A stretch of DNA of 64,000 nt from contig CAVZGY010000010.1 in NCBI GenBank assembly GCA_963774975.1, forward strand, positions 12,815 to 76,814, in the 5' to 3' direction. Shown piece after piece: positions 1 to 64,000 of the stretch. Under the pieces are notes generated by a model that was given only the letters and a program-made list of their open reading frames with translations, did no database searches and had not been told where the DNA came from. The translations under genes and the position numbers were made by a program. This stretch comes from an uncultured Chloroflexia bacterium. GTDB lineage: Bacteria > Chloroflexota > Anaerolineae > Anaerolineales > Villigracilaceae. Position 1 is the first letter of the stretch. Each line of letters starts with the position of its first letter.

Positions 1-599
1 ACCAGCCTGTCGTGATCGTTTATGAGCGCGCTGGGGAACAGTACACAACCACGGTCACCCCCTCCAGCGAGCGAACAGTGGAAGAGGGAGCCACAGGTGT
101 GTTGCTGGGCAACCCCGTCCAGAAGGCAACCTTGTTGACCGCGCTGCCGCTTGGTATTCGCGTGACAGGCATGTACATCTACGAGATCGCGACTCTGCCC
201 GCGCGGCTCATTCAAGGGACCATCCCGGCGGAACAGGCGCGTTTCATCGGTTTGAAAGGGATGTATGATTTCATGTCTCAGGCAGTGACCCGCGACCAGG
301 AGACCCGCCAGACCCTGGCGGCGCAGCCCGCCGGCGCGGCCACCGAGACACCCACCTACTACACGCTGGCGCTGATCGCCACCCTGAATATCTCATTGGG
401 CATCTTCAACCTGCTGCCCCTGCCGGCGCTGGATGGCGGGCGCATTATCTTCCTGCTGCCCGAGCTCATCTTCCGTAAGCGTGTGCCTCACAAGGTTGAG
501 AACACCGTCCACGCGGTGGGCATCATGCTCCTGCTGGCTTTGATGCTGTACATCAACGTGATGGATTTTATCAATCCCGTTGCCATCACTCTGCCTTAA
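1..599 (+). CDS. rseP: RIP/site-2 zinc metalloprotease RseP (M50 family), C-terminal part; 5' end lies outside the window
   Basis: The frame is open to the window start. C-terminal motif NISLGIFNLLPLPALDGGRI plus terminal TM helices are typical of M50 RseP. Confidence 0.85.
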   Translation, partial: QPVVIVYERAGEQYTTTVTPSSERTVEEGATGVLLGNPVQKATLLTALPLGIRVTGMYIYEIATLPARLIQGTIPAEQARFIGLKGMYDFMSQAVTRDQETRQTLAAQPAGAATETPTYYTLALIATLNISLGIFNLLPLPALDGGRIIFLLPELIFRKRVPHKVENTVHAVGIMLLLALMLYINVMDFINPVAITLP

Positions 600-605
600 A
601 CACAC

Positions 606-636
606 AAGGGCGGACGAGTGTCCGCCCTTTGATTTT
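606..636 (+). terminator. intrinsic terminator after rseP
   Basis: Hairpin AAGGGCGGAC-gagt-GTCCGCCCTT followed by TGATTTT. Confidence 0.8.
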
Positions 637-653
637 CCTGAAGCGAGTCAGCC

Positions 654-1616
654 ATGTCCAAAGTTCCCTTTTCGCGCGTCGTGGATGCGCTGCTGGATAC
701 CAGCACCGCCTTCCCTCACCGCTTCCTAAAAAATTTCTCTGACCTTGAACCCGGCGATATTAAAACGCTCCAGGCCGCCTGGCCGCAGGTGTCCGCTTCG
801 CGCAAGCACCAGCTCATGAAGGACCTCGAAAAACTCAGCGCGGACGATACCCTGGTCTCGCTGGAAGCCTTTGCCCGCGCCATGCTGGACGACCCGGATG
901 CCCAGGTGCGGCTGTTCGCCATCCGCATGTTGTGGGAGAGCGATGACGCCCGAATGGCCGGTACACTCATCCGCATCATGATGGAGGATTCTTCGGAGGA
1001 AGTGCGCGGCGAGGCTGCGTCCGTGCTCGGCCGGTACGTGTACCTGGGCGAGCTGGAGGAAGTTCCCACCCCGCTTCTCAAAGAGGTGGAGGAAGCGCTG
1101 CTCGCGACCGCACAACAGGAGGAGCATCGACTGTCAAAACGGATGGCCGTGGAGGCGCTGGGATACTCCTCCCGCCCCGAAGTGCCAGCCCTTATCCGCA
1201 ACGCCTTCAGCCAGCACGACCCGCAGTGGGTGGCCAGCGCGCTCTTCGCGATGGGGCGCTCCGCCGACCCGGACCTTTGGCAGGATGACGTCCTGTATTC
1301 GCTCGACCACGACAACCTCGAGATTCGCCTGGCTGCCGTTGAGGCCGCGGGCGAGTTGGCCCTGGAGTCCGCCCGCCCGGCCTTATTGGAGGCGCTCGAT
1401 ACCGAGGACAACGAGGAGATCTCCCGCGCGATCATCTGGTCGCTCTCGCAGATCGGCGGCGAGGATGTGCAAATCGTCCTTTACAACCTGGCAGACGCCA
1501 CGGAGGATGACGACCTGGCAGAATTTATCGAAGAAGCGCTCGAAAACCTGACCTTCACCGATGACCTTTCGCGCTATGACCTGCTCGCCGTCGACCCGGA
1601 TGAGCCCGAAAAATAA
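654..1616 (+). CDS. HEAT-repeat protein
   Basis: 320 aa, acidic. Repeated helical units such as EEVRGEAASVLG and LEIRLAAVEAAGEL resemble HEAT/PBS-lyase repeats. Confidence 0.7.
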   Translation: MSKVPFSRVVDALLDTSTAFPHRFLKNFSDLEPGDIKTLQAAWPQVSASRKHQLMKDLEKLSADDTLVSLEAFARAMLDDPDAQVRLFAIRMLWESDDARMAGTLIRIMMEDSSEEVRGEAASVLGRYVYLGELEEVPTPLLKEVEEALLATAQQEEHRLSKRMAVEALGYSSRPEVPALIRNAFSQHDPQWVASALFAMGRSADPDLWQDDVLYSLDHDNLEIRLAAVEAAGELALESARPALLEALDTEDNEEISRAIIWSLSQIGGEDVQIVLYNLADATEDDDLAEFIEEALENLTFTDDLSRYDLLAVDPDEPEK

Positions 1617-1655
1617 ACCGCAACTCTCCAAAACACCCGAACAACACAGCCGCCA

Positions 1656-2570
1656 ATGACCCTCTCCGAACTCTTAACAACGTTTGCCGAAAACATCCTG
1701 CCGATTTTCCTCATCAGCGGCTCTGCCTACCTGGTCGGGAAATATTTGGCGCTCGATTCACGAACGGTTGGCCGCCTGGTCTTTTATTTCTTCGGGCCGG
1801 TGTTGATATTCAATCTCATCACAAAGAGCCAGCTTCCCTTCGATGAAATGCTGAAAACCGCCGGGTTCGCCGCAGCCGTCATGCTCGCCTGCGGTCTGAT
1901 CGCCTTTTTAGCCGGCCTTGCCCTTCGCCTGGAACGGCGGGCGTTGATGGCGGTCATCCTGGTCAGCATGTTTGCCAACAACGGCAATTTCGGGCTGCCG
2001 CTCGTCTCCTTTGCCTTTGGACCCTCCGCATTGGCGCACTCGAGTATCTACTTCATCACTTCTGCAATCATGATCAACAGTATTGGTGTTTTGATCGCCT
2101 CTCTCGGCCATACTGACATCAAGCGTGCCCTGCTCGGTCTTATAAAAGTACCGTTGATTTACGCCTTGATCCTCGCGTTGATCGTCATCCGCTTCGAATT
2201 GATATTGCCCGTTCCAATTGAGAGGTCCGTTACACTGGTGGCTGGCGCCACGGTTCCGATGATGCTGGTGCTGCTCGGGCTGGAACTGCAAAAGGCGCAA
2301 TGGACTCGCAATCTGCGCGGATTGACGCTGGGCACGTCCGTACGTCTTCTGGCGGGACCCGTTGTCGCGCTTTTCCTGACCTCATTGATGGGAATCACGG
2401 GCGCCGCCAAACAGGGCAGCGTGCTGGAGGCGTCCATGCCCAGCGCGGTGATGACCACCGTACTAGCCGCCGAATACAATCTCGATTCGTCGCTGGTCAC
2501 CGGGACGATTCTCGTCACCACGCTGCTCAGCCCTCTGACCTTGACCCCGTTGATACTTTTCTTGAAATAG
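1656..2570 (+). CDS. AEC (auxin efflux carrier) family permease
   Basis: 304 aa with about 10 predicted TM helices in two halves. The overall pattern matches AEC transporters. Confidence 0.7.
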   Translation: MTLSELLTTFAENILPIFLISGSAYLVGKYLALDSRTVGRLVFYFFGPVLIFNLITKSQLPFDEMLKTAGFAAAVMLACGLIAFLAGLALRLERRALMAVILVSMFANNGNFGLPLVSFAFGPSALAHSSIYFITSAIMINSIGVLIASLGHTDIKRALLGLIKVPLIYALILALIVIRFELILPVPIERSVTLVAGATVPMMLVLLGLELQKAQWTRNLRGLTLGTSVRLLAGPVVALFLTSLMGITGAAKQGSVLEASMPSAVMTTVLAAEYNLDSSLVTGTILVTTLLSPLTLTPLILFLK

Positions 2571-2578
2571 GAAATCTT

Positions 2579-2872
2579 ATGAGCGAAACAGCGCTTTCCC
2601 GTGTCCATATTTGGGTGCGCGGACGGGTGCAGGGGGTCGGCTTCCGCGCCTTCGTCCAGCAATCGGCCATGGTGATGGGTTTGAAAGGCTGGGTGCGCAA
2701 CGTCGGCTGGGATCAGGTGGAGACCATCGCCGAGGGGGATAAATCCGTGCTGGAGCAATTCGTCGGAGCGGTGCGAACCGGTCCGCGCGCCTCGCAAGTG
2801 GAGGATGCCCGGGTCGAGTGGGAACCCGCCTCGGGTGAGTTCGAGTCGTTCCAGGTGAGATCAAGCCGATAG
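2579..2872 (+). CDS. acyP: acylphosphatase
   Basis: 97 aa with motifs VRGRVQGVGFR and GWVRN. The ATG at 2579 lies inside the longer track ORF 2300..2872, whose upstream part overlaps the AEC gene. Confidence 0.9.
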   Translation: MSETALSRVHIWVRGRVQGVGFRAFVQQSAMVMGLKGWVRNVGWDQVETIAEGDKSVLEQFVGAVRTGPRASQVEDARVEWEPASGEFESFQVRSSR

Positions 2873-2873
2873 G

Positions 2874-3586
2874 CTAAGCGAATCCCAATTCCCGTTCCTT
2901 CAACGAAACCCAGCGATTCGGCCCATCTCCAATCACGATATGATCGAGCACATCCACATCCAGCAGTTTGCCAACCTGGACGATGGCTCGCGTCACCGCG
3001 ATGTCATCCAGCGAAGGAGTTGGGTCGCCGCTGGGGTAGTTGTGGACGACGATCAGGCAGAGAGCATTGCGCCGGACAGCCGCTTTGAAAATCTCCCCCA
3101 CCTTGATCTGGGCCGTGTTCACCGAGCCGTGGTACACGCTGTCGATGGCGAGCACGTGGTTGCGTGTGTCGAGCAGGATGACGCGCAAGTGCTCCTGCTC
3201 CAACGCGGACATCTCGTACTGCACCAGCGCCGCCGCGTCCGCCGGGCTGTTGACCGTGGCGCGTTCTCCGGCGCTTCGAGCTTCAACCGGTTTCCCAACT
3301 CGATGGCCGCCTTGAGCTGCACTGCCTTCGCCTCGCCGATTCCGTGCTGCTCACACAACTCATAAAATGGAGCGCGATGCAAGCCTGCGAGGCCTTTGAA
3401 CTTGAGCAGCAGCCGCTGCCCGACCTGGACTGCGTTCTCGCCGGGTACTCCGACCCTCAGCAGGATGGCCAACAGTTCGGCGTTGGATAACGCCTGAGGC
3501 CCCAGCGCAGCCATTCGTTCTCTCGGGCGTTCGCTGACGTGCAGGTCGGTGATGCGATAAACGGGACGGGAACCGGTTTTAGTCAT
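2874..3586 (-). pseudogene. radC: RadC-like JAB-domain protein, reading frame broken once (about 3255-3275)
   Basis: The N-terminal HhH part (LSNAELLAILLRVG, 3119..3586) and the JAB part (HNYPSGDPTPSLDD, 2874..3224) are in different frames. The C-frame reads ..ERATVNSPADAAALVQYEM.. upstream of its first Met. Confidence 0.8.
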
Positions 3587-3644
3587 GATTTTCTCCCTCG
3601 AACCAATTATCTCTATTTTTCAGCGGAATCCCCGGCAGCCATTC

Positions 3645-3673
3645 TTGACATCCACTCCTGCATCAGTTAGAAT
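3645..3673 (+). promoter_or_regulatory. sigma70-type promoter for the tRNA-Ala pair
   Basis: TTGACA (3645-3650), 17-nt spacer, TAGAAT (3668-3673); it ends 18 nt upstream of the first tRNA. Confidence 0.65.
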
Positions 3674-3691
3674 ACCGTTCGCCCTGTAATC

Positions 3692-3764
3692 GGGCCTGTA
3701 GCGCAGTTGGGAGCGCGCCTCAATCGCACTGAGGAGGTCAGGGGTTCGAATCCCCTCAGGTCCA
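3692..3764 (+). tRNA. tRNA-Ala (anticodon CGC)
   Basis: Hand-folded 73-nt cloverleaf. Acceptor GGGCCTG/CAGGTCC has the G3:U70 Ala identity pair, the anticodon loop is AT-CGC-AC and the T-loop is TTCGAAT. No CCA is encoded. Confidence 0.9.
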
Positions 3765-3846
3765 CTGGGTTCAGTGATTGCGGATTTCAGATTGCCGGGC
3801 AAGTCAGAATCTACAATGCCGCTCACTGAAAATTGAACACCGACAT

Positions 3847-3919
3847 GGGCCCATAGCGCAGTTGGGAGCGCGTCTCAATGGCATTGAGAAGGTCGCGAGT
3901 TCGAATCTCGCTGGGTCCA
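3847..3919 (+). tRNA. tRNA-Ala (anticodon GGC)
   Basis: Hand-folded 73-nt cloverleaf. Acceptor GGGCCCA/TGGGTCC has G3:U70, the anticodon loop is AT-GGC-AT and the T-loop is TTCGAAT. Confidence 0.9.
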
Positions 3920-3973
3920 CCTGGAATAAGCATTGGCGGTTGGTTTTGGCATTTGCCGGGGCCAATCGCTCGG

Positions 3974-3982
3974 TGTTATAAT
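3974..3982 (+). promoter_or_regulatory. extended -10 promoter (TGtTATAAT) for the leuS leader
   Basis: TG at 3974-3975 and TATAAT at 3977-3982, just upstream of the T-box leader. Confidence 0.5.
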
Positions 3983-3989
3983 AGGCAAA

Positions 3990-4267
3990 ATTAAAAGCCA
4001 CGGCAGGAGTAGTAGGTCGTCCCGCCAGCGAGATGGGAGAGCAAGGTGGAAGCCCGTCACGGCGCACACGGGAGCGCCAGGAGACCGAACTCGCCTGTCA
4101 CCCAAATGAGGGAGGCTGCGCTGGTGAACGCGGAAAAAACACCGCAGGTAGTCAGCGCCGGGATAGCCCGTTACAGCAAGCTTGAGTGACGTTCATAATT
4201 TTGGACGTAACCAGGGTGGTACCGCGGAGAACCCCTTCGTCCCTGTTTGGATGAAGGGATTTTTGTT
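3990..4267 (+). promoter_or_regulatory. T-box riboswitch leader, Leu specifier (CUC)
   Basis: Stem I base GGCAGG (4002-4007) pairs with CCTGTC (4094-4099). The specifier loop has AGTAGTA (4008-4014) opposite GAA-CUC-G, with CUC at 4090-4092. The T-box motif AACCAGGGTGGTACCGCG is at 4209-4226, followed by a terminator hairpin and T-run. The downstream gene is leuS. Confidence 0.8.
4233..4267 (+). terminator. T-box attenuator terminator
   Basis: CCCTTCGTCC-ctgttt-GGATGAAGGG followed by ATTTTTGTT. Confidence 0.8.
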
Positions 4268-4283
4268 AACTAAAGAGGACAGA

Positions 4284-7107
4284 ATGGCCACAAAAACATC
4301 TGCAAAGAAGAAACCCACGACCGGGAAACCCGCATCCAAAAAGCCGGTTGCTAAGAAGAAAACCGCGCCTGTTGCGAAAAAGCCGGTTGTGAAGAAACCA
4401 GCTGTACAGAAAAAAGTGGCAGTTAAAAAGGCTGCTCCGGCAAAGGCTGTCAAACCTGCTGCGAAAAAACCAGTCTCCAAGATGGTGAACACAAAGGTGG
4501 CAGCAAAAAAGCCCCCGCTGTGCCGGTTAAAACCACGAGCAAGAAGGCAGTCCCTGCCAAGCCTGCAGTGGCGACAAAGCCCAAGGCCCAAAAACCGGCG
4601 GTGACCCAGGCAGCCGCAAAGGCCGCGAAGCCTGTCACCGATATTTCTTACAATCCCAGAGCCTATGAAAAGAAGTGGCAGGAGAAATGGGAAGCGGATG
4701 GGCTGTATCGCTCCGTGATCGATGAATCCAAGCCCAAGCACTACGCATTGACTATGCTGCCGTACCCTAGCGGCGACCTGCACATAGGTCACTGGTACGC
4801 GATGATACCGCCCGATTCACGGGCACGCTACATGCGCATGAAGGGAAACAATGTCCTGTTCCCTATGGGATTCGACGCCTTCGGTCTAAACGCCGAAAAT
4901 GCCGCCATTAAGGACGGTATTCACCCGATGAAGCGGACGTTCGCGAACATCGAACGGATGCGCAAGCAGATGAGATCCATGGGTACGATGTTCGACTGGC
5001 AGCGCGAGGCGGTCTCAGCTGATCCTTCCTATTACAAATGGACAGAGTGGTTCTTCATCCAGTTGTACAAGGCTGGGCTGGCATATCGCAAAATGTCACC
5101 CGTGGATTTCTGTCCGAACTGCAACACGACGCTGGCGCGCGAGCAGGTTTGGGGCGAAAACCGCGTCTGCGAACGATGCGGCACGCCCGTCATTAAAAAG
5201 AACCTGGACCAGTGGTTCTTCAAAGCCACGAAGTATGCCGATGAACTGTTGCGATTCGATGAAATAGACTGGCCTGAACGCGTCAAAATATTGCAGACGA
5301 ATTGGATCGGACGAAGCGAAGGCGCGTCTGTCATTTTTAGAACGGAAGCCGGCGATCCCATCGAGGTCTTCACCACCCGCCCGGACACACTTTGGGGTGC
5401 GACCTTCATGGTCCTGGCGCCCGAGCATCCCCTGGTGGACAAGCTCACCGCCGACACCCAGAGACTGGAAGTGGAGGCTTACAAGTTCGCTGCCTCCCGC
5501 CAGAGTGACATCGACCGGGAAGCCGCCGACAAGGAAAAGACCGGCGTGTGGACCGGCGGGCATGCCATCAATCCGGTCAACAATTCCCGCATCCCGATCT
5601 GGATCGCGGACTACGTGTTGATGAGCTATGGCACGGGCGCGATCATGGCTGTTCCCGCGCATGACGAGCGCGACTTCGCCTTTGCCCGCAAGTATCACCT
5701 GCTGATCATGCCGGTCATCCAGCCCGAGGAGCATCCCCGGCTGGACGGTGCCACCATGGATGCGGCGTATGTCGGCGGCGGGCACATGGTCAACTCTGGC
5801 CAGTTTAACGGGACCATCGTCAACGAGGAGAAGGGGCGCAAGAATCCCGGCATTTCCGCGGTCATCGACTGGCTGGAAAAGCAGGGCATCGGCAGGGAAA
5901 CCATCAACTATCGCTACCGCGACTGGTTGATCAGCCGCCAACGTTATTGGGGTTCGCCCATCCCGATGATCCACTGCGAGAAACACGGCTGGAATCCGGT
6001 GCCCGACAAGGACCTGCCCGTGCTGCTGCCCGATGATGTCGAGTGGAAGCCGACCGGCGAAAGCCCGCTCAAGCTGCACCCTACCTGGAAGAACACCTCC
6101 TGCCCGGTCTGCGGCGGGCCAGCCGAGCGCGAAACTGACACCATGGACACATTCATGTGCTCCTCCTGGTATCACCTGCGTTATCTGTCGCCGAAGTACG
6201 ACAAGGGTCCGTTCGACCAAGCCGAATACAACTATTGGATGCCCGTGGACACCTACACCGGCGGTATCGAACATGCCACCATGCACCTGCTGTACACTCG
6301 CTTTTTTCACAAAGCCTTGCGCGACCTGGGCATTACCAAAGGCAACGAACCGATGCTGCAGCTGCGTAACCAGGGCATGGTGCTGGCAGAGGATCATGCC
6401 AAGATGTCCAAGAGCCGCGGTAACGTGGTCGCACCCGATATGCTGGTCGAAAAGTACGGCGCGGACACCGTACGTGCCTACCTGATGTTCTTTGCGCGCT
6501 GGGAGATGGGCGCGCCGTGGGACTCGACAGGGCATCGAAGGGACTGCCCGCTGGATGCGCCGAGTCTGGATGTTATTTACAGACGCTTTGGACTCACCCG
6601 AGTCTGGTTCCGACGAAACCAAACAGACTCTGCGCCGCAAGGTGCACCAGACCCTGAAGCGGGTGACGCGCGATTTCGAGCAGTTCCAGTTCAACACCAT
6701 CATCTCGTCCCTGATGGAATTACTCAACGACCTGTACAAGGCGCGCGAAGCTGGTGCCGCCGGCTCAACTGAATGGAAAGAAGCCCTGGAGATTTACCTG
6801 AAGATGCTGGCGCCGGTCGCGCCGCATATCAGCGAGGAACTGTGGATGCGTCTGGGCAAGCCCTACTCCATCCACACCCAGAATTGGCCGGCCGTGGACG
6901 AAGCTGCCGCCCACGAGGATGAAATCACTCTGGTGGTGCAGGTTAACGGCAAACTGCGAGACCGGGTCACCGTGCCGGCGGATGTCTCCGATGAGAGCTG
7001 CCAAATCCGCTGCGCTGGCAAGCGAGACAGTGAAGAAACACCTCGAGGGTAAATCGCCCAAACAGGTGGTGTATGTCAAAGGACGGCTGGTGAATATTGT
7101 GGTGTAA
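4284..7107 (+). CDS. leuS: leucine--tRNA ligase with a Lys/Ala/Pro-rich N-terminal extension; three apparent frame breaks as assembled (about 4505-4516, 6530-6532, 6990-7000)
   Basis: ATG at 4284 follows RBS AAGAGGA. Class I motifs are HIGH (DLHIGH) and KMSKS. The track fragments 4182..4604, 4520..6772, 6492..7052 and 6919..7107 join collinearly into one LeuRS ending ..KGRLVNIVV. Confidence 0.9.
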
Positions 7108-7148
7108 GATTGCGAACATCAGCCAGCCTGTCTTCTTTGGAGGAGTCC

Positions 7149-7454
7149 ATGCCCATCCTGCAAGACCCCGAAGAAAATGAAATCCGTGCGTTGCTGAAGC
7201 ATACCGGCAGCCTCGAGGGCAAAACCGTGCTGGAGGTCGGCAGCGGCGATGGGCGGCTAACCTGGCGCTATGCCGGCGACGCCGCGTTTGTCACGGGTCT
7301 TGACCCTGACACAGAGAGATATCAACGCGCTCTCGCAGATTTTCCACCTCAGCTAAAAAGCAAAGTGGAGCTGCATAACATCGGGCTGGACGATTTCGCC
7401 GCCCAGACGCATACCGACCAATTCGACATCGCCATCCTTTCCTGGTCACTCTGA
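7149..7454 (+). CDS. class I SAM-dependent methyltransferase, N-terminal half (ends in tandem TGA TGA)
   Basis: Motif I VLEVGSGDGRL. ATG at 7149 follows GGAGGAG. It is in the same frame as the next ORF. Confidence 0.7.
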   Translation: MPILQDPEENEIRALLKHTGSLEGKTVLEVGSGDGRLTWRYAGDAAFVTGLDPDTERYQRALADFPPQLKSKVELHNIGLDDFAAQTHTDQFDIAILSWSL

Positions 7455-7457
7455 TGA

Positions 7458-7886
7458 ATGCCGCCTGAGCGCATGGTCCATGCGCTGGAGACGGTTCACA
7501 CACTCGTCAAGCCCGGCGGCCTGCTGATCGATATTCACCCGGGGCTGGATAAAGCCTGGGTGGAAGTGCGGGTAAACGGAAAGGATTATTTTCTCGATGT
7601 CGTCGAGGAAACGGATAAATACATAGAATATCAACAAGCCAGTGAGGCTTTGACAGAAATTGTGAAACTGGGACTCTTCAGCGTGGAGGAGCCCGGTAAA
7701 TTTATCTTTATCATCCATGCCGGTTCGATGGGCGAAATGCGTGAATTCCTCTCCGCCAACTGGAAGGATGCCATACTCAACGATTCCCTGGATGGCAAAG
7801 CCAGGGATTATTTCTCGAAAGCGGCAGATAGCTTTGAGATCCTGATTCGTCAAGAAATCCTGATCACCACATTCAAGCGCACATAA
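7458..7886 (+). CDS. class I SAM-dependent methyltransferase, C-terminal half (starts immediately after TGA TGA)
   Basis: It continues the Rossmann fold (LVKPGGLLI). The ATG directly follows the two in-frame stops. Confidence 0.65.
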   Translation: MPPERMVHALETVHTLVKPGGLLIDIHPGLDKAWVEVRVNGKDYFLDVVEETDKYIEYQQASEALTEIVKLGLFSVEEPGKFIFIIHAGSMGEMREFLSANWKDAILNDSLDGKARDYFSKAADSFEILIRQEILITTFKRT

Positions 7887-7942
7887 CACAATCAAAAAGA
7901 ATACGCCGGCCGGCGCATGCTTTTTGATTTAAAGCAGAAGAA

Positions 7943-8860
7943 TTAACCCCGCACAATATTTAACGCAGCAGGTAGAATCTCGACCGATAATTTCCGCAGG
8001 TTGGAACCAAAGCTTGTGAATATTTCCCCGTCTGCGTGGATGTAAAGCGGTTTATCGGAGGTCAGCGAAAGCCGGGTGAAATTTCCCATTCGGACGCAGT
8101 CGAACCGCCCATGCGTGCCGTTCATCACCTCGGGGATAAGCCTGAACATCATCGCCCGGGAAATCTTGCGCACTGTTGCGTAATGCAAGATTCCGTCATC
8201 GATGCTCGCATCCGGCGCGACGTGGAAACCGCCTCCCTCTCGCGGACCATTGCACAGGGTCAGCATCAGCGTGCTCTCATCCCAACTTTCCTTGTCAGTC
8301 TCGATATGCAAACCGGCGGGATCAAAATTAAGGAGTATCGTCTGGATCACCGCCGTGAGATACATCAGAAATCCTCGCAGGAGAGGCAGGCGGTGTGAGC
8401 GGATGGTCACCACCGCATCGAAACCGATGCCGAGCGTATTGTTGAAAAATTCCCTTCGACCCTGTTCATCCACCAGCATGCCCACGTCCACCCTTGAGGG
8501 TTCTCCGTGCAGGGCATATGCCAGGGCGCGATCTGCCTTGTCAGGAACCCCGACAGCATGTGCGAAATCGTTGCCTGAGCCGAGCGGCACCACCCCCAGG
8601 ATGGGACGTTTCTCCTCGGGGAATTGCATCAGCCCGTTGACCACCTCGTGGACCGTACCATCGCCTCCCAGGGCGATCACCATGTCGTATCCATCGAGGG
8701 CAGCCTGCCGCGCCAGTTCGGTGGCATGAGTCGGGTAGACCGTTCCGCTCCAATCCGCGTGGCCATATTCCGCTACGATCGGTCGCAGATCATCTGCCAC
8801 CCGCCAGGCATTGCCCATGTCAGCCATGGGATTCAGAATCAGCTTTGCTTTACGGGGCAT
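7943..8860 (-). CDS. diacylglycerol/lipid kinase family protein (YegS/BmrU-like)
   Basis: Motifs GGDGTVHEVVNG and GSGNDFA. The ATG at 8860 (MPRKAKLILNP) is preceded by GGAGGAG. Confidence 0.85.
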   Translation of the reverse strand: MPRKAKLILNPMADMGNAWRVADDLRPIVAEYGHADWSGTVYPTHATELARQAALDGYDMVIALGGDGTVHEVVNGLMQFPEEKRPILGVVPLGSGNDFAHAVGVPDKADRALAYALHGEPSRVDVGMLVDEQGRREFFNNTLGIGFDAVVTIRSHRLPLLRGFLMYLTAVIQTILLNFDPAGLHIETDKESWDESTLMLTLCNGPREGGGFHVAPDASIDDGILHYATVRKISRAMMFRLIPEVMNGTHGRFDCVRMGNFTRLSLTSDKPLYIHADGEIFTSFGSNLRKLSVEILPAALNIVRG

Positions 8861-8936
8861 GGTCTCCTCCAAAAAAATAAAAATCCCTGCAAGTATTTGC
8901 AAGGATTAAACACGCGGGCTATCTAAAAAGTTACCC

Positions 8937-10079
8937 TTATTTAGCGGGAACGAGATGGCGCAGCTCGCCGGTATTTCTGGCAGCCTGCATGAAGGAACCG
9001 CGTGCACTGCGCTTGGCGCGGTAGAGTGCACCATCTGCAGCACGCAGCAGGTCCGCCGCGGAATAGGCGTGGAGGGGAAAAATGGCAATGCCGCCGGAGA
9101 TGTCGAACGCCTTTCGGGAGCCGTCGGGCATGTCGATGGCCAGATGACGCAGGGCACGCTGCAATTTTTGAGTCACCATCAGCGCCGCCTCGAAGGTGGC
9201 TTCCGGCATAATCAGGGTCAGCTCATCACCTCCATAACGGGCCAGGAAGTCGGTGGTACGAAGGTTGTTCGCCAGTGTGGAAAATGTCTGCTGAAGGACG
9301 CGGTCGCCGGTGGCGTGACCATAGGTATCGTTGACTGCTTTGAAACCGTCCAAATCCATCATCACCACAGCAAAGGGGTGGTTGAAGCGGCGGGCGCGCT
9401 GCACCTCGATCTCCAATCGTTCATCCAGGGCGCGGCGGTTGGGCAGGTTGGTCAGGATGTCGGTATACGCCTGGCGGCTGACCGCTTCATGCAGACGGGC
9501 ATTGATGATGGCAATCGCGGCCTGATCGGCCAGCAACTGCAACAACCGGAGTTCCTCGTGCGAGAAGGGTCCGGTATTGGAACGCGACAGGTTCATCACA
9601 CCGACGACGTGCGAGCTCATCTTGAGCGGGATGCCGATGATGGAGCCGATCCAGTCCTTGGGCGCTCCCTGGTAAAGCGGATGGTTCTGCATATCCTCCA
9701 CGATCACCGTTCCCGAGGTGTGTGCAACCGTGTAGGTCAGCCCGTTCGGGCGCGGGTCGGACATCATCACATTGCGCCTGCCGTCGCCGTCCAGCGATGT
9801 ACCAAACCTCAGTTTATCGTTCTGATAGAGGAAAATATGGACGGTGCGCGCATTTTGAACCAGTTTTATGGCCTCCAGCGCAACCGTGTAGAGGACATTT
9901 CCCAACTCCAGGGAGGAGGTCAGGTTGAGGCTGATGCGCTTAAGCGCATCCAGTTCCTGTGCCTGCTGCTGGACAATTTGCAGCAAACCCAGGAGCAGAC
10001 GCTCGTCATCCTTGCTCAAATTCCCCGAAAGCAACCGCTGGCGAGCGAGGAAGAGAGCCTCTGATTTGAAATCTGTCAT
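8937..10079 (-). CDS. GAF-domain diguanylate cyclase (GGDEF domain, signature reads GGDEL)
   Basis: N-terminal GAF followed by DLDGFKAVNDTYGHATGD ... RYGGDELTLI. Confidence 0.85.
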   Translation of the reverse strand: MTDFKSEALFLARQRLLSGNLSKDDERLLLGLLQIVQQQAQELDALKRISLNLTSSLELGNVLYTVALEAIKLVQNARTVHIFLYQNDKLRFGTSLDGDGRRNVMMSDPRPNGLTYTVAHTSGTVIVEDMQNHPLYQGAPKDWIGSIIGIPLKMSSHVVGVMNLSRSNTGPFSHEELRLLQLLADQAAIAIINARLHEAVSRQAYTDILTNLPNRRALDERLEIEVQRARRFNHPFAVVMMDLDGFKAVNDTYGHATGDRVLQQTFSTLANNLRTTDFLARYGGDELTLIMPEATFEAALMVTQKLQRALRHLAIDMPDGSRKAFDISGGIAIFPLHAYSAADLLRAADGALYRAKRSARGSFMQAARNTGELRHLVPAK

Positions 10080-10303
10080 CCACTCATCCCAAAGAGGATT
10101 GAAAAACCTACCCTATACTTTAGCATAAAACCTCTTTCAATCCAAGAGTCTCTTTATGGGGATTTACTGGACGGCGGGTGGTATATATCTGCCACCCCAC
10201 ATTTGGATGCCTTGCCGGTCGGCGCTTGCTCCCCCGAAGACTGTGCTAAAATCAAGGTGGACTTTGTACAGAAATTCACATCCCCTAACCGGAGAGGCTG
10301 CTC

Positions 10304-11092
10304 ATGCCTGAACCCATAATTTCCATTCCTCCTGTCACTCCTTTGAATCCGCGTAAGCGTGCCATTCTCGTCGGCGCGTCAAGCGGAGTTGGCGCCGCCC
10401 TGGCGCGCCGTCTCGCGCGCGAAGGTTACACCGTCGCCTGCCTTGCGCGTCGTGCTGAACTGCTCGAGACCTTATGCAATGAGATAAACCAGGCTTCCGG
10501 CGAAACGCGCGCCGTCCCTTACACCCATGACGTGACCAACACCAAGGTCATCTCCCAGTTGTTCAAAGATATTGTGACAGATTTCGGCGGGCTCGACCTG
10601 CTCATCTATTGCGCCGGCATCTCACTTCCTGTCGGGCTGAAAAACTACGATTTCGAAAAGGACCGGGCCACCACCGAAGCCAACTACGTTGGCGCATTGG
10701 CATGGCTCAACCCGGCGGCAGAGATGTTCCAGAGCCTGAAGAAGGGTCAGATCGTCGGCATCTCGTCGGTGGCGGGAGAACGCGGCAGGGTTGGGAATCC
10801 CTCCTACAATGCGTCCAAGGCGGCGCTCACCTGCTACCTCGAAGCGCTGCGCAACCGGCTTACACGGTACGGGGTTCACGTGCTGACCGTCAAACCGGGG
10901 TTCGTGCAGACGGACATGGTCAAGGATGCCAAAAAACTCTTCTGGGTGGTCTCTCCGGAGCAGGCGGCTGAAGATATCTGGAAGGGCATACGCAAGCGCA
11001 AGCAGGACATTTACGTTCCAGCCCGCTGGCGGCTGATGATGTTCATCATCCGCATTATCCCTTCCTTTATTTTCCGGAAAATGACATTCTAG
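10304..11092 (+). CDS. SDR-family oxidoreductase, DprE2-like
   Basis: GASSGVGAALARRL, SSVAGERG and YNASKAA motifs. The C-terminal tail IPSFIFRKMTF resembles the mycobacterial DprE2 end IPRSIFRKLPI (recalled from memory). Confidence 0.8.
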   Translation: MPEPIISIPPVTPLNPRKRAILVGASSGVGAALARRLAREGYTVACLARRAELLETLCNEINQASGETRAVPYTHDVTNTKVISQLFKDIVTDFGGLDLLIYCAGISLPVGLKNYDFEKDRATTEANYVGALAWLNPAAEMFQSLKKGQIVGISSVAGERGRVGNPSYNASKAALTCYLEALRNRLTRYGVHVLTVKPGFVQTDMVKDAKKLFWVVSPEQAAEDIWKGIRKRKQDIYVPARWRLMMFIIRIIPSFIFRKMTF

Positions 11093-11113
11093 ACTGGCAC
11101 AGCCAGGGGAATT

Positions 11114-12523
11114 ATGACTCAATCTTTTTCATACAAGAATCTTACTTTTATCGAAAACTTCGGGCATTCATTAAGTGCCCCTGCCTTTGTCCATCATCCC
11201 TCCAGCGTGGACGAAATCCACGAGGCCTTTCATCTCGCAAAAAAAGAGGGGATGACGGTCACATTGCGCGGCGCCGGACGCAGCTATAATGACGCCGCCC
11301 TCAACAGTCTCGGCATTGTGCTCGACCTGCAGGGGGTGAACAAAATCCTCGAGTGGAATCCCGAGACCGGAGTGGTGATCGCCGAGCCGGGAGTCACTCT
11401 CGCCAAGCTATGGCAGGTTGTGCTGCCCGATGGCTGGTGGCCGCCAGTCGTCTCCGGGACGATGACCACCACCCTGGGCGGCTGCCTGGGGATGAACATT
11501 CACGGCAAGAACAACTTCAAGAAGGGCACCATCGGGGAGCATGTGCTTGAGTTCACCGCGTTGCTGCCCACCGGCGCCCAAATCACCTGCAATCCGAAGA
11601 AGAACGGCGACCTGTTTCGTGCCATGATCGGGGGGATGGGCATGCTGGGTGTGTTCACGTCGATCACGCTTCAGATGAAGAAAATGCATTCGGGGCTGCT
11701 GCAGGTCCACGCGTATCCGGTGCACAACCTCGAGGAGCACCTGAAAGCCCTGCTGGACGGCGCACCGCAGCATGATTACATCGTCGGCTGGCTGGATGCC
11801 ACAGCGGGAGGCAAAGACCTGGGTCGAGGTCAGATCCATGCTGCGGATTATCTGCATGAGGGCGACGACCCCGATGCAAAAAAGACCATGCAGGTGGATT
11901 ACCAGACTCTTCCCGACCGGATGTTTGGAGTTTTCCCGAAATCCATCATTCATTACTTCATGGCTCCGTTTATGAACAATCTCGGGACGTGGGGAGTGAA
12001 CACGGCCAAATATGTGATGAGTCTTCGCAAGGGGATCCACCGGCAGTCGCATGCCGCCTTTCATTTCCTGCTCGATTATGTCCCCAATTGGGAGCTGGCC
12101 TACGGACGGGGCGGATTGATCCAGTACCAGTCCTTCCTGCCCAAAGAATCAGCCCAGGAGGCCTGGATGGAATTACTAACGCTTTCACATACGAAGCGGC
12201 TGCCCTCGTACCTGGGTGTGACCAAGCGCCACCGGCCCGACGACTTCCTGCTCAGCCACTCGGTGGATGGGTTCTCGCTGGCCATGGATTTCAAGGTCAC
12301 CCGTTCAAACAAGGAAAAACTGGCGGTCATGCTGCAAGATTTCGACCGGATCGTGCTCGGGGCTGGCGGACGGTTTTACTTCGCGAAGAACAGCGAGACT
12401 ACGCCGGAGACGGCCCGCCAATTCCTGGGGGAAGAGACCATCGAAAAATTCCGCGCGCTCAAACAGCGTACCGACCCGGACCACCTGCTTGAATCAGATC
12501 TTTTTCGGCGGGTATTTGGATAA
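11114..12523 (+). CDS. FAD-binding oxidoreductase, DprE1-like
   Basis: RGAGRSYNDAA, GGCLGMNIHGKN, FRAMIGGMGMLGV and the C-terminal GGRFYFAKNSETTPE are collinear with DprE1 as I recall it. Confidence 0.8.
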   Translation: MTQSFSYKNLTFIENFGHSLSAPAFVHHPSSVDEIHEAFHLAKKEGMTVTLRGAGRSYNDAALNSLGIVLDLQGVNKILEWNPETGVVIAEPGVTLAKLWQVVLPDGWWPPVVSGTMTTTLGGCLGMNIHGKNNFKKGTIGEHVLEFTALLPTGAQITCNPKKNGDLFRAMIGGMGMLGVFTSITLQMKKMHSGLLQVHAYPVHNLEEHLKALLDGAPQHDYIVGWLDATAGGKDLGRGQIHAADYLHEGDDPDAKKTMQVDYQTLPDRMFGVFPKSIIHYFMAPFMNNLGTWGVNTAKYVMSLRKGIHRQSHAAFHFLLDYVPNWELAYGRGGLIQYQSFLPKESAQEAWMELLTLSHTKRLPSYLGVTKRHRPDDFLLSHSVDGFSLAMDFKVTRSNKEKLAVMLQDFDRIVLGAGGRFYFAKNSETTPETARQFLGEETIEKFRALKQRTDPDHLLESDLFRRVFG

Positions 12524-12527
12524 TGCC

Positions 12528-12561
12528 AAGGGCGGCCAAATTGGCCGCCCTTAATTTTTTT
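12528..12561. terminator. bidirectional intrinsic terminator between convergent genes
   Basis: AAGGGCGGCCAA-a-TTGGCCGCCCTT followed by AATTTTTTTA. Confidence 0.8.
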
Positions 12562-12577
12562 ATCTGGCGTACCCTAA

Positions 12578-13702
12578 TTATTTGGAAACAATTTCCTTCG
12601 TCCAGTAACCCACCTGCGGTTCCTCTCCAGGATAGGGATCCTGACGATTAATCTTTCGCAACACGTACCGCAACACTTCTCCCGCAGTGCCCAGGAGGGG
12701 AATCACCAGGATGACCCCGACCACTCCCCACAGCGCTGCAGCCACTACCAATCCAAGGATCACGAGGAACACAGGCATGTGAACCGCCTTCCCAGCCAGC
12801 TTGGGAAAAATTACCAGGCGGATATACTGATTCACAAGCGTATTAACCCCCCACACCAGAAGGGTCAGGATTATCGGGTCAAGCGTGAGATATGAAGAAC
12901 CCTGTGTATAGGTTACCAAAATGATCAAGATATATGAAATTAATGGACCGAAGGTCGGGATTAAATTTAGAAACCCGGTAATTATTCCCAATAAACCTGC
13001 GTAAGGGATTCCAAAAAGGAAGAGTTCCAGCGCGGTGGTCGTGCCGACGATGAACGACGTGATCACCGTGGATCGTAACCAGCCATTCCATACCGCAGAC
13101 AATCTGTCAGCCAGGATGCCGAATTCACGCTGCGAGACCTCTGAAAGGGATTGAAATGACCTCGCAAGATTCGCCGGCATCTCCAGAATAAACAAAAAAG
13201 CCAGGAAGAAGGAGGTGGCTGTAAGCGCTATGAATTGCAATCCCGCGGACATTTGTTCTTCGAAGGATAAAACCCCTTTTCGGAGAACCTCAGTAATCCA
13301 TTGGACACTTTCTGGATACTGTGCGGTGAGGGATTGAATAGCCGGAATTAATTCATCGTTCCCTTGCAAATCAGCCAGCATCGATTGTGTATTTGTAACA
13401 AACCATTGGATCACATTGCCAAAAAGAAGGAAAAGGATGACCGCAATCGGGATTATGATTACAAACACAGCAGCTGTGCGTGAGAGCTTTGTCTTTGTTT
13501 GCAGTTTGTTAATCGGGTAGGATAGAATAAGGATAAAAATACCGGTGATCCCCAGCATGTTAAACATTGGCAGCATCGTCGATATCAGGAGAAGCACACC
13601 CAGCAATAAAATGACGATGGCTGCCTGACGGGTAAACTGACTCCATTCGCCGGGCGGGGGAGGCGGGGGCGGTTGATGTGGTTGAAGTTCGATTTCTTTC
13701 AT
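12578..13702 (-). CDS. AI-2E family transporter (PerM/YhhT-like)
   Basis: 374 aa, multi-TM. Family-typical segment GLLGIITGFLNLIPTFGP. Confidence 0.8.
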   Translation of the reverse strand: MKEIELQPHQPPPPPPPGEWSQFTRQAAIVILLLGVLLLISTMLPMFNMLGITGIFILILSYPINKLQTKTKLSRTAAVFVIIIPIAVILFLLFGNVIQWFVTNTQSMLADLQGNDELIPAIQSLTAQYPESVQWITEVLRKGVLSFEEQMSAGLQFIALTATSFFLAFLFILEMPANLARSFQSLSEVSQREFGILADRLSAVWNGWLRSTVITSFIVGTTTALELFLFGIPYAGLLGIITGFLNLIPTFGPLISYILIILVTYTQGSSYLTLDPIILTLLVWGVNTLVNQYIRLVIFPKLAGKAVHMPVFLVILGLVVAAALWGVVGVILVIPLLGTAGEVLRYVLRKINRQDPYPGEEPQVGYWTKEIVSK

Positions 13703-13872
13703 GGGTTCTCTCCTATTACCGACTCACCTGCTTATGATCGTCCCCCATGATTTTATGTGACATGACTCAATAAAAATGGGTTTTCTGCCTGGTGGATAGA
13801 GTTAATTATAATGGAATTGTTCTTCTCATGTTGTTTATCATTGTTGGGAAATGGAAGAGATAAACCCTGTTC

Positions 13873-14613
13873 ATGAAAACGCCCTGCGACGTTATTAGTC
13901 TCGGACTGATCCCCTATGATGACGCCTGGGCACTCCAGGATCAATTCGCCGCGGAGATTGCGCGCGGGGAACGACCTGCCACGCTGCTCCTGCTGGAGCA
14001 TCCGCACATCTATACCTTCGGTCGGCGCGGGCAGGAGAATAACCTGCTGCTGGACGATCGTCAACTCAAAGAGCGCGGGTTGACCATCCGCTGGGTGGAC
14101 CGCGGCGGCGATGTGACCTACCACGGACCCGGGCAGCTGGTCGGTTATCCAGTGATTCCGCTCGGAAAACTGGACCAGAACGCACGCCTGCCGGAGGTCG
14201 ATTACACCGGGTACCTGCGCCGGCTGGAGAAAATGCTCATCGTTTCGCTGGCAGGTTTCGGTCTTGCAGTTGGCCAAGTTCCAGGTCTGACCGGCGTGTG
14301 GATCCAACCCGATGTGTATTCACGCTGCCCGCGCTGCCGCCCCGAAGACCGCCAGAAACCTGCCAAGATCGCCGCCATTGGCGTCAAAGTGGATGCGAAC
14401 GGGATCTCACGCCACGGATTCGCGCTCAATGTGAACCCCGACATGAGCTACTTTGACGGCATTCGTCCCTGCGGATTGACTGAACCGGTGGTGAGCCTGG
14501 CTGACCTGCGCGACCCCGTTCCGCCAATGAAAGATGTGAAACAGGCTGTCATCGAAGCTTTCAGCAGTGTTTTTGAAGCAGAGATGTCCCGGCAGGACGA
14601 TTTTTCTGTTTGA
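13873..14613 (+). CDS. lipB: lipoyl(octanoyl) transferase LipB
   Basis: LLLLEHPHIYTFGRRG, DRGGDVTYHGPGQLVGYP and KIAAIGVKV motifs. Confidence 0.9.
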   Translation: MKTPCDVISLGLIPYDDAWALQDQFAAEIARGERPATLLLLEHPHIYTFGRRGQENNLLLDDRQLKERGLTIRWVDRGGDVTYHGPGQLVGYPVIPLGKLDQNARLPEVDYTGYLRRLEKMLIVSLAGFGLAVGQVPGLTGVWIQPDVYSRCPRCRPEDRQKPAKIAAIGVKVDANGISRHGFALNVNPDMSYFDGIRPCGLTEPVVSLADLRDPVPPMKDVKQAVIEAFSSVFEAEMSRQDDFSV

Positions 14614-14674
14614 CTTTTTGCGGGTTAATCGGTACACTATATTTTAGTTTTTACGCCACGCTTTGGAGGAGTCC

Positions 14675-15277
14675 ATGCCAGAATTTCAACTTGTCATGCG
14701 CGCCGGTCCCACACCGGGCAAAGCCTTCCCCGTCACTGGCAATTCGTTCACCATCGGACGGGAACCGGGCAACGGTATTGTCATCAACGATCCGGAAATC
14801 TCCCGCAAGCATTCCCGCATGTGGCTGCAGGGAAGCACCTACTCGATCGAAGACCTCGGCTCGACCAACGGGACTTTCGTTAATGGGGTACGCCTGAGTG
14901 CGCCTCATTCCCTGCGCCCAGGTGAGGTGGTCGCACTGGGTGAACAGATTTCCCTCGTGTTCGAAGCGGTGGTCAGCGACCCGAACGCGACCGTGATGCA
15001 CGCCGCCAAGCCTGAGATCCCGGCGCCTGCTCCGGTATCCCAGCCGATTTCGCAACCGATCCCCGCCTATGCAGGTCAGGTGCCTGTCGGCCCCGAGCCT
15101 GTCACGCCTGAAAAGAAGAAGCGCTCTCCAGTCATGGCGGTTGTCATCGCGCTGCTGATCATCTTCTTGTGCATTTTCTGTTTGTGCGTGGGGTTCTTCT
15201 GGTGGGTGGATTCAAGCAGCAGCTGGTGCCAGGTCCTTCCCTTCCTGGTTCCCTTGTTCGGCGGAGCCTGCCCGTAA
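14675..15277 (+). CDS. FHA-domain protein with Pro-rich linker and C-terminal TM/Cys-rich tail
   Basis: FTIGREPGN..ISRKHSRM..DLGSTNGTFVNG. ATG at 14675 follows GGAGGAG. Confidence 0.85.
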   Translation: MPEFQLVMRAGPTPGKAFPVTGNSFTIGREPGNGIVINDPEISRKHSRMWLQGSTYSIEDLGSTNGTFVNGVRLSAPHSLRPGEVVALGEQISLVFEAVVSDPNATVMHAAKPEIPAPAPVSQPISQPIPAYAGQVPVGPEPVTPEKKKRSPVMAVVIALLIIFLCIFCLCVGFFWWVDSSSSWCQVLPFLVPLFGGACP

Positions 15278-15296
15278 TTTTCCCAATGGTACCTCC

Positions 15297-15330
15297 CCCC
15301 TCTTCAGGAAACTGGAGAGGGGTTTTTATT
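15297..15330. terminator. intrinsic terminator between convergent genes
   Basis: CCCCTCTTCAGG-aaa-CTGGAGAGGGG followed by TTTTTATTT. Confidence 0.75.
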
Positions 15331-16748
15331 TGGCATTCTCCAGAATGTCCAGCATGACGTTGAGCGCCTGAAGTCTTTGTGCGGTATCCGTGTAATCGCC
15401 TGACCGTAACGCAATATCCGCTTCGACCAGCAGGTTCTCGAGATACTTGTTGAGGATGCCGTCCGGCCGGCGCAGGTAATCAGCGGTGATGTTCTTTTGC
15501 CGCATGACGGATGCGTCTGCCAGCCATGCGGTCTGGAAATATGCCGACGGGTCGAACATCTGCTGATAGCGCCGGACCGTATCGTAGAACTGGACGGACA
15601 ATCGGACATCCTCGATATGCGACAGGTCCACCGGCTGCTCGTTTAGGTGGGCGAGGAAATCTTCCTCCAGCTGGTCCAGGGTCAGCCCAAAATGATTCTG
15701 CAACGCCAGATCAATCGCATCGGATTGAAGGCCGCTGGGAGCAGGATGGATGTCACGGTAGAAGGCATTGAAGGCATCCCAACCATAATTCTCCACAAGG
15801 TACTGCACCAGCGCGCCGGCTTCGAGATATCCAATCTCATGCTGGGACGGGTAAAAGGAATCCGCCAGCGGGCGCAGGGGGATGTACCAGTTCAGGCTGA
15901 GCAGCGCCGCCGCACGAGGGATGAGCGGCTCGGGCTTGAAATGTCCGCCTGTCTGGTAGACTGCCAATCCCTCGAGCAGGATGGTGGGACGCAGGTCGCC
16001 GCCCAGTGTTCGATCCAGCCAGTGAACTGATTCATGATTGAATACCATATCAAACGTACTGCCGGCATAATTGCGGTCGAGATAGGAAACATAGATCGCG
16101 CCATTGGTGAAACCCCCATGACCGAGGGTGCGCGACATGATCACCACAGGGATTTTCTCTTTCTCAGGTCCGGGCATCAAAAGGGAGAGGTTATCAGCGA
16201 TTGCATCTGCGGTTTCTCCCAATGCTTCAATATCCCGGGCTGCATCTGTCCCCGAGATGTAATTGATTGTGCAACATTGAGTGACGACCGATTCCCAGCG
16301 AGCCTCCCGCTCAGAGACAGGGAGAGCATTTCGGGGGTACAGGTGGATGGCTTGCTGCCAGGAGGGACCATCGGGAGTGACGGAAAAGGAAAGCAAGTGG
16401 ACGCCCGGATTGAGCCCGGACGTATCCCAAACCCACCAGAACGTTGCCTGCTGGCGTCCGGCAATCCCATAGGGACTGAAATCCGCTGTGCCGATCAACT
16501 GGTCGCCAAGCCGGACCTCGACCTTTCTCCCATCGCGTATCAAAACCTGTCGGGGTGATGACTTCAAAGCTGACCTGGTCACCCACGTAGAGCGGTCCGT
16601 CCGGGTGGACATGCAGCCGGAATTGAGGGTCAGGGGTGGGTGACGGGACCGGCGAAAGAGTCGGCGCAACCGTCTTAACAACAGCATCCCCGGCAGGGGT
16701 GCACGCAGCCAACAGGATAAAGGTCAGGACGAGCAGGAGACGGCGCAT
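15326..16748 (-). CDS. lipoprotein, MA-clan-like zinc metallopeptidase (HESVH); one frame break near 16551-16560
   Basis: Lipobox LLAAC at the N-terminus (ORF 16311..16748) and an HExxH motif in ORF 15326..16687. The two frames join at a GGGG/CCCC run. Confidence 0.7.
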
Positions 16749-16811
16749 GGGCGCAATTATACTAGTTGTAAAATATGAGATGTACCGCTAGAATGTAAGC
16801 TGAGAGGACAA

Positions 16812-18020
16812 ATGGATCAAAGTATAAAACCTGCTTCGCCAAAGTGGGGCAGGACCACGAAAATTATTGTGGCGGTGAGCCTGCTTGCGCTAACAGTGGC
16901 GGTAATTATCCGTTTTCAGGAGCTCTTCCCGCCGCTGATCATGGCGCTTATTATTGCTTATCTTTTTTACCCGACCGCATCCTTTCTGGAACGGAGGGCG
17001 CGCATGCCGTGGGGGCTCTCGGTTACGCTGATTTACCTGGTGCTTGCGCTGATTATCATTGGCTTGCTGGCGCTGGGGGGATTTGAGATAGTCTCCCAGA
17101 TCCAGAGCCTCATCGATGCGATCGAATCCCTGCTGGACCAGCTCCCGGTGCTTTTGGATTCTCTCAAGTTGCAGGTCATCGTCATCGGCCCCTACACGTA
17201 TGACCTGAGCAGCCTCGGCATCGACCTGAGCGGACTGAGCGACCAGCTCATTAATTCGACGCAAGCCGTGTTGAGGCAAACTGGCACGGTCCTCGGCTCC
17301 GTGGCGAGCAGCGCCATCAGCACCATAGGTTGGCTGCTCTTCATTTTATTTGTCTCCTACTTCCTTTTGATCGAAAGCGGCGGGTTGCGCGAAAGAATCT
17401 TCTCCTACGATTTTCGCGATTACAACGAGGATGCCAGAAGGTTTACTGAACGGCTGGGCAACATCTGGAATGCCTTCCTGCGCGGGCAGTTGATCATGTT
17501 TTTCCTCGCGATCTTCATTTACACAATTGTGTTGGGAATTCTGGGTATTCGCTTCGCCTTTGGGCTGGCCTTGATCGCGGGTCTGGCACGATTCCTGCCC
17601 TATGTGGGTACGACCATCAACTGGATCCTGTTGGGATTGATTGCTTACTTTCAAGATTACAAGCTATTCGGCATGTCCCCCCTAGCGTATACAGCTATGG
17701 TGATCATTATCGCCATCGTTATTGACTATATTTTGGATTATGCAGTGTCCACGCGCATCATGTCGCACACGCTGAAAGTCCACTCGGCAGCCATCCTGAT
17801 TGCGGTGATCGTCGCAGCGGACTTGCTAGGTCTTCTGGGAGTGGTCATCGCAGCGCCTATTTTGGCCACCGTGCAGCTGGCTTACACCTACATCTTCCGC
17901 AAGTTGAACGACGAGGACCCCTGGCCGCCCGAGGAGCACCAAGAGTCCTATTCGCTGCGAAAACAATTCAAGGACTGGCTGGGCAAGATACGCCCGCCTC
18001 GTAAAAAACCCGCCTCATAA
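16812..18020 (+). CDS. AI-2E family transporter (second paralogue)
   Basis: 402 aa, multi-TM, same family architecture as 12578..13702. Confidence 0.8.
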   Translation: MDQSIKPASPKWGRTTKIIVAVSLLALTVAVIIRFQELFPPLIMALIIAYLFYPTASFLERRARMPWGLSVTLIYLVLALIIIGLLALGGFEIVSQIQSLIDAIESLLDQLPVLLDSLKLQVIVIGPYTYDLSSLGIDLSGLSDQLINSTQAVLRQTGTVLGSVASSAISTIGWLLFILFVSYFLLIESGGLRERIFSYDFRDYNEDARRFTERLGNIWNAFLRGQLIMFFLAIFIYTIVLGILGIRFAFGLALIAGLARFLPYVGTTINWILLGLIAYFQDYKLFGMSPLAYTAMVIIIAIVIDYILDYAVSTRIMSHTLKVHSAAILIAVIVAADLLGLLGVVIAAPILATVQLAYTYIFRKLNDEDPWPPEEHQESYSLRKQFKDWLGKIRPPRKKPAS

Positions 18021-18070
18021 ACCAGCCGGCTCTGATTTATAATTTGTCCATTCACCCCATAGGAGGACAC

Positions 18071-18256
18071 ATGTCCAAGAACGCACCTGAACCCAAGACC
18101 GATACACTGGCTGAAACCGAGAACTATCTGGTTTGGAGCGCTGAAGAACCGGACGGCGAGACAACTTATCATGTTGAGCTTGGAAACCTGACCGTTCATT
18201 TCTTCCGTGAGGAGTGGGACGAATTCCTCACCCTGGTGCGGTCGCTGGGCAAGTAA
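18071..18256 (+). CDS. small hypothetical protein (61 aa)
   Basis: ATG at 18071 follows AGGAGGA, and a terminator hairpin lies downstream. I recognise no family. Confidence 0.55.
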   Translation: MSKNAPEPKTDTLAETENYLVWSAEEPDGETTYHVELGNLTVHFFREEWDEFLTLVRSLGK

Positions 18257-18295
18257 ACACGCAACGGAGAGGGGCGCAGAAAACTGCGCCCCTTT

Positions 18296-19294
18296 ATGAT
18301 TCCCATGCCAAATTCAATTGTTGACATTCCCGGGATCGAAGTCGGTCACGCCACGGACCTGGATGCACTGACCGGCTGTACTGTTATCCTGTGTCGGAAA
18401 GGCGCGGTCGGCGGTGTGGACGTACGCGGAGGCGCACCCGGCACCCGGGAGACCGACCTGCTTAACCCGCTCAACCTGGTCGAGAAGGTGCATGCCGTCG
18501 TGCTGGCAGGTGGATCAGCCTATGGGCTGGATGCCGCCAGCGGGGTGATGCGCTACCTCGAGGAACAAGGCATCGGCTTCGACACGGGTGCAGCGAAAGT
18601 ACCCATCGTTCCTGCTGCGATTCTTTACGACCTCGCCCTCGGCAGCGCCAAAGTCCGCCCGGACGCGGACATGGGTTATCGCGCTGCAGAGTCCGCTTCG
18701 GCCGAGTCATGCCCGGAGGGGAACGTCGGCGCGGGGACAGGCGCCACGGTGGGGAAAATCTTCGGGATGAAGAGTGCGATGAAGAGCGGATTGGGATCGT
18801 CCTGCGTGGACGCGGGAGGCGGTGTGCTGGTCGGAGCTCTGGTGGCGGTCAATGCCTTTGGGGATGTGGTCGATCCACATACCGGAGACATCCTCGTCGG
18901 CGCGCGCTCAACCCAGCTCGGTCCGCTCCATTTGGGGGCGGAGGGTTACTTCGCCAACACACTGGAGACGATGCGCACCTTCACGGGGCGTACCGTGATG
19001 GGGTTCGCAACAAAATCCAACACGGTCATCGGCGTGGTGGCTACCAACGCGCATCTGGAAAAAGTCGGGGCAGCCAAGGTTGCCCAGATGGCGCACGATG
19101 GACTGGCGAGAGTCATCCGCCCGGCTCATACCATGCTGGACGGTGACACGATCTTCGCCCTCTCCACCGGAAATAAAAACGCCGACGTGACGACGGTCGG
19201 CGCATTTGCAGCGGAAGCGATGACGGAAGCAATTCTCAGGGCGGTGCAGGCGGCGGAGTCTGCCGGTGGTCTGCCGGGGCGGAAGACCGGCTAG
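18296..19294 (+). CDS. P1/S58 family peptidase (DmpA-like aminopeptidase)
   Basis: IPGIEVGHATD..TGCTVILC..GGVDVRGGAPGTRETDLL pattern. Confidence 0.8.
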   Translation: MIPMPNSIVDIPGIEVGHATDLDALTGCTVILCRKGAVGGVDVRGGAPGTRETDLLNPLNLVEKVHAVVLAGGSAYGLDAASGVMRYLEEQGIGFDTGAAKVPIVPAAILYDLALGSAKVRPDADMGYRAAESASAESCPEGNVGAGTGATVGKIFGMKSAMKSGLGSSCVDAGGGVLVGALVAVNAFGDVVDPHTGDILVGARSTQLGPLHLGAEGYFANTLETMRTFTGRTVMGFATKSNTVIGVVATNAHLEKVGAAKVAQMAHDGLARVIRPAHTMLDGDTIFALSTGNKNADVTTVGAFAAEAMTEAILRAVQAAESAGGLPGRKTG

Positions 19295-20268
19295 GTCCTT
19301 CCGCTTTCATCCAGAGCAGCGTACGGTGCAGCACAAACCCTGCTGCGCAGATGGCCTCCTCCGATTGATGGGCAGGATATTCCAGATAGCAGGCTCCGGC
19401 GCGAATCCATGGAAGAGCGGATCCGCACCAGCATGGCATGCAGGGCATCATTTGCATCGTTAGGAGCGGAGGCCACCCACAGTGTATCCACACGATCCTT
19501 GCCATAGACCACCGAGGCGGTCGATCGCATCTCACCTGCGCGCCAGGCGGTCCAGTGGTCCACGCTGACGTCAGCCAGGAAATTCCCGAGGGTGCTCGCC
19601 AGCCCGGGCTTCAGGACGTTCCAGAAATTCGAATAATACCAACCGATTCCCTGGGGATGGAGGCGCTCAAGCCAGGCCCTTTGCTCCGCCCAGTCCGCTG
19701 AGCGGCGTGACCGGATCTGCGTGCCTTGCGAAGCCTGCAGGATGGGAGCGCTGGACGAGGAATGATAAGTGGTGCGCCGGTAGTGTTCGCGAAAGCCAAG
19801 GTCCTCGTAGAGGGTGATCGCGCCGGGATTGTCCTCGCGCACGTGCAGCCAGATTTCATCGGCATACTTCTCGCGGGCATGTTTCATGGCCTTGTCCGTC
19901 AGCATCCTGCCGATGCCCCGGCGCCGGTAATCGGGGTGGGTGGCCACATTGGCAATTAGAAAGACGCGCTTGTTTCGCCGGTTGTAGGGAATCAGGCTGA
20001 CGTTGCCGATGATGCGCCCATTGTCCTCCCAGACGTAGCCGGTGAGCGGGAGGGAGATCGAATCAGAGGCCTTGCTCGCCCAGCGCATGAAGGCCGAGTC
20101 CGCCGCGGAACGGCGCATGTCCTGCAGGTAGCGTTTACCGTCGCGGTCCATCGTGCTTTTGAAGCATAATTCGACCAGGTCGGCGACGGCGGACAGGTCG
20201 CGCATGGGATTCAGAGAGCGGATTCGGCCGGGCGTACCGGGGGAAACTGCCAGTGCGGAAGCGGTCAT
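19291..20268 (-). CDS. GNAT-family N-acetyltransferase with C-terminal extension; the 3' end is probably frame-shifted (about 19383-19392)
   Basis: RRRGIGRMLTDKAM acetyl-CoA motif. Met at 20268 (MTASALAV). An alternative frame (19236..19535) carries a more plausible tail, LEYPAHQSEEAICAAGFVLHRTLLWM. Confidence 0.7.
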   Translation of the reverse strand: MTASALAVSPGTPGRIRSLNPMRDLSAVADLVELCFKSTMDRDGKRYLQDMRRSAADSAFMRWASKASDSISLPLTGYVWEDNGRIIGNVSLIPYNRRNKRVFLIANVATHPDYRRRGIGRMLTDKAMKHAREKYADEIWLHVREDNPGAITLYEDLGFREHYRRTTYHSSSSAPILQASQGTQIRSRRSADWAEQRAWLERLHPQGIGWYYSNFWNVLKPGLASTLGNFLADVSVDHWTAWRAGEMRSTASVVYGKDRVDTLWVASAPNDANDALHAMLVRIRSSMDSRRSLLSGISCPSIGGGHLRSRVCAAPYAALDESGRT

Positions 20269-20385
20269 TTTATGGATATTATAGCAGGTAGGCCGGGTAA
20301 CCAACCTTTGCTGATGCCAATCACGGGTAAAATTATATTCATACACTTCTCTAACACATCTCTTTCGGTCTGAAGGACGGGGCTT

Positions 20386-20394
20386 TGCTATAAT
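20386..20394 (+). promoter_or_regulatory. extended -10 promoter (TGcTATAAT) upstream of clpC
   Basis: The motif lies 67 nt upstream of the clpC start. Confidence 0.45.
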
Positions 20395-20460
20395 CGCTAC
20401 AATCATGAATGGAAATTTTACAGGTGCGTTTTTCCGCGCCTGACGAGAGGAACACCGCCT

Positions 20461-22890
20461 ATGATGCGTTTTGACCGATTCACCGAGAGAGCCCAGGAGG
20501 CCGCCCAGCGCGCCGCGGAGATCATCCAGCGTTACGGGCACAACCAGATCGACACGGAGCACATCCTGCTCGCGCTGATCGAACAGCCGGGCGGGGTCAT
20601 CCCGCAAATCCTGGAAATTCTCAACGTCAATGCCGATGCTCTGTCCGAGCGGATCGACAGCGCGCTGCGCTCCACACCCAAGGCCAACATCTTTGGGGGC
20701 GGCGCCGGGCAGATCTTCATCACCCCCCGCGTGAAACGAATTATCGACCTCGCCAACGAGGAAGCCAACCGCCTCAAGGACGAGTACATTTCCACCGAGC
20801 ACATCTTCCTGGCGATATTGACCGAGCGCAACACCCCGGCCGCGCGCATCCTCGAAAGCGCCGGCCTGAACCGCGACCGGGTCTTCGACGCCGTCATGCA
20901 GATCCGCGGCGGGCAGCGCGTGACCGACCCCCAGGCCGAGACACGTTACCGCACCCTCGAAAAATATTCCCGCGACCTGACCCAGCTTGCCCGCGAAGGC
21001 AAACTTGACCCGGTCATCGGGCGCGATACCGAGATACTGCGGCTGATCCAGATCCTCTCCCGCCGCACCAAGAACAACCCCGTGTTGATCGGCGAAGCCG
21101 GCGTGGGCAAGACCGCCATCGTCGAGGGGCTGGCACAGAAGATCGCCACCAACGACGTCCCGGAAATCCTGACGGGCAAGCGGGTCGTTGCTCTTGACCT
21201 GGGTGCAATGATCGCCGGCTCGCGCTTCCGCGGCGAGTTCGAGGAACGGCTCAAAGCCGTCATGGAGGAAGTCCAGCGGGCGCAGGGCGAGGTCATCCTG
21301 ATGATCGACGAACTGCACACCGTGATCGGCGCCGGCGCGGCGCAGGGCGCCATGGATGCTTCCAACATGCTCAAGCCCGCCCTGTCACGCGGCGAGCTGC
21401 AGTGCATCGGCGCGACCACCCTGGACGAATTTCACAAGCATATTGAAAAGGACGCTGCCCTCGAGCGCCGATTCGCCCCGATCTATGTCGAGGAACCGAG
21501 CGTGGACGACACCATCAAGATGTTGATGGGTCTGCGCGACCGGTATGAGGCGCATCACAAGGTGCGTTTCTCCGACGATGCCCTGGTCGCCGCCGCCCGG
21601 CTGGCAGAGCGCTACGTCACCGACCGCCACCTGCCCGATAAAGCCATCGACCTGATGGACGAATCCGCTGCCAAGCTGCGCGTGGCACTCTATTCGATGC
21701 CGCCCGAACTCAAGGAAGCGAAAACCATACTTGACCGCATGCTGGCCGAGGAGGCTGCTGCTGCGAACGAAGGCAACTACCAGCGCGCTGCCGAGATCAA
21801 GGTCGAACGGCTGCGCCATGAGACGGATTACCGCAAGAAGCGCACAGACTGGGAATCGGAGCACAAGCTGGATGAAGTGGTGGATGTGAACGACATCGCC
21901 GAAGTCGTCCATCAATGGACCGGCATCCCTGTCAGTCAGATGATGGAGACCGAATCGCAGAAACTCCTGCACATGGAGGAGCGCCTGCACGAGCGCATCA
22001 TCGGGCAGGAGGAGGCCATCCACGCCATCTCGGATGCCATCCGCCGCGCCCGCTCCGGGCTGAAGGACCCCAGCCGCCCGATCGGCTCCTTTATTTTCAT
22101 CGGACCCTCCGGTGTCGGCAAGACCGAGCTGGCCAAGGCGCTGGCCTGGTTCATGTTCGATGACGAAGAAGCCCTGGTGCGCATCGACATGTCCGAGTAC
22201 CGCGAGCAGCATACGGTGAGCCGGCTCTTCGGCGCACCTCCCGGCTACGTGGGCTACGAAGAAGGCGGTCAACTGACCGAGGCCGTCCGCCGCCGCCCCT
22301 ACCGGGTGCTGCTGTTCGACGAGATCGAGAAAGCCCATCCCGAAGTCTGGAACGCGCTGCTGCAGATCCTGGACGACGGCCGCATGACCGACGGGCAGGG
22401 CAACGTGGTGGATTTCCGCAACAGTGTGCTCATCATGACCTCCAACCTGGGCACCGAATACGTGCGGCGCAGCGGCTCGCTGGGCTTCCTGCAGAATATT
22501 GAAAGCGATGAAGACCGCGAAGCCCACGACAAGATCGAGAAGGCGCTCAAGGGTGCGTTCCGCCCCGAGTTCCTGAACCGCATCGACGAGATCATCATGT
22601 TCTCACCGCTCAGCGTGGAGCAGATGGAGGAGATCGTCGACCTGCAGGTGAAGGAGATGCAGGATCGGTTGAATGAATTCAACATCAAGATCACGCTGAC
22701 CAAACACGCCCGCACCTGGCTGGCCAAGGCAGGCTATGACCCGGCCTTCGGCGCCCGCCCGCTGCGACGCGCGCTGCAGAAGTATGTGGAGAGTCCGCTC
22801 TCGGTGGAATTACTGGAACACAAGTATAAAGAAGGCGGCAGCGTGACCGTGGACGTGAAGGACGACAAGATCATCTTCAAAAACAAATAA
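20461..22890 (+). CDS. clpC: Clp/Hsp100 AAA+ ATPase, ClpC-type
   Basis: Two Walker A sites ([16 protein letters not shown]). The short middle domain has a UVR-like segment [13 protein letters not shown], and there is an LGF loop for ClpP docking. 809 aa is shorter than typical ClpB. Confidence 0.85.
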
Positions 22891-22905
22891 ACAAGCATCT
22901 CATCC

Positions 22906-22938
22906 GGGGCGGGACAAAACACCCGCCCCTTTGATTCT
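22906..22938 (+). terminator. intrinsic terminator after clpC
   Basis: GGGGCGGG-acaaaaca-CCCGCCCC followed by TTTGATTCT. Confidence 0.75.
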
Positions 22939-23680
22939 CCATGAAGAACAATTCCTTTCTTTAAATTTCTCATTATCGTGCTCGGACTATGGCTGGCTTA
23001 TTTCCACCACCATTGTCTTGATCATCGCGTTGACCGCGATGGGACCCAACAGCCGCGCCGTCATCATGATGGGCGCCGGGTTGATCCTGTTGTGGGTCGC
23101 GCTGGGTGGGTCTCTGATGTTTGCCTTTCGAAACCGCATCCGGCAGTTGGTGCTGGGTCTGCGCGGCGACTGGCGGCTCAAGTTCGTGCTCTTCGCCACC
23201 CTGCTCGCCTTGCTCGAGGAGGTTGTCACCGTCAGCATGACCAACCTCGCGCCGTTGTTCGGTGTCCCGGTCGGAGCGGCATACATCACCGCCTCGGCCA
23301 ATTATCTCGACGTGGTCGCGCTGCACAGCGTGGTGGTTTTCATTCCCATGTTCATCGGCTGGGCGTTTATCCTCAGCCGCTGGGATTTCACTCCTGCACA
23401 AGTATTCTTACTGTTCGGGTTAACGGGCACGCTGGCGGAGGTCAGCTTTGGGGGCGCGGGGCAGTTTGCCCAGATCGCCATGTGGACTTTTGTATACGGG
23501 TTGATGGTCTTCCTGCCGGCGTATTGCATCCCTTCAGAACGTGGCGCGCGCCCTGTCCGCTGGTGGCATTTTCCATTGGCGGTCGTCCTGCCGATCGTAT
23601 TTACAATCCCGGTGGCGGTGGTCATCGGGACTCTGCATCCCATTCCCATCCATTTTCCCCCCATCACTCCTAATTCCTAA
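22931..23680 (+). CDS. polytopic membrane protein, unknown function (start uncertain)
   Basis: About 7 hydrophobic helices. The only in-frame start is a TTG inside the terminator. An out-of-frame ATG at 22941 suggests another indel near the start. Confidence 0.55.
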   Translation: MILHEEQFLSLNFSLSCSDYGWLISTTIVLIIALTAMGPNSRAVIMMGAGLILLWVALGGSLMFAFRNRIRQLVLGLRGDWRLKFVLFATLLALLEEVVTVSMTNLAPLFGVPVGAAYITASANYLDVVALHSVVVFIPMFIGWAFILSRWDFTPAQVFLLFGLTGTLAEVSFGGAGQFAQIAMWTFVYGLMVFLPAYCIPSERGARPVRWWHFPLAVVLPIVFTIPVAVVIGTLHPIPIHFPPITPNS

Positions 23681-23753
23681 TTAATCCAATCGGAGGGTTT
23701 TTCGCTTGATTTAGGGGTAAAATGGCGCATTGCATTTTCCAGGAGGAATAAAC

Positions 23754-25790
23754 ATGGAAGAACAACCCAAGAGTTTCTTTTCGAATCCTGTAGTGATCAT
23801 CATTGCCGTGGTCATCGTAGTGCTCTGTTGCTGCGTCCTCATTGTAGGCGCGGGCGGCGTTGCATTATTTGAATACGGCAAACAAGTGGCAACCTCGATG
23901 CCCGAAATCCCTGGCTTCGACCTGGACTCCCCCACTCCCATGGCTCCCGCGGAGGTGACACGCACGCCGTCCGACCAGATCTCCTCGGAAACGCTGGATA
24001 CGCTGCGAAACTCAATCGTACCGGTCAATGACCTGCGTGAACTCGCCTGCCGGTTCTACGGCAAATGCAGCATCCCTGAAACTTATCCCTCCGGACCTTT
24101 TCAGGTGGGCGATTCGCAGACCTTTTGGGCGACCAACACCGACAACAACGAGAACTTCAAGGTGGACGCAACCCTTGAATACCTGACCGACCACGCCTAT
24201 TTCTGGGTGGAGGACGGTGTTCGTGTGGACCAGGGTGAGGTGCGTGCGCTTCTGGATGCTTTCGAGACTGAAATGTACCCCACCAACCGCGCCTTTTTCG
24301 GCAGCGAATGGTCCCCCGGCGTGGATGAAGACCCGCATATTTACATTCTTTACACAACCGGTATCGGTAGAGGCATCGCCGGATATTACTCCTCGAATGA
24401 CGAATTCCACCCGGACGCAAACGAATTCTCCAATGCGCACGAGATGTTCGTGTTCAACGCGGACAACACCTTCCTTGACGATGAGTTCACCTACGGCGTC
24501 CTGGCCCATGAATTCCAGCACATGATTCACTGGAAGCAGGATCGCAACGAAATGTCATGGCTGAATGAAGGCTCCTCAGAGCTGGCTGGTTTTCTAAACG
24601 GATACGGTGGAGGCGGATTTGATTATGCCTTCATCGGCGACCCGGACTTGCAGCTCACCGACTGGCCGAACGATCCCAATGCCACCACTCCGCATTACGG
24701 CGCGAGTTTCATGTTCATGACCTATTTCCTTGACCGCTTTGGGGAGGAAGCCACCCAGAAACTCGTCAGTCACGCCGCCAACGGCATGGACAGCGTCGAC
24801 CAGACCCTGAGCGAAATTGACGCCCGCCACCCCTTCACCGGCGAACCCCTCAGCGCGGATGATGTGTTCCAGGATTGGACCATCGCCAACTACCTGATGG
24901 ATGGCTCAGTCGAAGACGGGCGCTTCTATTACCATAATTATCCCGGCGCGCCGCAGGCGTATGAAACCGAAACGCTCGCCTGCCCGCAGGATCAAATCAA
25001 CCGCTCCGTGTCTCAATACGGCGCGGATTACATCGCCCTGGGCTGCAGCGCCGGACAGTACAACCTCCATTTTGAGGGCGCCACGGCCACCGGCCTGCTG
25101 CCGTCAGATGCCTATTCGGGCAGGATGTCCTTCTGGTCCAACAAAGGCGACGAATCGGACATGACCCTCACCCGCGAGTTCGACTTCACCGGCGTCAGCG
25201 GGCCGATCGACATGACCTACCAGACCTGGTATGACCTCGAGGCGGATTACGATTATGCATACGCGCTCGCATCCACCGATGGCCAGACCTGGCAGATCCT
25301 CAACACACCCTCCTGCACCACGGAGGATCCCTCTGGCAACTCCTATGGCTGCGGCTACAACGCCCTGAGCGGCGGCGGAAGCAGCGCGCAGTGGATCCAG
25401 GAATCAGTGGACCTCTCAGATTATGCCGGACAAAAAGTGCAGGTACGTTTTGAGTATGTGACCGACGCTGCTGTGAATGGTGAAGGATTGCAGGTAGATG
25501 ACATCTCCGTGCCGGCTGTCGATTACTTTACCGATTTTGAATCCGACAACGGCGGCTGGGAACCGGCAGGCTTTGCCCGGGTCGAGAACATCCTTCCCCA
25601 GGCATTCCGCCTGACCCTGATCGTCAAACACAGCAACGGCGAGACCACTGTCACGCCTGTGACTCTCGAACTCGGAAAATGTTACGGACCTCCCGCTTGA
25701 CCTGCAGGACGGCGACCAGGCTGTTCTGGTGGTGAGTGGCACGACCCGCTTTACCCGTGAACCTGCCGTCTATTCGCTGGAGGTGAAATA
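23754..25790 (+). CDS. membrane-anchored zinc metallopeptidase, M6 (immune inhibitor A)-like; one frame break at about 25672-25682
   Basis: N-terminal TM anchor, HEFQH motif, and WYDLEADYDYAYALASTDGQTW and VRFEYVTDAAVNGEGLQVDDISV segments reminiscent of InhA-type enzymes. The tail continues in another frame to a TAA at 25788-25790. Confidence 0.7.
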
Positions 25791-26114
25791 ATGACCACGG
25801 CTCCCACATCCGAAGTATTGCCCGTTTCCGACTTGATCGCCTACCAGGAAGGCGCCGTCGTCAGCCGGCAGATTGTCAAGGCGGAGGTAGGGAACGTCAC
25901 CCTCTTCGCCTTCGACCTCGGGCAGGAATTGAGCGAGCACACGGCACCGTTCGACGCGCTGGTCCATGTGCTGGATGGCGAAGTGGAGGTCCGCATCTCG
26001 GGGAAACCCTTCACGCTCAAAACCGGTGAAGCCATCATCATGCCGGCCAATGAACCGCATGCGCTCAAGGCGCTGACCAGGTTCAAAATGCTCCTGACCA
26101 TGATCAGGGCATAA
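25791..26114 (+). CDS. cupin-domain protein
   Basis: 107 aa. The H..D..V.VL.G and P.NEPHAL pattern indicates a small cupin barrel. Confidence 0.75.
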   Translation: MTTAPTSEVLPVSDLIAYQEGAVVSRQIVKAEVGNVTLFAFDLGQELSEHTAPFDALVHVLDGEVEVRISGKPFTLKTGEAIIMPANEPHALKALTRFKMLLTMIRA

Positions 26115-26133
26115 GAATTTCTAGAATTAAATC

Positions 26134-26170
26134 AAGAGACGGCAGCTCAATCACTGCCGTCTCTTTTGCA
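26134..26170. terminator. bidirectional intrinsic terminator
   Basis: AAGAGACGGCAG-ctcaatca-CTGCCGTCTCTT followed by TTGCATT. Confidence 0.75.
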
Positions 26171-26179
26171 TTATTATCC

Positions 26180-26666
26180 TTATCCCCTGATGTTATTCCA
26201 CTCTCCGCCTTTTAACTCAGCGAAGAACATATCCCGGTCTTCCTTCTCGGGTATCTCCTCCCCGGCTTGCTGCGCGGATTTAAGATAAAGCTTCGCCTCG
26301 ATCACATTGCCTGTCAAGCGCATGAGCGCGCGCCATGCACTCAAAGGCAAAGGCCTGGTCGAACTTCTCCAATTCATCCAGATGTTCTTCGGTCAATTCG
26401 AGTGTTCGGCGCGCATAGAGCAGCGCAAGCTCGGCGTCGCCCAGCACAGAGTACACGCGCGAGAGCAGCCAGACTCCCCGCTGATAGTGGACGGCCGTTC
26501 CCGCCACACGCCAGTGCGCCAGCGAGGTGTGGGCATAATCCGCCAGGCACTCGTTTTCGACAGGGGTGCGGTCAATTTTATCGAGCAGCTCCCATGTCTT
26601 GCCATGGTACTGAACGGCAAAAAAGCGATGCACATCGGCTTCGGAATATTGCTTTTCATCGGGCAT
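26180..26666 (-). CDS. conserved hypothetical helical protein; one frame break at about 26315-26325
   Basis: ORFs 26280..26666 and 26180..26377 join as ..ECMARAHAL/TGNVIEAKLYLKS... Confidence 0.55.
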
Positions 26667-26710
26667 GGCAATCTCCTTTGGCTGTGGTTTCCCGGTTCAG
26701 CAGAAGCCGA

Positions 26711-28111
26711 CTAAATATGTATAGCCCGCCCCTCTGCGCCGTGAGCGGCCTCCATCAGCACCTCGGAGAGGGTCGGGTGAGCATGGACGTTGCGGGCGAT
26801 CTCGTGCGGGGTCAGTTCCAGCATGTGCGCCAGGGTCAGCTCGGGCAGCAGTTCGGTCACTTCCGGGCCGATCATGTGCGCACCTAAAATCTCGCCATAC
26901 TTTTCGTCCACCACAATCTTGACCCAGCCGGCATAGTCGCCCAGCCCGAGAGCCTTGCCGTTCGCCTGGAACGGGAACCGCCCCACCTTGACCGTGTACC
27001 CGCGTTCCTTGGCCTGCGCCTCGGTGATGCCAAAGGAGGCGATCTGCGGCTGGCAGTACGTGGCGCGCGGCATCATCTCGTAATCCAGCGTGACCGTTTC
27101 CGCGCCGGCGATGTTCTCGGCACAGACAATGCCCATCGCCGAGCCGACATGCGCCAGCATCAGCTTGCCGGTCACATCGCCGATGGCCCAGATGCCGGGG
27201 ACGTTGGTTTGCATCTTCTCATCGATCTCGACAAAGCCGCGCTCGCTGATCTTGACACCCACTTCTTCCAGTCCCAGTCCTTTGGAGTTGGGACGGAAGC
27301 CGATCGCCACCAGCGCCTGGTCCGCTTCGAGGACTTTGGTCTCGCCCTCAGCGGATACCGTCACCTTGACACCGGTTTTGGTCGCTTCGACCGACTCCAC
27401 CTTGTGCCCAAGCAGGGACTTGATGCCGCGCTTCTTGAACGCCTTGTCCAGCTCGGCGCTGACCTCCTCGTCCTCCAGCGGCACGAGGCGCGGCAGCATC
27501 TCGACGATGGTCACTTCGACCCCGTACGAACTCCAGACCGTGGAGAATTCCACGCCGATCGCGCCTGACCCAATCACGATCACGGACTTGGGTAACTTCT
27601 CCTGCAGGATGGCTTCGAGATAGGTCACCACCTTCTCGCCGTCCACCTTCCACGCACCGGGCACTGCCGACGTTGCGCCGGTGGCCACGATGATATTCTT
27701 TGCCTTCAGTTCGGTGACCTTGCCGTCCTTGTCGGACACGGCAACCGTGTCCTTCGCGGTCAGTTTAGCCGTGCCCATGTGGACGGTTATATTGTTCTTC
27801 TTCATCAGGAAACCGACACCCTTCACCAACCGGTCCGAGACCTGACGTGAGCGTTTGACCGCCACGCCGAAATCCAGTTTCAGATTCTCGAAGGAAAAGC
27901 CGAATTCCTTGCCGCGTTCCCGAAGAGTATGTGCCACCTCGGCATTTTTCAACAGCGACTTGGACGGGATACAGCCCACATTGAGACACACGCCGCCCAG
28001 CCATTGTTTATCCACGATGGCGGTCTTCTGCCCCAACTGCGACGCGCGGATGGCAGCCACGTACCCGCCTGGTCCTGCACCAATGACAACGACATCATAA
28101 TTCTCAGCCAT
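26711..28111 (-). CDS. lpdA: dihydrolipoyl dehydrogenase (E3)
   Basis: GAGPGGY FAD motif and redox-active [13 protein letters not shown] disulfide; 466 aa. Confidence 0.95.
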
Positions 28112-28171
28112 GAAATTCTCCTTTTAACGGGATCCTTTTCCCGATAGTGTATTCAGAACCCTGCAATTTTA

Positions 28172-28669
28172 CTACGCTTGACGGAGATGTCCGCCTTCAC
28201 CGCGACTCTTCAACCAATCCTTGACCGCCGGTCCGGTGCCCATCGACCAGGGCTTAAGCTCGGAGGGCGGGACAAGTTTATAGGCGGAGAGTTCTTCCCC
28301 CAACACGATATCTCCATGCGCTTTGATGTGATAAGCAATGACAACCTGGTTCTTCTGTGGGAAAGCATAATTTCCGATGAAACCAACGATTTCACCGTCC
28401 AGCCCCAGCTCTTCCTTCAGCTCCCGCAAGATACCGCTCTCAGGCGATTCACCTTTCTCAAGGAAACCGGCTACGATACCCAGATATTTTTCCGGCCACT
28501 CCTTGTTGCGGATCAATATTACCGAATCGCCCAACTCCACAACAGCGGCCACAACAGGAACGGGGTTATCCCAGAAAACGTAACCACACTCCGCCGAACA
28601 GGTTAACCGTTCTCGACCACCCTGCATGGTCGTCGTCAGCGAGCTGCCACATTGTGGGCAATATTTCAT
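28172..28669 (-). CDS. NUDIX hydrolase with N-terminal zinc ribbon
   Basis: CPQCG...C..CG ribbon and Nudix box GFLEKGESPESGILRELKEELG. ATG at 28669 (MKYCPQCG). Confidence 0.8.
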   Translation of the reverse strand: MKYCPQCGSSLTTTMQGGRERLTCSAECGYVFWDNPVPVVAAVVELGDSVILIRNKEWPEKYLGIVAGFLEKGESPESGILRELKEELGLDGEIVGFIGNYAFPQKNQVVIAYHIKAHGDIVLGEELSAYKLVPPSELKPWSMGTGPAVKDWLKSRGEGGHLRQA

Positions 28670-28674
28670 TGCGC

Positions 28675-29295
28675 TCAAATTGTCTTCTCCGCAACCATCA
28701 AAAACAATGGATAGGTTCTTCCACTATCATCTCCCCGCTTCCTGAATGTGTGAACAGTGGAAAACCTTACATGGCTAAAACCGGCGGCCTCAACCGATCG
28801 CAGAAGTTCCGCCCGATCAAATCCATGATGCACGCCGGTGACTTGTTTGCCGTGGAATGAGCCGTCTTCCTTCTCAAGATCGGAGATGCACAGGTAACCG
28901 CCAGCCTCGAGGAGGGTATGGAAATGTTTCAGCAACGGGTTAATTTCAGGGATGTGATGAAGCGCCATTAACGAGTAAATGATTCCAAAACGCGAAGCCG
29001 GCAGCGGGTCGCTCGAAAGGTCGAGCCTGAGCGGATGCATGTTACGCACACCCGCCGACTGGATTTTTCCCGCAAGCACATCGAGCATGCCCTGGGAGGT
29101 ATCCGCCAGTGTGATCGAAGCAAATTCATTTTGCAGTGCAAAGCTGAGCAGACCTGTGCCGCAGCCGTATTCGAGGGCGGTCATCCCCGGCTTGAGAGGC
29201 ACGGCAGCATGGATGGCGTCTGCCACCACCCGGGCACGCTCCACCTTGGCGGGATCGGAATCCCAGTCTTTGGCACGCTCATCGAAGTTGATCAC
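28675..29295 (-). CDS. class I SAM-dependent methyltransferase
   Basis: ALEYGCGTGLL motif I. The likely GTG start overlaps the E2 stop as GTGA at 29292-29295. Confidence 0.75.
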   Translation of the reverse strand: MINFDERAKDWDSDPAKVERARVVADAIHAAVPLKPGMTALEYGCGTGLLSFALQNEFASITLADTSQGMLDVLAGKIQSAGVRNMHPLRLDLSSDPLPASRFGIIYSLMALHHIPEINPLLKHFHTLLEAGGYLCISDLEKEDGSFHGKQVTGVHHGFDRAELLRSVEAAGFSHVRFSTVHTFRKRGDDSGRTYPLFLMVAEKTI

Positions 29296-30512
29296 TGCCA
29301 GTTTTCCAGCGTCTCTTTGACTTTGGCAAGGAACCAATCTGCCGAGGCGCCGTCCAGAATGCGGTGGTCGAATACAAAGGACAGATAGACCATCGGGCGA
29401 ATGGCGATGGAATCACCCCCGTTGGCATCCGTGACCACCACCGCCCGTTTTTGCATCGCGCCGACGCCCAGGATGCCGCACTGAGGCTGGTTAATGATGG
29501 GCATGGCAAACAGCGAATTGCTGACCCCATGGTTGGTGAGTGTGAACGTGCCGCCTTTAACTTCATCCGGCTGAAGTTTTTTAGCGCGCGCCCGGCTGGA
29601 GAAGTCGTTCACTGCTCGCGCAACTCCGAGAAGGGAAAGACCGTCTGCGTTCTTGATGACAGGCACAATCAAACCTTCCTCACCCAACGAGGTGGCCATG
29701 CCGATGTTGACTGCCTTGTGAACCAGCACCCCCTCGTCGGTCCAGGAGGAATTGGTCATGGGGAAGGCTTTTATTCCAGCAGCGATGGCTGCAATGAAAT
29801 AAGCTGTAAACGTCAAGTTGACGCCGTCCCGGGCAAAAGTTTCTTTATTGGCACCACGATGGGCAACGACCCGGCTCATGTCCGCTTCCATGACGGTTAG
29901 CACATGGGGCGATGTTCGCTTGCTCGCCAGCATGTGCTCGGCAATCGATTTGCGGATGACGGAATGCTTGATCAACCTGTCTCCGTGTTGTGAAATGACT
30001 GGTGTTATAACCGCCAACGTCCCGCCATTTTCCGCGAAAGCCAGCACGTCGTCTTTGGTGATGCGTCCATTCAAACCAGTCCCTTTGACCTGCTGCAGAT
30101 CGATCCCGCGCTCGGAGGCGATCTTCGCGACCACCGGGGAGATGAAGCCCAGATCCCCTTTTCCGGATGGCACATTCGTGACCACCACCGCTGTCGGTGC
30201 TGAGGCTGGTTGCGAATCAGTGACAGCAGCAGATGGAACTGATGTGCCCACTTCAGACACATCCACGTTCTCACCCGGCTGGCCGATTACGGCAAGCACT
30301 TCTCCCACTTTGGCCGGGGAGTTTTCAGGAAACAATACTTTGAGCAACACACCCGTCGCTGGTGAGGGGATTTCGGTGTCCACCTTGTCGGTATTGACCT
30401 CGAGCAAGGGTTCCAACTCCTTGACTTGGTCACCTTCCTGCTTAAGCCACTTCGTTATGGTTACTTCTTCAACGCCTTCGCCTAAGCGAGGGACAAGGAC
30501 TTTAGTCAGCAT
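29292..30512 (-). CDS. 2-oxoacid dehydrogenase E2, dihydrolipoamide acyltransferase
   Basis: Lipoyl domain (VNTDKVDTEIPS), E3-binding domain and catalytic FDHRILDGA motif. Confidence 0.95.
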   Translation of the reverse strand: MLTKVLVPRLGEGVEEVTITKWLKQEGDQVKELEPLLEVNTDKVDTEIPSPATGVLLKVLFPENSPAKVGEVLAVIGQPGENVDVSEVGTSVPSAAVTDSQPASAPTAVVVTNVPSGKGDLGFISPVVAKIASERGIDLQQVKGTGLNGRITKDDVLAFAENGGTLAVITPVISQHGDRLIKHSVIRKSIAEHMLASKRTSPHVLTVMEADMSRVVAHRGANKETFARDGVNLTFTAYFIAAIAAGIKAFPMTNSSWTDEGVLVHKAVNIGMATSLGEEGLIVPVIKNADGLSLLGVARAVNDFSSRARAKKLQPDEVKGGTFTLTNHGVSNSLFAMPIINQPQCGILGVGAMQKRAVVVTDANGGDSIAIRPMVYLSFVFDHRILDGASADWFLAKVKETLENWQ

Positions 30513-30590
30513 GTGCAGCTCCTAATATTCACCACAAAGAACACTAAGTGTCACAAAGGACTTCTTCGTGCGCCTTCGTGCCCTTTGTGG

Positions 30591-33017
30591 TCATTTGATC
30601 TTTGGGTATTTCCCTGGCGATACTTCGTACATCATTTCATACACGGCATCGAAGATGGTCTCCGCATTCGGCTTGGACCAGTAATCGCCATCTGAGCCAT
30701 AGGCGGGCCGATGAGCGGACCCGGGCAGCGTCCTCGGCGCGGAATCGAGCCAGGCATAGCCGCCCTGATTCTCCAGCACCTCCTGCATCATATAGGCTGT
30801 CGTGCCTCCCGGCACGTCTTCGTCCACGAAAAGGATGCGGCTTGTCTTTTTGAGCGATTCGAGTATCGCACCATGAATGTCAAACGGCAGCAGGGATTGC
30901 ACATCGACCACCTCGGCCTCGATTCCCACCCTGGATAACTTATCAGCGGCATCCAACGCGATACGGCAGCAGGCACCGTAGGTGACGACCGTCGCATCCG
31001 TACCCGTGCGCAGGATCTCGGGAATGCCCGGCAGCACAGTGATGTCACCAAGGTTATCCGGCAGGCGTTCTTTCACGCGGTAACCGTTCAGCACCTCCAC
31101 CACCAGCCCCGGGTCGTCGGACTTGAGCAGGGTATTGTAAAAGCCGGCGGCGCGGGTCATGTCGCGCGGGACAAGCACGTGCATACCCCGCACCAGGTGG
31201 ATGATCCCCGCCATGGGTGAACCGGAATGCCAGATCCCTTCGAGACGATGGCCTCGCGTGCGGACGATGACCGGGGCTTTCTGTCCGCCTGCGGTGCGCC
31301 AGTGAAGCGTGGCGAGATCGTCGCTCATCAGTTGCAGCGCGTACAGCAGGTAATCGAGGTACTGTATCTCACAGATGGGGCGCAGCCCGCGCATCGCCAG
31401 GCCGATGGCCTGCCCGAGGATGGTCGCCTCGCGGATGCCGGTATCCGAGACGCGCAGCGCGCCGTATTTCTCCTGCATCCCCTTGAAGCCCTGGTTAACA
31501 TCGCCCAGCCTGCCCACGTCCTCGCCAAAGGCGACCAGTCGCGGCTCGCGCGCGAGCATGGCATCAAAGGCGAGGTTGATGACCTCGAATCCCATCAGCG
31601 TGGGCGATTTTGCAGAATAGGTCGGCGCAACGGCAGGGACCTTCAATGCGGATGTATTGTCTTCGATATAAAGCAACGCATTGTAATAGGATTCATTCTT
31701 CGCGTCATCGGCTTTTTTCCACTCCACCAGAGCATCTCGCGCTGGACTGGCCTCATCGCGCATCAACCTCAGCGCTTCATGGACATGCATGTGCATATCC
31801 CGCCGCACCGGGGCAGGGATGGCAGCGAGCCGGTCCTTGATACCTCGCAAAGTGTCGGAATGTGTGGAGGCAACCGTAACCTGCTCGAGAAGTTTCAAAA
31901 CCTGCTGACGTTCAACAAGCAAAGGGTTGAGGTAGGCCTCCCAGGCGGATTTGCGAATATCCTCGATCGCCTGGGCATCCTCAACCTCCCAGGATTTGAG
32001 TTCCTTGTCGGAAGCCACCTCGCTGGCGATGATCCACTCGCGCATCTTGCGCAGCCCGTCGTACTCCTCCTCCCACTTGAGCCGCTCAGCGGACTTGTAG
32101 CGCTCATGGCTGCCGCTGGTGCTGTGCCCGAGCGGTTGGGTCACGTCGACCACGTGCACCAACGCAGGGATGTGATACGTGCGGGCGATCTCGGCCGCAG
32201 TTTGATAGGTCTCATAGAGCGCGGGGTAATCCCAGCCGCGGACCGAGTACAGGTCATAGCCGCGGTCGGCCTTCTCCGCAGGGAGCGAGGCGTCACGCTC
32301 GAACCCCTTCAGGATCGCGCCGATATTTTCCTTGACCATCTGGAACTGATTGGGGACGGAGATGCCGTAGCCATCGTCGAAGATGGAGATGACCGCGGGA
32401 GCCTTGAGCACGCCGATGGCGTTGACCGATTCCCAGAACATGCCCTCGGCGGTGGACGCATTTCCGATGGTCGCCCAGGTCACCTCGTCGCCGCTGCGGG
32501 AGAAGCGAGTCTGGTCTTTGAGCGACTCCAACTCGCGGTACAGGCGCGAGGCGTAAGCCAGTCCGACCGCGCGCGGCATCTGGGCAGCAGTCGGGGAGAC
32601 ATCCGCAGCGACGTTGTACATCCCCGTTTGATCGCGCCATGAGCCGTCCGGGTTGATAAAGCGCGAGACGAAATGTCCGTTCATGGATCGGCCGGCGGTC
32701 GCGGGCTCGTAATACAGATCCGTGTGGGCATAGAGCTGGGCAAAGAACGCGCTGAATTCCAGGACGCCGAGCGCGAACATCCAGGTCATGTCCCGGTAGT
32801 AACCGGAGCGCCAGTCGCCCCGTTGAAAGGCGCGCGCGATGGCGAGCTGTGGAATTTCTTTGCCGTCGCCAAAAATACCGAATTTTGCCTTGCCCGAGAG
32901 CACTTCGCGCCGTCCAATGACGGATGCCTGGCGGGAGCGGTAGGCGAGGCGGTAATCCTTGATGATCTCTTCCGGAGGCAGGGGCAGGTTTATGGACTTG
33001 CGCTTGGGCATGGTCAC
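30591..33017 (-). CDS. 2-oxoacid dehydrogenase E1, fused alpha/beta subunits (TPP-dependent)
   Basis: 808 aa. The N-terminal alpha-like TPP-binding half and C-terminal beta/transketolase-like half form one ORF directly upstream of E2. Confidence 0.9.
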   Translation of the reverse strand: MTMPKRKSINLPLPPEEIIKDYRLAYRSRQASVIGRREVLSGKAKFGIFGDGKEIPQLAIARAFQRGDWRSGYYRDMTWMFALGVLEFSAFFAQLYAHTDLYYEPATAGRSMNGHFVSRFINPDGSWRDQTGMYNVAADVSPTAAQMPRAVGLAYASRLYRELESLKDQTRFSRSGDEVTWATIGNASTAEGMFWESVNAIGVLKAPAVISIFDDGYGISVPNQFQMVKENIGAILKGFERDASLPAEKADRGYDLYSVRGWDYPALYETYQTAAEIARTYHIPALVHVVDVTQPLGHSTSGSHERYKSAERLKWEEEYDGLRKMREWIIASEVASDKELKSWEVEDAQAIEDIRKSAWEAYLNPLLVERQQVLKLLEQVTVASTHSDTLRGIKDRLAAIPAPVRRDMHMHVHEALRLMRDEASPARDALVEWKKADDAKNESYYNALLYIEDNTSALKVPAVAPTYSAKSPTLMGFEVINLAFDAMLAREPRLVAFGEDVGRLGDVNQGFKGMQEKYGALRVSDTGIREATILGQAIGLAMRGLRPICEIQYLDYLLYALQLMSDDLATLHWRTAGGQKAPVIVRTRGHRLEGIWHSGSPMAGIIHLVRGMHVLVPRDMTRAAGFYNTLLKSDDPGLVVEVLNGYRVKERLPDNLGDITVLPGIPEILRTGTDATVVTYGACCRIALDAADKLSRVGIEAEVVDVQSLLPFDIHGAILESLKKTSRILFVDEDVPGGTTAYMMQEVLENQGGYAWLDSAPRTLPGSAHRPAYGSDGDYWSKPNAETIFDAVYEMMYEVSPGKYPKIK

Positions 33018-33205
33018 CTTTGAGAGTCAGGTATCGGACTGAGTTACTCCGATTATAGCGCAGGGGGATTAAAAATAAAAATAGAACACGATTCAATAAG
33101 CGTCACACTTGCACTCCCTGGCACCGCCCGCACACCCCGCTTAGTTCGCGGGGCAGGTGGCAGGTGTGCAGCGCAGGTGAAAGTGTTGCGAGGAGGACGG
33201 TTTGT

Positions 33206-33259
33206 ACCTGCGGTGTGAGCAGGTACGCCCGACGTCCCGCACTTGCGGTGTGGGCAGGT
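33206..33259. promoter_or_regulatory. pair of inverted-repeat sites (ACCTGC-N7-GCAGGT type) in a divergent intergenic region
   Basis: ACCTGCGGTGTGAGCAGGT (33206-33224) and ACTTGCGGTGTGGGCAGGT (33241-33259), 35 nt apart. Extra GCAGGTG copies lie at 33153-33179. Confidence 0.4.
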
Positions 33260-33314
33260 GGGCAATCTCATATCATCTGCAGATCGCCACGCCGCTAAAG
33301 AACAGCAACTCGCG

Positions 33315-34487
33315 ATGACACGACAAAATTCAACTATACTTGTCCCCATGTCCATGCCCTTGCCCGTTTCGCAAGTAAACATCCCTCCCGGAGTGATCGA
33401 CCTGGGCGCCGGCAACCCGCCGTTTTCGCTGCTGCCGCTTGACCTGCTGCGCGCCGCCGCCGAATCCTGTTTCGCGCGCGGGGATCCCGACTTTTTACAA
33501 TACGGCGCCGAGCAGGGTGACGGCTACTTCCGCCTGGCGCTGGCTGGGTTTCTCACCGACGGCTATGGATTTCCAGTAAACGCCAATAATCTCTTCGTGA
33601 CGGACGGCATCTCCGGCGGGCTGGACCTGCTCTGCTCGCTCTTCACCCGCGCTGGAGACACGATCTTCGTCGAAGAGCCCTCCTACTTCCTAGCGCTGCG
33701 CATCTTTGCCGATCACGGCTTGAAAGTCGTGTCCATTGATACTGATGAGGATGGATTGGTGGTCGAATCGCTTGAGGAGAAGTTAAAGGAAAACCGCCCA
33801 AAATTCCTGTACATCATCCCCACCTACCAGAATCCCAGCGGGCACACCCTATCCGCAGAACGACGCACGCGTCTTGTGGGACTGGCGCGGGAATATGATT
33901 TCCTGATCCTGGCGGACGAGGTCTACCACTTCCTGAGTTATGACCAACAGCCCCCGAAAGCGTTTGCCGCCTGGACGGAAGACCCCCACATCCTATCCCT
34001 CGGCTCGTTCTCCAAGATACTCGCCCCCGGTCTGCGGCTGGGATGGATTCAGGCAGGCACGGAAAAGATCCAAAAACTGGCAGGCTGCGGCCTGCTGGAC
34101 AGCGGCGGCGGGTTGAACCCGTTCACCTCCGCCATCGTGCGCGAGGTTATCGAATCGGACGGATTGATTCAGAACATCGTTCGGCTGAAGGATATCTACA
34201 GGTCAAAGCTGAATGTGATGGATTCCGCCCTGCGTCGCCACCTCCCCGAATTAATCTGGAAAGTGCCGCAGGGTGGGTATTTCTTATGGGTGCGCCTGCC
34301 CAATGGAATGGATGCGGCAGGACTGCAAAATAATGCGCTGGAAAACAAGGTCAACTTCCGTCCAGGCTTGCGCTTCTCCAGCCAGGACGGGCTGCGCGAC
34401 TTCATTCGATTGAGTTTTGTGTTTTATGAGGCTGATGAGATCGATGAGGGGATTGTGAGATTGAAGAGTTGTTTTGCGCATGTCTAA
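33315..34487 (+). CDS. class I/II PLP-dependent aminotransferase
   Basis: YQNPSGHTL and SFSKILAPGLRLGW (Lys for PLP). The start is ATG 33315 or 33348. Confidence 0.85.
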   Translation: MTRQNSTILVPMSMPLPVSQVNIPPGVIDLGAGNPPFSLLPLDLLRAAAESCFARGDPDFLQYGAEQGDGYFRLALAGFLTDGYGFPVNANNLFVTDGISGGLDLLCSLFTRAGDTIFVEEPSYFLALRIFADHGLKVVSIDTDEDGLVVESLEEKLKENRPKFLYIIPTYQNPSGHTLSAERRTRLVGLAREYDFLILADEVYHFLSYDQQPPKAFAAWTEDPHILSLGSFSKILAPGLRLGWIQAGTEKIQKLAGCGLLDSGGGLNPFTSAIVREVIESDGLIQNIVRLKDIYRSKLNVMDSALRRHLPELIWKVPQGGYFLWVRLPNGMDAAGLQNNALENKVNFRPGLRFSSQDGLRDFIRLSFVFYEADEIDEGIVRLKSCFAHV

Positions 34488-34559
34488 ATAGGTGGCCAAA
34501 TAGCCAAGCTTTCCAGCACGTGCAGATAGAGCTATGGGTGGAATTAGTTTTTACTAGCC

Positions 34560-34976
34560 TCATCTCGAAAAATATATATCAATGGGGATATTTTTTTCAG
34601 CTCCACAATTTTGGCATGTCAAGCCACCGACCATGAATTGACTAAGGTTTTTAGGCTTTCTATGGTAGGACATTTGGCTACCGCAAATCCTACAAATAGT
34701 ATGTTGTTTTTGGTTCAGCCGCTCAAGCAATAAAGTACGTGCTCCTGCATAGTCGATGACACTTTTATTTATTCTCAGCCAGCCAACCATTAAAACAATT
34801 CCAAATATCAGAATATTTCTAACCACATCCGTTCTATCGCTTGTTATAGCCATAACAGCCGCGACCGTTAAGAAAACAACGATAAATATAACTATCGAGA
34901 TTCGTTTAGAAACCCAGATACTCAGAATCATCAGGAACATAGCCAGCAAGATTAAAAAACCAATTACCCATTCCAT
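34560..34976 (-). CDS. small membrane protein with C-terminal zinc ribbon (cassette ORF C)
   Basis: Three hydrophobic helices, then CRIC...CQNC. AT-rich codon usage unlike the flanking DNA. Confidence 0.55.
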   Translation of the reverse strand: MEWVIGFLILLAMFLMILSIWVSKRISIVIFIVVFLTVAAVMAITSDRTDVVRNILIFGIVLMVGWLRINKSVIDYAGARTLLLERLNQKQHTICRICGSQMSYHRKPKNLSQFMVGGLTCQNCGAEKNIPIDIYFSR

Positions 34977-35111
34977 ATGTTTCTAAATCCCAGACTTGAA
35001 ACGACGAATTCAATCATGTTTGTTTTTGAAAATTAGCTATCTGGTTGTGCGGTATTAAATTTACTTGAACAGAAAACTGAGTGATGGATATCAAACCGCC
35101 TTCCTGTTATA

Positions 35112-35187
35112 TCACTTCAACCGTTCCGTCACCCTTGCACCACATCCAGCATCTTGACCCTATCGCTGGCTGTCGCGTCGGTTGGAG
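35112..35187 (-). repeat. relic R1: decayed copy of a CCG-protein gene 3' end
   Basis: The minus strand reads ..TDATASDRVKMLDVVQ.. then, after a 1-nt slip, VTERLK-stop. It shares the core TTCAACCGTTCCG with R2 and R3. Termini CTTCAACCG and CGGTTGGAG are inverted. Confidence 0.7.
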
Positions 35188-35213
35188 CACCTTAGTGTGC
35201 AACCAATGATTAT

Positions 35214-35600
35214 TTATATCATCCGTGGTATTTGCGATGAATGCTGATGAATGATGGGCGATGCTTTTGAAATATCAATAACAAAAGTAAATCGCGCTTC
35301 ATAGGTGATCAATTCGTCTTCCACACTGAATTTCCACTGATATATCCCGCTGACGACGAAAAGGATTGCATTCAGCTGTTGAGTCTTAATGGTTTTAGGA
35401 TGTAAAGTTAATTTCAGATTCTTTCTGCTGAATAATTTTTTGAAATACTCCCTGATTTTCTCCGGTGTATTTTGTATACGATCAGAAAATGTAGGAATAA
35501 TGATCGCATCGTGATCATATAGAGCCAATAAATTTTCCAGCTCGCGTTGATGCACCAGTTTTATCCATCTCTCAACGATTTTCAGTGGGTTGCGAAGCAT
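35214..35600 (-). CDS. NTF2/SnoaL-like (DUF4440-like) small protein (cassette ORF B)
   Basis: About 128 aa from ATG 35600 (MLRNPLKIVERWIKLV...). The alpha+beta cone pattern is typical of the family. AT-rich. Confidence 0.6.
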   Translation of the reverse strand: MLRNPLKIVERWIKLVHQRELENLLALYDHDAIIIPTFSDRIQNTPEKIREYFKKLFSRKNLKLTLHPKTIKTQQLNAILFVVSGIYQWKFSVEDELITYEARFTFVIDISKASPIIHQHSSQIPRMI

Positions 35601-35695
35601 ATGGATTACATCTCCAATTCTTGATCCCAATGGTTTACTAACGTGGTACGGAATCCAGCGAGAGGATCTCCGTAACGGTCGAATATGAAGAGTAC

Positions 35696-35776
35696 TTATT
35701 TCAACCGTTCCGCCACCAACTCTACCACATCCAGCACCTTGACCATACCGCCGTCCAGTGGAATCGATGTTGAATT
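35696..35776 (-). repeat. relic R2: intact in-frame copy of a CCG-protein gene 3' end
   Basis: The minus strand translates IPLDGGMVKVLDVVELVAERLK-stop, compared with ADGGVVNVMDVAEIVAKRLKA-stop at the end of gene 40275..42293. Inverted termini are TTCAACCGTTCC and GGAATCGATGTTGAA. Confidence 0.75.
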
Positions 35777-35788
35777 CCTTCTTTATGC

Positions 35789-36238
35789 TTATTTATATTT
35801 TAATGATGCTTCGCATTCACCTGTCATTCTATTTCCAATGCATAAATTTAAGCGCAGTACATCATTCCTCTGTTGATACTGCTGATAGAGGCAATCTGCA
35901 AGTATCATGGGCTGATTTGAACCGCCCGCAAAGAAAGCCGCTTCCCACTTGCAATGATCGTTAGCCACCGTCTCCCAATCAGCCTCGATTTGTAGAAGAT
36001 CCGCGTAATGCGATGCATCCATATGTCCTTGCAACTCATTAATGAGCAAATTTAATTTTTCTTGTTCAGTCTGGCTCAATCGGCTTACACATTGATTCAA
36101 TTCCAATTGAGTCAATGCGGATGAACAATTGTTTACTGGCGTAGTTTCCGGGGTCGGAGCTGATTTGGTGGGTTGTGAAGAACACGCGGAAAGTGCAATT
36201 ATTGAAAGAGTTCTTCCCACTAGTAATATAGGTTTCAT
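35789..36238 (-). CDS. lipoprotein, DUF1311/LprI-like (cassette ORF A)
   Basis: Lipobox IIALSAC. The pattern ELNQC...W...C...GGS...C...R matches the DUF1311 family. Confidence 0.65.
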   Translation of the reverse strand: MKPILLVGRTLSIIALSACSSQPTKSAPTPETTPVNNCSSALTQLELNQCVSRLSQTEQEKLNLLINELQGHMDASHYADLLQIEADWETVANDHCKWEAAFFAGGSNQPMILADCLYQQYQQRNDVLRLNLCIGNRMTGECEASLKYK

Positions 36239-36341
36239 GATCGCGAATCGAAGAAGTGAGCTCCTAACTGGTGTTTAGTCGGCCCGTCTGTCACTGTGTG
36301 GCACTTCGGCACAACTTATAGACGGCCAAAAAATAATCCGC

Positions 36342-36393
36342 TTTTTCAACCGTTCCGCACCAGTTCTGCTCCAACCCTCACAGACTTCTCGGC
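36342..36393 (-). repeat. relic R3: truncated copy of the same 3'-end element, abutting the live stop codon
   Basis: Directly after the TGA of gene 36394..38277 the minus strand reads AEKSVRVGAELV(A)ERLK-like sequence and carries the core CGGAACGGTTGAA. Confidence 0.6.
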
Positions 36394-38277
36394 TCACAAC
36401 TCCAACTGCGCCGCGAGCACCTCTGCGACATCCATGACTTTCACCTTTTCGTTGAGCGCCTTGGATTTGGTCGCGTCCTCGAACATGATCATGCAATAGG
36501 GACAGGCGGTCGCGACCACGTCCGCTTTCGCGTCGAGGGCATCCTGCAGGCGGTGATGATTGATGCGCGTGGTGATGTCGGTTTCGAGCCACATGCCGCC
36601 GCCCCCGCCGCCGCAACACAGACTATCCTCCATCTTTCGCGCCATCTCAACGCGCTGAACCCCAGCCTTGTCCAGAAGCGCGCGAGGTTCCTTGTAGATT
36701 TCATTGTAGCGCCCAAGATAACAGGAGTCGTGATACGAAACCCTGCCCTGAACGCCGTTCGGGTTCGATCCCGGAACGGGGAGGTTCAATTCAGCCAGCA
36801 GTTCCGTGTAATGCATCACTTTGTAATCGCCGCCCATCTGGGGATATTCATTCTTGAGCGTGTTGAAGCAATGCGGGCAGGCTGTGACAACGCGGTTGAA
36901 CTTGATCTTGCTGAAGGTTTCGATATTCTGTTTGGCAAATTCCTGGAACATGTACTCATGCCCCATGCGGCGGGCCGTTTCACCGCAGCACATTTCATCA
37001 AAACCCAGCACGCCAAAATCCACGCCTGCTTTTTGCAAGAGTTTAACGAAGGCTCTCGCCACTTTTTTGTTGCGCTGATCGAAAGCCGCCGCGCACCCGA
37101 CGAAGTAGAGCACATCCACCTGGTCGCCTGCGGCAAGTTCGCGCACATTCAGTCCCTCCGCCCATTCCATTTTCTGGTCGGGGGGAATCCCCCAGGGATT
37201 CGCCTGCCGCTCGAAGTTGCGGAGCAGGTCCGAGATGGCCTTCGGCAATTTGCCGCTGGTCAGCGCCTGGAAACGGCGCAGGTCGATCACTTCGTCAACA
37301 GGGTTGATGAAGACCGGGCACTTGACGATACACGCGCCGCAGGTGGTGCACTGCCAGGAATAATTCTCCGGCACCACGTTGCCAAGCAGGTCGGCCTCGG
37401 GTTTGGCTTCCCCCGTCAGCAGGGCATTGTTCATCCCTTTGCGCATCATTTGAACGAGATCGCGGGGCGAGTAATCCATGCCGCTGATATTGGCGGGGCA
37501 GGCCTCCTGGCAGCGCCCGCACTTCAGGCAGGCATCGAACGAGAGCAATTGCTGAGGTGTGAATTCTGCGATCTTGCCGACACCGAGGAGTTCCGTCGTT
37601 TCGATATCCTCGATCTTTTGCATGGCGCCCATGGGCTCTTGAGGGCGCACGAGAATGTTGAGCGGACCGGTGAGCATGTGGCGCAGTTTTGTGAACGGCA
37701 CAGACGCCACAAGCAGGAGTGCAACGATCACATGCACGACAACAAGGGTGTTATGCCATTCGAAGGCCTGTTGGGTCGTCATGCCGGCGGCAAGAAAAAC
37801 ACCCGCCAACCAATTGCCGATGGGGGACCAGGCCGCCCAGGGCGGATCGACCACCATCAAGCGCGTCGCTTCGTTGGTGAACCCGATCAGCGCGAGAAGA
37901 AGCAGCATGGCCAGGGCATACCAGTCATCCCAGCTGGTTTGTAATGCTTTGGGGCGCAGCACCAGGCGGCGGAATCCCGCCATCAACACGCCGAGGATGA
38001 TAAAGAGGCCGGCGACATCCATGGCCGTTTCGTAGCCGAGATACCAGCTCATGCGGGGGAAGGTCTCCAACGCAAAGGGCAGGAACAACTTCATCTGCAT
38101 CAGGTTGATGGCCGTTCCGATCACCTGAACGACCACCCCCCAGAAGATCAGGAAGTGCATCAGGCCGGGATACCATTTCTTGAGGATACGTTTCTGCCCG
38201 ATCACCTGGACAAAAAAATCCCGGAGCGCGTGTTTATGCAGGATCAGGCGTGGAGCTTGCTGGGTTGTTGTGGTCAT
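36394..38277 (-). CDS. membrane Fe-S oxidoreductase: NarI-like heme-b TM domain + 2x[4Fe-4S] + two CCG domains (HdrD/DsrMK-like fusion)
   Basis: The N-terminus has 5-6 TM helices with conserved His. Motifs are CLKCGRCQEACP, CTTCGACIVKCP, MCCGETARRMG and LCCGGGGG. The start overlaps the Rieske stop (ATGA). Confidence 0.85.
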   Translation of the reverse strand: MTTTTQQAPRLILHKHALRDFFVQVIGQKRILKKWYPGLMHFLIFWGVVVQVIGTAINLMQMKLFLPFALETFPRMSWYLGYETAMDVAGLFIILGVLMAGFRRLVLRPKALQTSWDDWYALAMLLLLALIGFTNEATRLMVVDPPWAAWSPIGNWLAGVFLAAGMTTQQAFEWHNTLVVVHVIVALLLVASVPFTKLRHMLTGPLNILVRPQEPMGAMQKIEDIETTELLGVGKIAEFTPQQLLSFDACLKCGRCQEACPANISGMDYSPRDLVQMMRKGMNNALLTGEAKPEADLLGNVVPENYSWQCTTCGACIVKCPVFINPVDEVIDLRRFQALTSGKLPKAISDLLRNFERQANPWGIPPDQKMEWAEGLNVRELAAGDQVDVLYFVGCAAAFDQRNKKVARAFVKLLQKAGVDFGVLGFDEMCCGETARRMGHEYMFQEFAKQNIETFSKIKFNRVVTACPHCFNTLKNEYPQMGGDYKVMHYTELLAELNLPVPGSNPNGVQGRVSYHDSCYLGRYNEIYKEPRALLDKAGVQRVEMARKMEDSLCCGGGGGGMWLETDITTRINHHRLQDALDAKADVVATACPYCMIMFEDATKSKALNEKVKVMDVAEVLAAQLEL

Positions 38278-38711
38278 GATTCGCCCACCTTGACGTAAAT
38301 TTGTCCGTTCACGATTTCTGTCTCAAGCGCCAGAAGCGGTTTGGGCGGAGGGCCGCTGATGACCGAACCATCCTCCAGCTTGAAGTAACCTTCATGGCAG
38401 GGGCAATCGATCGTTCCTGTCTGGTTGTTCCATTTGACGGTGCAGGCGAAATGCGTGCAAGCCGCGGAATAGGCTTTCAGCCCGTCGGGAGAGTTGATCA
38501 CAATGGCGGGGTACCGCCCGAAGGGAATGGTGCGGGATTCTCCGACCGGCAGTTCATCCTCCCCGCAAACGAGCTCAGGTTCGGATGGATAGATCTCCAA
38601 TTTGGCCGGGAAAAAATAGGCTACCACGGGCGCGGCGACCACGCCGGCGCACAGGGCGATTCCAACGCCCTTCACCAGTGTTAGAAAGTCATGTCGGGTA
38701 ATGTCAGGCAT
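38274..38711 (-). CDS. Rieske [2Fe-2S] protein
   Basis: CTHFAC and CPCHEG boxes. N-terminal TRHDFL signal-anchor-like segment. ATG at 38711, 3 nt after the upstream stop. Confidence 0.9.
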   Translation of the reverse strand: MPDITRHDFLTLVKGVGIALCAGVVAAPVVAYFFPAKLEIYPSEPELVCGEDELPVGESRTIPFGRYPAIVINSPDGLKAYSAACTHFACTVKWNNQTGTIDCPCHEGYFKLEDGSVISGPPPKPLLALETEIVNGQIYVKVGES

Positions 38712-38713
38712 CG

Positions 38714-39148
38714 CTAACTCACTTCTCCCCAGACGGTCAGGGCAATGACAATGATCAATGCGATCACGGAGAGGGCGGCGCGAATCCACCAGGCCCGTTT
38801 TGTGTCATCTTTTTTATCGATGAAGGGCAGGAACATAAACGCCAGCAAACCCACGATCACCGCAACCGTGACGAATACCCTGCCTTCGATCTGACCCCAA
38901 AACACATAATCGGGGACCACCTTGAGCAACTGGTATAGAAAAAGGAAGTACCACTCGGGTTTGACATGCAGGGGTGTATCCAGCGGGTCGGCGGGGTCCT
39001 CCAAACCGACATGAAAGAACATGCCAAGCGCACCGACGAGCACAACAATACCGATGATGACGAGCATCACGCGGAGCTCGGTCATAAAATGGTCCGGGTA
39101 GAAGGGGACGCTGTCGTCGTGTTCCGGTTCGGGATGAGGGGTGGTCAT
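38714..39148 (-). CDS. cytochrome b6f-type subunit IV (cytochrome b C-terminal domain)
   Basis: [10 protein letters not shown] (PEWY Qo motif) and three TM helices. Confidence 0.85.
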
Positions 39149-39156
39149 ATCTCCTC

Positions 39157-40125
39157 CTAGAGTGGGCGCATGACGCCGAGCCGCCGCACCATCATGAAGT
39201 GCCCCAGCATGAAGGCGACGGTAATGATTGGCACGACAAGGATGTGCAAGCCGTAGAATCGTCCCAACGTGGCTTCAGTAACCCCCCAGCCGTCGCGCAG
39301 GAAGATCAGCACCAGGTTGCCAATCGCAGGTACGGAACCGGCGATCTCTGTGCCGACTGTGCTTGCCCAAAACGCGCGCTGATCCCACGGGAGCAAATAG
39401 CCTGTAAAACCAAAAGCGAGCGTGAGGATGAGCAGCATCACGCCGCTGACCCAGTTCAATTCGCGCGGGGCTTTGTAAGTCCCCATGACGAAGACCCGAA
39501 TCATGTGCGCGATGCACATCACGATCATTCCGTTGGCAGCCCAGTGGTGGATGGAGCGGATGGCGGCGCCGAAATAGACCTCGTTCTCGATGAATTGAAT
39601 GCTGGCGTAGGCGTCCGCGGCAGTGGGTTTGTAATAGAACGCCAGCATGATCCCCGTCGTTCCTTGAACGATAAACAGGAAAGCCGTAATACCCCCGAGG
39701 CAATACCACCACCTGCGTGCAAAGCTATGCACGGGTTTATTGGCGATCTCCGAAAGCGGACCCGAGATTTTATAACGGTCATCCACCCATTCGTAGGCGC
39801 GTTTCGTCAGCGGCTTGAAGGGTTTACGCTGGGTCCAGACGGATGCGGATTGATAGAAGCCAAAGAGAAAGACCAGCCCCAGCGTTCCAAACACCAGCCA
39901 GCGCGATGTGGGAGTCCACAAGTTGGTATGCTCGCCTTGAATATGACAATGCAGGCACGGCTCCTGCTTGGTTTGTGGAACTTCAGGGGAAAATTCGCTG
40001 ACCGCCTGTCCGGCCGAGGCGACCGGCTGGTAAGCCTGTCCATGGAGAAAAGTCGCCAGGAACAGCACGCCAGTGAGGATTAGAATGGCTGTTCCGGTGA
40101 AAAGGAACTTGCGGGCTAGCGGCAT
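39157..40125 (-). CDS. cytochrome b6-type protein with an N-terminal two-TM extension bearing a CxxCH heme-c motif
   Basis: HH-x12-H in helix B ([16 protein letters not shown]), H-x14-H in helix D ([16 protein letters not shown]) and YCLGGIT (heme ci-type Cys). CLHCH lies at 39943-39957. ATG 40125 follows GAGGTG; a GTG at 40131 is an alternative start. Confidence 0.85.
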
Positions 40126-40254
40126 AGACACCTCTCAATATCGAACAACGGTCCCTGCCCCCGCTGGTGTGGCGGATCACTAGACTGATAACAGGGCAAT
40201 GGTTTGGTTCTACTCGTACCCGCCCTTGTGCGTTTCCTTTAATTCTCTAAAAAC

Positions 40255-40263
40255 AGTATAGCA
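40255..40263 (-). promoter_or_regulatory. extended -10 promoter (TGcTATACT) upstream of the cytochrome b gene
   Basis: Minus-strand TGCTATACT in the 143-nt gap between gene 40275..42293 and cytochrome b. Confidence 0.4.
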
Positions 40264-40274
40264 TCTTGAACAGG

Positions 40275-42293
40275 TTAAGCCTTAAGACGTTTGGCAACTA
40301 TTTCCGCGACATCCATCACATTAACCACCCCCCCATCAGCCTTGGACGCATCCGTGAGCATGATCATACAGAAGGGGCAGCCCACCGCCAGCGTTTCAGC
40401 GCCAGCCGAAGGTCCTGCTGCACTTAGCAGGGTCGCCTTGGCTTCGGCAAAGCGTGCGCGGTTGACGTTGGTATCGCCGTGTTCCTCCTCCTTCCACATC
40501 TGCGCGCCGCCTGCGCCGCAGCAGAAGGATTTATCCTTATTGCGAGGCATCTCGATCACCTCCAGCCGGGCAGCCTTCAGGTCATCCCGAGGCGCGTCGA
40601 AGACCTGGTTGTGCCTGCCGAGGTAACACGGATCGTGGAACGTCACCCGTAACTGTTCACTACTCTCCACTAACTGAATCTTCCCCGCCCCGACCAGTTC
40701 ATTGATCAACTGCGTGTGATGGATGACCGTATAGTTCCCGCCGAATTGGGGATACTCATTCTTCAACGTATGCAGGCAGTGCGGGCAGGTGGTGACGATC
40801 CGCCTGGGCGCCACCTCGTTCAGGATGTCCACATTTTGCCTAGCCAGCCCGAAGAAAATGTCCTCACGCCCGGCGCGCCGCGCTGAATCACCTGTGCAGG
40901 ATTCATTCTTTCCAAGAACTGCAAAATTCACGCCGGCGGCATTCAGGATTTGTGCAAATGCCTGGGCTGTCTTCTGGGCGCGCGAGTCCGTGGCCGGCGC
41001 GCAGCCCACCCACCACAATAGTTCCGGCTCGGGGTTCTGCTCAACCGTCGGGACGTTCAACCCTTCCGCCCACTTCATACGGTCTGACTGGCTGATGTTC
41101 CATGGATTCGCGTTGCGTTCCATACCCTTGAACGCCGTCTCCAATTGCTTCGGGAAACTACTTTCCATCATGGAGAGGTTGCGACGGATGTCGAGGATGT
41201 CACGCATCGGTTCGTTACCCACCGGGCAGATGTCCACGCACGCGCCGCACGCAGTGCATGCCCAGACAGACTCCTCATTAATCGCATACTCCAACAGGGG
41301 GGTATCCATCGCGCCGCCGTGGTTCAGGCGATAGCGCTTGTTGATTTCCAGCGCGGCGGGACTCAACAGTTTGCCAGTGTTGTATGCCGGGCAGACTTCC
41401 TGGCAGCGGAAGCACATGATGCAGGCATAGCTGTCCATCACCTGCTCCCAGCCAAGGTCGGTCAGCCGCGCCGCGCCAAATTGTTCAATGGACTGATCGT
41501 CGAGGTTGATATATCCCATCTGACCGATGGATTTACGTTCAGGCTTGAGCGCAAAGTTAAGCGGCGCAAAGAACATGTGGACGTGTTTCGAGTACGGGAA
41601 GTAAGGCAGGAAGGCAAGGATCGACCCAAAGTAAACCCAGAAAAAGGCATGCTCGCCCAGCGCGATCACGTTCGCATCCATGCCGGACCAGATCCCTGCA
41701 AGCGCGGAGGCAACGGGCTCCCACACATTCGGCCCGCCCACGCCTGCGAGATAAAAAGAGTTGGTGAACAGGCGCGCAGAGTTACAGATCACAATGAAGA
41801 GTACAACGATCAACGAATCCCGTTTGATTCCGGAACGGGCGCGTGGATCCAACAGGCTCGTCTCACGCGTGGATAGGTTTGCCGGGCGGAAGACAAAGCG
41901 TCGAACCGCCATGAACAGGGTACCGATCAACACTGTTACAGTCGCAACGTCCGCGAACGACAGGTAGAGGCGGCCGAACAAGCCCAGATGATCGAGCGCC
42001 CTGAACCCCGTGAGCGCGTAAATCGAATCGGCAAGGTCGATCACCAACAAGCAGAGAAAACCCCAGCCGATGAGGGCGTGGAACAGGCTGGGGATGAAGC
42101 GATAACGGAAGACTGGCTGGAAGCTGACGACCTTGAAGAAAACATCCACAATACGACTACGCGCAATGCGCCAATCGGGCTTACCCTGCCCGCTGGCGAT
42201 GATGGCGATAATCCGCCGGACGCCGCGCCAGGTGAAATACAGTGATAGGCCGACAGCAACGATAAACAGGATTTTCTCGACAGGGGTCAGCAT
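40275..42293 (-). CDS. membrane Fe-S oxidoreductase, paralogue of 36394..38277 (NarI-like TM + 2x[4Fe-4S] + CCG domains)
   Basis: CIMCFRCQEVCP, CTACGACVDICP and FCCGAGGA. The first CCG box is degenerate (SCTGDSARRAG). ATG 42293 follows GAGGTG; a GTG at 42299 is an alternative start. Confidence 0.85.
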   Translation of the reverse strand: MLTPVEKILFIVAVGLSLYFTWRGVRRIIAIIASGQGKPDWRIARSRIVDVFFKVVSFQPVFRYRFIPSLFHALIGWGFLCLLVIDLADSIYALTGFRALDHLGLFGRLYLSFADVATVTVLIGTLFMAVRRFVFRPANLSTRETSLLDPRARSGIKRDSLIVVLFIVICNSARLFTNSFYLAGVGGPNVWEPVASALAGIWSGMDANVIALGEHAFFWVYFGSILAFLPYFPYSKHVHMFFAPLNFALKPERKSIGQMGYINLDDQSIEQFGAARLTDLGWEQVMDSYACIMCFRCQEVCPAYNTGKLLSPAALEINKRYRLNHGGAMDTPLLEYAINEESVWACTACGACVDICPVGNEPMRDILDIRRNLSMMESSFPKQLETAFKGMERNANPWNISQSDRMKWAEGLNVPTVEQNPEPELLWWVGCAPATDSRAQKTAQAFAQILNAAGVNFAVLGKNESCTGDSARRAGREDIFFGLARQNVDILNEVAPRRIVTTCPHCLHTLKNEYPQFGGNYTVIHHTQLINELVGAGKIQLVESSEQLRVTFHDPCYLGRHNQVFDAPRDDLKAARLEVIEMPRNKDKSFCCGAGGAQMWKEEEHGDTNVNRARFAEAKATLLSAAGPSAGAETLAVGCPFCMIMLTDASKADGGVVNVMDVAEIVAKRLKA

Positions 42294-42487
42294 GCGCACC
42301 TCGAAAGAAAAAACGCGGACGGTTTCCGATTGATGGTGAGGTTCCCTTCCGCGTTGCCGTATATTATTTTACTTGAACTTGGTTGAATTGTTGTCCTTTC
42401 CCGCCAACCCTCACACGACCCTGACCCTACCCCAGCCCCAGGTAGGACGCTGTGGGGAGACCATTGCCAAGCGGGACGATAGACTCT

Positions 42488-43153
42488 TCACCTGTTTTTA
42501 CAGGCCAGGATCACGTCCACTGGCAACCCCCACAATACGAGAGCCTTAGCTTCCACAATTTGAAATCCAGCTTTCACGATTATGTCTCTGGCAAAGATAG
42601 GCCGGCAATCAATAAAAGTAGGGAACCGCAAGTGCAGCCACTCGTAAAATCCAACAACCGGTCCCTTCCTTTTTGCGAGTGTCACCACACTAATCCGTCC
42701 ACCAGGATTCAACACCCGCCGGCACTCCTCCAACACAATGGGCAGCTCGGAAGTGTCGAATAACTCCAATGTGAAGCTCATGAACAACGCATCGAAGGAA
42801 TTGGCCGGGAAGGGAAGATGAGCCGCATCGCCGCATTGAAGCATGGCCTTATTTTTCGACCCCCTCCGGAACAACCGGCTGCGCGCCTGCCCCAGCATTC
42901 CCTCTGAAAGATCGAGACCGTAAATCCGGCCTTCAGGACCAACCTGATTTGCCAGGGTCAACAAGCTGTGCCCTGTGCCGCATCCCGTCTCGAGTATCGT
43001 CTCCCCCGCCGCGGCATTCAGCAGTTCGAGACCCTTCTCCCGGAACTTGCGCTCGCTGCTTCCGGCGATCAGGTCATACCACCCGCTCAGCCGGTTGTAG
43101 CTGGATCTCGCTGCATGTTTTGAGCGTGTGACGCGCGTCACCTCGGGCATCAT
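42488..43153 (-). CDS. class I SAM-dependent methyltransferase (UbiE/COQ5-like)
   Basis: ILETGCGTGH motif I and RVLNPGGRI. Confidence 0.8.
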   Translation of the reverse strand: MMPEVTRVTRSKHAARSSYNRLSGWYDLIAGSSERKFREKGLELLNAAAGETILETGCGTGHSLLTLANQVGPEGRIYGLDLSEGMLGQARSRLFRRGSKNKAMLQCGDAAHLPFPANSFDALFMSFTLELFDTSELPIVLEECRRVLNPGGRISVVTLAKRKGPVVGFYEWLHLRFPTFIDCRPIFARDIIVKAGFQIVEAKALVLWGLPVDVILACKNR

Positions 43154-43171
43154 ATCTATAGGCTTTCCTAT

Positions 43172-43828
43172 CTAAGGATAACTGGCCGTTTCCCCGATGA
43201 TTTCCCAACCGCGCTCCTGCGCCAGGGCGCGCAGCTTCGCATCCGGGTAGACAGCCACCGGGTGGTCCGCGTGTTCGAGCAAGGGGACGTCCATCAGTGT
43301 GTCGCCATAGGCATAATCCACGCGGTTCACGTTCAGGCGATGCAGCACCTGCTCGATCTTGCGTTCGCTGGCCACCAGGTCCGTAGCGAGGCGGACGCGT
43401 CCATTAACATACTCCACCGGGGTGCCGATGGCCTGCGCGCCGAATCGCTTTGCAAACGCCTCAACGCCTGGCTCGAAGACGCTGCTGGCAACATGGACCT
43501 GTGCGCCGGACTCGCTGTGCTGTTGGAGCCGGGTGATCACGTCCTCGCGGCGCTTGGGCCAGAGATTGTGCTCCACCGTCCACTCGGCGACCTGCGCGAA
43601 CTTCTCCGGTGTGGCATCCTTGATCAGCGCAAGGCTGTCCACCATGAGATCCTGGCCCCACTTCTGCCAGTCGATCCAACCCCGCTTGGCGAGAAAGTAG
43701 TTGGGCAGCATGGAGGCCATGTACAGGGTGGCGCGAGTTTTGCTCTGGTTGTGGCGCACCCAGTCCACCAGCCCCAGCACCGGGGAGCCGGTGGTCAATG
43801 TGCCCATCATGTCGGATATGACAATCAT
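43172..43828 (-). CDS. HAD-IB family hydrolase
   Basis: N-terminal ISDMMGTLT (DxxGT-type motif I variant) and C-terminal YGDTLMDVPLL. ATG at 43828. Confidence 0.7.
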   Translation of the reverse strand: MIVISDMMGTLTTGSPVLGLVDWVRHNQSKTRATLYMASMLPNYFLAKRGWIDWQKWGQDLMVDSLALIKDATPEKFAQVAEWTVEHNLWPKRREDVITRLQQHSESGAQVHVASSVFEPGVEAFAKRFGAQAIGTPVEYVNGRVRLATDLVASERKIEQVLHRLNVNRVDYAYGDTLMDVPLLEHADHPVAVYPDAKLRALAQERGWEIIGETASYP

Positions 43829-43869
43829 ATTTAATCCTTTGACTTCAAGAGTATGCCAATTTCTGCTGG

Positions 43870-44326
43870 TCAATGTTTGGTTCTGTCCAACAGCTCGCGC
43901 GTTAACTGAATCTGACCCATATGGGTCGCCGTATGTTTAAGGGCATGCCCCAGCACCCAGGCGACTGTCACTTCACGCTGGTGACGGAACATGCGCCGGG
44001 TCTCCAAATCAGACAGGGTCATCCCTTCAAGAACTCCGGAGATATAAGCACGGTTGTCGGCAAGGCGCTTCAACAACGCGTTTACTTCCATGCCCTGCAC
44101 CTTGAATTCGGCGTCCCGGTCGCGGTTGGAGTTGTCCCCTGCGATCACCTCGCCGATCAAAAAACGTTCCGCCCCGGTAAGATGAAAGACCAACACCCCG
44201 ATCGAGTTCATGCCCGGCTGCGGAGACCCAATCCAGCGCGGCGGGTGTGAGTCCATCCAATCCATTTTCGATATCGCTGTGCAGTTCGTTCAGGTTATTC
44301 AGGAAATCTTCATAGAAAAGCTGCAT
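43870..44326 (-). CDS. DinB-family protein; one frame break at about 44225-44232
   Basis: ORFs 44027..44326 (N-terminus) and 43870..44265 join at ..PAALDW/SPQPGMNSIGVLVFHLTG... The C-terminal His-rich helix reads GHALKHTATHMGQI. Confidence 0.7.
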
Positions 44327-44375
44327 GGCTTGCTCCTTGTGGCGTTATTCGCAATCATTATAGCATTCGGCGAAG

Positions 44376-44384
44376 TGATACAAT
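44376..44384 (+). promoter_or_regulatory. extended -10 promoter (TGaTACAAT) ending 6 nt before the rsmI ATG
   Basis: TACAAT at 44379-44384 and ATG at 44391. No room for a Shine-Dalgarno sequence. Confidence 0.45.
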
Positions 44385-44390
44385 CACGCC

Positions 44391-45224
44391 ATGGGTACGC
44401 TTTACCTCGTCGCCACGCCGATCGGCAACCTGGAGGACATGAGTCCGCGCGCGGTGCGCACGCTGCGCGAGGCGCAGCTCATCGCTGCCGAGGATACCCG
44501 CCACACCCGTCAGCTGTTGACGCACTTTGACATCCACACACCGCTGACGAGCTACTTCGAGCACAACAAGCTGGCCAAACTGGACAAGATTCTCTCCGCC
44601 CTTGCCGAAGGAGATGTCGCCCTCGTCTCGGACGCCGGTATGCCGGGTATCAACGACCCCGGCTACGAACTGGTAAAAGCGGCGCTGGATGCCGGCCACA
44701 CTGTCAGCCCGCTGCCCGGACCCTCGGCGCCAATCACCGCCCTGGCCGCCTCCGGCCTGCCAACTGATGCTTTTCTTTATCTCGGCTACCTTCCGCGAAA
44801 ATCATCCGAGCGGAAGGAGTTTTTGATGAAGGCGGCGGAACAGCCTTATACGCTGGTTTTCTTTGAAGCGCCTCACCGCCTGCTCGAATCGCTCGATGAC
44901 CTTCTGGATGTTCTTGGAGACCGCCCCATGACGGCAGCACGCGAGTTGACCAAAATCCACGAGCAGTTCGTGCGCGGACAGGTCCGCGAGGTGCGGGAGC
45001 ATTTCACCCAGCATGAGCCGCGGGGCGAATTTGTCCTGGTCGTGGCCGGTCAGCGTGAATCCGTGCATGAGCGTTGGACTGAAAAGCGCTTGCAGGCTGC
45101 CATCGCGCGCGAACTAAAAAACGGTAAAAAAGCCAAGGAAATTTCCGTTCTGCTGGCGACACAATCCGGCTGGAACAAAAAAGAAATTTACTCTCTTATG
45201 AACAGGAAAACTGAATCAGAATGA
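44391..45224 (+). CDS. rsmI: 16S rRNA (cytidine1402-2'-O)-methyltransferase RsmI
   Basis: LYLVATPIGNLEDMSPRA and AEDTRHT motifs. Confidence 0.9.
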   Translation: MGTLYLVATPIGNLEDMSPRAVRTLREAQLIAAEDTRHTRQLLTHFDIHTPLTSYFEHNKLAKLDKILSALAEGDVALVSDAGMPGINDPGYELVKAALDAGHTVSPLPGPSAPITALAASGLPTDAFLYLGYLPRKSSERKEFLMKAAEQPYTLVFFEAPHRLLESLDDLLDVLGDRPMTAARELTKIHEQFVRGQVREVREHFTQHEPRGEFVLVVAGQRESVHERWTEKRLQAAIARELKNGKKAKEISVLLATQSGWNKKEIYSLMNRKTESE

Positions 45225-46290
45225 ACCTCGACGACCTCAATAACATCCAACAAATCGACAAGCAAAACATGCTCAGACGAAATCGACGGTCTGCCCGACC
45301 AACTCGCAAATGCCTGGGCGTTGGGGCAATCCCTGCCGGACCCCGGCTCCGCACAGGGTGTGCGGCAGGTCATCGTCTGCGGTATGGGCGGCTCCGCCAT
45401 CGGCGCGGACCTGCTGGCAGCCTACATTGCTCCATTCTGCAAGGTGCCGGTCATTGTCCACCGCGATTACGGACTGCCGGCCTGGGCGCACGGCGAAGAA
45501 ACACTCGTCATCGCCTCCTCGCACTCGGGTAATACCGAGGAAACACTCGATTCTTTTGAGCACTGCATTGAAAAATGACTGCCGTGTAGTGGCAGTCTGC
45601 ACGGGCGGCGAACTGGCGGAACAGGCCAGAAAACACAATATTGTTTGCTGGCAGTTCGAGCACAAGGGACAGCCGCGCGCCGCGGTGGGATTTTCCTTTG
45701 GATTGCTGCTGAGGCTGTTCTGCCGTTTGGGGTTAATTCCCGACCAGTCGGCTGAAATCGAATCGGCAGTGGCTGAGATGAAGAAACAGCAGGCAGGTCT
45801 GGTTGCGTCGGTCCCTGCGGCGAACAATCCCGCCAAACGCTACGGCGGCCAGCTTGTGGGTCGCTGGGTGAGCGTCTATGGTGCGGGCATCCTTGCTCCG
45901 GTAGCGCGTCGTTGGAAGGGGCAGATCAACGAACTGGCAAAGGCTGGCGCCAACTTCGAATTCCTGCCCGAAGCCGACCACAACGCCTTTGCAGCGCTGG
46001 TCAATCCCCCCGACCTGCTCATGCCGCGCACCTTGACCCTGTTTCTGCGCTGCGCATCGGACCACCCACGAAACCGCCTGCGCACCGAAATCACCCGGCA
46101 GGGATTCATGCTCGAAGGCTTGAATGCGGACATGTACGAAGCCAAAGGCGACAGCCCCCTCGCGCAAATGTGGACCGCCATCCACTTTGGGGATTACATG
46201 GCTTTTTATCTCGCGATCGCCTACCAGGTTGACCCAACTCCGGTGGACGCTCTGCAAAGTTTGAAAGCGGCTCTGAAGGATGCCCGCTAA
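45221..46290 (+). CDS. bifunctional phosphoglucose/phosphomannose isomerase (SIS domain); two frame breaks (about 45272-45280 and 45552-45560)
   Basis: Three frames join collinearly: MNLDDLNNIQQIDKQNML / IDGLPDQLANAW..VCGMGGSAIGADLL..SHSGNTEETL / ..ALKNDCRVVAVCTGGELAE... The ATGA overlaps the rsmI stop. Confidence 0.8.
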
Positions 46291-46317
46291 ACAAAAAATC
46301 CATTGTGGTGAGGCTGC

Positions 46318-47094
46318 ATGCATATACTGGTCACGAATGATGATGGTGTAACCGCACCCGGGCTGCTGGCTCTTGCCCAGGAAATGCGCAGGCTGGGGAA
46401 GGTAACCGTGCTGGCACCTGACCACAACTGGTCGGCCTCGGGGCATGTCAAAACGATGGAACGTCCCTTGCGCGTGCGTGAAACGAAACTGGCAGACGGC
46501 TCCCCCGCCCTCACCACCGACGGAGCACCCTCTGACTGTGTGGCGCTGGCCTTGCTGGGCGTGGTGCGGGAAAAGATCGACCTGGTAGTGTCGGGCATCA
46601 ATCCCAACGCCAACATCGGGCACGACGTCACGTACTCCGGCACGGTCACCGCGGCAATGGAGGCGGTTATCAGCGATGTGCCGGGAATAGCCGTTTCGCT
46701 TGATTCCAAGCCCGGTCACGGCGAGTTGGATTACGGTCCCGCCGCGCGTGTGGCTGCGCGGGTCGCCTCGCAGGTGATCGCCAACGTACTGCCGGAAGGC
46801 GTGTTGCTCAATGTCAACGTGCCGTGCCTGCCGGAAGACCAGATCAAAGGAATTCAGATCACCCGCCAGGGGCTGCGAGTCTATCACGATGCGCTGGACG
46901 CACGCAAAGATCCGCGCGGCCGGCCGTATTACTGGATCGGCGGTGAGTTTCCCACCGGTGTTGAGGAGGATGGAACCGATGTCGGCGCTCTAGGGGAAGG
47001 ATATGTCTCCGTCACCCCGTTGCAGTTAGATTTGACGGCGTATAAGGCAATGGACAGGTTAAAAGCGTGGCAGTGGTCGTTTGACAAAAAATGA
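46318..47094 (+). CDS. surE: 5'/3'-nucleotidase SurE
   Basis: MHILVTNDDGV and GINPNANIGHDVTYSGTVTAAMEA. Confidence 0.9.
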   Translation: MHILVTNDDGVTAPGLLALAQEMRRLGKVTVLAPDHNWSASGHVKTMERPLRVRETKLADGSPALTTDGAPSDCVALALLGVVREKIDLVVSGINPNANIGHDVTYSGTVTAAMEAVISDVPGIAVSLDSKPGHGELDYGPAARVAARVASQVIANVLPEGVLLNVNVPCLPEDQIKGIQITRQGLRVYHDALDARKDPRGRPYYWIGGEFPTGVEEDGTDVGALGEGYVSVTPLQLDLTAYKAMDRLKAWQWSFDKK

Positions 47095-47106
47095 AAGGAT
47101 ACCCAC

Positions 47107-47532
47107 ATGTCCCCCTTCTCCTCTCCCCCCAATCCGCAAGACTACAATGCCCTGGTCTGGGACATTGCCCGGCAGGTGCCGTCCGGCCGGGTGACCACCT
47201 ACGGGCAGATCGCATCCATGATCCCGCCGCCGGGGACGGTAAATCTCAAGAGCTATGAATCGCTTGGTCCCCGCTGGGTGGGCAGCGCGATGGCTCACTG
47301 TCCGGATGACGTGCCATGGCAGCGGGTGATCAACTCACAGGGCAAGATCAGTCCACGTCCCGGTGCGGAGAAGCAGCGTGAGCTGCTGGAAGCCGAAGGA
47401 GTGGAATTCAGCGACAGCGGCAAGGTGGACCTCGCACGATTCGGGTGGAAAGGTCCTGATGGAGAATGGCTCAAGGCGCATGGACTCTTTCCACCAAAAG
47501 GTGTGAGCGGAAATCAACCCGCGCTATTTTAA
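47107..47532 (+). CDS. alkyltransferase-like (ATL) protein, MGMT DNA-binding domain without the active-site Cys
   Basis: TYGQIA and PWQRVINSQG, where active MGMT enzymes have PCHRV. Confidence 0.75.
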   Translation: MSPFSSPPNPQDYNALVWDIARQVPSGRVTTYGQIASMIPPPGTVNLKSYESLGPRWVGSAMAHCPDDVPWQRVINSQGKISPRPGAEKQRELLEAEGVEFSDSGKVDLARFGWKGPDGEWLKAHGLFPPKGVSGNQPALF

Positions 47533-47548
47533 ATAGTACGGAGGGAGT

Positions 47549-47845
47549 ATGGGGTTCTTAAAAAAATTAGGAGGCTTCTTTTCAGCAAAACCCGCTGATG
47601 ACCAGGTTTCGTATTACATAAAAGTTAAATGCAGTCGCTGCGGCGAGGAGATACAGGCGCGGATCAATTTGTTCAACGACCTCAGTATCGAATACGATGA
47701 CTCCGGTAACACAAGCGGATATGTTTGCCGCAAGGTCATCGTCGGCAGCCAGCGCTGTTACCAACCCATCGATGTCAGCCTAATTTTTGATGCCAAACGC
47801 CGGTTGGTGGACAAACAGATCACGGGCGGCCAATTCGTAGAATAA
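47549..47845 (+). CDS. small hypothetical zinc-ribbon-like protein
   Basis: 98 aa; CSRCG ... C..V....C pattern. Confidence 0.5.
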   Translation: MGFLKKLGGFFSAKPADDQVSYYIKVKCSRCGEEIQARINLFNDLSIEYDDSGNTSGYVCRKVIVGSQRCYQPIDVSLIFDAKRRLVDKQITGGQFVE

Positions 47846-47856
47846 CCCTGGATATC

Positions 47857-47897
47857 AAAAGCCATCCTGCACATTTGCACAGGATGGCTTTTTTTTG
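47857..47897. terminator. bidirectional intrinsic terminator
   Basis: AAAAGCCATCCTG...CAGGATGGCTTTTTTTTG between convergent genes. Confidence 0.75.
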
Positions 47898-47901
47898 TAA
47901 G

Positions 47902-48867
47902 CTAATTCTTCTTCGTCTGCTCCACCACAAACATCTCCAGTGCCGTTTCGATCGGCATGACCCCCGTCTTGACATCCTCATCCAACTCCAGAAGGCGGTG
48001 ATAAATCGCCTCAAGCGCCTCGAGGCTGAATCCGCGTGCCTGACCGAAGATTTTCTCGGCAACGAATGGAGCGATGCCCAACTCCTTGGCCACGGTCTGT
48101 GCGTTCCCCCGCGCGTCCATGATCTCGCGGGCTTGCAGCAGCAGGCGGAACTGGCGCACCACCATGCCTAAAAGCTGGAAAGGTTCTTCGCTTTCGAGCA
48201 ACTGATGGAGCGAGGCCAGCGCTTTTTTCCCATTGCCGGTCCCCAGCGCATCCACCATTTCGAACACGTTGCCCTGGGCAGTGACGATGCTCACGGCTTC
48301 CACGTCTGCCAGTTCGATGGCATGTTTGTAATCGACATACGTCAACAGCTTGGTGATTTCCTGGGAGGCCTGGCGCGTGTCTTCGCCGGTCATTTCAGCG
48401 AGGCGAGCTGCCGCCTGCCGGTCGATCTTCCCACCTTGAGCCTGAGCTTCTTTGACGATCCATTCGGGCATCTCGCGCAGTTTGGGCATGTTGTACGCCT
48501 GGGCATCGACATTTTGCCCGGCGTTTCTCGCCCATTTCACCAGCCAGTGAGTTTCTTTTAACTGCCCCACTTCAATGAGAATGAGATTTGCGCTTTCCGG
48601 CGCCTGTTTCAGGAATTCAAGGAATTTTTTCTGCTGGGATGCCTGTGTGTAACGCGCAGAAGGGCTGCTGAAAATAATTAATCGCTGTGCAGCAAGAAAA
48701 GGCATGGAATTGACAGCGTTGTTCAAGTCGTCCTCGGTCACGGTGCGCCCATCCAGCCGGGACGTGTTCATGGCGGCGGTGGTCGGGTCACCCATGCCTT
48801 TGTGAAACTCGTTCACGCGGCTGGTGATGGCGTATTCGTCTGTGCCGTAGAAAAGGTGGACTGGCAT
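47902..48867 (-). CDS. holA: DNA polymerase III delta subunit
   Basis: 321 aa. N-terminal LFYGTDEY and the overall HolA helical pattern. Confidence 0.8.
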   Translation of the reverse strand: MPVHLFYGTDEYAITSRVNEFHKGMGDPTTAAMNTSRLDGRTVTEDDLNNAVNSMPFLAAQRLIIFSSPSARYTQASQQKKFLEFLKQAPESANLILIEVGQLKETHWLVKWARNAGQNVDAQAYNMPKLREMPEWIVKEAQAQGGKIDRQAAARLAEMTGEDTRQASQEITKLLTYVDYKHAIELADVEAVSIVTAQGNVFEMVDALGTGNGKKALASLHQLLESEEPFQLLGMVVRQFRLLLQAREIMDARGNAQTVAKELGIAPFVAEKIFGQARGFSLEALEAIYHRLLELDEDVKTGVMPIETALEMFVVEQTKKN

Positions 48868-48877
48868 GGCTGGCTGT

Positions 48878-49375
48878 TTACTTTCGCGTCACGATGCGGT
48901 GCACGCCCCTGCGGACGCTGTACACATCCACGATGGCCAGGCTGCCGGGGTCGCCCGAGGTGGTAATGCGCTGCTGGATGACAGGCGCAAGCGGCTGGCT
49001 GACCATGAATCCAATCGCGGAAAGCAGGATCACAAGCGGCAACCGGTCGAGGCGCTGGCGACCGCTTTTTGCACCGGTCATGCCCAGCCAGGCGAGAGTC
49101 CCGGCCAGCGCACCGGCGACCACATAATTCGTCCCGCAGCCGGGATGCACCGCCAGCCTGGATTCCCCATTTCGCAGGCGCGCGAGCGCCTCCGTCGCTG
49201 CCTCGCGAACGGACTCGGTTGGCACATCACCCAGGATGAAGAATCCGCCCGGGTTGGAATGCCCCGCCAGGGCTTTGCCCGGGAAGTGCCCGGAGAGAAT
49301 GTGAATCGTGGCGTGTTCCAGTCCGTGGTTGCGACGGGTGGCTAGGATAACGGGAGAGTCCAGAAGGTTGGCCAT
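48878..49375 (-). CDS. conserved hypothetical membrane-associated protein
   Basis: 165 aa with RRNHGLEHATIH and HPGCGTN motifs. I cannot name the family with certainty. Confidence 0.55.
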   Translation of the reverse strand: MANLLDSPVILATRRNHGLEHATIHILSGHFPGKALAGHSNPGGFFILGDVPTESVREAATEALARLRNGESRLAVHPGCGTNYVVAGALAGTLAWLGMTGAKSGRQRLDRLPLVILLSAIGFMVSQPLAPVIQQRITTSGDPGSLAIVDVYSVRRGVHRIVTRK

Positions 49376-49539
49376 TTTTTATTGTCCGGTGAGCAGGCTG
49401 AGGGTGGATGGATGCGAGGTGATTATAGCAAAAAACGCAGGCAAGCACCGGACATCGGTCCATTTCGTCAATTATCTTCACGAGTCAATATTAGAAAAAA
49501 AGCTATCTGGAAATTTTAAGACGTGTGCCCACCAGTGGA

Positions 49540-49548
49540 TGCTATAAT
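49540..49548 (+). promoter_or_regulatory. extended -10 promoter (TGcTATAAT) upstream of dnaE
   Basis: The motif lies 38 nt upstream of the dnaE ATG. Confidence 0.45.
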
Positions 49549-49586
49549 CCAAGTAGCCCCCAGATAAAGCGATATCCAAACCGCCC

Positions 49587-52500
49587 ATGTCGTTTGTCCA
49601 CCTTCACGTTCACACGGTTTACTCGCTTCTCGACGGATTTTCAAACGTCAAGAAGCTGGTCAAACGCGCCAGGGAGATGGACATGCCGGCGCTGGCGATC
49701 ACCGACCACGGCACGATGTTTGGCGTGATCGAGTTCTTCAATGCCGCGACCGAAGCCGGCATCAAGCCCATCATCGGCATGGAGTCGTACATGGCGGCGC
49801 GCGGGATGAAGGACCGCGACTCAAAGCTCGATAAGAAATCCTCGCACCTGCTGCTGCTGGCCGAGAACGAGACGGGTTACCACAACCTGCTGCAGATCGC
49901 CTCCGCCGCGCAGTTGGAAGGCTTCTATTATTATCCCCGCGTCGACCACGAGTTCCTGGCGGCGCACTCCGAAGGCCTGATCTGCACCTCGGGCTGCATG
50001 TCGGCTGAGATTCCCCGCCTGCTGGTTGATGAGAATCCGCAGGAAGCCGTCCGCCGCATGGACTGGTACTACGATGTCTTCGGTCCCGACCGATTCTACG
50101 TGGAACTGCAGCAGCACAACATCCGCGAACTGGTGGACCTGAACAAGCGGCTGGTGGAGCTCGGCGCGCGCTACTCGGCGAAGTTCGTCGCCACCAACGA
50201 CGTGCATTACATCGAGCAGACGGATGCGCAAGTACCAGGACGTGCTGCTCGCCATCCAGACCGGGGCGCTGCTCAGCGACCCCAACCGCATGCGCTACGA
50301 GGACCCGTCCTATTACCTGCGCTCGCCGCAGGAGATGTCCACCCTGTTTGCGGAAATTCCCGAAGTCGCTTTCCAACACGGTGGCCATCGCCGAGCGCTG
50401 CAAAGTGGATCTGGGTTTCAAAGGTTACCACCTGCCCGAGTTCCCTGTGCCGGAGGAACACACCACCGGCACCTACCTGCGGACCCTGTGCGAGCAGGGC
50501 GCGCAGCGGCGCTTCGGCGATCGGGCATCCGCTCCCCACATCCGCGAGCGGCTGGACTACGAGCTCAAGATCATCCACGACATGGGCTTCGACGCCTACT
50601 TCCTGATCGTGTGGGACCTGTGCCGCTTCGCCCGCGAGCAGGGCATCTGGTACAACGCGCGCGGCTCGGCAGCCGGCTCCATCGTGGCCTACACCCTCGA
50701 GATCACGCTGGTGGATCCCATCCAGCACGGACTGCATCTTCGAACGATTCCTCAATCCCGGGCGCGTGTCCATGCCGGACATCGACCTCGACTTCCGCGA
50801 TGACCGCCGCGCCGAGATGCTGGCTTACACCGCCCGCAAGTACGGCGACGACAAGGTGGCGCAGATCATCACCTTCGGCACCATGGCGGCGCGCGGAGCG
50901 CTGCGCGACGTGGCCCGCGTGATGGACATCCCCATCCCCGAAGTGGACCGCGTGGCCAAGCTCGTGCCGAACATCCCCGGCAAGCCGATGAACCTGAGCG
51001 ACGCGCTCAAGGAAGTCCCCGACCTGCAGGCGGCCTACAACTCCAACGAGACCATGCGCGAACTGATCGACACCGCCATCCACATGGAGGGGACGGTGCG
51101 CAATGCCGGCACCCATGCGGCAGGCGTGGTCATCGGCGATAAGCCGCTGCTCGACTACCTTCCGCTGCACCGCCCCACCTCGGGCTCGGAGGAAACCCCC
51201 ATCAAGACGGTCACCCAGTTCGAGATGGGCATCCTCGACAGCCTGGGCATGCTCAAGGTGGATTTCCTCGGCCTGTCCACGCTGACCGTCATGGCGCGCG
51301 CCTGTGACATGATCAAAGCCCGTCACGGCAAGGAATTCACGCTCGACAACATCCCCGTGGATGACCCGGAGAGTTTCAAACTCTATGGGCGCGGACAGAC
51401 CGCAGGCGTCTTCCAGGTGGAAGGCACGGGTATGACCCGCTACCTGATGGAGATGAAACCGCAGACACAGGACAACATCATCGCCATGGTGGCGCTTTAC
51501 CGCCCCGGCCCGCTGGAGTTCATCCCCGAGCTACATCAAGCGCATGCACGGCCAGGAGAAGGTCGAGTACCGCCACCCGTCCATGGAGCCCATCTTCAAG
51601 GATACCTACGGCATCCCGATCTACCAGGAACAGATCATGCGGGCGGCGGTCGAACTGGCCGGCTACACTCCCTCCGAATCGGACGACCTGCGCAAGGCCA
51701 TCGCCAAGAAACAGCCTGAGAAGATCGTCAAACACAAGCAGAAATTCATCAAAGGGGCATCCAAAACGATGCCCAAAGAAACCGCCGAGTTGATCTTCAC
51801 CGATTGGGAGGAGTTCGCCCGATACGGCTTCAACAAGAGCCATGCCGCCGATTACGGCGTCATCTCGGTGCAGACCGCCTACCTGAAGACTCATTACCCG
51901 GCCGAGTACATGACCGCCCTCATGTCGGTCTTCAAGAACGACACCGACCGCATCGCCCTGTACGTGGCCGATACACGCTCGCTGGGCATCGAAGTCCTGC
52001 CGCCGGATGTGAATGCCTCCTGTTACGATTTCACCATCGAGGACATCCAATCGGAAAAGGGAACGAGGCCGGCTGTCCGGTACGGCTTAGGCGCGGTGAA
52101 GAACGTCGGCGAAGGACCGGTGCAACTGATCTTCGATGCACGCAAGGGCGGCTCCTTCACCGACCTGAACGATTTCGCCCGCCGGGTGGACCTGCGCGCG
52201 GCAGGCAAGCGCGCCATCGAGAGTCTCATCAAGGTGGGGGCGCTTGACAGCCTAGGTCCGCGCCCCGCCATGCTGGCCTCGGTTGACCGCATCCTGGCGG
52301 CCAGCGCCAGCCACTTCCGCGCGGCGGAGGCCGGGCAAATGTCCCTGTTCGGGGCTGCGACGGGAGTCCAGGCGGAGACCATCACCCTGCCCGAGAACAT
52401 CAAGGTCGACCGCAAGGAAATGCTCAACTGGGAGCGCGAGCTGATCGGCCTGTATCTGTCCGACCACCCGCTGTCCGGTCACACCGAACTGTTGACCAAT

Positions 52501-53631
52501 GCCGTCAGCCACAACTCCATTACCCTCAACGATGCCGCTCACGAAGAACGGGTGCGGGTGGCGGGCATGGTGGCGGCGGTACGGCCGTACAAGACCAAGA
52601 CCGACAAGATGATGGGCTTTGTGACCATCGAGGATATGCAAGGCACCGTTGAACTGGTCATCTTCCCGAGGACCTGGGACAAGACACGGAACCTGTGCGA
52701 ACAGGGCAAGGTGATTGTGATCGACGGCAAGGTGGATTCGTCCAGCCAGCCGCCGAAGATTCTGGTGGACGAGATCAAGACGGAAGTAACTTTCTACGCG
52801 TCTTCTCCGGCGCCGCTTCAAAGCAAAAAGGATAAGCCTGCTCCCGTTATAAAAAGATCAGCGGCTCCTCCTCAGCAACCTGCCGCGCAGCCCGCGCCCC
52901 GCCCGGCCGCGAACACTCCGGCCAATGACTTCATCCCCGATCCTGACGACGAGCTGGACGGAGCTCCGCCGCCCCCGGAATTCCCTCCCGACTGGGAGAA
53001 TTACGTCGCCCCCAACCGGCAGTATGGATTCGGAGTCCCGGCCACGCCCGATGCGGCTTTCTTCCCTGCGCAGCCTGCGGAGAAAATCGAGGAAGAGCCT
53101 AAGGCAAGCGCGACAACACCAGCAAACGATTCTCAACAGGTTGAGTTTGTCCCAGAAATCCCGGCAGCCGTAGAATCCCTGCCTGAACCCGTGGTAGCAG
53201 CCTCGCGTGAGCCTGTGGCTGAAATAGCGGACCCACCCTCAGCACGCACGGACCTGATCCCGGATGCCGGCCTGACACTCAGCGCGGTCATCGAATCGCT
53301 GGAGTTGGAGCGCCCGACCCCGCTTCCCGTCCTGCCGCCGCAAGTCATTTCAGCTCCGGAGGTTGGCAACACACCCCCGCAGTTGATCTCCATCCTGATG
53401 CGCCCCAGCGGCAACCCGGAACGCGACCGGCGCCGCATCAAACATATTTACGGCATCCTCATCTCCTACCCCGGCCTGGACCGCTTCTCCTTCCGCATCT
53501 TCGAGGACGGGAAGGGTTACCTGTTGGACTTCCCCAACGACACCACGCGCGTTTGCCCGGACATGCTCGAGCGGTTGAAGAGGCTGATCGGCGAAGACAG
53601 TTGGCGGGTGGAACCGCTGGTGTACCAGTAG
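49587..53631 (+). CDS. dnaE: DNA polymerase III alpha subunit with a long Pro/Ala-rich C-terminal extension; four apparent frame breaks (about 50215-50225, 50362-50366, 50730-50735, 51525-51532)
   Basis: PHP motif [23 protein letters not shown] and FNKSHAADY. Five track ORFs join collinearly, for example ..[22 protein letters not shown].. after removing one base. Confidence 0.9.
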
Positions 53632-53649
53632 AACTCATTTCTTGAATTT

Positions 53650-53700
53650 AAAGAATCAGGGTGGTGAGCAGTATTGCTGCTCACCACCCTGATTCTTTTT
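53650..53700. terminator. strong intrinsic terminator after dnaE
   Basis: 22-bp perfect stem AAAGAATCAGGGTGGTGAGCAG / CTGCTCACCACCCTGATTCTTT followed by T residues. Confidence 0.85.
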
Positions 53701-53741
53701 CATCCCCCGATTACGGGGGAGGGCAAGGTAGGGGCAAATAC

Positions 53742-54593
53742 TTACAACGTCATCCTGACCGTATTGCACCTCGCGCAGTTGGGATCGAAGCACAACAGCG
53801 CCTTGGGGTCCTGGTTAATTTTGCTGATGACCGCATGGAACAATGCCGCCAGCGGGACAGCCTGGATGGCTGAACTGCCGGCTGTGACCCTCTTCGTGAA
53901 GGGTTGGATATCCTTTGCGATGGCTTGAAACCCTGCCGAGCATCCCGGGAAGCCCGGGCATTCAATCACACGCTCGTTGACCGAGGTCGAGGCGAAGTTG
54001 TGACCGGCCAGCTTTAGAGGCGCCGGACGGGTCAGCATGTCCCTCACCAGCGCCCAGCGGATGAACTGCCGGCGTCCGGCAAGTTTTTCAGCGGCATGCA
54101 TGCTCGTGTTGACGGTGTGGTCCACGCCGGCCAGTACCACCCAGCCGTTTTCTTCTGCCAAGGCCTGGATCGGCGCAAGCGGCTCTTTGAGGGTTTGCGT
54201 GGCAAGCATGGCATCCGCGTTGAACCCGGCGAAAGAGAGAATCGGGTGGCTGGAGCGTTTCGCACCGGCACGCTGGCGCAAAGCTTCGGGGATGGCACCC
54301 ATCAACACGTCGGCCGGCATGTGGGGAGTGAAGAATTCAGGCTCAGCGTTGAAAGGGTCCGGCTTGCCATAGTCCATCGCGTTGTTATCGGGTCCGGCCT
54401 GCGGGACGAGCATCGTCTTGTAGGTATGGGTCGGCATGACCACCCCGCCGAAGGAATCGACGAAGGCTTGCACAACCATGGGCGCCCCGCCCTCGACCTC
54501 GCCGAACGACTTGAGCGAGGCGTGCGCGATGACCGGCGCGTCTTTCAAGCCGAGACTGTCCAGGGCGGTTTTGAGCTCAGTGTAAGTGGTCAT
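53742..54593 (-). CDS. AAC(3)-family N-acetyltransferase
   Basis: VIAHASLKSFG...MPTHTY pattern; 283 aa. Confidence 0.75.
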   Translation of the reverse strand: MTTYTELKTALDSLGLKDAPVIAHASLKSFGEVEGGAPMVVQAFVDSFGGVVMPTHTYKTMLVPQAGPDNNAMDYGKPDPFNAEPEFFTPHMPADVLMGAIPEALRQRAGAKRSSHPILSFAGFNADAMLATQTLKEPLAPIQALAEENGWVVLAGVDHTVNTSMHAAEKLAGRRQFIRWALVRDMLTRPAPLKLAGHNFASTSVNERVIECPGFPGCSAGFQAIAKDIQPFTKRVTAGSSAIQAVPLAALFHAVISKINQDPKALLCFDPNCARCNTVRMTL

Positions 54594-54611
54594 GTCCAGC
54601 CGATGCGCGGA

Positions 54612-55385
54612 TTACTTTCCCTTCCACTCGGGTTTTCGTTTTTCAAGGAAGGCTTTCATGCCTTCCTTCTGGTCTTCGGTGGCAAATAATAAATAGAAGA
54701 GACGCCGTTCATCGGCAAGTCCTTCGGCTAATGTCGATTCAAAGGCGGCATTGACCGCCTGCTTGGCGTGACGCACAGCGACCGGGGCGCGCGCGGCGAC
54801 TTCCGCAGCCAGGGCGAGGGCTTCGTCCAGATAGCGTTCCACCGGCACGACGCGGTTGACCAGCCCGAACTGCTGGGCTTCGGCTGCAGACAACATTCGG
54901 TTGTTGAGGATGACTTCCATTGCCAACGCCTTGCCGAGGGCATGCGTCAGCCGCTGGGTGCCGCCCGCGCCGGGGATCACGCCGAGCGTCACCTCGGGCA
55001 GGCCGAACTTTGCCGTCTCGGAGGCGACGATCATGTCGCAGGAAAGCGCCAGCTCGCAGCCGCCGCCCAGCGCGAAGCCCGAGACAGCCGCGATGACCGG
55101 TTTGTTGATCTTGCGAAGGCTGTCGAACAGCTCGACGAACCCCTTGGCCATCATCTCCATCACGGAGGCGTCGGCCATCTCCTTGATGTCGGCGCCGGCG
55201 GCGAAGGTTTTCTCGCTGCCGGTGATGACCATCGCGCCGATCGCAGTATCAGCGTCAAACGCTGCCAGGGCTTCGATTAATTCAGTGAGCAGCACCGCAT
55301 TGAGGGCATTGAGCGCCTGGGGGCGGTTGAGGGTGATCAAGCCGACCCGCCCGCGGGTTTCAGTCAAAATGGATGTGTTTGCCAT
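54612..55385 (-). CDS. enoyl-CoA hydratase (crotonase family)
   Basis: ITLNRPQALNAL, FAAGADIKEM and GFALGGGCELAL motifs. Confidence 0.9.
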   Translation of the reverse strand: MANTSILTETRGRVGLITLNRPQALNALNAVLLTELIEALAAFDADTAIGAMVITGSEKTFAAGADIKEMADASVMEMMAKGFVELFDSLRKINKPVIAAVSGFALGGGCELALSCDMIVASETAKFGLPEVTLGVIPGAGGTQRLTHALGKALAMEVILNNRMLSAAEAQQFGLVNRVVPVERYLDEALALAAEVAARAPVAVRHAKQAVNAAFESTLAEGLADERRLFYLLFATEDQKEGMKAFLEKRKPEWKGK

Positions 55386-55528
55386 ATCACCTCCGCCTGT
55401 CTCATTTGATTATACGTGAAAATGGCAGGCGTTCATCCATGGAAGTGAGCGGGCGACTTTCACACCACCTCCGGGATGTATAATAGCCACATCGCTGGTA
55501 TCGTTTCGCACTCACCCTGGAGGTCATC

Positions 55529-55942
55529 ATGACATTTGCCCTTACCCTTCATTCCATTCTTCGCTGGGCGACCATCATCGTCGCGGTGGCTGCCCTGATC
55601 AAATTTGGCATCGGCTGGTTCGGGAAAAAGCCCTACGATGAACCCGCCAATCGACTGAGGATGGCATATACCTCATTGATGGATGTGCAGCTTCTTCTCG
55701 GCGGCTTCTATCTGATCCTGGGAGGCATGCAGGGATTCTGGCCTGCTTACCGCCTCGAGCATCTGGGGATCATGCTCGTGGCGGTCGTGCTGGCGCATCT
55801 CACCAGCCTGGGCAAGGACAAGGGCGATGCCGTCCGCTACCGCAACGGCTTTCTATTTCTTCTCGCATCGCTCATTGTGGTGGTCGTCGGCGTTTCCCTC
55901 CTGCCCGGCAGCCGGTGGTTGACCATAACCGGGTTGTTTTAA
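55529..55942 (+). CDS. small membrane protein, unknown function
   Basis: 137 aa with four hydrophobic helices. Confidence 0.55.
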   Translation: MTFALTLHSILRWATIIVAVAALIKFGIGWFGKKPYDEPANRLRMAYTSLMDVQLLLGGFYLILGGMQGFWPAYRLEHLGIMLVAVVLAHLTSLGKDKGDAVRYRNGFLFLLASLIVVVVGVSLLPGSRWLTITGLF

Positions 55943-56188
55943 GCGTCAGTTCTGCAAGCAAATACGCCTAGGGAGACGAATCGCCATCCCTGCGCGTATT
56001 TGCTTGTAGAAAAATCTTGAACGTGGTCTCTCTGGGCGTTTGTAAAGTGGGGTACGATTAATCACGAACGAAGTGGGAGTTTACAAATCGTCTAACCAGG
56101 GAGAAAGCATGACGATCCGTAACGCCCCTCCCCGGCACCGGGAGGTGTTTCCAATCATGTCTGCAAGCCTGTCCCTCAGGGTGTTTCG

Positions 56189-58012
56189 ATGCTGAGCCGC
56201 CTGCGGGCTTTTTTTGCGCCACCGGTATTCCCGCAGGACGAGGATAAGACCCGCCAGGCTGCGGAGGATAAATCCCGTCAGATGGAACAAATGCGCGCCT
56301 TGTTCAGCATTGAACAGGCAGTCCTGAGCAGCATGGACCTGCACCAGATCCTGTATCTGCTCGTTCGCGAAGTGGTCAAGCAGCTGCATGTGGATGCGGT
56401 CTCCGTGCTGCTGGTCAACCCCAAGACACAGAGGCTTGAATTTGCCGCCGGGGAGGGTTTCCGCACACAGGCCTTGAGGTTTACCCGCCTCGAAATCGGC
56501 AGCGGGCTTGCCGGGCAGGCTGCCCAGCAACTCAAGACCTTGTATATCGAAGATTTGACCACACTTGACAACCCTGTTCTGACAAAATCCATTGCAGGGG
56601 AGGAATTCGTTACCTATTATGGAGTCCCCCTGTTCGGCAAGGACCAACTGCAGGGTGTATTGGAAATATTCCATCGCTCCCCTCTGGCGCCTGACCCTGA
56701 ATGGTTGGCCGTCCTGGATACCCTGGCCGCCCAGGCAGCCATCTCGATACATAACGCCAGCCTGCTGGAGGATATGCAGCAGAGCCTAAAAGAAACCAAC
56801 GCCCTTTACCGCATCAACCAAAGCCTGGCGAGTTCACTGGATCCCGACCAGTTGATGCAGGATGTGGTGGACCTTTTGTACAGGGATTTTGGTTATTACC
56901 ATGTTCAGATTTTTCTGATGGACTCCGCCAGCAATATCCTGGCGGCCGGTCATGGGAGTGGAGAACGGGGCAAGCTCTTACAGAAGGACGGCTTCAGCCT
57001 GCCGGTGGGCACTGGCATTGTCGGCCATGTGGCGGAGATTGGCGAGCCATTCACGACCAACGCCGTTGACCAGGTCCTTTTCTACGTCAGCAATCCGCTT
57101 CTGCCGGACACCCAATCGGAGATGGCAATTCCCATCAAAATTGAGGGACAGGTGCTGGGTGTATTGGACATTCAGCAGACTTCCATCAGCGCCCTGACTG
57201 ACCGGCAGATGTACCTGATGGAGGCGGTCGCAGACCAGTTGGCTGTGTCCTTGCAGAAAGCCAGCTTGTATGCCAAGCTGCAGAATTCACTTCAGCAAGA
57301 GAAAGCCATGCGCAGTCAGCTGATTCAGAACGAACGGTTGGTGGTGGTCGGCCGCCTGCTGGCTTCCGTCTCCCACGAACTGAATAACCCGATTCAGGCC
57401 ATTCAGAATGCCTTGTTCTTAATCAAAGAGGAGGAAACATTCAGCGAGCAAGGCCGGCAGGACCTGGAAATTGTCATCTCGGAAACTGAACGAATGGCCG
57501 CCCTGATCGACCGCCTGCGCACCGCCTACCGCCCAACCCGCTCGGAAGATTACCAGGATGTCCAGATTAATGACCTGGTTGAATATGTGCACGCCCTGAC
57601 CGCCACCCACATGCGCCATAACGGCATCCGATTCGAATTCAAGCCTGACCCCGACCTGCCGCTTATTTCCGGAAACCCCGAACAACTTCGCCAGGTCATT
57701 CTGAACCTGTTCATGAATGCCATCGAAGCGATGCGCGAAGGTGGGCAATTGACTGTTCGGAGTGAACATCTTCATCAGCAGGGAAAAACCCTGCTTACTT
57801 TCACCGACACAGGCGCAGGGATCGATCCGCAACTTCTTCCGCACATCTTCGAACCGTTCATCACCAGCAAGGACATGGGCACCGGGCTCGGTCTGACCAT
57901 TACCTATGACATCATCCAGCAGCACAGTGGCGAGATCCAGGCTGCGAACGACCCCCAGGGAGGGGCATTCTTCAAGATCTGGCTTCCGGTGAAGGATAAG
58001 GGGCTACCATGA
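56189..58012 (+). CDS. cytoplasmic sensor histidine kinase, GAF-GAF-HisKA-HATPase
   Basis: Two GAF domains, H-box SVSHELNNP, N-box NLFMNAIEA and G-box DTGAGI..GTGLGL. Confidence 0.9.
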   Translation: MLSRLRAFFAPPVFPQDEDKTRQAAEDKSRQMEQMRALFSIEQAVLSSMDLHQILYLLVREVVKQLHVDAVSVLLVNPKTQRLEFAAGEGFRTQALRFTRLEIGSGLAGQAAQQLKTLYIEDLTTLDNPVLTKSIAGEEFVTYYGVPLFGKDQLQGVLEIFHRSPLAPDPEWLAVLDTLAAQAAISIHNASLLEDMQQSLKETNALYRINQSLASSLDPDQLMQDVVDLLYRDFGYYHVQIFLMDSASNILAAGHGSGERGKLLQKDGFSLPVGTGIVGHVAEIGEPFTTNAVDQVLFYVSNPLLPDTQSEMAIPIKIEGQVLGVLDIQQTSISALTDRQMYLMEAVADQLAVSLQKASLYAKLQNSLQQEKAMRSQLIQNERLVVVGRLLASVSHELNNPIQAIQNALFLIKEEETFSEQGRQDLEIVISETERMAALIDRLRTAYRPTRSEDYQDVQINDLVEYVHALTATHMRHNGIRFEFKPDPDLPLISGNPEQLRQVILNLFMNAIEAMREGGQLTVRSEHLHQQGKTLLTFTDTGAGIDPQLLPHIFEPFITSKDMGTGLGLTITYDIIQQHSGEIQAANDPQGGAFFKIWLPVKDKGLP

Positions 58013-58809
58013 CTCTCAACGGCCACATTCTGATCATCGACGACGAGGCTGCTTTACGCCAAACCCTCACGCGCATCCTGCAGCGAGCCGGGCTTCATGT
58101 CACCAGCGCAGCCAGCGGACAAGAGGGGCTTGACTACGTGACGAAGCTGCCCTTTGACCTGGTCTACCTGGACATCCGCATGCCGGATATGAACGGGATG
58201 GAGGTGCTCAAGATCATGCATGCCGCTTTTCCGGAGCTGCCTGTGGTGCTCTTCACAGCCCAACCTGACCTGTCCTCCGCGCTGGAAGCGCTGCGTCGGG
58301 GAGCCACCGATTACCTTTTGAAGCCGCTTCAGCCGGATGACATCGTCGAACGCACCCGCGCCATCCTTACCCGGCGCCAGACAGAGCAGCGCAAGCAGGA
58401 GATCCAGGAACAGATCGAGAGTCTGCAGGCTGAATTGCGCAGGCTGACGACAGATGTGAGCCAACCAACTCAACCCGTTACCCCATCAGCGGCGGGTGAA
58501 CGCTACCTGAAACGCGGCAAGCTGGCCCTCGATTTGCACACCCGCCGGCTGACGATCAACGGGCGCGAGGCTGACCTGCCTCCCACCGCTTTCGACTACC
58601 TGCTGGTGCTGGCCCGCCATGCCCCGAACGTGGTCGATTACCAAACGCTGGTGGCTGAAGCCCAGGGTTACCAGGCTGACCTGCACGAGGCGCAGGAAGT
58701 GGTCAAGTGGCACGTCCATCATATTCGCCAGGCCATCGAGCCGAATGTACGCAAGCCCATCCTGCTGATCAATGTCCGGGGCAGCGGATACCGCCTGGTG
58801 ATTGACTGA
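58009..58809 (+). CDS. response regulator, REC + long linker + OmpR-type winged helix
   Basis: ILIIDDE...DLVYLDIRMPDMNG and C-terminal VRGSGYRLV. The ATGA overlaps the kinase stop. Confidence 0.85.
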   Translation: MTLNGHILIIDDEAALRQTLTRILQRAGLHVTSAASGQEGLDYVTKLPFDLVYLDIRMPDMNGMEVLKIMHAAFPELPVVLFTAQPDLSSALEALRRGATDYLLKPLQPDDIVERTRAILTRRQTEQRKQEIQEQIESLQAELRRLTTDVSQPTQPVTPSAAGERYLKRGKLALDLHTRRLTINGREADLPPTAFDYLLVLARHAPNVVDYQTLVAEAQGYQADLHEAQEVVKWHVHHIRQAIEPNVRKPILLINVRGSGYRLVID

Positions 58810-58930
58810 ACTTTACCCTGTTCCGAATTTGACATCCGCCTCCTGTTTCCCGGGAGGCGGATTTTTTGCCAACTTTTACCAACCAAGGCCTCCACAAGCC
58901 AATCGTTCCGCAGGCGGGTGCCGGTGGATA

Positions 58931-60274
58931 ATGGTAGCAACTATGAGCGCTACCACACTATCCAACCCCCAGACGCAGGCGCGCATCCTGATTGTCGATG
59001 ACCATCCCGGCACGGCAAGGACGCTCGGGCGCGCCATCTCCCAGCTCGGACCGGGCATCGAGGTCATCGCCGCCATTGGCGGCAAGGATGCCTTGAATCA
59101 GGTCAAGGACCTGCCCGTGGACCTGCTGATCACCGACATGATGATGCCCGATATGAACGGACTGGAGTTGATCGAAAAACTCCGCCAGCACCCCGGCGGG
59201 CGCCCCTCCTATAACATCTTGATCACCGCCTACGATGTGCCCGGCTTGAGGGAAATGGCACAGCGGCTGAAGGTGAATGAGACTCTGATCAAGCCGATTC
59301 CCCCCGAACAGATCTGCCAGGTGGTGAGCCGGCATCTGGAGGATATGAGGAAATCGCAGGGCACGAGCCAGGTCTATCCCTCCGGGAATGCGTTCAAGAT
59401 CCTGGTCGCGGATGACATGCCGGACAATGTGTCCCTGCTTGCGCGCTACCTGAACGATAAAGGTTATGAATTGTTGATGGCCAGCGACGGAGAGGAGACC
59501 CTGGAAGTCCTTCGCACTGAATTGCCGGATCTGGTACTGCTGGATGTCAACATGCCCAAGAAGGACGGCTTCGCAGTCCTGAGTGAGATGCGCTCCGATC
59601 CCAGGATCGCACACATCCCCGTGATCATCCTGACGGCGAACCGTCTCGACTCCACGGATGTGCAGACCGGGCTGAACATGGGCGCGGACGATTACGTGAT
59701 GAAACCGTTCGACCGCCGCGAGCTGATGGCGCGCATCCAGACGAAGCTGCGGGTCAAGAGCGCCGAGGATGATATCCGGCGGCGTAACCGGGAAATGAAC
59801 GTGATGATGGAGATCGGGAATCTCTCCGCCATACGTCGTCCTCTGAATGAACTGTTGGAGGCGATCCTGGATGTGCTGGTGACAGGCATGGGGGCGAATG
59901 CCGGGTATATCTTGAATCCCGAAAAACCACTTTATAAGGCCTACCCCTACTCGTCGCCCAAGATCGAGAGCGGACGCGCGAATGAACTTATCCTTGAATT
60001 GAGTAAAACAGGCGGGCCGCTCATCATTAAGGATACCTCTGCCGGGGAACACTGGATGGCGAAGTGGAATGAAAAGGTTCATTCTGCTGCGGCTGCCCCG
60101 CTTGCGGACTGGCTGGGAGGTTCTCTTGGCTTGATCCTGCTGACTCATGAGCAGCCCGGTCACTTCAAACCAGAGCATGCTGCCTTGATCCAGGCGGTGG
60201 CAAACCAGATCGCGGCCGTGGTGGACCGGGCAGGCCTGTATGAGGCTCTGAAGGAAGAGAAAGTTAAGGCGTGA
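58931..60274 (+). CDS. response regulator with two REC domains and a C-terminal GAF-like domain
   Basis: ILIVDDH..DLLITDMMMPDMNG and ILVADDM..DLVLLDVNMPKKDG, then a GAF-like tail. The start is ATG 58931 or 58943. Confidence 0.8.
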   Translation: MVATMSATTLSNPQTQARILIVDDHPGTARTLGRAISQLGPGIEVIAAIGGKDALNQVKDLPVDLLITDMMMPDMNGLELIEKLRQHPGGRPSYNILITAYDVPGLREMAQRLKVNETLIKPIPPEQICQVVSRHLEDMRKSQGTSQVYPSGNAFKILVADDMPDNVSLLARYLNDKGYELLMASDGEETLEVLRTELPDLVLLDVNMPKKDGFAVLSEMRSDPRIAHIPVIILTANRLDSTDVQTGLNMGADDYVMKPFDRRELMARIQTKLRVKSAEDDIRRRNREMNVMMEIGNLSAIRRPLNELLEAILDVLVTGMGANAGYILNPEKPLYKAYPYSSPKIESGRANELILELSKTGGPLIIKDTSAGEHWMAKWNEKVHSAAAAPLADWLGGSLGLILLTHEQPGHFKPEHAALIQAVANQIAAVVDRAGLYEALKEEKVKA

Positions 60275-60281
60275 ACAGGAG

Positions 60282-61448
60282 ATGAATATGAAAAATCAAT
60301 ATCGCTTCAACGGGCGAAAATTACAATGGGCAGTCATCTGCCTCGTCGGAATTGCAGTGGTCATGACCGCTTGCAGTTCGCCGGCTGAGGCTTCCACACC
60401 CTCCCCGGTTCCGGTAGTGGAGACTCCAATCGTTCCCACCCCTGTGCCGTTATCGTTTAAAGAATTGTGGGAATCCTCTCCTCATGCCGACGACCAGGCC
60501 GAGGCTTTCAGACATTGGGACGAAGCAGATCCCCAGGAAATTCCCGCGATGTGTGCCCAATGCCACAGCAGACCAGGATTTCTGGATTTTCTTGGCGTGG
60601 ACGGGACAGCAGTCGATGTGGTGGACAGCCCCAAACCGATTGGGACAACGGTCACCTGTTATGTGTGCCACAACGAAGCGACCTATACCCTGGACAGCGT
60701 CACCTTTACTTCGGGCGAGTACATTGGCGGGCTTGGTGCGGAGGCGCGCTGCATCACCTGCCATCAGGGGCGCGGTTCGACCGAAACTGTTGACAATGCC
60801 ATTAATAAGCTGGAGTTGACCGAGGATGATGTTCCCAACGCGAGCCTGGCTTTTGTGAACAGCCATTCCACTTCGGCCGCCACCCCCTTTGGATCTGAAG
60901 TTCATGGCGCCTATGAATACGCCGGCAATTCCTACCATGGCCGGTTCAACCGTGGGGATGAATTCTTCGGCTGCACTCGCTGCCATGAACAGCACAGCCT
61001 CGAGCTGAAAATCGAAACCTGCAGTGAGTGTCACACCTTCGACGGCGTGGACCCCAAGAGTATTCGCGTCAACACAACCGACATCGATGGAGACGGGGAT
61101 TTTTCGGAAGGTATCTTTTACGAGGTGGAATATATTCAGTCCAAACTCCTTCAGGCAATCCAGGCTTATGCGAAGGATGTCGCAGGCGTGCCGATCGCTT
61201 ATGACCTGACCCTCCACCCTTATTTCTTCACAGACACCAATAGTAATGGCATTGTCGACCCGGAGGAAGCCGTAGCTGAGAATCGTTACCTCAGTTGGAC
61301 TCCGCGTCTGCTGAGGGCGGCCTACAACTATAACTACTCCGCTCACGACGAGGGCGCCTTTGCGCACAACAGCATTTACATCCTCCAGGTGCTGTATGAC
61401 AGCCTGGCTGATATCGGCGGGGAAACTTCTGGCATGACTAGGCCGTAA
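60282..61448 (+). CDS. pentaheme c-type cytochrome lipoprotein
   Basis: Lipobox VVMTAC. Five CxxCH motifs: CAQCH, CYVCH, CITCH, CTRCH, CSECH. Confidence 0.8.
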   Translation: MNMKNQYRFNGRKLQWAVICLVGIAVVMTACSSPAEASTPSPVPVVETPIVPTPVPLSFKELWESSPHADDQAEAFRHWDEADPQEIPAMCAQCHSRPGFLDFLGVDGTAVDVVDSPKPIGTTVTCYVCHNEATYTLDSVTFTSGEYIGGLGAEARCITCHQGRGSTETVDNAINKLELTEDDVPNASLAFVNSHSTSAATPFGSEVHGAYEYAGNSYHGRFNRGDEFFGCTRCHEQHSLELKIETCSECHTFDGVDPKSIRVNTTDIDGDGDFSEGIFYEVEYIQSKLLQAIQAYAKDVAGVPIAYDLTLHPYFFTDTNSNGIVDPEEAVAENRYLSWTPRLLRAAYNYNYSAHDEGAFAHNSIYILQVLYDSLADIGGETSGMTRP

Positions 61449-61501
61449 GCGCGTGAAAGTGAGCAACCTGTGAATAAAAGCGTTACAGCTTCAATCAAAG
61501 G

Positions 61502-63007
61502 ATGTGCAGCATGAGATGGTGGCAAAATCAGGGACTTAACTTCAAGGTCGCTGTGGGTATTGCGCTCACGATGGTGCTGGTCCTGGGAGCCGTGTTTTTT
61601 GTCCTTTCCCGCCATTTCAGGACGGTGATGTGGGACAGCGAGATTCAGAAGATCCAGACCATCAACTCCGTTGCCGAGACAATGTTGGTCGACGCCATGA
61701 TGACCGGGAACAAGTCGGTCATCCAGGATGCGCTCGAAAGACTGGGCAGGAATGTGGCCAACCAGCAGTTATACAGTATCGCGGTTTACGATGATGATTA
61801 TGCCCTCACGTCATTCGCCTCCGGTTTTCCCGGGGGGCAGGCCATCCCAAAAGAAAGCATGCCTTCCAGTGAGGAGGATCCTTCCTGCTGGGGTTGTCAT
61901 CAGCTTTCCGCAGCGGAACGTCCCGCCTTTCTGGCAGTGACTGTGGGCGGGCGCGACATCATCCGCAACTCGGTGCCTCTATATAACGAGGAACGCTGCC
62001 AGTCCTGTCACGGAACCGGCACGCACGTCCTGGGCGATATCATGGTGGACTACAGTCAGGATCAGTTCAAGCAGTCCTACAACACAGTCCTGCTGGGTCT
62101 TCTGGGCGGTATGGTGGCAGCCATCGGCCTGGTGGCATTGGTGATGTTTCAGGTCATGCGTCGCATCGTACTCAACCCCGTGGAAGAAATCGCCGAGGTG
62201 GCGGATTCGGTTTCGCGCGGCACCCTGGACCGCCAGATTCAGGTGCGCAGCAACGATGAGCTCGGCGTTCTGGGGCGTACGTTCAACAGCATGACCTCTC
62301 AGTTGCGCGACTTGATCGGTTCATTGGAACAGCGCGTGGCAGACCGGACAAAGGCGCTGAGAACATCCGCGGAGGTCAGCCGGCGGCTCTCGACCATTCT
62401 TGACCAGAAGGAATTGGTGAAGGAAGTGGTGGAGCAGGTACAGTCGGCTTTCAACTATTACCACGCGCATATTTACCTGGTGGACGAAACCAGCGGTGAC
62501 CTGATCATGGCTGGTGGAACAGGCGAAGCCGGCGCCACCCTGCTGGCGCGCGGTCACAAACTCCCCAAAGGCAAAGGCCTGGTGGGACGCGCAGCCGACA
62601 TCAATGCCATGGTGCTCGTGCCTGATACTTCCAAAAATCCGGACTGGCTGCCCAACCCCTTGCTGCCTGAGACCAAATCTGAGGTGGCCGTGCCCATCTC
62701 CATGGGAGAGCAGGTGCTGGGGGTCCTGGACGTGCAGCACAATATCGCTGATGGCTTGCAGCAGGAGGATGCAGACATGCTTGCCTCCATCGCCAGCCAG
62801 GTAGCCATCGCCCTGCAGAATACTTCTTCCTATGCGGAAGCCCAGCAAAGGGCCGAACGGGAGACTTTGATCGCATCCATCGGCCAGCAGATTCAGAGCG
62901 CCACCACCGTGGAAAGCGCTCTGCAAGTGGCAGTACGCGAGATCGGGCGTGCCTTGGGCCAACCAGCAAGTGTTAGACTGAAAACTACGGATGATCCTCA
63001 GGAATGA
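61502..63007 (+). CDS. membrane signalling protein: TM, periplasmic domain with two CxxCH motifs, TM, HAMP, GAF; no recognisable output domain
   Basis: CWGCH and CQSCH lie between two TM helices. The HAMP segment reads [24 protein letters not shown], followed by a GAF domain. The protein ends about 40 aa after the GAF. Confidence 0.8.
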
Positions 63008-63026
63008 GGATAGGAGAGGGTGTAGT

Positions 63027-64000
63027 ATGAAGAAGCTTCTTTTTCTTCCGGATTTTCATGACGAAGACAAGCAACGTACCGGGCGATATCTCAATATCAT
63101 CATTTTGAGTGGAATTGGATTACTGTCCGTACTTCTTGTCTCTCGTCTCTTGCAAAGTTTCATCTTATCGCCCACAAATGTTCTGTTGTTGATTCTGGTG
63201 GGCATCCTGATCACGTTGCGTGTGCTTCTCCAGTTTGGTTATGTTCGTACAGCCAGCCTGATTCTCGTCACAATCACATGGGTTGCGATGACATATCAGG
63301 CATATTCCAACGATGGAGTTCGCGATGTCTCAATTGTGGCTTATGCTGTAGTCATCCTCATGACCAGTCTGCTGTTAGGCTGGCAATACAGTCTTCCATT
63401 CTTTGGATTGAGTGTTGCCGCGATGCTGATTATGGCCAATCAAGAGGTCAGGGGGCTTCGGGCGGTTTCATATGACACATCAATGAATACAGCTGTTGAC
63501 CTGATAGCCATTTATTCCTTGATAGTTGTCATGACCTATTTGCTCATCAGTGGATTGCAGAAATCAATAAAAAGTGCCAAAGCGTCATCTCAGGAACTCA
63601 GGATTGCAAACGATGAATTGCAGGCTTTTCAAGCACAACTCGAGCAGCGCGTGAATGAACGCACCAAGGCGCTGACAGCATCCACTGAAGTCAGCCGCCG
63701 CCTCTCGACCATCCTTGACCCGAAGCAACTCGTAAAGGAAGTAGTGGATCAGGTGCAGGACGCCTTTGATTTCTACCATGTACACATCTATTTACAGGAT
63801 GAAGCCAGCGGAGATCTGATCATGGCTGGCGGCACCGGTGAAGCTGGCGTCGCGATGCTTGCCCGCGGTCACAAAATATCCAAAGGCAGAGGCCTGGTCG
63901 GACATGCTGCAGAGGCAAATGCCCCTGTGCTCGTTCCGGACACTTCAAAAGATATAAACTGGCTTCCCAACCCCTTGCTTCCTGATACGAAATCGGAAGT
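63027..64000 (+). CDS. polytopic membrane GAF-domain signalling protein, 3' end outside the window
   Basis: Not in the ORF track because no stop is reached. ATG at 63027 follows AGGAGAGGG. About 5 TM helices, a coiled coil, then a GAF domain about 76% identical in residues to that of the preceding gene. Confidence 0.75.
   Translation, partial: MKKLLFLPDFHDEDKQRTGRYLNIIILSGIGLLSVLLVSRLLQSFILSPTNVLLLILVGILITLRVLLQFGYVRTASLILVTITWVAMTYQAYSNDGVRDVSIVAYAVVILMTSLLLGWQYSLPFFGLSVAAMLIMANQEVRGLRAVSYDTSMNTAVDLIAIYSLIVVMTYLLISGLQKSIKSAKASSQELRIANDELQAFQAQLEQRVNERTKALTASTEVSRRLSTILDPKQLVKEVVDQVQDAFDFYHVHIYLQDEASGDLIMAGGTGEAGVAMLARGHKISKGRGLVGHAAEANAPVLVPDTSKDINWLPNPLLPDTKSE

Follow-up and report, generated by a model that had tools for sequence, protein, structure and literature searches.

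A hypervariable array of single-gene cassettes separated by gene 3'-end relics at the stop codon of a CCG-domain gene in an Anaerolineales species group

The DNA between the stop codon of a CCG-domain gene (CCG1) and a convergent aminotransferase gene in our window (the whole 64-kb stretch of DNA analyzed) is one allele of a cassette array that is hypervariable within one uncultured Anaerolineales species group. Its units are single foreign ORFs, usually AT-rich and in the same orientation as CCG1, and between units lies a GC-rich site made up of the pseudo-3' end of a gene, here called T, and the T downstream flank. The window array has three such single-gene units on the minus strand, with a copy of the 3' end of a CCG-type gene before each. 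On balance, and with considerable reserve, the reading that we think best is that single-gene cassettes have undergone serial reciprocal recombination, at a site that originated as the 3' end of a gene. The features are as follows.

40275-42299, minus strand: resident CCG2, a live paralogue of the gene type behind the relics; not their direct source
36394-38277, minus strand: CCG1, a CCG-domain Fe-S oxidoreductase gene (Pfam CCG, Fer4, Nitrate_red_gam); conserved left anchor
36342-36393, minus strand: R3, remnant of the first T-gene fragment, truncated, directly after the CCG1 stop
36239-36341, minus strand: ORF1 leader, homologous to the T downstream flank by alignment
35789-36238, minus strand: ORF1 cassette, LprI/DUF1311-like lipoprotein (Pfam LprI/DUF1311, E = 1e-9)
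35696-35756, minus strand: R2, T relic of 19 codons plus stop, reading DGGMVKVLDVVELVAERLK and then stop; core at 35700-35712
35601-35695, minus strand: ORF2 leader, type A, opening with the shared flank motif CTTCATATTCGACCG
35214-35600, minus strand: ORF2 cassette, SnoaL/NTF2-like, 128 aa (SnoaL_3, E = 5e-6)
35112-35187, minus strand: R1, hybrid T relic of ~27 codons with a 1-nt deletion; core at 35116-35128
34977-35111, minus strand: ORF3 leader, with weak similarity to the shared flank
34560-34976, minus strand: ORF3 cassette, membrane protein with a C-terminal zinc-ribbon-like CxxC...CxxC motif
34488-34559, minus strand: distal spacer up to the aminotransferase stop, with no clear relic
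33243-34487, plus strand: class I/II aminotransferase gene, convergent; conserved right anchor

A preliminary description of this DNA had called the segment AT-rich relative to its flanks, and sliding 300-nt windows bore this out: GC was 0.35 to 0.47 over 34450-36400 versus 0.52 to 0.66 in both flanks (~40% for 34488-36393 versus ~57% in flanking DNA). GC3 was 0.37 to 0.40 in the cassettes versus 0.68 to 0.74 in host genes (GC and GC3 were 0.416 and 0.37 for ORF1, 0.375 and 0.40 for ORF2, 0.376 and 0.38 for ORF3, 0.576 and 0.74 for CCG1, and 0.565 and 0.68 for the aminotransferase gene). R1, R2, and R3 are host-like in composition (GC 0.54 to 0.58). CCG1 is the last gene of a Rieske/cytochrome b/CCG operon, and the array begins directly 3' of its TGA. 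CCG1 is 98% identical to the window copy in relative L001 and 95% identical in relative L002, and its native C terminus is common to the island-free orthologues L003 to L009.

The three minus-strand ORFs are unrelated to one another, as first described, and the Pfam matches uphold the DUF1311-like and SnoaL-like assignments. For ORF3, described as a transmembrane and zinc-ribbon protein, the CxxC...CxxC motif is present, but no Pfam family scored above threshold and zinc-ribbon matches were sub-threshold only. The ORF2 frame is open over 35214-35630 (minus strand), but the conserved start is the ATG at 35600. Cassette dN/dS values were 0.07 to 0.33; ORF2, with the same range, is under purifying selection, and ORF3 gave 0.21. 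Between the window and L002, dS was 0.79 for ORF2 and 0.26 for CCG1. The closest outside homologues of ORF2 were in an AT-rich, non-Chloroflexi genome without relics. These comparisons support the view that the cassettes are real foreign genes.

The perfect 13-mer said to be common to all three repeats, TTCAACCGTTCCG, has exactly three copies in the 64 kb (at 35116, 35700, and 36345), and the observed number of near-matches to it was reached in 0 of 100 shuffles. R1 can be aligned with R2 (83% over 52 nt), and each of them with the two CCG gene ends. The 1-nt slip reported in R1 proved to be a 1-nt deletion, and R3 is indeed truncated and abuts the live CCG1 stop. Within R3, positions 36345-36376 span the final ~11 codons and contain the 13-mer core (36345-36357), and positions 36377-36393 match the start of a long relic in L002 and L149. 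The repeats are real, but the length first given for them (~50 to 80 bp) was too short: the unit comprises a run of pseudo-codons (10 to 63 or more) and as much as ~110 nt of shared flank past the relic stop. The homology of the ORF1 leader to this flank (e.g., 36292-36327, GGCCGTCTATAAGTTGTGCCGAAGTGCCACACAGTG) recurs elsewhere before ORF2 (type B leader), ORF-Y, and ORF-X. In the distal spacer the sole relic-like trace is an 8-nt GTGCTGGA match at 34512-34519; a terminator hairpin stands at this position in L001, L002, and L131. The proposed similarity of the relic peptides to CCG-protein C termini is significant, since the longer relic in L002 and the CCG2 end of the same relative match over 47 aa at 72% (E = 1.6e-18). 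Neither the 13-mer nor the relic profile had a match outside the array and the live CCG ends in the 64-kb window, L001, and L002.

Judged from their sequences, the relics evidently derive from a CCG2-type gene (T), and from neither the adjacent CCG1 nor the resident CCG2. The earlier view of them as remnants of the CCG-family C terminus stands in that they are CCG-type ends, but of the CCG2 type and not the CCG1 type. We rejected decayed copies of the adjacent CCG1 or resident CCG2 end as their origin: the 9-aa insertion of the resident CCG2 is missing from the relics, and the differences are mostly synonymous (pooled pN/pS among relic copies, 0.32; P = 1e-5 versus the neutral expectation). 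Because the copies differ mainly by synonymous changes, each was formerly live coding sequence; the absence of the insertion and the synonymous differences together point to former live CCG2-type ends from other lineages or alleles. One relic ending has two synonymous alleles, GAA CGG TTG AAA and GAG AGA TTR AAG, each encoding ERLK, and live T-type genes with such endings are found in L144, L145, L147, and L148. The terminal allele in L001 and L131, with its hairpin, resembles live T ends and looks native; the 13-mer allele is cassette-borne. There is also positional support: in L145 the order is live T, MazE-PIN, ..., E1, E2, and the right-hand neighborhood of live T is the same as the window's. 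No array was attached to a live T gene in the ~10 contigs.

The relatives compared were contigs whose CCG1 end is 94 to 99.6% identical to the window's. The sample is small (~10 contigs) and biased, because most contigs were recovered via ORF2 or the relic itself. Their arrays show at least six configurations, with at least eleven cassettes in all.

Window: CCG1, ORF1, ORF2, ORF3, aminotransferase
L001, L131, and L132: CCG1, ORF2, aminotransferase
L002: CCG1, ORF2, ORF3, aminotransferase
L130: CCG1, ORF2, ORF-Y, HNH...
L149: CCG1, hemerythrin, ORF-X, ORF2, a further ORF that we take to be an acetyltransferase...
P0010 contig: CCG-type gene, RibD_C, ORF2, 196 aa, 29 aa, TPR, aminotransferase

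Among the arrays recovered, ORF2 is in all, ORF1 is confined to the window, and ORF3 is in the window and L002 and missing from L001, L131, and L132. Cassette content at the junction of the CCG gene and the aminotransferase gene differs between close relatives, and the relatives' arrays support the stack of independently acquired foreign single-gene cassettes bounded by gene 3'-end relics that had been proposed from the window. Some junctions are irregular. The RibD_C stop is at the expected relic-stop position, with no relic; the relic before the 196-aa ORF breaks off at 11 codons; L149 has an inverted piece of 38 nt; and ORF3 has no recognizable relic tail.

The sites are hybrid. The part 5' of the boundary after ...GGCGGA descends with the upstream (left) cassette; everything 3' of it, namely the final 13 nt (ACGGTTGAA plus stop) and the flank, shares the descent of the downstream (right) cassette. 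Across 14 junctions, the 5' extent of the relic followed the upstream cassette (27 codons after ORF2 in five contexts) and the flank type followed the downstream one. The 5' part of R1, with its 1-nt deletion, is common to the window and L001, with full divergence after GGTGACGGA; the last 13 nt of R1 belong with ORF3. Variants on either side of the 13-mer occur in 4 of 4 combinations among the copies preceding ORF2. The statement that a repeat precedes each ORF is correct for position, but by descent the relic body is the upstream cassette's and not that of the ORF that follows.

Under serial reciprocal recombination, single cassettes would be gained and lost one by one, each event being an exchange at a fixed point beside the T stop codon, and the likely intermediate would be a circle of the 13 nt, flank, ORF, tail, and relic 5' part. 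The array probably started at the 3' end of a T gene once located between CCG1 and the aminotransferase gene; the surviving pieces of T would be the fragment abutting the CCG1 stop and the terminal end with its terminator in L001 and L131. The agent may be a dedicated recombinase acting in trans or the host's general or illegitimate recombination acting via relic homology, and we see about as much reason for the one as for the other. A crude motif regex found no tyrosine- or serine-recombinase motifs in the window, in line with the preliminary description, or in the 22-kb loci of L001 and L002. This result weighs against the recombination reading, as do the irregular junctions, the small and biased sample, the lack of dyad symmetry and conserved structure at the site, and the failure to see an array joined to a live T gene.

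It is possible, although we doubt it, that there is no cassette-level mobility and that the array is a by-product of DNA taken in repeatedly from relatives at a recombination hotspot, by homology-facilitated or illegitimate events. Each such import would be anchored in a homologous gene end and leave a displaced or duplicated 3' end, and strain differences would then be ordinary homologous exchange of whole array segments. In its favor, the homology segments are long and length-variable (30 to 190 nt plus flank), the junctions are irregular with microhomology (e.g., AAATAAG at the junction of RibD_C and the leader), and the crude regex found no recombinase. Other lineages likewise vary in the DNA that follows the CCG1 gene, with small ORFs in L003 and L007 and two in L004 (by eye, a HicA/HicB-like pair). 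The architecture also recurs at another gene end: in L148 an MqsA cassette is flanked by relics of a different gene, U (5 synonymous changes to 1 nonsynonymous change and a 41-nt identical block), which argues for a homology-driven process over a sequence-specific one. However, one ORF per unit in uniform orientation, over at least eleven units, is unexpected from random imports. The ORF3 and hemerythrin units share at most 13 to 30 nt of relic with the insertion point, which is not enough for RecA-dependent exchange; the switch point falls repeatedly at one place; and the specific 13-mer allele is kept on the cassettes and not on the terminal, native-like end.

We consider it improbable that successive integrase-bearing islands entered the T 3' end and were each deleted down to one gene and an att relic. 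Such a history classically leaves direct repeats of the target gene 3' end between the tandem islands, and the Dehalococcoides ssrA islands (PMC3146451) and the Prochlorococcus tycheposon islands are precedents in which remnants and integrase-less members are known. Against this, each of at least eleven units has exactly one intact ORF under purifying selection, no integrase fragments were found, the block of ORF2, tail, and 27-codon relic has the same boundaries in each of five contexts, and the inter-unit spacers are almost wholly relic and flank, without island debris.

An integrase-less integron array (CALIN), with repeats that are attC sites resembling or derived from coding sequence, was the other reading of the preliminary description, and it fared badly enough that we now give it very little credence. 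Integrons are present in Chloroflexi and CALIN elements are common (PMC4889954), and the units are single-ORF, co-oriented, 0.58 to 0.65 kb apart, and strain-variable. The inverted termini are literally there in R2, which begins ATTCAAC and finishes GTTGAAA, but they are at chance level: the R''-like (RYYYAAC-like) heptamer is different in R1, the equivalent copies in L106 and L120 lack it, and GTTGAAA is merely codons for (R)LK. No hairpin was found in the window repeats or the whole spacers on either strand (fold z of 0.7 to -1.9 versus shuffled), the consensus fold of core plus flank was -2.5 kcal/mol without covariation, and neither dyad symmetry nor conserved structure was seen at the site. 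The crude regex gave no IntI-like motif in the window, L001, or L002. Because the stack changes fast and consists of single foreign genes, its behavior is integron-like, although it lacks integron recombination sites. Local tandem duplication of a relic-plus-ORF unit, or a genome-wide REP- or MITE-like intergenic repeat, could account for the head-to-tail period (584 and 645 bp) but is refuted by the unrelated ORFs, by relic copies that differ synonymously and belong to distinct alleles, and by a repeat limited to the array and live CCG ends in the window, L001, and L002 (and to the array locus in the ~108 kb of the species group examined).

Among known systems, the rhs/cdiA orphan toxin-tip/immunity modules, in which an incoming 3' end with its partner gene displaces the previous one, also line up displaced pieces of gene 3' ends in arrays, with one small gene after each. 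In those modules what varies is the 3' end, a toxic tip, and each small gene is the immunity gene for its tip. In the array the 3' end is instead conserved, the small genes bear no relation to it, and toxin domains play no part.

Integrons and CALINs (Cury et al. 2016, PMC4889954) resemble the array in their single, mostly promoter-less, co-oriented ORF units of ~0.5 to 0.7 kb, in combinatorial content among close relatives, and in cassette-type functions (antitoxins, an acetyltransferase-like ORF, SnoaL-like, RibD_C, and small membrane proteins). They share hybrid sites, whose body is the upstream cassette's and whose few 3' nucleotides are the next one's, and in CALINs, too, no integrase adjoins the array. 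In contrast, the array sites lack an imperfect palindrome and conserved R''/L''/L'/R' boxes, and neither strand forms a hairpin. Each site is recognizable as the pseudo-coding 3' end of a housekeeping-type gene together with its flank and carries a mark of past purifying selection, and no IntI or attI was found.

In the Prochlorococcus tycheposon islands, partial tRNAs are scattered through the island (bioRxiv 10.1101/2020.12.28.424599). Common to both are repeated integration at one site that displaces older elements deeper, scattered partial copies of the target gene, and small cargo that differs between coexisting strains. Tycheposons have tyrosine recombinases and replication modules, and their targets are tRNA genes, whereas the array lacks such genes, has a protein-coding target, and carries one gene per unit.

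Tandem accretion at gene 3' ends is familiar from CIME/ICE accretion at the fda 3' end in streptococci and from SCC composite islands at the rlmH 3' end. The Dehalococcoides ssrA genomic islands are tandem integrative elements at a gene 3' end, and the same report mentions cis-mobilizable elements accreting with conjugative elements (PMC3146451); one precedent thus lies in the array's own phylum, Chloroflexota. The array differs in that its units are single genes of 0.4 to 0.5 kb versus islands of 5 to 60 kb, its repeats are 30 to 190 nt of relic plus ~100 nt of flank versus 15 to 20 bp, no unit was seen with a recombinase, and the target gene is not intact at the array head. In both, units are bounded by direct repeats from the target gene 3' end, newer units are stacked beside older ones, and some units have no recombinase of their own and would need one in trans. 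If read in this way, the array would be a new form of tandem accretion at gene 3' ends.

The segment between the stop codons of CCG1 (36394) and of the aminotransferase gene (34487) is AT-rich, as the preliminary description had it. In sliding 300-nt windows its GC content was 0.35 to 0.47 versus 0.52 to 0.66 on both flanks. GC3 was 0.37 to 0.40 in the three small ORFs versus 0.68 to 0.74 in CCG1, CCG2, and the aminotransferase gene.

Features of the array and its surroundings in the window
33243 to 34487, plus strand, class I/II aminotransferase gene, right anchor
34488 to 36393, minus strand, array segment
ORF3, minus strand, membrane protein with a zinc-ribbon-like C terminus, preceded by repeat R1
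ORF2, minus strand, start ATG at 35600 (conserved), 128 aa, SnoaL/NTF2-like (E = 5e-6), preceded by repeat R2
ORF1, minus strand, LprI/DUF1311-like (E = 1e-9), preceded by repeat R3
35680 to 35695 and about 36292 to 36341, flank, i.e., shared sequence past the relic stop
Repeat string, carried with its flank, GGCGGAACGGTTGAA
36394 to 38277, minus strand, CCG1, left anchor
40275 to 42299, minus strand, CCG2, resident

The three ORFs proved to be of the types originally named, ORF3 with no Pfam family above threshold. The 13-mer said to be common to R1, R2, and R3, TTCAACCGTTCCG, occurs in exactly three perfect copies in the 64 kb, all within the array, and the three repeats can be aligned to one another and to the 3' ends of both CCG genes. 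The pattern first described is present in the sequence, far beyond chance. There was no enrichment of promoter-like sites (6 in the array versus 5.0 expected), and no terminators were found in the window array. In the spacer past ORF3, positions 34512 to 34519 (GTGCTGGA) match the relic (..AAGGTGCTGGATGTG..) over 8 nt; this could be all that remains of a fourth relic, or it could be a chance match (about 6% expected). Elsewhere in the window, two tRNA-Ala genes 155 nt apart (3692 to 3765 and 3847 to 3921; anticodons CGC and GGC) explain an 81%-identical direct repeat in the window self-comparison. A 359-nt direct repeat with 75% identity (62327 to 62685 versus 63642 to 64000) lies within or next to a 501-aa ORF near the window end, and three perfect or near-perfect palindromes of 40 to 63 nt lie at 7890 to 7929, 53650 to 53698, and 55950 to 56011.

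In an alignment of 14 inter-cassette spacers (alignment A2), the repeat unit had two parts. The first is a relic, the 5'-truncated 3' end of a CCG2-type gene that we call T. It ranges from 10 codons, after a hemerythrin cassette, to about 63 codons beside CCG1 in the related loci L002 and L149, where this longest relic ends ...RFAKARTTSAGTLAVGCPFCLTMLNDASKADGGTVKVLDVAELVAERLK and a stop codon. The second is the flank, up to about 110 nt shared past the relic stop (CTTCATATTCGACCGTCTGTAAGCAGTTACGAAGTGCC...); it is found ahead of ORF2 (in two leader types), ORF1, and ORF-Y and, more weakly, ahead of ORF3 and ORF-X (ORF-X and ORF-Y are cassettes of other arrays).

The long relic of L002 is 72% identical in amino acids to the CCG2 of the same locus (E = 1.6e-18) and 83% identical in nucleotides over 104 nt. 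The relics are of the CCG2 type, and no CCG1-type relics were found among 80 related loci. The preliminary description was right in deriving the repeats from the C terminus of a CCG protein, as to both family and significance, but they are not decayed copies of the resident gene ends. Duplication of the resident CCG2 end is excluded because the relics lack its 9-aa LLSAAGPSA insertion and differ from it in codons. That insertion (8 to 9 aa, LLSAAGPSA-like; window 40330 to 40420), just before ..LAVGCPFC, is present in the resident CCG2, L001, L002, L006, L008, L009, and L037 and missing from the relics and from L003, L004, L005, L007, and L145, which makes it a useful marker of relic origin.

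Differences among relic copies fell at codon positions 1, 2, and 3 in the ratio 173:124:251, with the third position the most affected. Five largely independent relic pairs differed by 31 synonymous and 30 nonsynonymous changes (pN/pS = 0.32, P = 1e-5), where neutral decay predicts 25% synonymous. The terminal relic codons occur in two synonymous versions, GAA CGG TTG AAA and GAG AGA TTR AAG, both encoding ERLK. This synonymous bias indicates that the copies diverged within working genes; duplication in place followed by decay cannot produce it. The relics are themselves unlikely to be real small proteins, since several copies are frameshifted or have no stop codon and some are only 10 to 19 codons long. 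Public gene calls label the relic ORFs P0041, P0066, P0076, and P0077 (29 to 66 aa) "Fe-S oxidoreductase"; these are pseudo-3' ends, not genes.

In all arrays the target gene at the array head is not intact: the CCG1 stop is followed by a 5'-truncated T fragment of at most 63 codons. Live T genes were located only elsewhere, in L144 (ending ...DVAELVAERIK and a stop), L145 (...DVAELVAERMM and a stop), L147, and L148. In L145 a MazE-PIN pair and a radical-SAM gene come after the T gene, and beyond them lie the E1 and E2 dehydrogenase genes that in the window also come after the array (68% and 64% amino acid identity).

Relatives were located by a CCG1 scan of species-representative genomes and then, among metagenome contigs, through the relic DNA pattern, ORF2 homologues, and the relic peptide. 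The CCG1 scan matched Anaerolineales metagenome-assembled genomes, including L001 (98% amino acid identity) and L002 (95%); 46 of the 48 matches in the metagenome pattern scan were chance matches in unrelated genes. Exact searches with the proteins CCG1 and P0001 matched no record.

Gene order in arrays of relatives
L001: CCG1, relic, ORF2 (premature TAA), relic, terminator, aminotransferase
L131 and L132: layout of L001, ORF2 intact
L002: CCG1, long relic, ORF2, relic, ORF3, terminator, aminotransferase
L130: CCG1, relic, ORF2, relic, ORF-Y, long relic, HNH_5 endonuclease
L149 and L150: CCG1, long relic, hemerythrin, short relic, ORF-X, relic, ORF2, inverted 38-nt piece, ORF read as acetyltransferase
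L106 and L120: ORF-X, relic, ORF2
L129 and a 7.5-kb contig: CCG-type gene, RibD_C, ORF2, truncated relic, 196 aa, 29 aa, TPR, aminotransferase

Cassette presence or absence at the CCG1/aminotransferase junction, a point raised in the preliminary description, differed among relatives. The approximately 10 array-bearing contigs, mostly short and most of them recovered through ORF2 or the relic itself, gave at least 6 configurations and at least 11 different units behind CCG1 ends that were 94 to 99.6% identical to the window's. Every unit recovered was a single ORF in the CCG1 orientation, and ORF1 was found only in the window among the arrays recovered. More-distant orthologues (L003 to L009, 77 to 86% amino acid identity) had other small genes past CCG1 and no relics. 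Small accessory genes with lowered GC and no relics lie there in L004 (11931 to 12744), L003 (7100 to 8528), and L007 (11935 to 13804); two small ORFs in L004, read by eye, are presumably a HicA/HicB-like pair. The position after CCG1 is a hotspot beyond this species group.

The cassettes are functional foreign genes. Values of dN/dS were 0.07 to 0.33 for ORF2 and 0.21 for ORF3. Between the window and L002, dS was 0.79 for ORF2 versus 0.26 for the adjacent CCG1; this threefold difference indicates that the cassette alleles are not simply codiverging with the chromosome. The nearest ORF2 homologues outside arrays (P0013 and P0014, 61 to 63% identity) come from an unrelated genome that is AT-rich and carries no relics; tRNA genes and thrS are their neighbors. 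In L001 (12105 to 12490), ORF2 has an in-frame TAA where the window has CAA and is probably a pseudogene; the relics of this array are the most decayed. A cassette cut by the contig end in L130 (ORF-Z, 1935 to 2222) encodes an HNH_5 endonuclease (Pfam E = 5e-7), and a nuclease within the array could bear on how DNA breaks arise there.

The sites between cassettes are hybrids. The 5' limit of each relic is set by the upstream cassette, and the flank type is set by the downstream cassette. After ORF2 the relic starts at CTCCAGCCGACG and has 27 codons whether ORF3, ORF-Y, a terminator, or the 196-aa ORF follows. Relic length is 19 codons after ORF1 and ORF-X, 10 after hemerythrin, and at least 45 after ORF-Y, and there is no relic after RibD_C. 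The window and L001 share the body of R1, including a private 1-nt deletion, up to GGTGACGGA (alignment A3); beyond it the window has ACGGTTGAAGTGA and the ORF3 leader, and L001 has GAGATTAAAGTAG and a terminator hairpin. L130 and L131 show the same kind of switch. In both pairs the switch falls after GGCGGA, and the mosaic of variants spans the 13-mer, with only three comparisons being informative and several junctions irregular. Copies ahead of ORF2 have GTAGAGTTG or GCGGAACTG upstream and TAAGTA or TGGATA downstream of the 13-mer in all four combinations, which indicates that exchange occurred within about 18 nt around the 13-mer. The 13-mer is the cassette-borne allele. The terminal allele (GAG AGA TTA AAG TAG plus a hairpin) resembles live T ends.

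Other junctions differ in form. In L129 (240 to 262), RibD_C has no relic after it; its own stop (CACAAATAAGT) stands where the relic stop stands elsewhere (TTGAAATAAGT) and directly joins the ORF2 leader at a shared 7-nt AAATAAG. In L149 (2127 to 2170), a 38-nt piece made of the ORF2 tail and the relic start (GTTGCCCAACAAGGCACTCCAGCCGACGCGTCAA) is reverse-complemented right after ORF2; the palindrome GACGCGTC lies within this piece, and the next cassette is a different one, that read as acetyltransferase.

A second relic structure is built on U, which in many Anaerolineales is the conserved gene next after the terminal CCG gene. On the minus strand of L148 (4300 to 4880), the order after a live CCG2-type gene is a U 3' fragment truncated at its 5' end (...CAGCGMCEQSCPQHLPLSIIFTHVKQQL...), an MqsA-antitoxin-like ORF, and another U 3' fragment, this one with a terminator. 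Five synonymous changes and one nonsynonymous change separate the two U relics. On the plus strand (296 to 457), about 4.4 kb from the live T end, L148 has an inverted T-type relic (..GTLAVGCPFCMMMLTGAAKADGEQVKVLDVAEIVAGRLK and a stop) with a terminator hairpin, which may reflect inversion between T-end copies. This relic delimits a low-GC stretch of unrelated ORFs, together with a small ORF judged toxin-like by eye only.

The hybrid-site rule, the one-ORF units, their common orientation, and their combinatorial content form the pattern expected if single cassettes recombined reciprocally at one fixed point, and we lean toward serial recombination of this kind, at a site derived from a gene 3' end, as the overall reading. 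The process would be formally like integron cassette exchange. Its intermediate would be a circle of the 13 nt, flank, ORF, tail, and relic body; for one cassette, the circle junction would read tail, relic 5' part, GGCGGA joined to ACGGTTGAA, and leader. A T gene would formerly have lain between CCG1 and the aminotransferase gene, its 5' part since lost, as suggested by the fragment adjoining the CCG1 stop together with the native-like terminal end. This fragment exists in three versions, longest in L002 and L149, shorter in L001, L130, and L131, and with an internal deletion in the window; all three share the first bases past the TGA and are interconvertible by deletions.

Two accounts of what drives the exchange seem to us about equally probable. 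The recurring switch point and the conserved, cassette-specific 13-mer speak for a dedicated recombinase acting at the sites, as do the ORF3 and hemerythrin units, which share too little relic for RecA-dependent exchange. However, the site has no dyad symmetry, several junctions are irregular, and, in line with the preliminary description of the window, no recombinase gene was found: a crude regex search for recombinase motifs, including tyrosine-recombinase box II, was negative when the window, L001, and L002 were translated in all six frames, and none of the cassettes checked with Pfam was a recombinase. The second example on another gene also argues against such an enzyme. That the structure also occurs on the U end fits the other account, in which 3' ends are displaced under the guidance of homology with no dedicated enzyme.

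A more ambitious version of serial single-cassette recombination, which we regard as rather doubtful, is an integron-like capture system in Anaerolineales. A trans-acting recombinase would mobilize single-gene cassettes at the end of a housekeeping Fe-S oxidoreductase gene; each cassette would carry a pseudo-3' end as its attC equivalent, and sister versions would use other gene ends, such as the U relics of L148.

An attC array, or CALIN, had been offered in the preliminary description. An attC site is an imperfect palindrome whose bottom strand folds into a hairpin in which the R and L boxes pair and some bases are extrahelical. It has RYYYAAC and GTTRRRY at its ends; a CALIN needs no IntI. 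The array does have a CALIN-type feature, namely, co-oriented cassettes of one ORF each that differ in presence and order from one related genome to another. The reported inverted termini (ATTCAAC...GTTGAAA) are literally there in R2 but in no other repeat: R1 reads TCCAAC, the L106 and L120 counterparts lack the heptamer, and GTTGAAA corresponds to the (R)LK codons of the relic. When window repeats and whole spacers were folded on both strands, z values were 0.7 to -1.9, no better than those of shuffled sequence. The consensus fold of nine copies (core plus flank) had -2.5 kcal/mol with a covariation term of +0.15 and revealed neither conserved structure nor covariation. On its two sides the array has CCG1 and the aminotransferase gene, not IntI and attI. 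On folding, box conservation, and consensus structure, the attC or CALIN reading is very improbable.

Several other candidates were rejected: a known RNA (no Rfam match in 33000 to 38000), a defense island (no PADLOC match among the cassettes), viral carriage (when viral contigs were scanned three times for relic and flank patterns, any matches were due to chance), and a dispersed REP- or MITE-like repeat (all three copies of the 13-mer are in the array). Across the window, L001, and L002, the relic profile matched only the array and the ends of live CCG genes, and one metagenome scan located it in homologous arrays only.

If cassettes do move singly at a site derived from a gene 3' end, the array would be a second, independent route to integron-style shuffling, and it would bear on the origin of cassette recombination sites, whose derivation from coding sequence is still legible here. 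If no dedicated enzyme is involved, the locus would show displaced gene ends seeding a self-perpetuating hotspot of single-gene exchange. To our knowledge, almost nothing is known of mobile-element biology in Chloroflexota. IntegronFinder, like island finders that depend on integrases, can be expected to miss such arrays, and gene callers mislabel their relics as short genes.

In behavior the array is like integrons (PMC4889954), but their defining attC features were sought here and are absent. Tandem accretion at gene 3' ends is closest in anatomy, and here too the units are bounded by direct repeats of the target-gene 3' end. SCC composite islands at rlmH and CIME/ICE accretion at fda are examples of such accretion. 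Others are the Dehalococcoides ssrA islands, which have 20-bp repeats of the ssrA end at their boundaries and include members without an integrase (PMC3146451), and the Prochlorococcus tycheposon islands, with partial tRNAs scattered throughout (bioRxiv 10.1101/2020.12.28.424599). In contrast to these systems, the array has no intact target gene at its head and no recombinase in any unit checked, its units are single genes, and its repeats are long coding relics carried with their flank.

Follow-up and report, generated by a model that had tools for sequence, protein, structure and literature searches.

Gene content and conservation of an Anaerolineae operon that joins Rieske/cytochrome b6 genes, with a fused haem-c motif, to the gene of an EtfD/Hdr-family membrane protein

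The locus and its Rieske/cytochrome b6 core

We analysed a stretch of 64,000 nucleotides (hereafter the window) from an uncultured Chloroflexia bacterium of the Anaerolineae. On its minus strand lie the genes of a Rieske/cytochrome b6 complex and of two membrane-bound iron-sulphur proteins with CCG domains, CCG1 and CCG2, with the following features (positions are those of the window):

40275..42293, minus strand: CCG1, EtfD-type membrane haem-b/Fe-S oxidoreductase (Pfam Fer4_8 and two CCG domains)
40255..40263, minus strand: extended -10-like motif TGCTATACT, in the 143-nt gap between CCG1 and cytochrome b
39157..40125, minus strand: cytochrome b6, 322 aa from the ATG at 40125 (PF00033, E 9e-53)
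39802..40125, minus strand: N-terminal extension of cytochrome b6 (predicted TM helix, outward loop of ~50 residues, TM helix)
39943..39957, minus strand: CLHCH, a CxxCH c-type haem attachment motif within the extension, predicted on the P side
38714..39148, minus strand: subunit IV, PetD/QcrC-N-like (PF00032, E 9.5e-14; three TM helices; PEWY)
38274..38711, minus strand: Rieske [2Fe-2S] protein, 145 aa from the ATG at 38711 (PF00355)
36394..38277, minus strand: CCG2, EtfD/EMO/HdrDE-like (PF02665, Fer4 and two CCG domains)

This gene set, with its boundaries and spacings, had been outlined in a first-pass annotation made from the sequence alone, and is borne out by the open reading frames and the Pfam matches; the profile searches which that annotation proposed (PF00033, PF00032, PF00355, PF02665, Fer4-type and CCG domains) all gave matches. 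Read from the sequence, 8 nt lie between the cytochrome b6 and subunit IV genes and 2 nt between those of subunit IV and Rieske, and the Rieske and CCG2 genes overlap by the 4 nt ATGA. The extended -10 motif noted earlier in the 143-nt gap is indeed there, as TGCTATACT; it is absent from the output of a consensus promoter scan, which requires a -35 element. The motif may be the operon's own promoter, a candidate role that fits the locus because CCG1 is missing upstream in most relatives. The description of the complex as bracketed by two CCG genes holds for the window's own clade, but elsewhere it does not, CCG1 being directly upstream in 11 of 80 loci.

Of the b6-type features, the two His pairs, the split between cytochrome b and subunit IV, the Cys for haem ci, and the Rieske boxes and export signal were found. 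In cytochrome b6 the haem-b ligand pairs, H-x13-H in helix B and H-x14-H in helix D (His193/His207 and His294/His309, ATG numbering), are invariant in 15 homologues, and the predicted haem ci site is the Cys of WWYCLGG, invariant in the alignment of relatives. The Qi-side residues are also intact in the homologue alignment, so that, together with the haem ci Cys, an ordinary Q cycle is available. Subunit IV keeps the PEWY Qo motif in 76 of 76 loci. The hallmarks of b6 and Firmicute complexes recorded in the first-pass annotation (split b and IV, H-x14-H, the YCLGG Cys, PEWY) are present here and invariant in relatives. The best PDB matches of cytochrome b6 are cytochrome b6 chains (E 2e-63), spanning residues 111-324 only. 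The Rieske protein has the cluster boxes CTHFAC...CPCHEGYF, with Gly and Phe at the positions where bc1 has the potential-raising Ser and Tyr, and the Tat motif [ST]RRDFL is found in 68 of 74 orthologues, with TRHDFL (RH) as the variant of the window. By these residues it is of the low-potential type, with a Tat-type signal anchor. Such a core (cytochrome b6 with haems bL, bH and ci, the PEWY subunit IV and a Tat-exported low-potential Rieske protein) would run an ordinary Q cycle.

Scanning of the open reading frames and Pfam matches found no gene for cytochrome c1, cytochrome f, dihaem c or a subunit IV-c fusion in the operon. The earlier remark that a c-type cytochrome is missing thus stands at the gene level, but the cytochrome b reading frame itself carries an invariant CLHCH, and the complex is not an acceptor-less bc module, because a c-type haem motif is fused to cytochrome b. 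The motif lies in an extension of ~108 residues (helix, CxxCH loop, helix), present with CxxCH in 79 of 80 related loci, where C..CH followed by [ILV]xG[EQ]...WxPxxRW is invariant; the CxxCH signature is also seen in the divergent representatives P0241, P0243 and P0245. TM segments are predicted at residues 7-25 and 78-96, with positive residues at their cytoplasmic ends, which would leave the loop facing the periplasm. AlphaFold2 (AF2) places helices at 5-34 and 74-102 with low confidence; the AF2 models in this work are of low to moderate confidence (pLDDT 49 and 67). The extension had no Pfam match at E<=10, gave nothing meaningful in a PDB search, and was alignable in only the top ~8 of 150 50%-identity representatives. 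A candidate for the sixth haem-c ligand is His28 (ATG numbering; H30 when counted from the GTG), which does not vary within the main lineage but is missing in P0243. The non-homologous CxxCH extension probably substitutes for a c1/f-type subunit: a single haem, presumably attached covalently at CLHCH on the outer face of cytochrome b6, would take the role of cytochrome c1 or f and would, in this monoderm, hand electrons on to a membrane-bound acceptor or oxidase.

Two EtfD-family paralogues, one of them tied to the operon

Both CCG proteins are close homologues of mycobacterial EtfD (Rv0338c; PDB 9OJN), a single chain with the same plan of NarI-like haem-b domain, two cubane clusters and two CCG domains, and in both all 8 Cys of the cubane clusters and the Cys/His ligands of the CCG domains are conserved. 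CCG1 (E 1.6e-108 against the M. smegmatis EtfD chain 9ojn_A) consists of an extra N-terminal TM helix (residues 4-22), the NarI-like domain, two cubane [4Fe-4S] sites and two CCG domains bearing the 'CT' signature. It retains 25 of 26 EtfD cofactor ligands, and its haem ligands His74/His241, the menaquinone (MK)-site residues Phe81/Phe230 and Thr469 occur in all 18 orthologues. At the position of EtfD Thr539, the residue that gives a linear [3Fe-4S] cluster, CCG1 shares the Thr and CCG2 has Cys. CCG1 is better read, on these residues and on its loose linkage, as a conventional stand-alone EtfD-type ETF:menaquinone oxidoreductase with its own quinone site, which would be functionally related to the complex, yet outside it.

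CCG2 matches the same EtfD chain (E 1.1e-101), and 9ojn is also the best Foldseek match of its AF2 model (E 6e-26, TMq 0.61). Its haem-b ligands, His41/His200, fall like the His pair of CCG1 at EtfD His78/His241 and do not vary. TM prediction gives four segments, the N-terminal helix I of EtfD and EMO being missing from CCG2 across 30 orthologues. The MK-site residues Phe85/Phe230 of EtfD are replaced by Val48/Leu189 (Ile instead of Leu189 in one of 30), the long disordered C-terminal tail of EtfD is absent, and the first CCG domain reads 'CC', not 'CT', invariantly in 30 orthologues. Both CCG domains have the full CCG Cys set, like HdrB/HdrD and unlike the EtfD-type CCG1. The EtfD-type His at the proximal non-cubane cluster (His469) is invariant as well. 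A further His, His182, is invariant in 30 orthologues and lies 18 residues before His200, the spacing of His233/His251 in the EMO of Syntrophus aciditrophicus (SaEMO), where the His 18 residues before the proximal-haem His ligates a distal twin haem (bioRxiv 10.64898/2026.08.18.745454); His182 is a candidate distal-haem ligand. The outer loop (58-83) has 7 of 26 positions invariant in CCG2 against 0 of 24 in CCG1, at similar overall divergence. By these sequence differences CCG2 is a distinct, specialised paralogue within the EtfD/EMO (HdrDE-like) family. The suggestion of a CCG-type catalytic site, of the sort discussed for (hetero)disulfide reductases, is not supported: both proteins are close homologues of EtfD, in whose family the non-cubane clusters relay electrons into or out of the quinone pool and do not form a disulfide-reducing site (PMC13083937; bioRxiv 10.64898/2026.08.18.745454).

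The two paralogues also differ in how they are linked to the complex. The first-pass annotation had tied the Rieske/cytochrome b genes to both of the flanking CCG proteins. This is true of CCG2, whose gene is contiguous and co-oriented with those of cytochrome b, subunit IV and Rieske in 73 of 73 loci (those of the 80 related loci with enough downstream DNA), but not of CCG1, which lies within 10 kb of cytochrome b in only 25 of 80. The loss of adjacency in relatives, named beforehand as the outcome that would count against the link, was looked for and not seen, CCG2 adjoining Rieske at every one of the 73 loci. The four-gene arrangement goes far beyond what chance would give, and at 70 of the 73 loci the Rieske gene closes with ATGA, an overlap that looks like translational coupling. 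A second, divergent lineage keeps the pairing with a fused cytochrome b/subunit IV, extra small TM reading frames and a degenerate first CCG domain, the Cys ligands of the distal non-cubane cluster being gone. The nearest b6 outgroups have neither the N-terminal extension nor a CCG gene, and one of them has the order Rieske-b6-IV-multihaem c. The literature searched contains no description of such a Rieske/cytochrome b-CCG pairing, in line with the first-pass annotation, and an Anaerolineae operon of a b6 complex with a co-translated EtfD/Hdr-family protein is apparently undescribed.

Among neighbouring genes, one for an FrhB/FdhB-like protein is directly downstream of CCG2 in ~56 of 80 loci. 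The donor of EtfD/EMO proteins is ETF, and genes for etfAB or beta-oxidation are often close by. The window has no FrhB-like gene, and the reading frames scanned in its 64 kb include neither etfAB nor an acyl-CoA dehydrogenase gene. One protein, P0158 (975 aa), is as long as a CCG2/FrhB-like fusion would be, a reading based only on its length and Fer4 domains. In several relatives the operon is closely preceded by a two-component system. Genes for 2-oxoacid dehydrogenase E1, E2 or E3 flank the operon in 21 of 80 loci in several arrangements (26.7-33 kb in the window).

Possible routes of electron flow

The reading that we favour, at about even odds, is that positions 36394-40125 are one operon for a menaquinol:cytochrome c reductase that has its own module for electron entry on the cytoplasmic side. 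For physical association, donor identity and direction of electron flow we infer the following scheme. CCG2 would be made in fixed proportion to the Rieske protein via the ATGA overlap, and would act as the input module of the complex on the cytoplasmic side. Electrons from a cytoplasmic donor would reach haem b by way of the Fe-S clusters of CCG2, two of them non-cubane and two cubane, and would go from there to menaquinone, or directly to the Qi/haem ci side of cytochrome b6, with subsequent oxidation at Qo. The donor may be the FrhB/FdhB-like flavo-Fe-S protein whose gene is next to CCG2 in most relatives, ETF being one option in the window's own lineage.

It has to be weighed against this scheme that two independent enzymes might merely be co-transcribed, which we regard as somewhat unlikely. 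CCG2 would then be a free-standing enzyme of the EtfD/EMO type that passes electrons from a donor to menaquinone at a quinone site of its own, probably on the P side, the Rieske/b6c complex would re-oxidise the menaquinol, and the two would be linked by the quinone pool and shared regulation only. Co-transcription alone could explain the linkage, because EtfD and EMO have been purified and solved as stand-alone single-chain enzymes that communicate via the quinone pool (PMC13083937; bioRxiv 10.64898/2026.08.18.745454), and every haem and Fe-S ligand for an autonomous wire is kept in CCG2. The conserved distal-haem His (His182) and the constrained outer loop of CCG2 fit an EMO/HdrE-like distal quinone site. 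They could mean that CCG2, like SaEMO and HdrE, binds quinone on the P side by itself, and a direct wire to Qi would then be unnecessary. The two-component system upstream in several relatives is likewise as in a regulated respiratory operon. Independence, however, leaves unexplained the loss of TM helix I and of the EtfD quinone-site residues in CCG2, and the ATGA coupling to Rieske (70/73). It also sits poorly with a pairing that persists in a lineage of otherwise altered gene structure, and with the retention in the same genomes of a separate EtfD, CCG1, untied to the operon.

A stronger form of association, which we think unlikely, is that CCG2 is a true subunit, electronically wired into the Rieske/cytochrome b6 core. 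The assembly would then be a single machine in which a redox reaction of the cytoplasm is linked directly to the Q cycle. On the cytoplasmic side the proximal haem could contact haem ci or bH; on the outer side, a distal haem could contact the fused haem c or the Qo region. The cytoplasmic reaction would run through the Hdr-type clusters and the FrhB-like flavoprotein or ETF, the outcome being injection at Qi without free quinol, or quinol-based bifurcation to a cytoplasmic acceptor. Injection at Qi through ferredoxin and haem ci has been proposed for cyclic flow.

One might also speculate that CCG2 is the electron exit of a quinol-based bifurcating or reverse-electron-transport complex, although the probability of this appears low. 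The low-potential electron from Qo (via bL, bH and ci), or an electron from the P-side haem c via a distal haem of CCG2, would travel to the cytoplasm, where the FrhB-like protein, or ETF, would pass it to an acceptor such as F420 or NAD(P)+. CCG2 does look like a wire across the membrane, given its proximal haem, its candidate ligand for a distal haem and its constrained loop on the P side, and in HdrDE electrons run inward, from a P-side quinol site to the CCG domain (bioRxiv 10.64898/2026.08.18.745454). Kao and Hunte (PMC4122944) had already pointed to cytochrome b modules combined with Fe-S modules of the Hdr or MvhD type, and a proposal of this kind for anammox Rieske/cytochrome b complexes is cited in PMC12954380. 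Yet, by standard potentials, menaquinone and a low-potential Rieske protein would leave a marginal driving force for moving electrons against the membrane potential onto NAD(P)+ or F420. An ordinary Q cycle is at hand, and an acceptor gene is absent from the window.

The sHdr systems of sulphur oxidisers act with lipoate-binding proteins. True Hdr-type thiol/disulfide chemistry at the CCG2 clusters, coupled to the quinone pool or the bc complex and directed at the dihydrolipoyl arm of a neighbouring 2-oxoacid dehydrogenase E2 or at a low-molecular-weight thiol, would accord with the complete CCG Cys set in both domains and with the dehydrogenase genes flanking the operon in 21/80 loci, but is very unlikely: the invariant His469 completes, and in EtfD inactivates, the proximal non-cubane cluster (PMC13083937), SaEMO keeps its non-cubane clusters without catalysis (bioRxiv 10.64898/2026.08.18.745454), the dehydrogenase neighbourhood may be inherited synteny, lipoamide re-oxidation needs no new enzyme because E3 is present, and obligatory chemistry of this kind is disfavoured by the divergent lineage, in which the operon survives although one CCG cluster no longer has its Cys ligands.

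Related systems and significance

In its core the window resembles the b6f and Firmicute/heliobacterial b6c complexes (the 'green clade'), with which it shares split b6 and IV, H-x14-H, the YCLGG Cys, PEWY and a Tat-anchored Rieske protein. It differs from them in having a single CxxCH in the b6 extension in place of cytochrome f, dihaem c or a subunit-IV-cytochrome c fusion, in the order b6-IV-Rieske rather than Rieske first, and in an EtfD/Hdr-like gene that is apparently coupled in translation to the Rieske gene. The gene of CCG2, unlike that of EtfD, is inside a Rieske/cytochrome b operon with no etfAB nearby. The domain plan of CCG2 is also that of SaEMO (ETF:methylmenaquinone oxidoreductase) and of methanogen HdrDE, both non-cubane sites having Cys ligands. 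However, helix I, which contributes to the quinone pocket of SaEMO, is absent from CCG2, and the partner genes of CCG2 are Rieske/cytochrome b (and FrhB-like in relatives), not ETF or methanogenesis genes.

A mitochondrial ETFDH-complex III-COQ2 metabolon ties an ETF-linked quinone reductase physically and functionally to a Rieske/cytochrome b complex (PMC10896730). The analogy is functional only, as ETFDH is not homologous to EtfD or CCG2 and the association is post-translational, not operon-encoded. The 'PDWF-FeS' clade of Kao and Hunte (PMC4122944) and the anammox Rieske/cytochrome b complexes, which have extra oxidoreductase subunits (PMC12954380), are precedents for joining an entire cytochrome b that bears a Qo motif to Hdr/MvhD-type or flavin Fe-S modules. 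In the PDWF-FeS clade there is no Rieske protein and soluble modules are fused to cytochrome b, whereas the window has a canonical Rieske protein, PEWY and a separate NarI-like/CCG membrane partner.

Anaerolineae rank with the most abundant bacteria of wastewater sludge, sediments and salt marshes, and to our knowledge work on their 'complex III' has until now recorded no more than its presence or absence. Our analysis suggests that their Rieske/cytochrome b6 complex is a distinct type, with a fused haem-c motif and an obligate partner gene of the HdrDE/EtfD/EMO family, whose first structures date only from 2025-2026. Fusing a minimal haem-c module to cytochrome b6 would add a third way of filling the c1/f role, beside separate and subunit-IV-fused cytochromes c. 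If CCG2 is attached to the complex, it would provide a naturally occurring and genetically defined example of a quinone reductase docked to a Q-cycle enzyme, comparable in bacteria to the ETFDH-complex III metabolon of mitochondria, as well as a test bed for the long-debated entry of electrons through haem ci from the cytoplasmic or stromal side, and evidence on how cytochrome b and dehydrogenase modules were combined in evolution. If the two are only co-regulated, CCG2 would still be a new branch of the EtfD/EMO family, with a different membrane domain and probably a different donor.

Operon anatomy and the cytochrome b6 core

The genes of the operon region all lie in the same orientation on the minus strand, and Pfam recovered every domain that the first-pass annotation had named in them (PF00033, PF00032, PF00355, PF02754 and PF02665). 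The two outer genes, CCG1 and CCG2, encode membrane haem-b and iron-sulphur proteins; the last four form the bc operon.

40275-42293, minus strand: CCG1, with a 4Fe-4S dicluster and two CCG domains (PF02754)
39157-40125, minus strand: cytochrome b (PF00033, E 9e-53)
38714-39148, minus strand: subunit IV (PF00032)
38274-38711, minus strand: Rieske protein (PF00355)
36394-38277, minus strand: CCG2, with a NarI domain (PF02665), a 4Fe-4S dicluster and two CCG domains (PF02754)

Read from the sequence, the junctions are as close as had been claimed: the TAG stop of cytochrome b is followed after 8 nt, which include a GGAGGA ribosome-binding site, by the ATG of subunit IV, whose own TAG lies 2 nt from the Rieske ATG at 38711, and the Rieske TGA overlaps the CCG2 ATG by 4 nt as ATGA. 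A longer GTG ORF proposed for the Rieske gene by the ORF finder was rejected as an over-extension. The 143-nt gap between CCG1 and cytochrome b does hold an extended -10-like motif, TGCTATACT, at 40255-40263, and a promoter and terminator scan of the operon region gave no decisive element. Rfam matched nothing in the window but two tRNAs, away from the operon (3692-3764 and 3847-3919, plus strand).

We scanned one genome per GTDB species and obtained 196 relatives, of which the best 80 loci were analysed; all come from Anaerolineales/Chloroflexota MAGs, with cytochrome b identities of 56-95%. The b6 hallmarks reported earlier are invariant in relatives, namely H-x14-H and the Cys of YCLGG, together with H-x13-H, and PEWY is present in 76/76 loci. 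The Rieske cluster boxes read CTHFAC...CPCHEGYF, with Gly and Phe at the positions held by Ser and Tyr in high-potential bc1 Rieske proteins; Gly and Phe at these positions mark a low-potential, menaquinol-type Rieske protein. The Tat motif [ST]RRDFL occurs in 68 of 74 Rieske orthologues, the window version being TRHDFL. As read from these motifs, the b6-type core is complete and Q-cycle-competent, with a P-side Rieske protein. The top NCBIfam match for cytochrome b was 'ExtP', the b-type cytochrome of a selenite/tellurite operon, an assignment that we dropped because its score (250 bits) is below the cut-off (290) and the Rieske/PEWY context is different.

A probable haem-c extension of cytochrome b6

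It had been stated that the locus has no gene for cytochrome c1 or f. This is literally true at the level of genes, but a CxxCH motif sits inside the cytochrome b ORF itself. That ORF, for which we take ATG 40125 as the true start because homologues open with MPLARK, exceeds cytochrome b6 by about 110 residues, and b6 chains in the PDB cover only its residues 111-324. Two transmembrane helices, at residues 7-25 and 78-96, make up the extension together with a ~50-residue loop between them. Arg/Lys precede the first helix and a basic stretch comes after the second, which places the loop on the outer (P) side, the side on which c-type haems become attached. The loop contains CLHCH (nt 39943-39957), within a pattern, C-x-x-C-H-[ILV]-x-G-[EQ]-...-W-x-P-x-x-R-W, that does not vary among 15 aligned homologues. 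This whole pattern is found in the cytochrome b ORF of 79 of the 80 related loci, the last being a miss of the regular expression, and also in divergent representatives of the 50% clusters. A candidate distal ligand, His28 (ATG numbering; H30 when numbered from the GTG), is invariant in the main lineage and missing in P0243, a divergent fused cytochrome b.

The extension had no match in Pfam, even at E<=10, nor in NCBIfam, and no relative of it was found in the PDB. When 1.8 billion representative proteins were searched, the extension aligned with no more than the top ~8 representatives, all others matching the b6 core alone. An AF2 model of cytochrome b6 with the extension (mean pLDDT 48.9) is good for secondary structure only. 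Judged by its sequence, the complex almost certainly carries a haem c in a minimal, previously undescribed module.

Conservation and gene neighbourhood

The adjacency of CCG genes to the bc set, which the first-pass annotation had made central, was borne out in relatives for CCG2 and largely failed for CCG1. By tblastn, cytochrome b, subunit IV, Rieske and CCG2 genes are contiguous and co-oriented in 73/73 loci with enough downstream sequence, the remaining 7 of the 80 being truncated contigs. In 70 of these 73 loci ATGA closes the Rieske gene, and in at least 50 of the 73 the overlap supplies the start predicted for CCG2. CCG1 lies immediately upstream in only 11/80 loci, within about 2 kb in 2 more, and 6-8 kb away or on the opposite strand in another 12; it was not found in the +/-10 kb flanks of the remaining loci. 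An apparent Rieske-CCG2 gene fusion in one relative (L006) proved to be a frameshift artefact, the Rieske C-terminus running on in another frame.

A divergent lineage, with cytochrome b 52% identical, has the Rieske/CCG2-type pairing in all three contigs examined. Here cytochrome b is fused to subunit IV, the Qo motif is PAWY, the CxxCH extension is kept, and one or two small transmembrane ORFs, which may be extra small subunits, are inserted between the fused gene and the Rieske gene:

contig L083, 2345-2910, and contig L092, 2524-3167: small hydrophobic ORFs (124-141 aa, 64 aa)

Its CCG2 type is without helix I and keeps His41, Val48, Asp118, His182, Leu189 and His200, and the Cys ligands of its first CCG domain are gone. 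A metagenome scan with P0243 was uninformative, giving relatives at 26-32% identity only. Neither the extension nor a CCG gene occurs in the closest b6 outgroups (about 50% identity), and one of them has the order Rieske-b6-IV-multihaem cytochrome c. Given conservation in both lineages and absence from the outgroups, we conclude that the c-fused cytochrome b6, the Rieske-last order and CCG2 travel together.

Further genes recur around the operon:

contig L081, 13773-14744, and contig L082, 12048-13016: ~322-aa FrhB-like gene, downstream of CCG2
window, 26711-33017, minus strand: 2-oxoacid dehydrogenase set, with fused alpha/beta E1 (808 aa), E2 and E3 (dihydrolipoyl dehydrogenase)

The ~322-aa gene directly follows CCG2 in roughly 56 of the 80 loci (among L010-L080) and is absent from the window and its closest relatives, L001-L009. 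Its product matches the FrhB/FdhB C-terminal domain weakly, ends in a 2x[4Fe-4S] motif and resembles beta subunits of F420-dependent formate dehydrogenase most closely among PDB entries, which makes it a candidate cytoplasmic flavo-iron-sulphur donor module. One homologue (P0158, 975 aa) has additional Fer4 matches and is about as long as a fusion of CCG2 with the FrhB-like protein should be; this length hints that it might be one. At the site of the relatives' FrhB-like gene the window has a low-GC patch (34000-36300; 0.44 vs ~0.57) encoding a 138-aa membrane/Cys-rich protein, a SnoaL-like protein and an LprI-like lipoprotein. The patch may be an insertion or replacement, since it is common only to the window and its closest relatives L001 and L002.

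E1, E2 or E3 genes stand beside the operon in 21/80 loci (including L040, L047, L048, L054, L058, L059, L061, L067, L074 and L077) in varying arrangements, such as CCG1-E1-E2-E3-...-cyt b, where in some loci CCG1-E1-E2-E3 resembles a single unit, or E1-E2-[histidine kinase + NarL-type regulator]-cyt b-...-CCG2-FrhB-like-E3. We considered these genes as members of the bc operon and read them as neighbourhood instead, because in relatives a histidine kinase/response regulator pair splits E1-E2 from cytochrome b. The neighbourhood may be inherited synteny or may reflect a functional link, for example of EtfD with acyl-CoA-producing catabolism, or CCG chemistry on lipoamide. Among the ORFs scanned in the 64-kb window, none was an etfAB gene. 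The HisKA_3 histidine kinase and NarL/GerE-type regulator lie ~1-2 kb upstream of cytochrome b in L040, L048, L054, L059 and L067, and also upstream of the operon in L081 (1-1009), which suggests dedicated redox or oxygen regulation in those relatives; the pair is not present immediately upstream of cytochrome b in the window.

Directly upstream of CCG1 in the window is a UbiE/MenG-family methyltransferase gene (42488-43153, minus strand), whose best NCBIfam matches, all below cut-offs, are demethylmenaquinone methyltransferases; it may be a quinone-biosynthesis gene beside quinone-dependent enzymes. Elsewhere in the window, two ORFs lie at 60282-63007 (plus strand): the first, of 388 aa, has five CxxCH motifs and matched no NCBIfam family, and the second, of 501 aa, has two CxxCH motifs and sensor-kinase-like regions. 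Upstream of these (56189-60274) are genes for a GAF histidine kinase and for a response regulator that also carries a GAF domain, and the whole may form a haem-based sensory or electron-transfer module. The window also has a lipoyl protein ligase (LplA/B) gene and a DAGK/YegS-like kinase gene (13873-14613; 7943-8902); another ligase gene lies beside an outgroup Rieske-cytochrome b pair (L087) and another such kinase gene just downstream of the divergent-lineage operon (L083, L092), in both cases probably by coincidence.

The CCG proteins and the place of CCG2

Both CCG proteins match the M. smegmatis EtfD structure (PDB 9OJN) strongly, CCG1 at E 1.6e-108 and CCG2 at E 1.1e-101, and 9OJN is also the structure whose fold is closest to an AF2 model of CCG2 of moderate confidence (pLDDT 66.7; E 6e-26), ahead of LutA and HdrB. 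In mycobacteria EtfD (Rv0338c) serves as the ETF:menaquinone oxidoreductase. It has five transmembrane helices, and its electron path between ETF and menaquinone is built from one haem b, two cubane clusters, one non-cubane [4Fe-4S] cluster and one linear [3Fe-4S] cluster (PMC13083937); the HdrDE-like Syntrophus EMO has a proximal haem and a distal twin haem (bioRxiv 10.64898/2026.08.18.745454). We mapped the ligands published for these enzymes onto 18 orthologues of CCG1 and 30 of CCG2. CCG1 keeps 25 of 26 positions in 18/18 orthologues, among them the menaquinone-site Phe85 and Phe230 (EtfD positions) and the linear-cluster Thr; by these residues it is a conventional EtfD. CCG2 also retains every Cys and His ligand, but unlike EtfD it is without helix I and consistently, across its 30 orthologues, has 'CC' for 'CT', Val48 and Leu189 where EtfD has its quinone-site Phe residues, and Asp118 in place of Arg150. 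His175 and His182 are invariant in the same set, His182 being 18 residues ahead of His200, the spacing of the distal- and proximal-haem ligands His233/His251 of Syntrophus aciditrophicus EMO. In its outer loop (58-83), 7/26 positions are invariant; CCG1, whose overall divergence is similar, has 0/24. On this sequence evidence CCG2 is an EtfD/EMO-type electron wire, transmembrane or N-side, and its gene appears to be coupled in translation to that of the Rieske protein.

The component families, b6-type Rieske/cytochrome b complexes and EtfD/EMO/HdrDE, are already known, and there are precedents in cytochrome b joined to Hdr/MvhD-like modules (PMC4122944) and in the mitochondrial ETF-quinone reductase docked to complex III (PMC10896730). 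For the N-terminal haem-c module, the CCG2 subtype and their obligate operonic union we found no prior description in the searched, mainly non-subscription, literature, which covered reviews of Rieske/cytochrome b diversity, a Qo-motif survey, Anaerolineae genomics and both EtfD/EMO structure papers.

CCG2 and the bc complex might be independent enzymes that are merely co-transcribed. We think this rather improbable and favour dependence of CCG2 on the bc core, because helix I and the EtfD-type quinone pocket are lost, the coupling is tight and the pairing persists across lineages. That electrons run outward, or bifurcate toward a cytoplasmic acceptor, is distinctly unlikely in our judgement. 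Genuine thiol/disulphide chemistry, for example on the dihydrolipoamide of the neighbouring dehydrogenases, is very improbable. The relatives EtfD and EMO use their CCG clusters as non-catalytic relays (PMC13083937; bioRxiv 10.64898/2026.08.18.745454).

The reading that we prefer, and consider about evenly poised between right and wrong, joins the two modules in one complex. The haem c would stand in for cytochrome c1/f, with an acceptor bound to the membrane taking up its electrons, as befits a monoderm. CCG2 would be the dedicated electron-input module, fed by a cytoplasmic donor (the FrhB-like flavoprotein in most relatives, ETF or some other donor in the window), and would either reduce menaquinone for immediate oxidation at Qo or feed the Qi/haem ci side directly.
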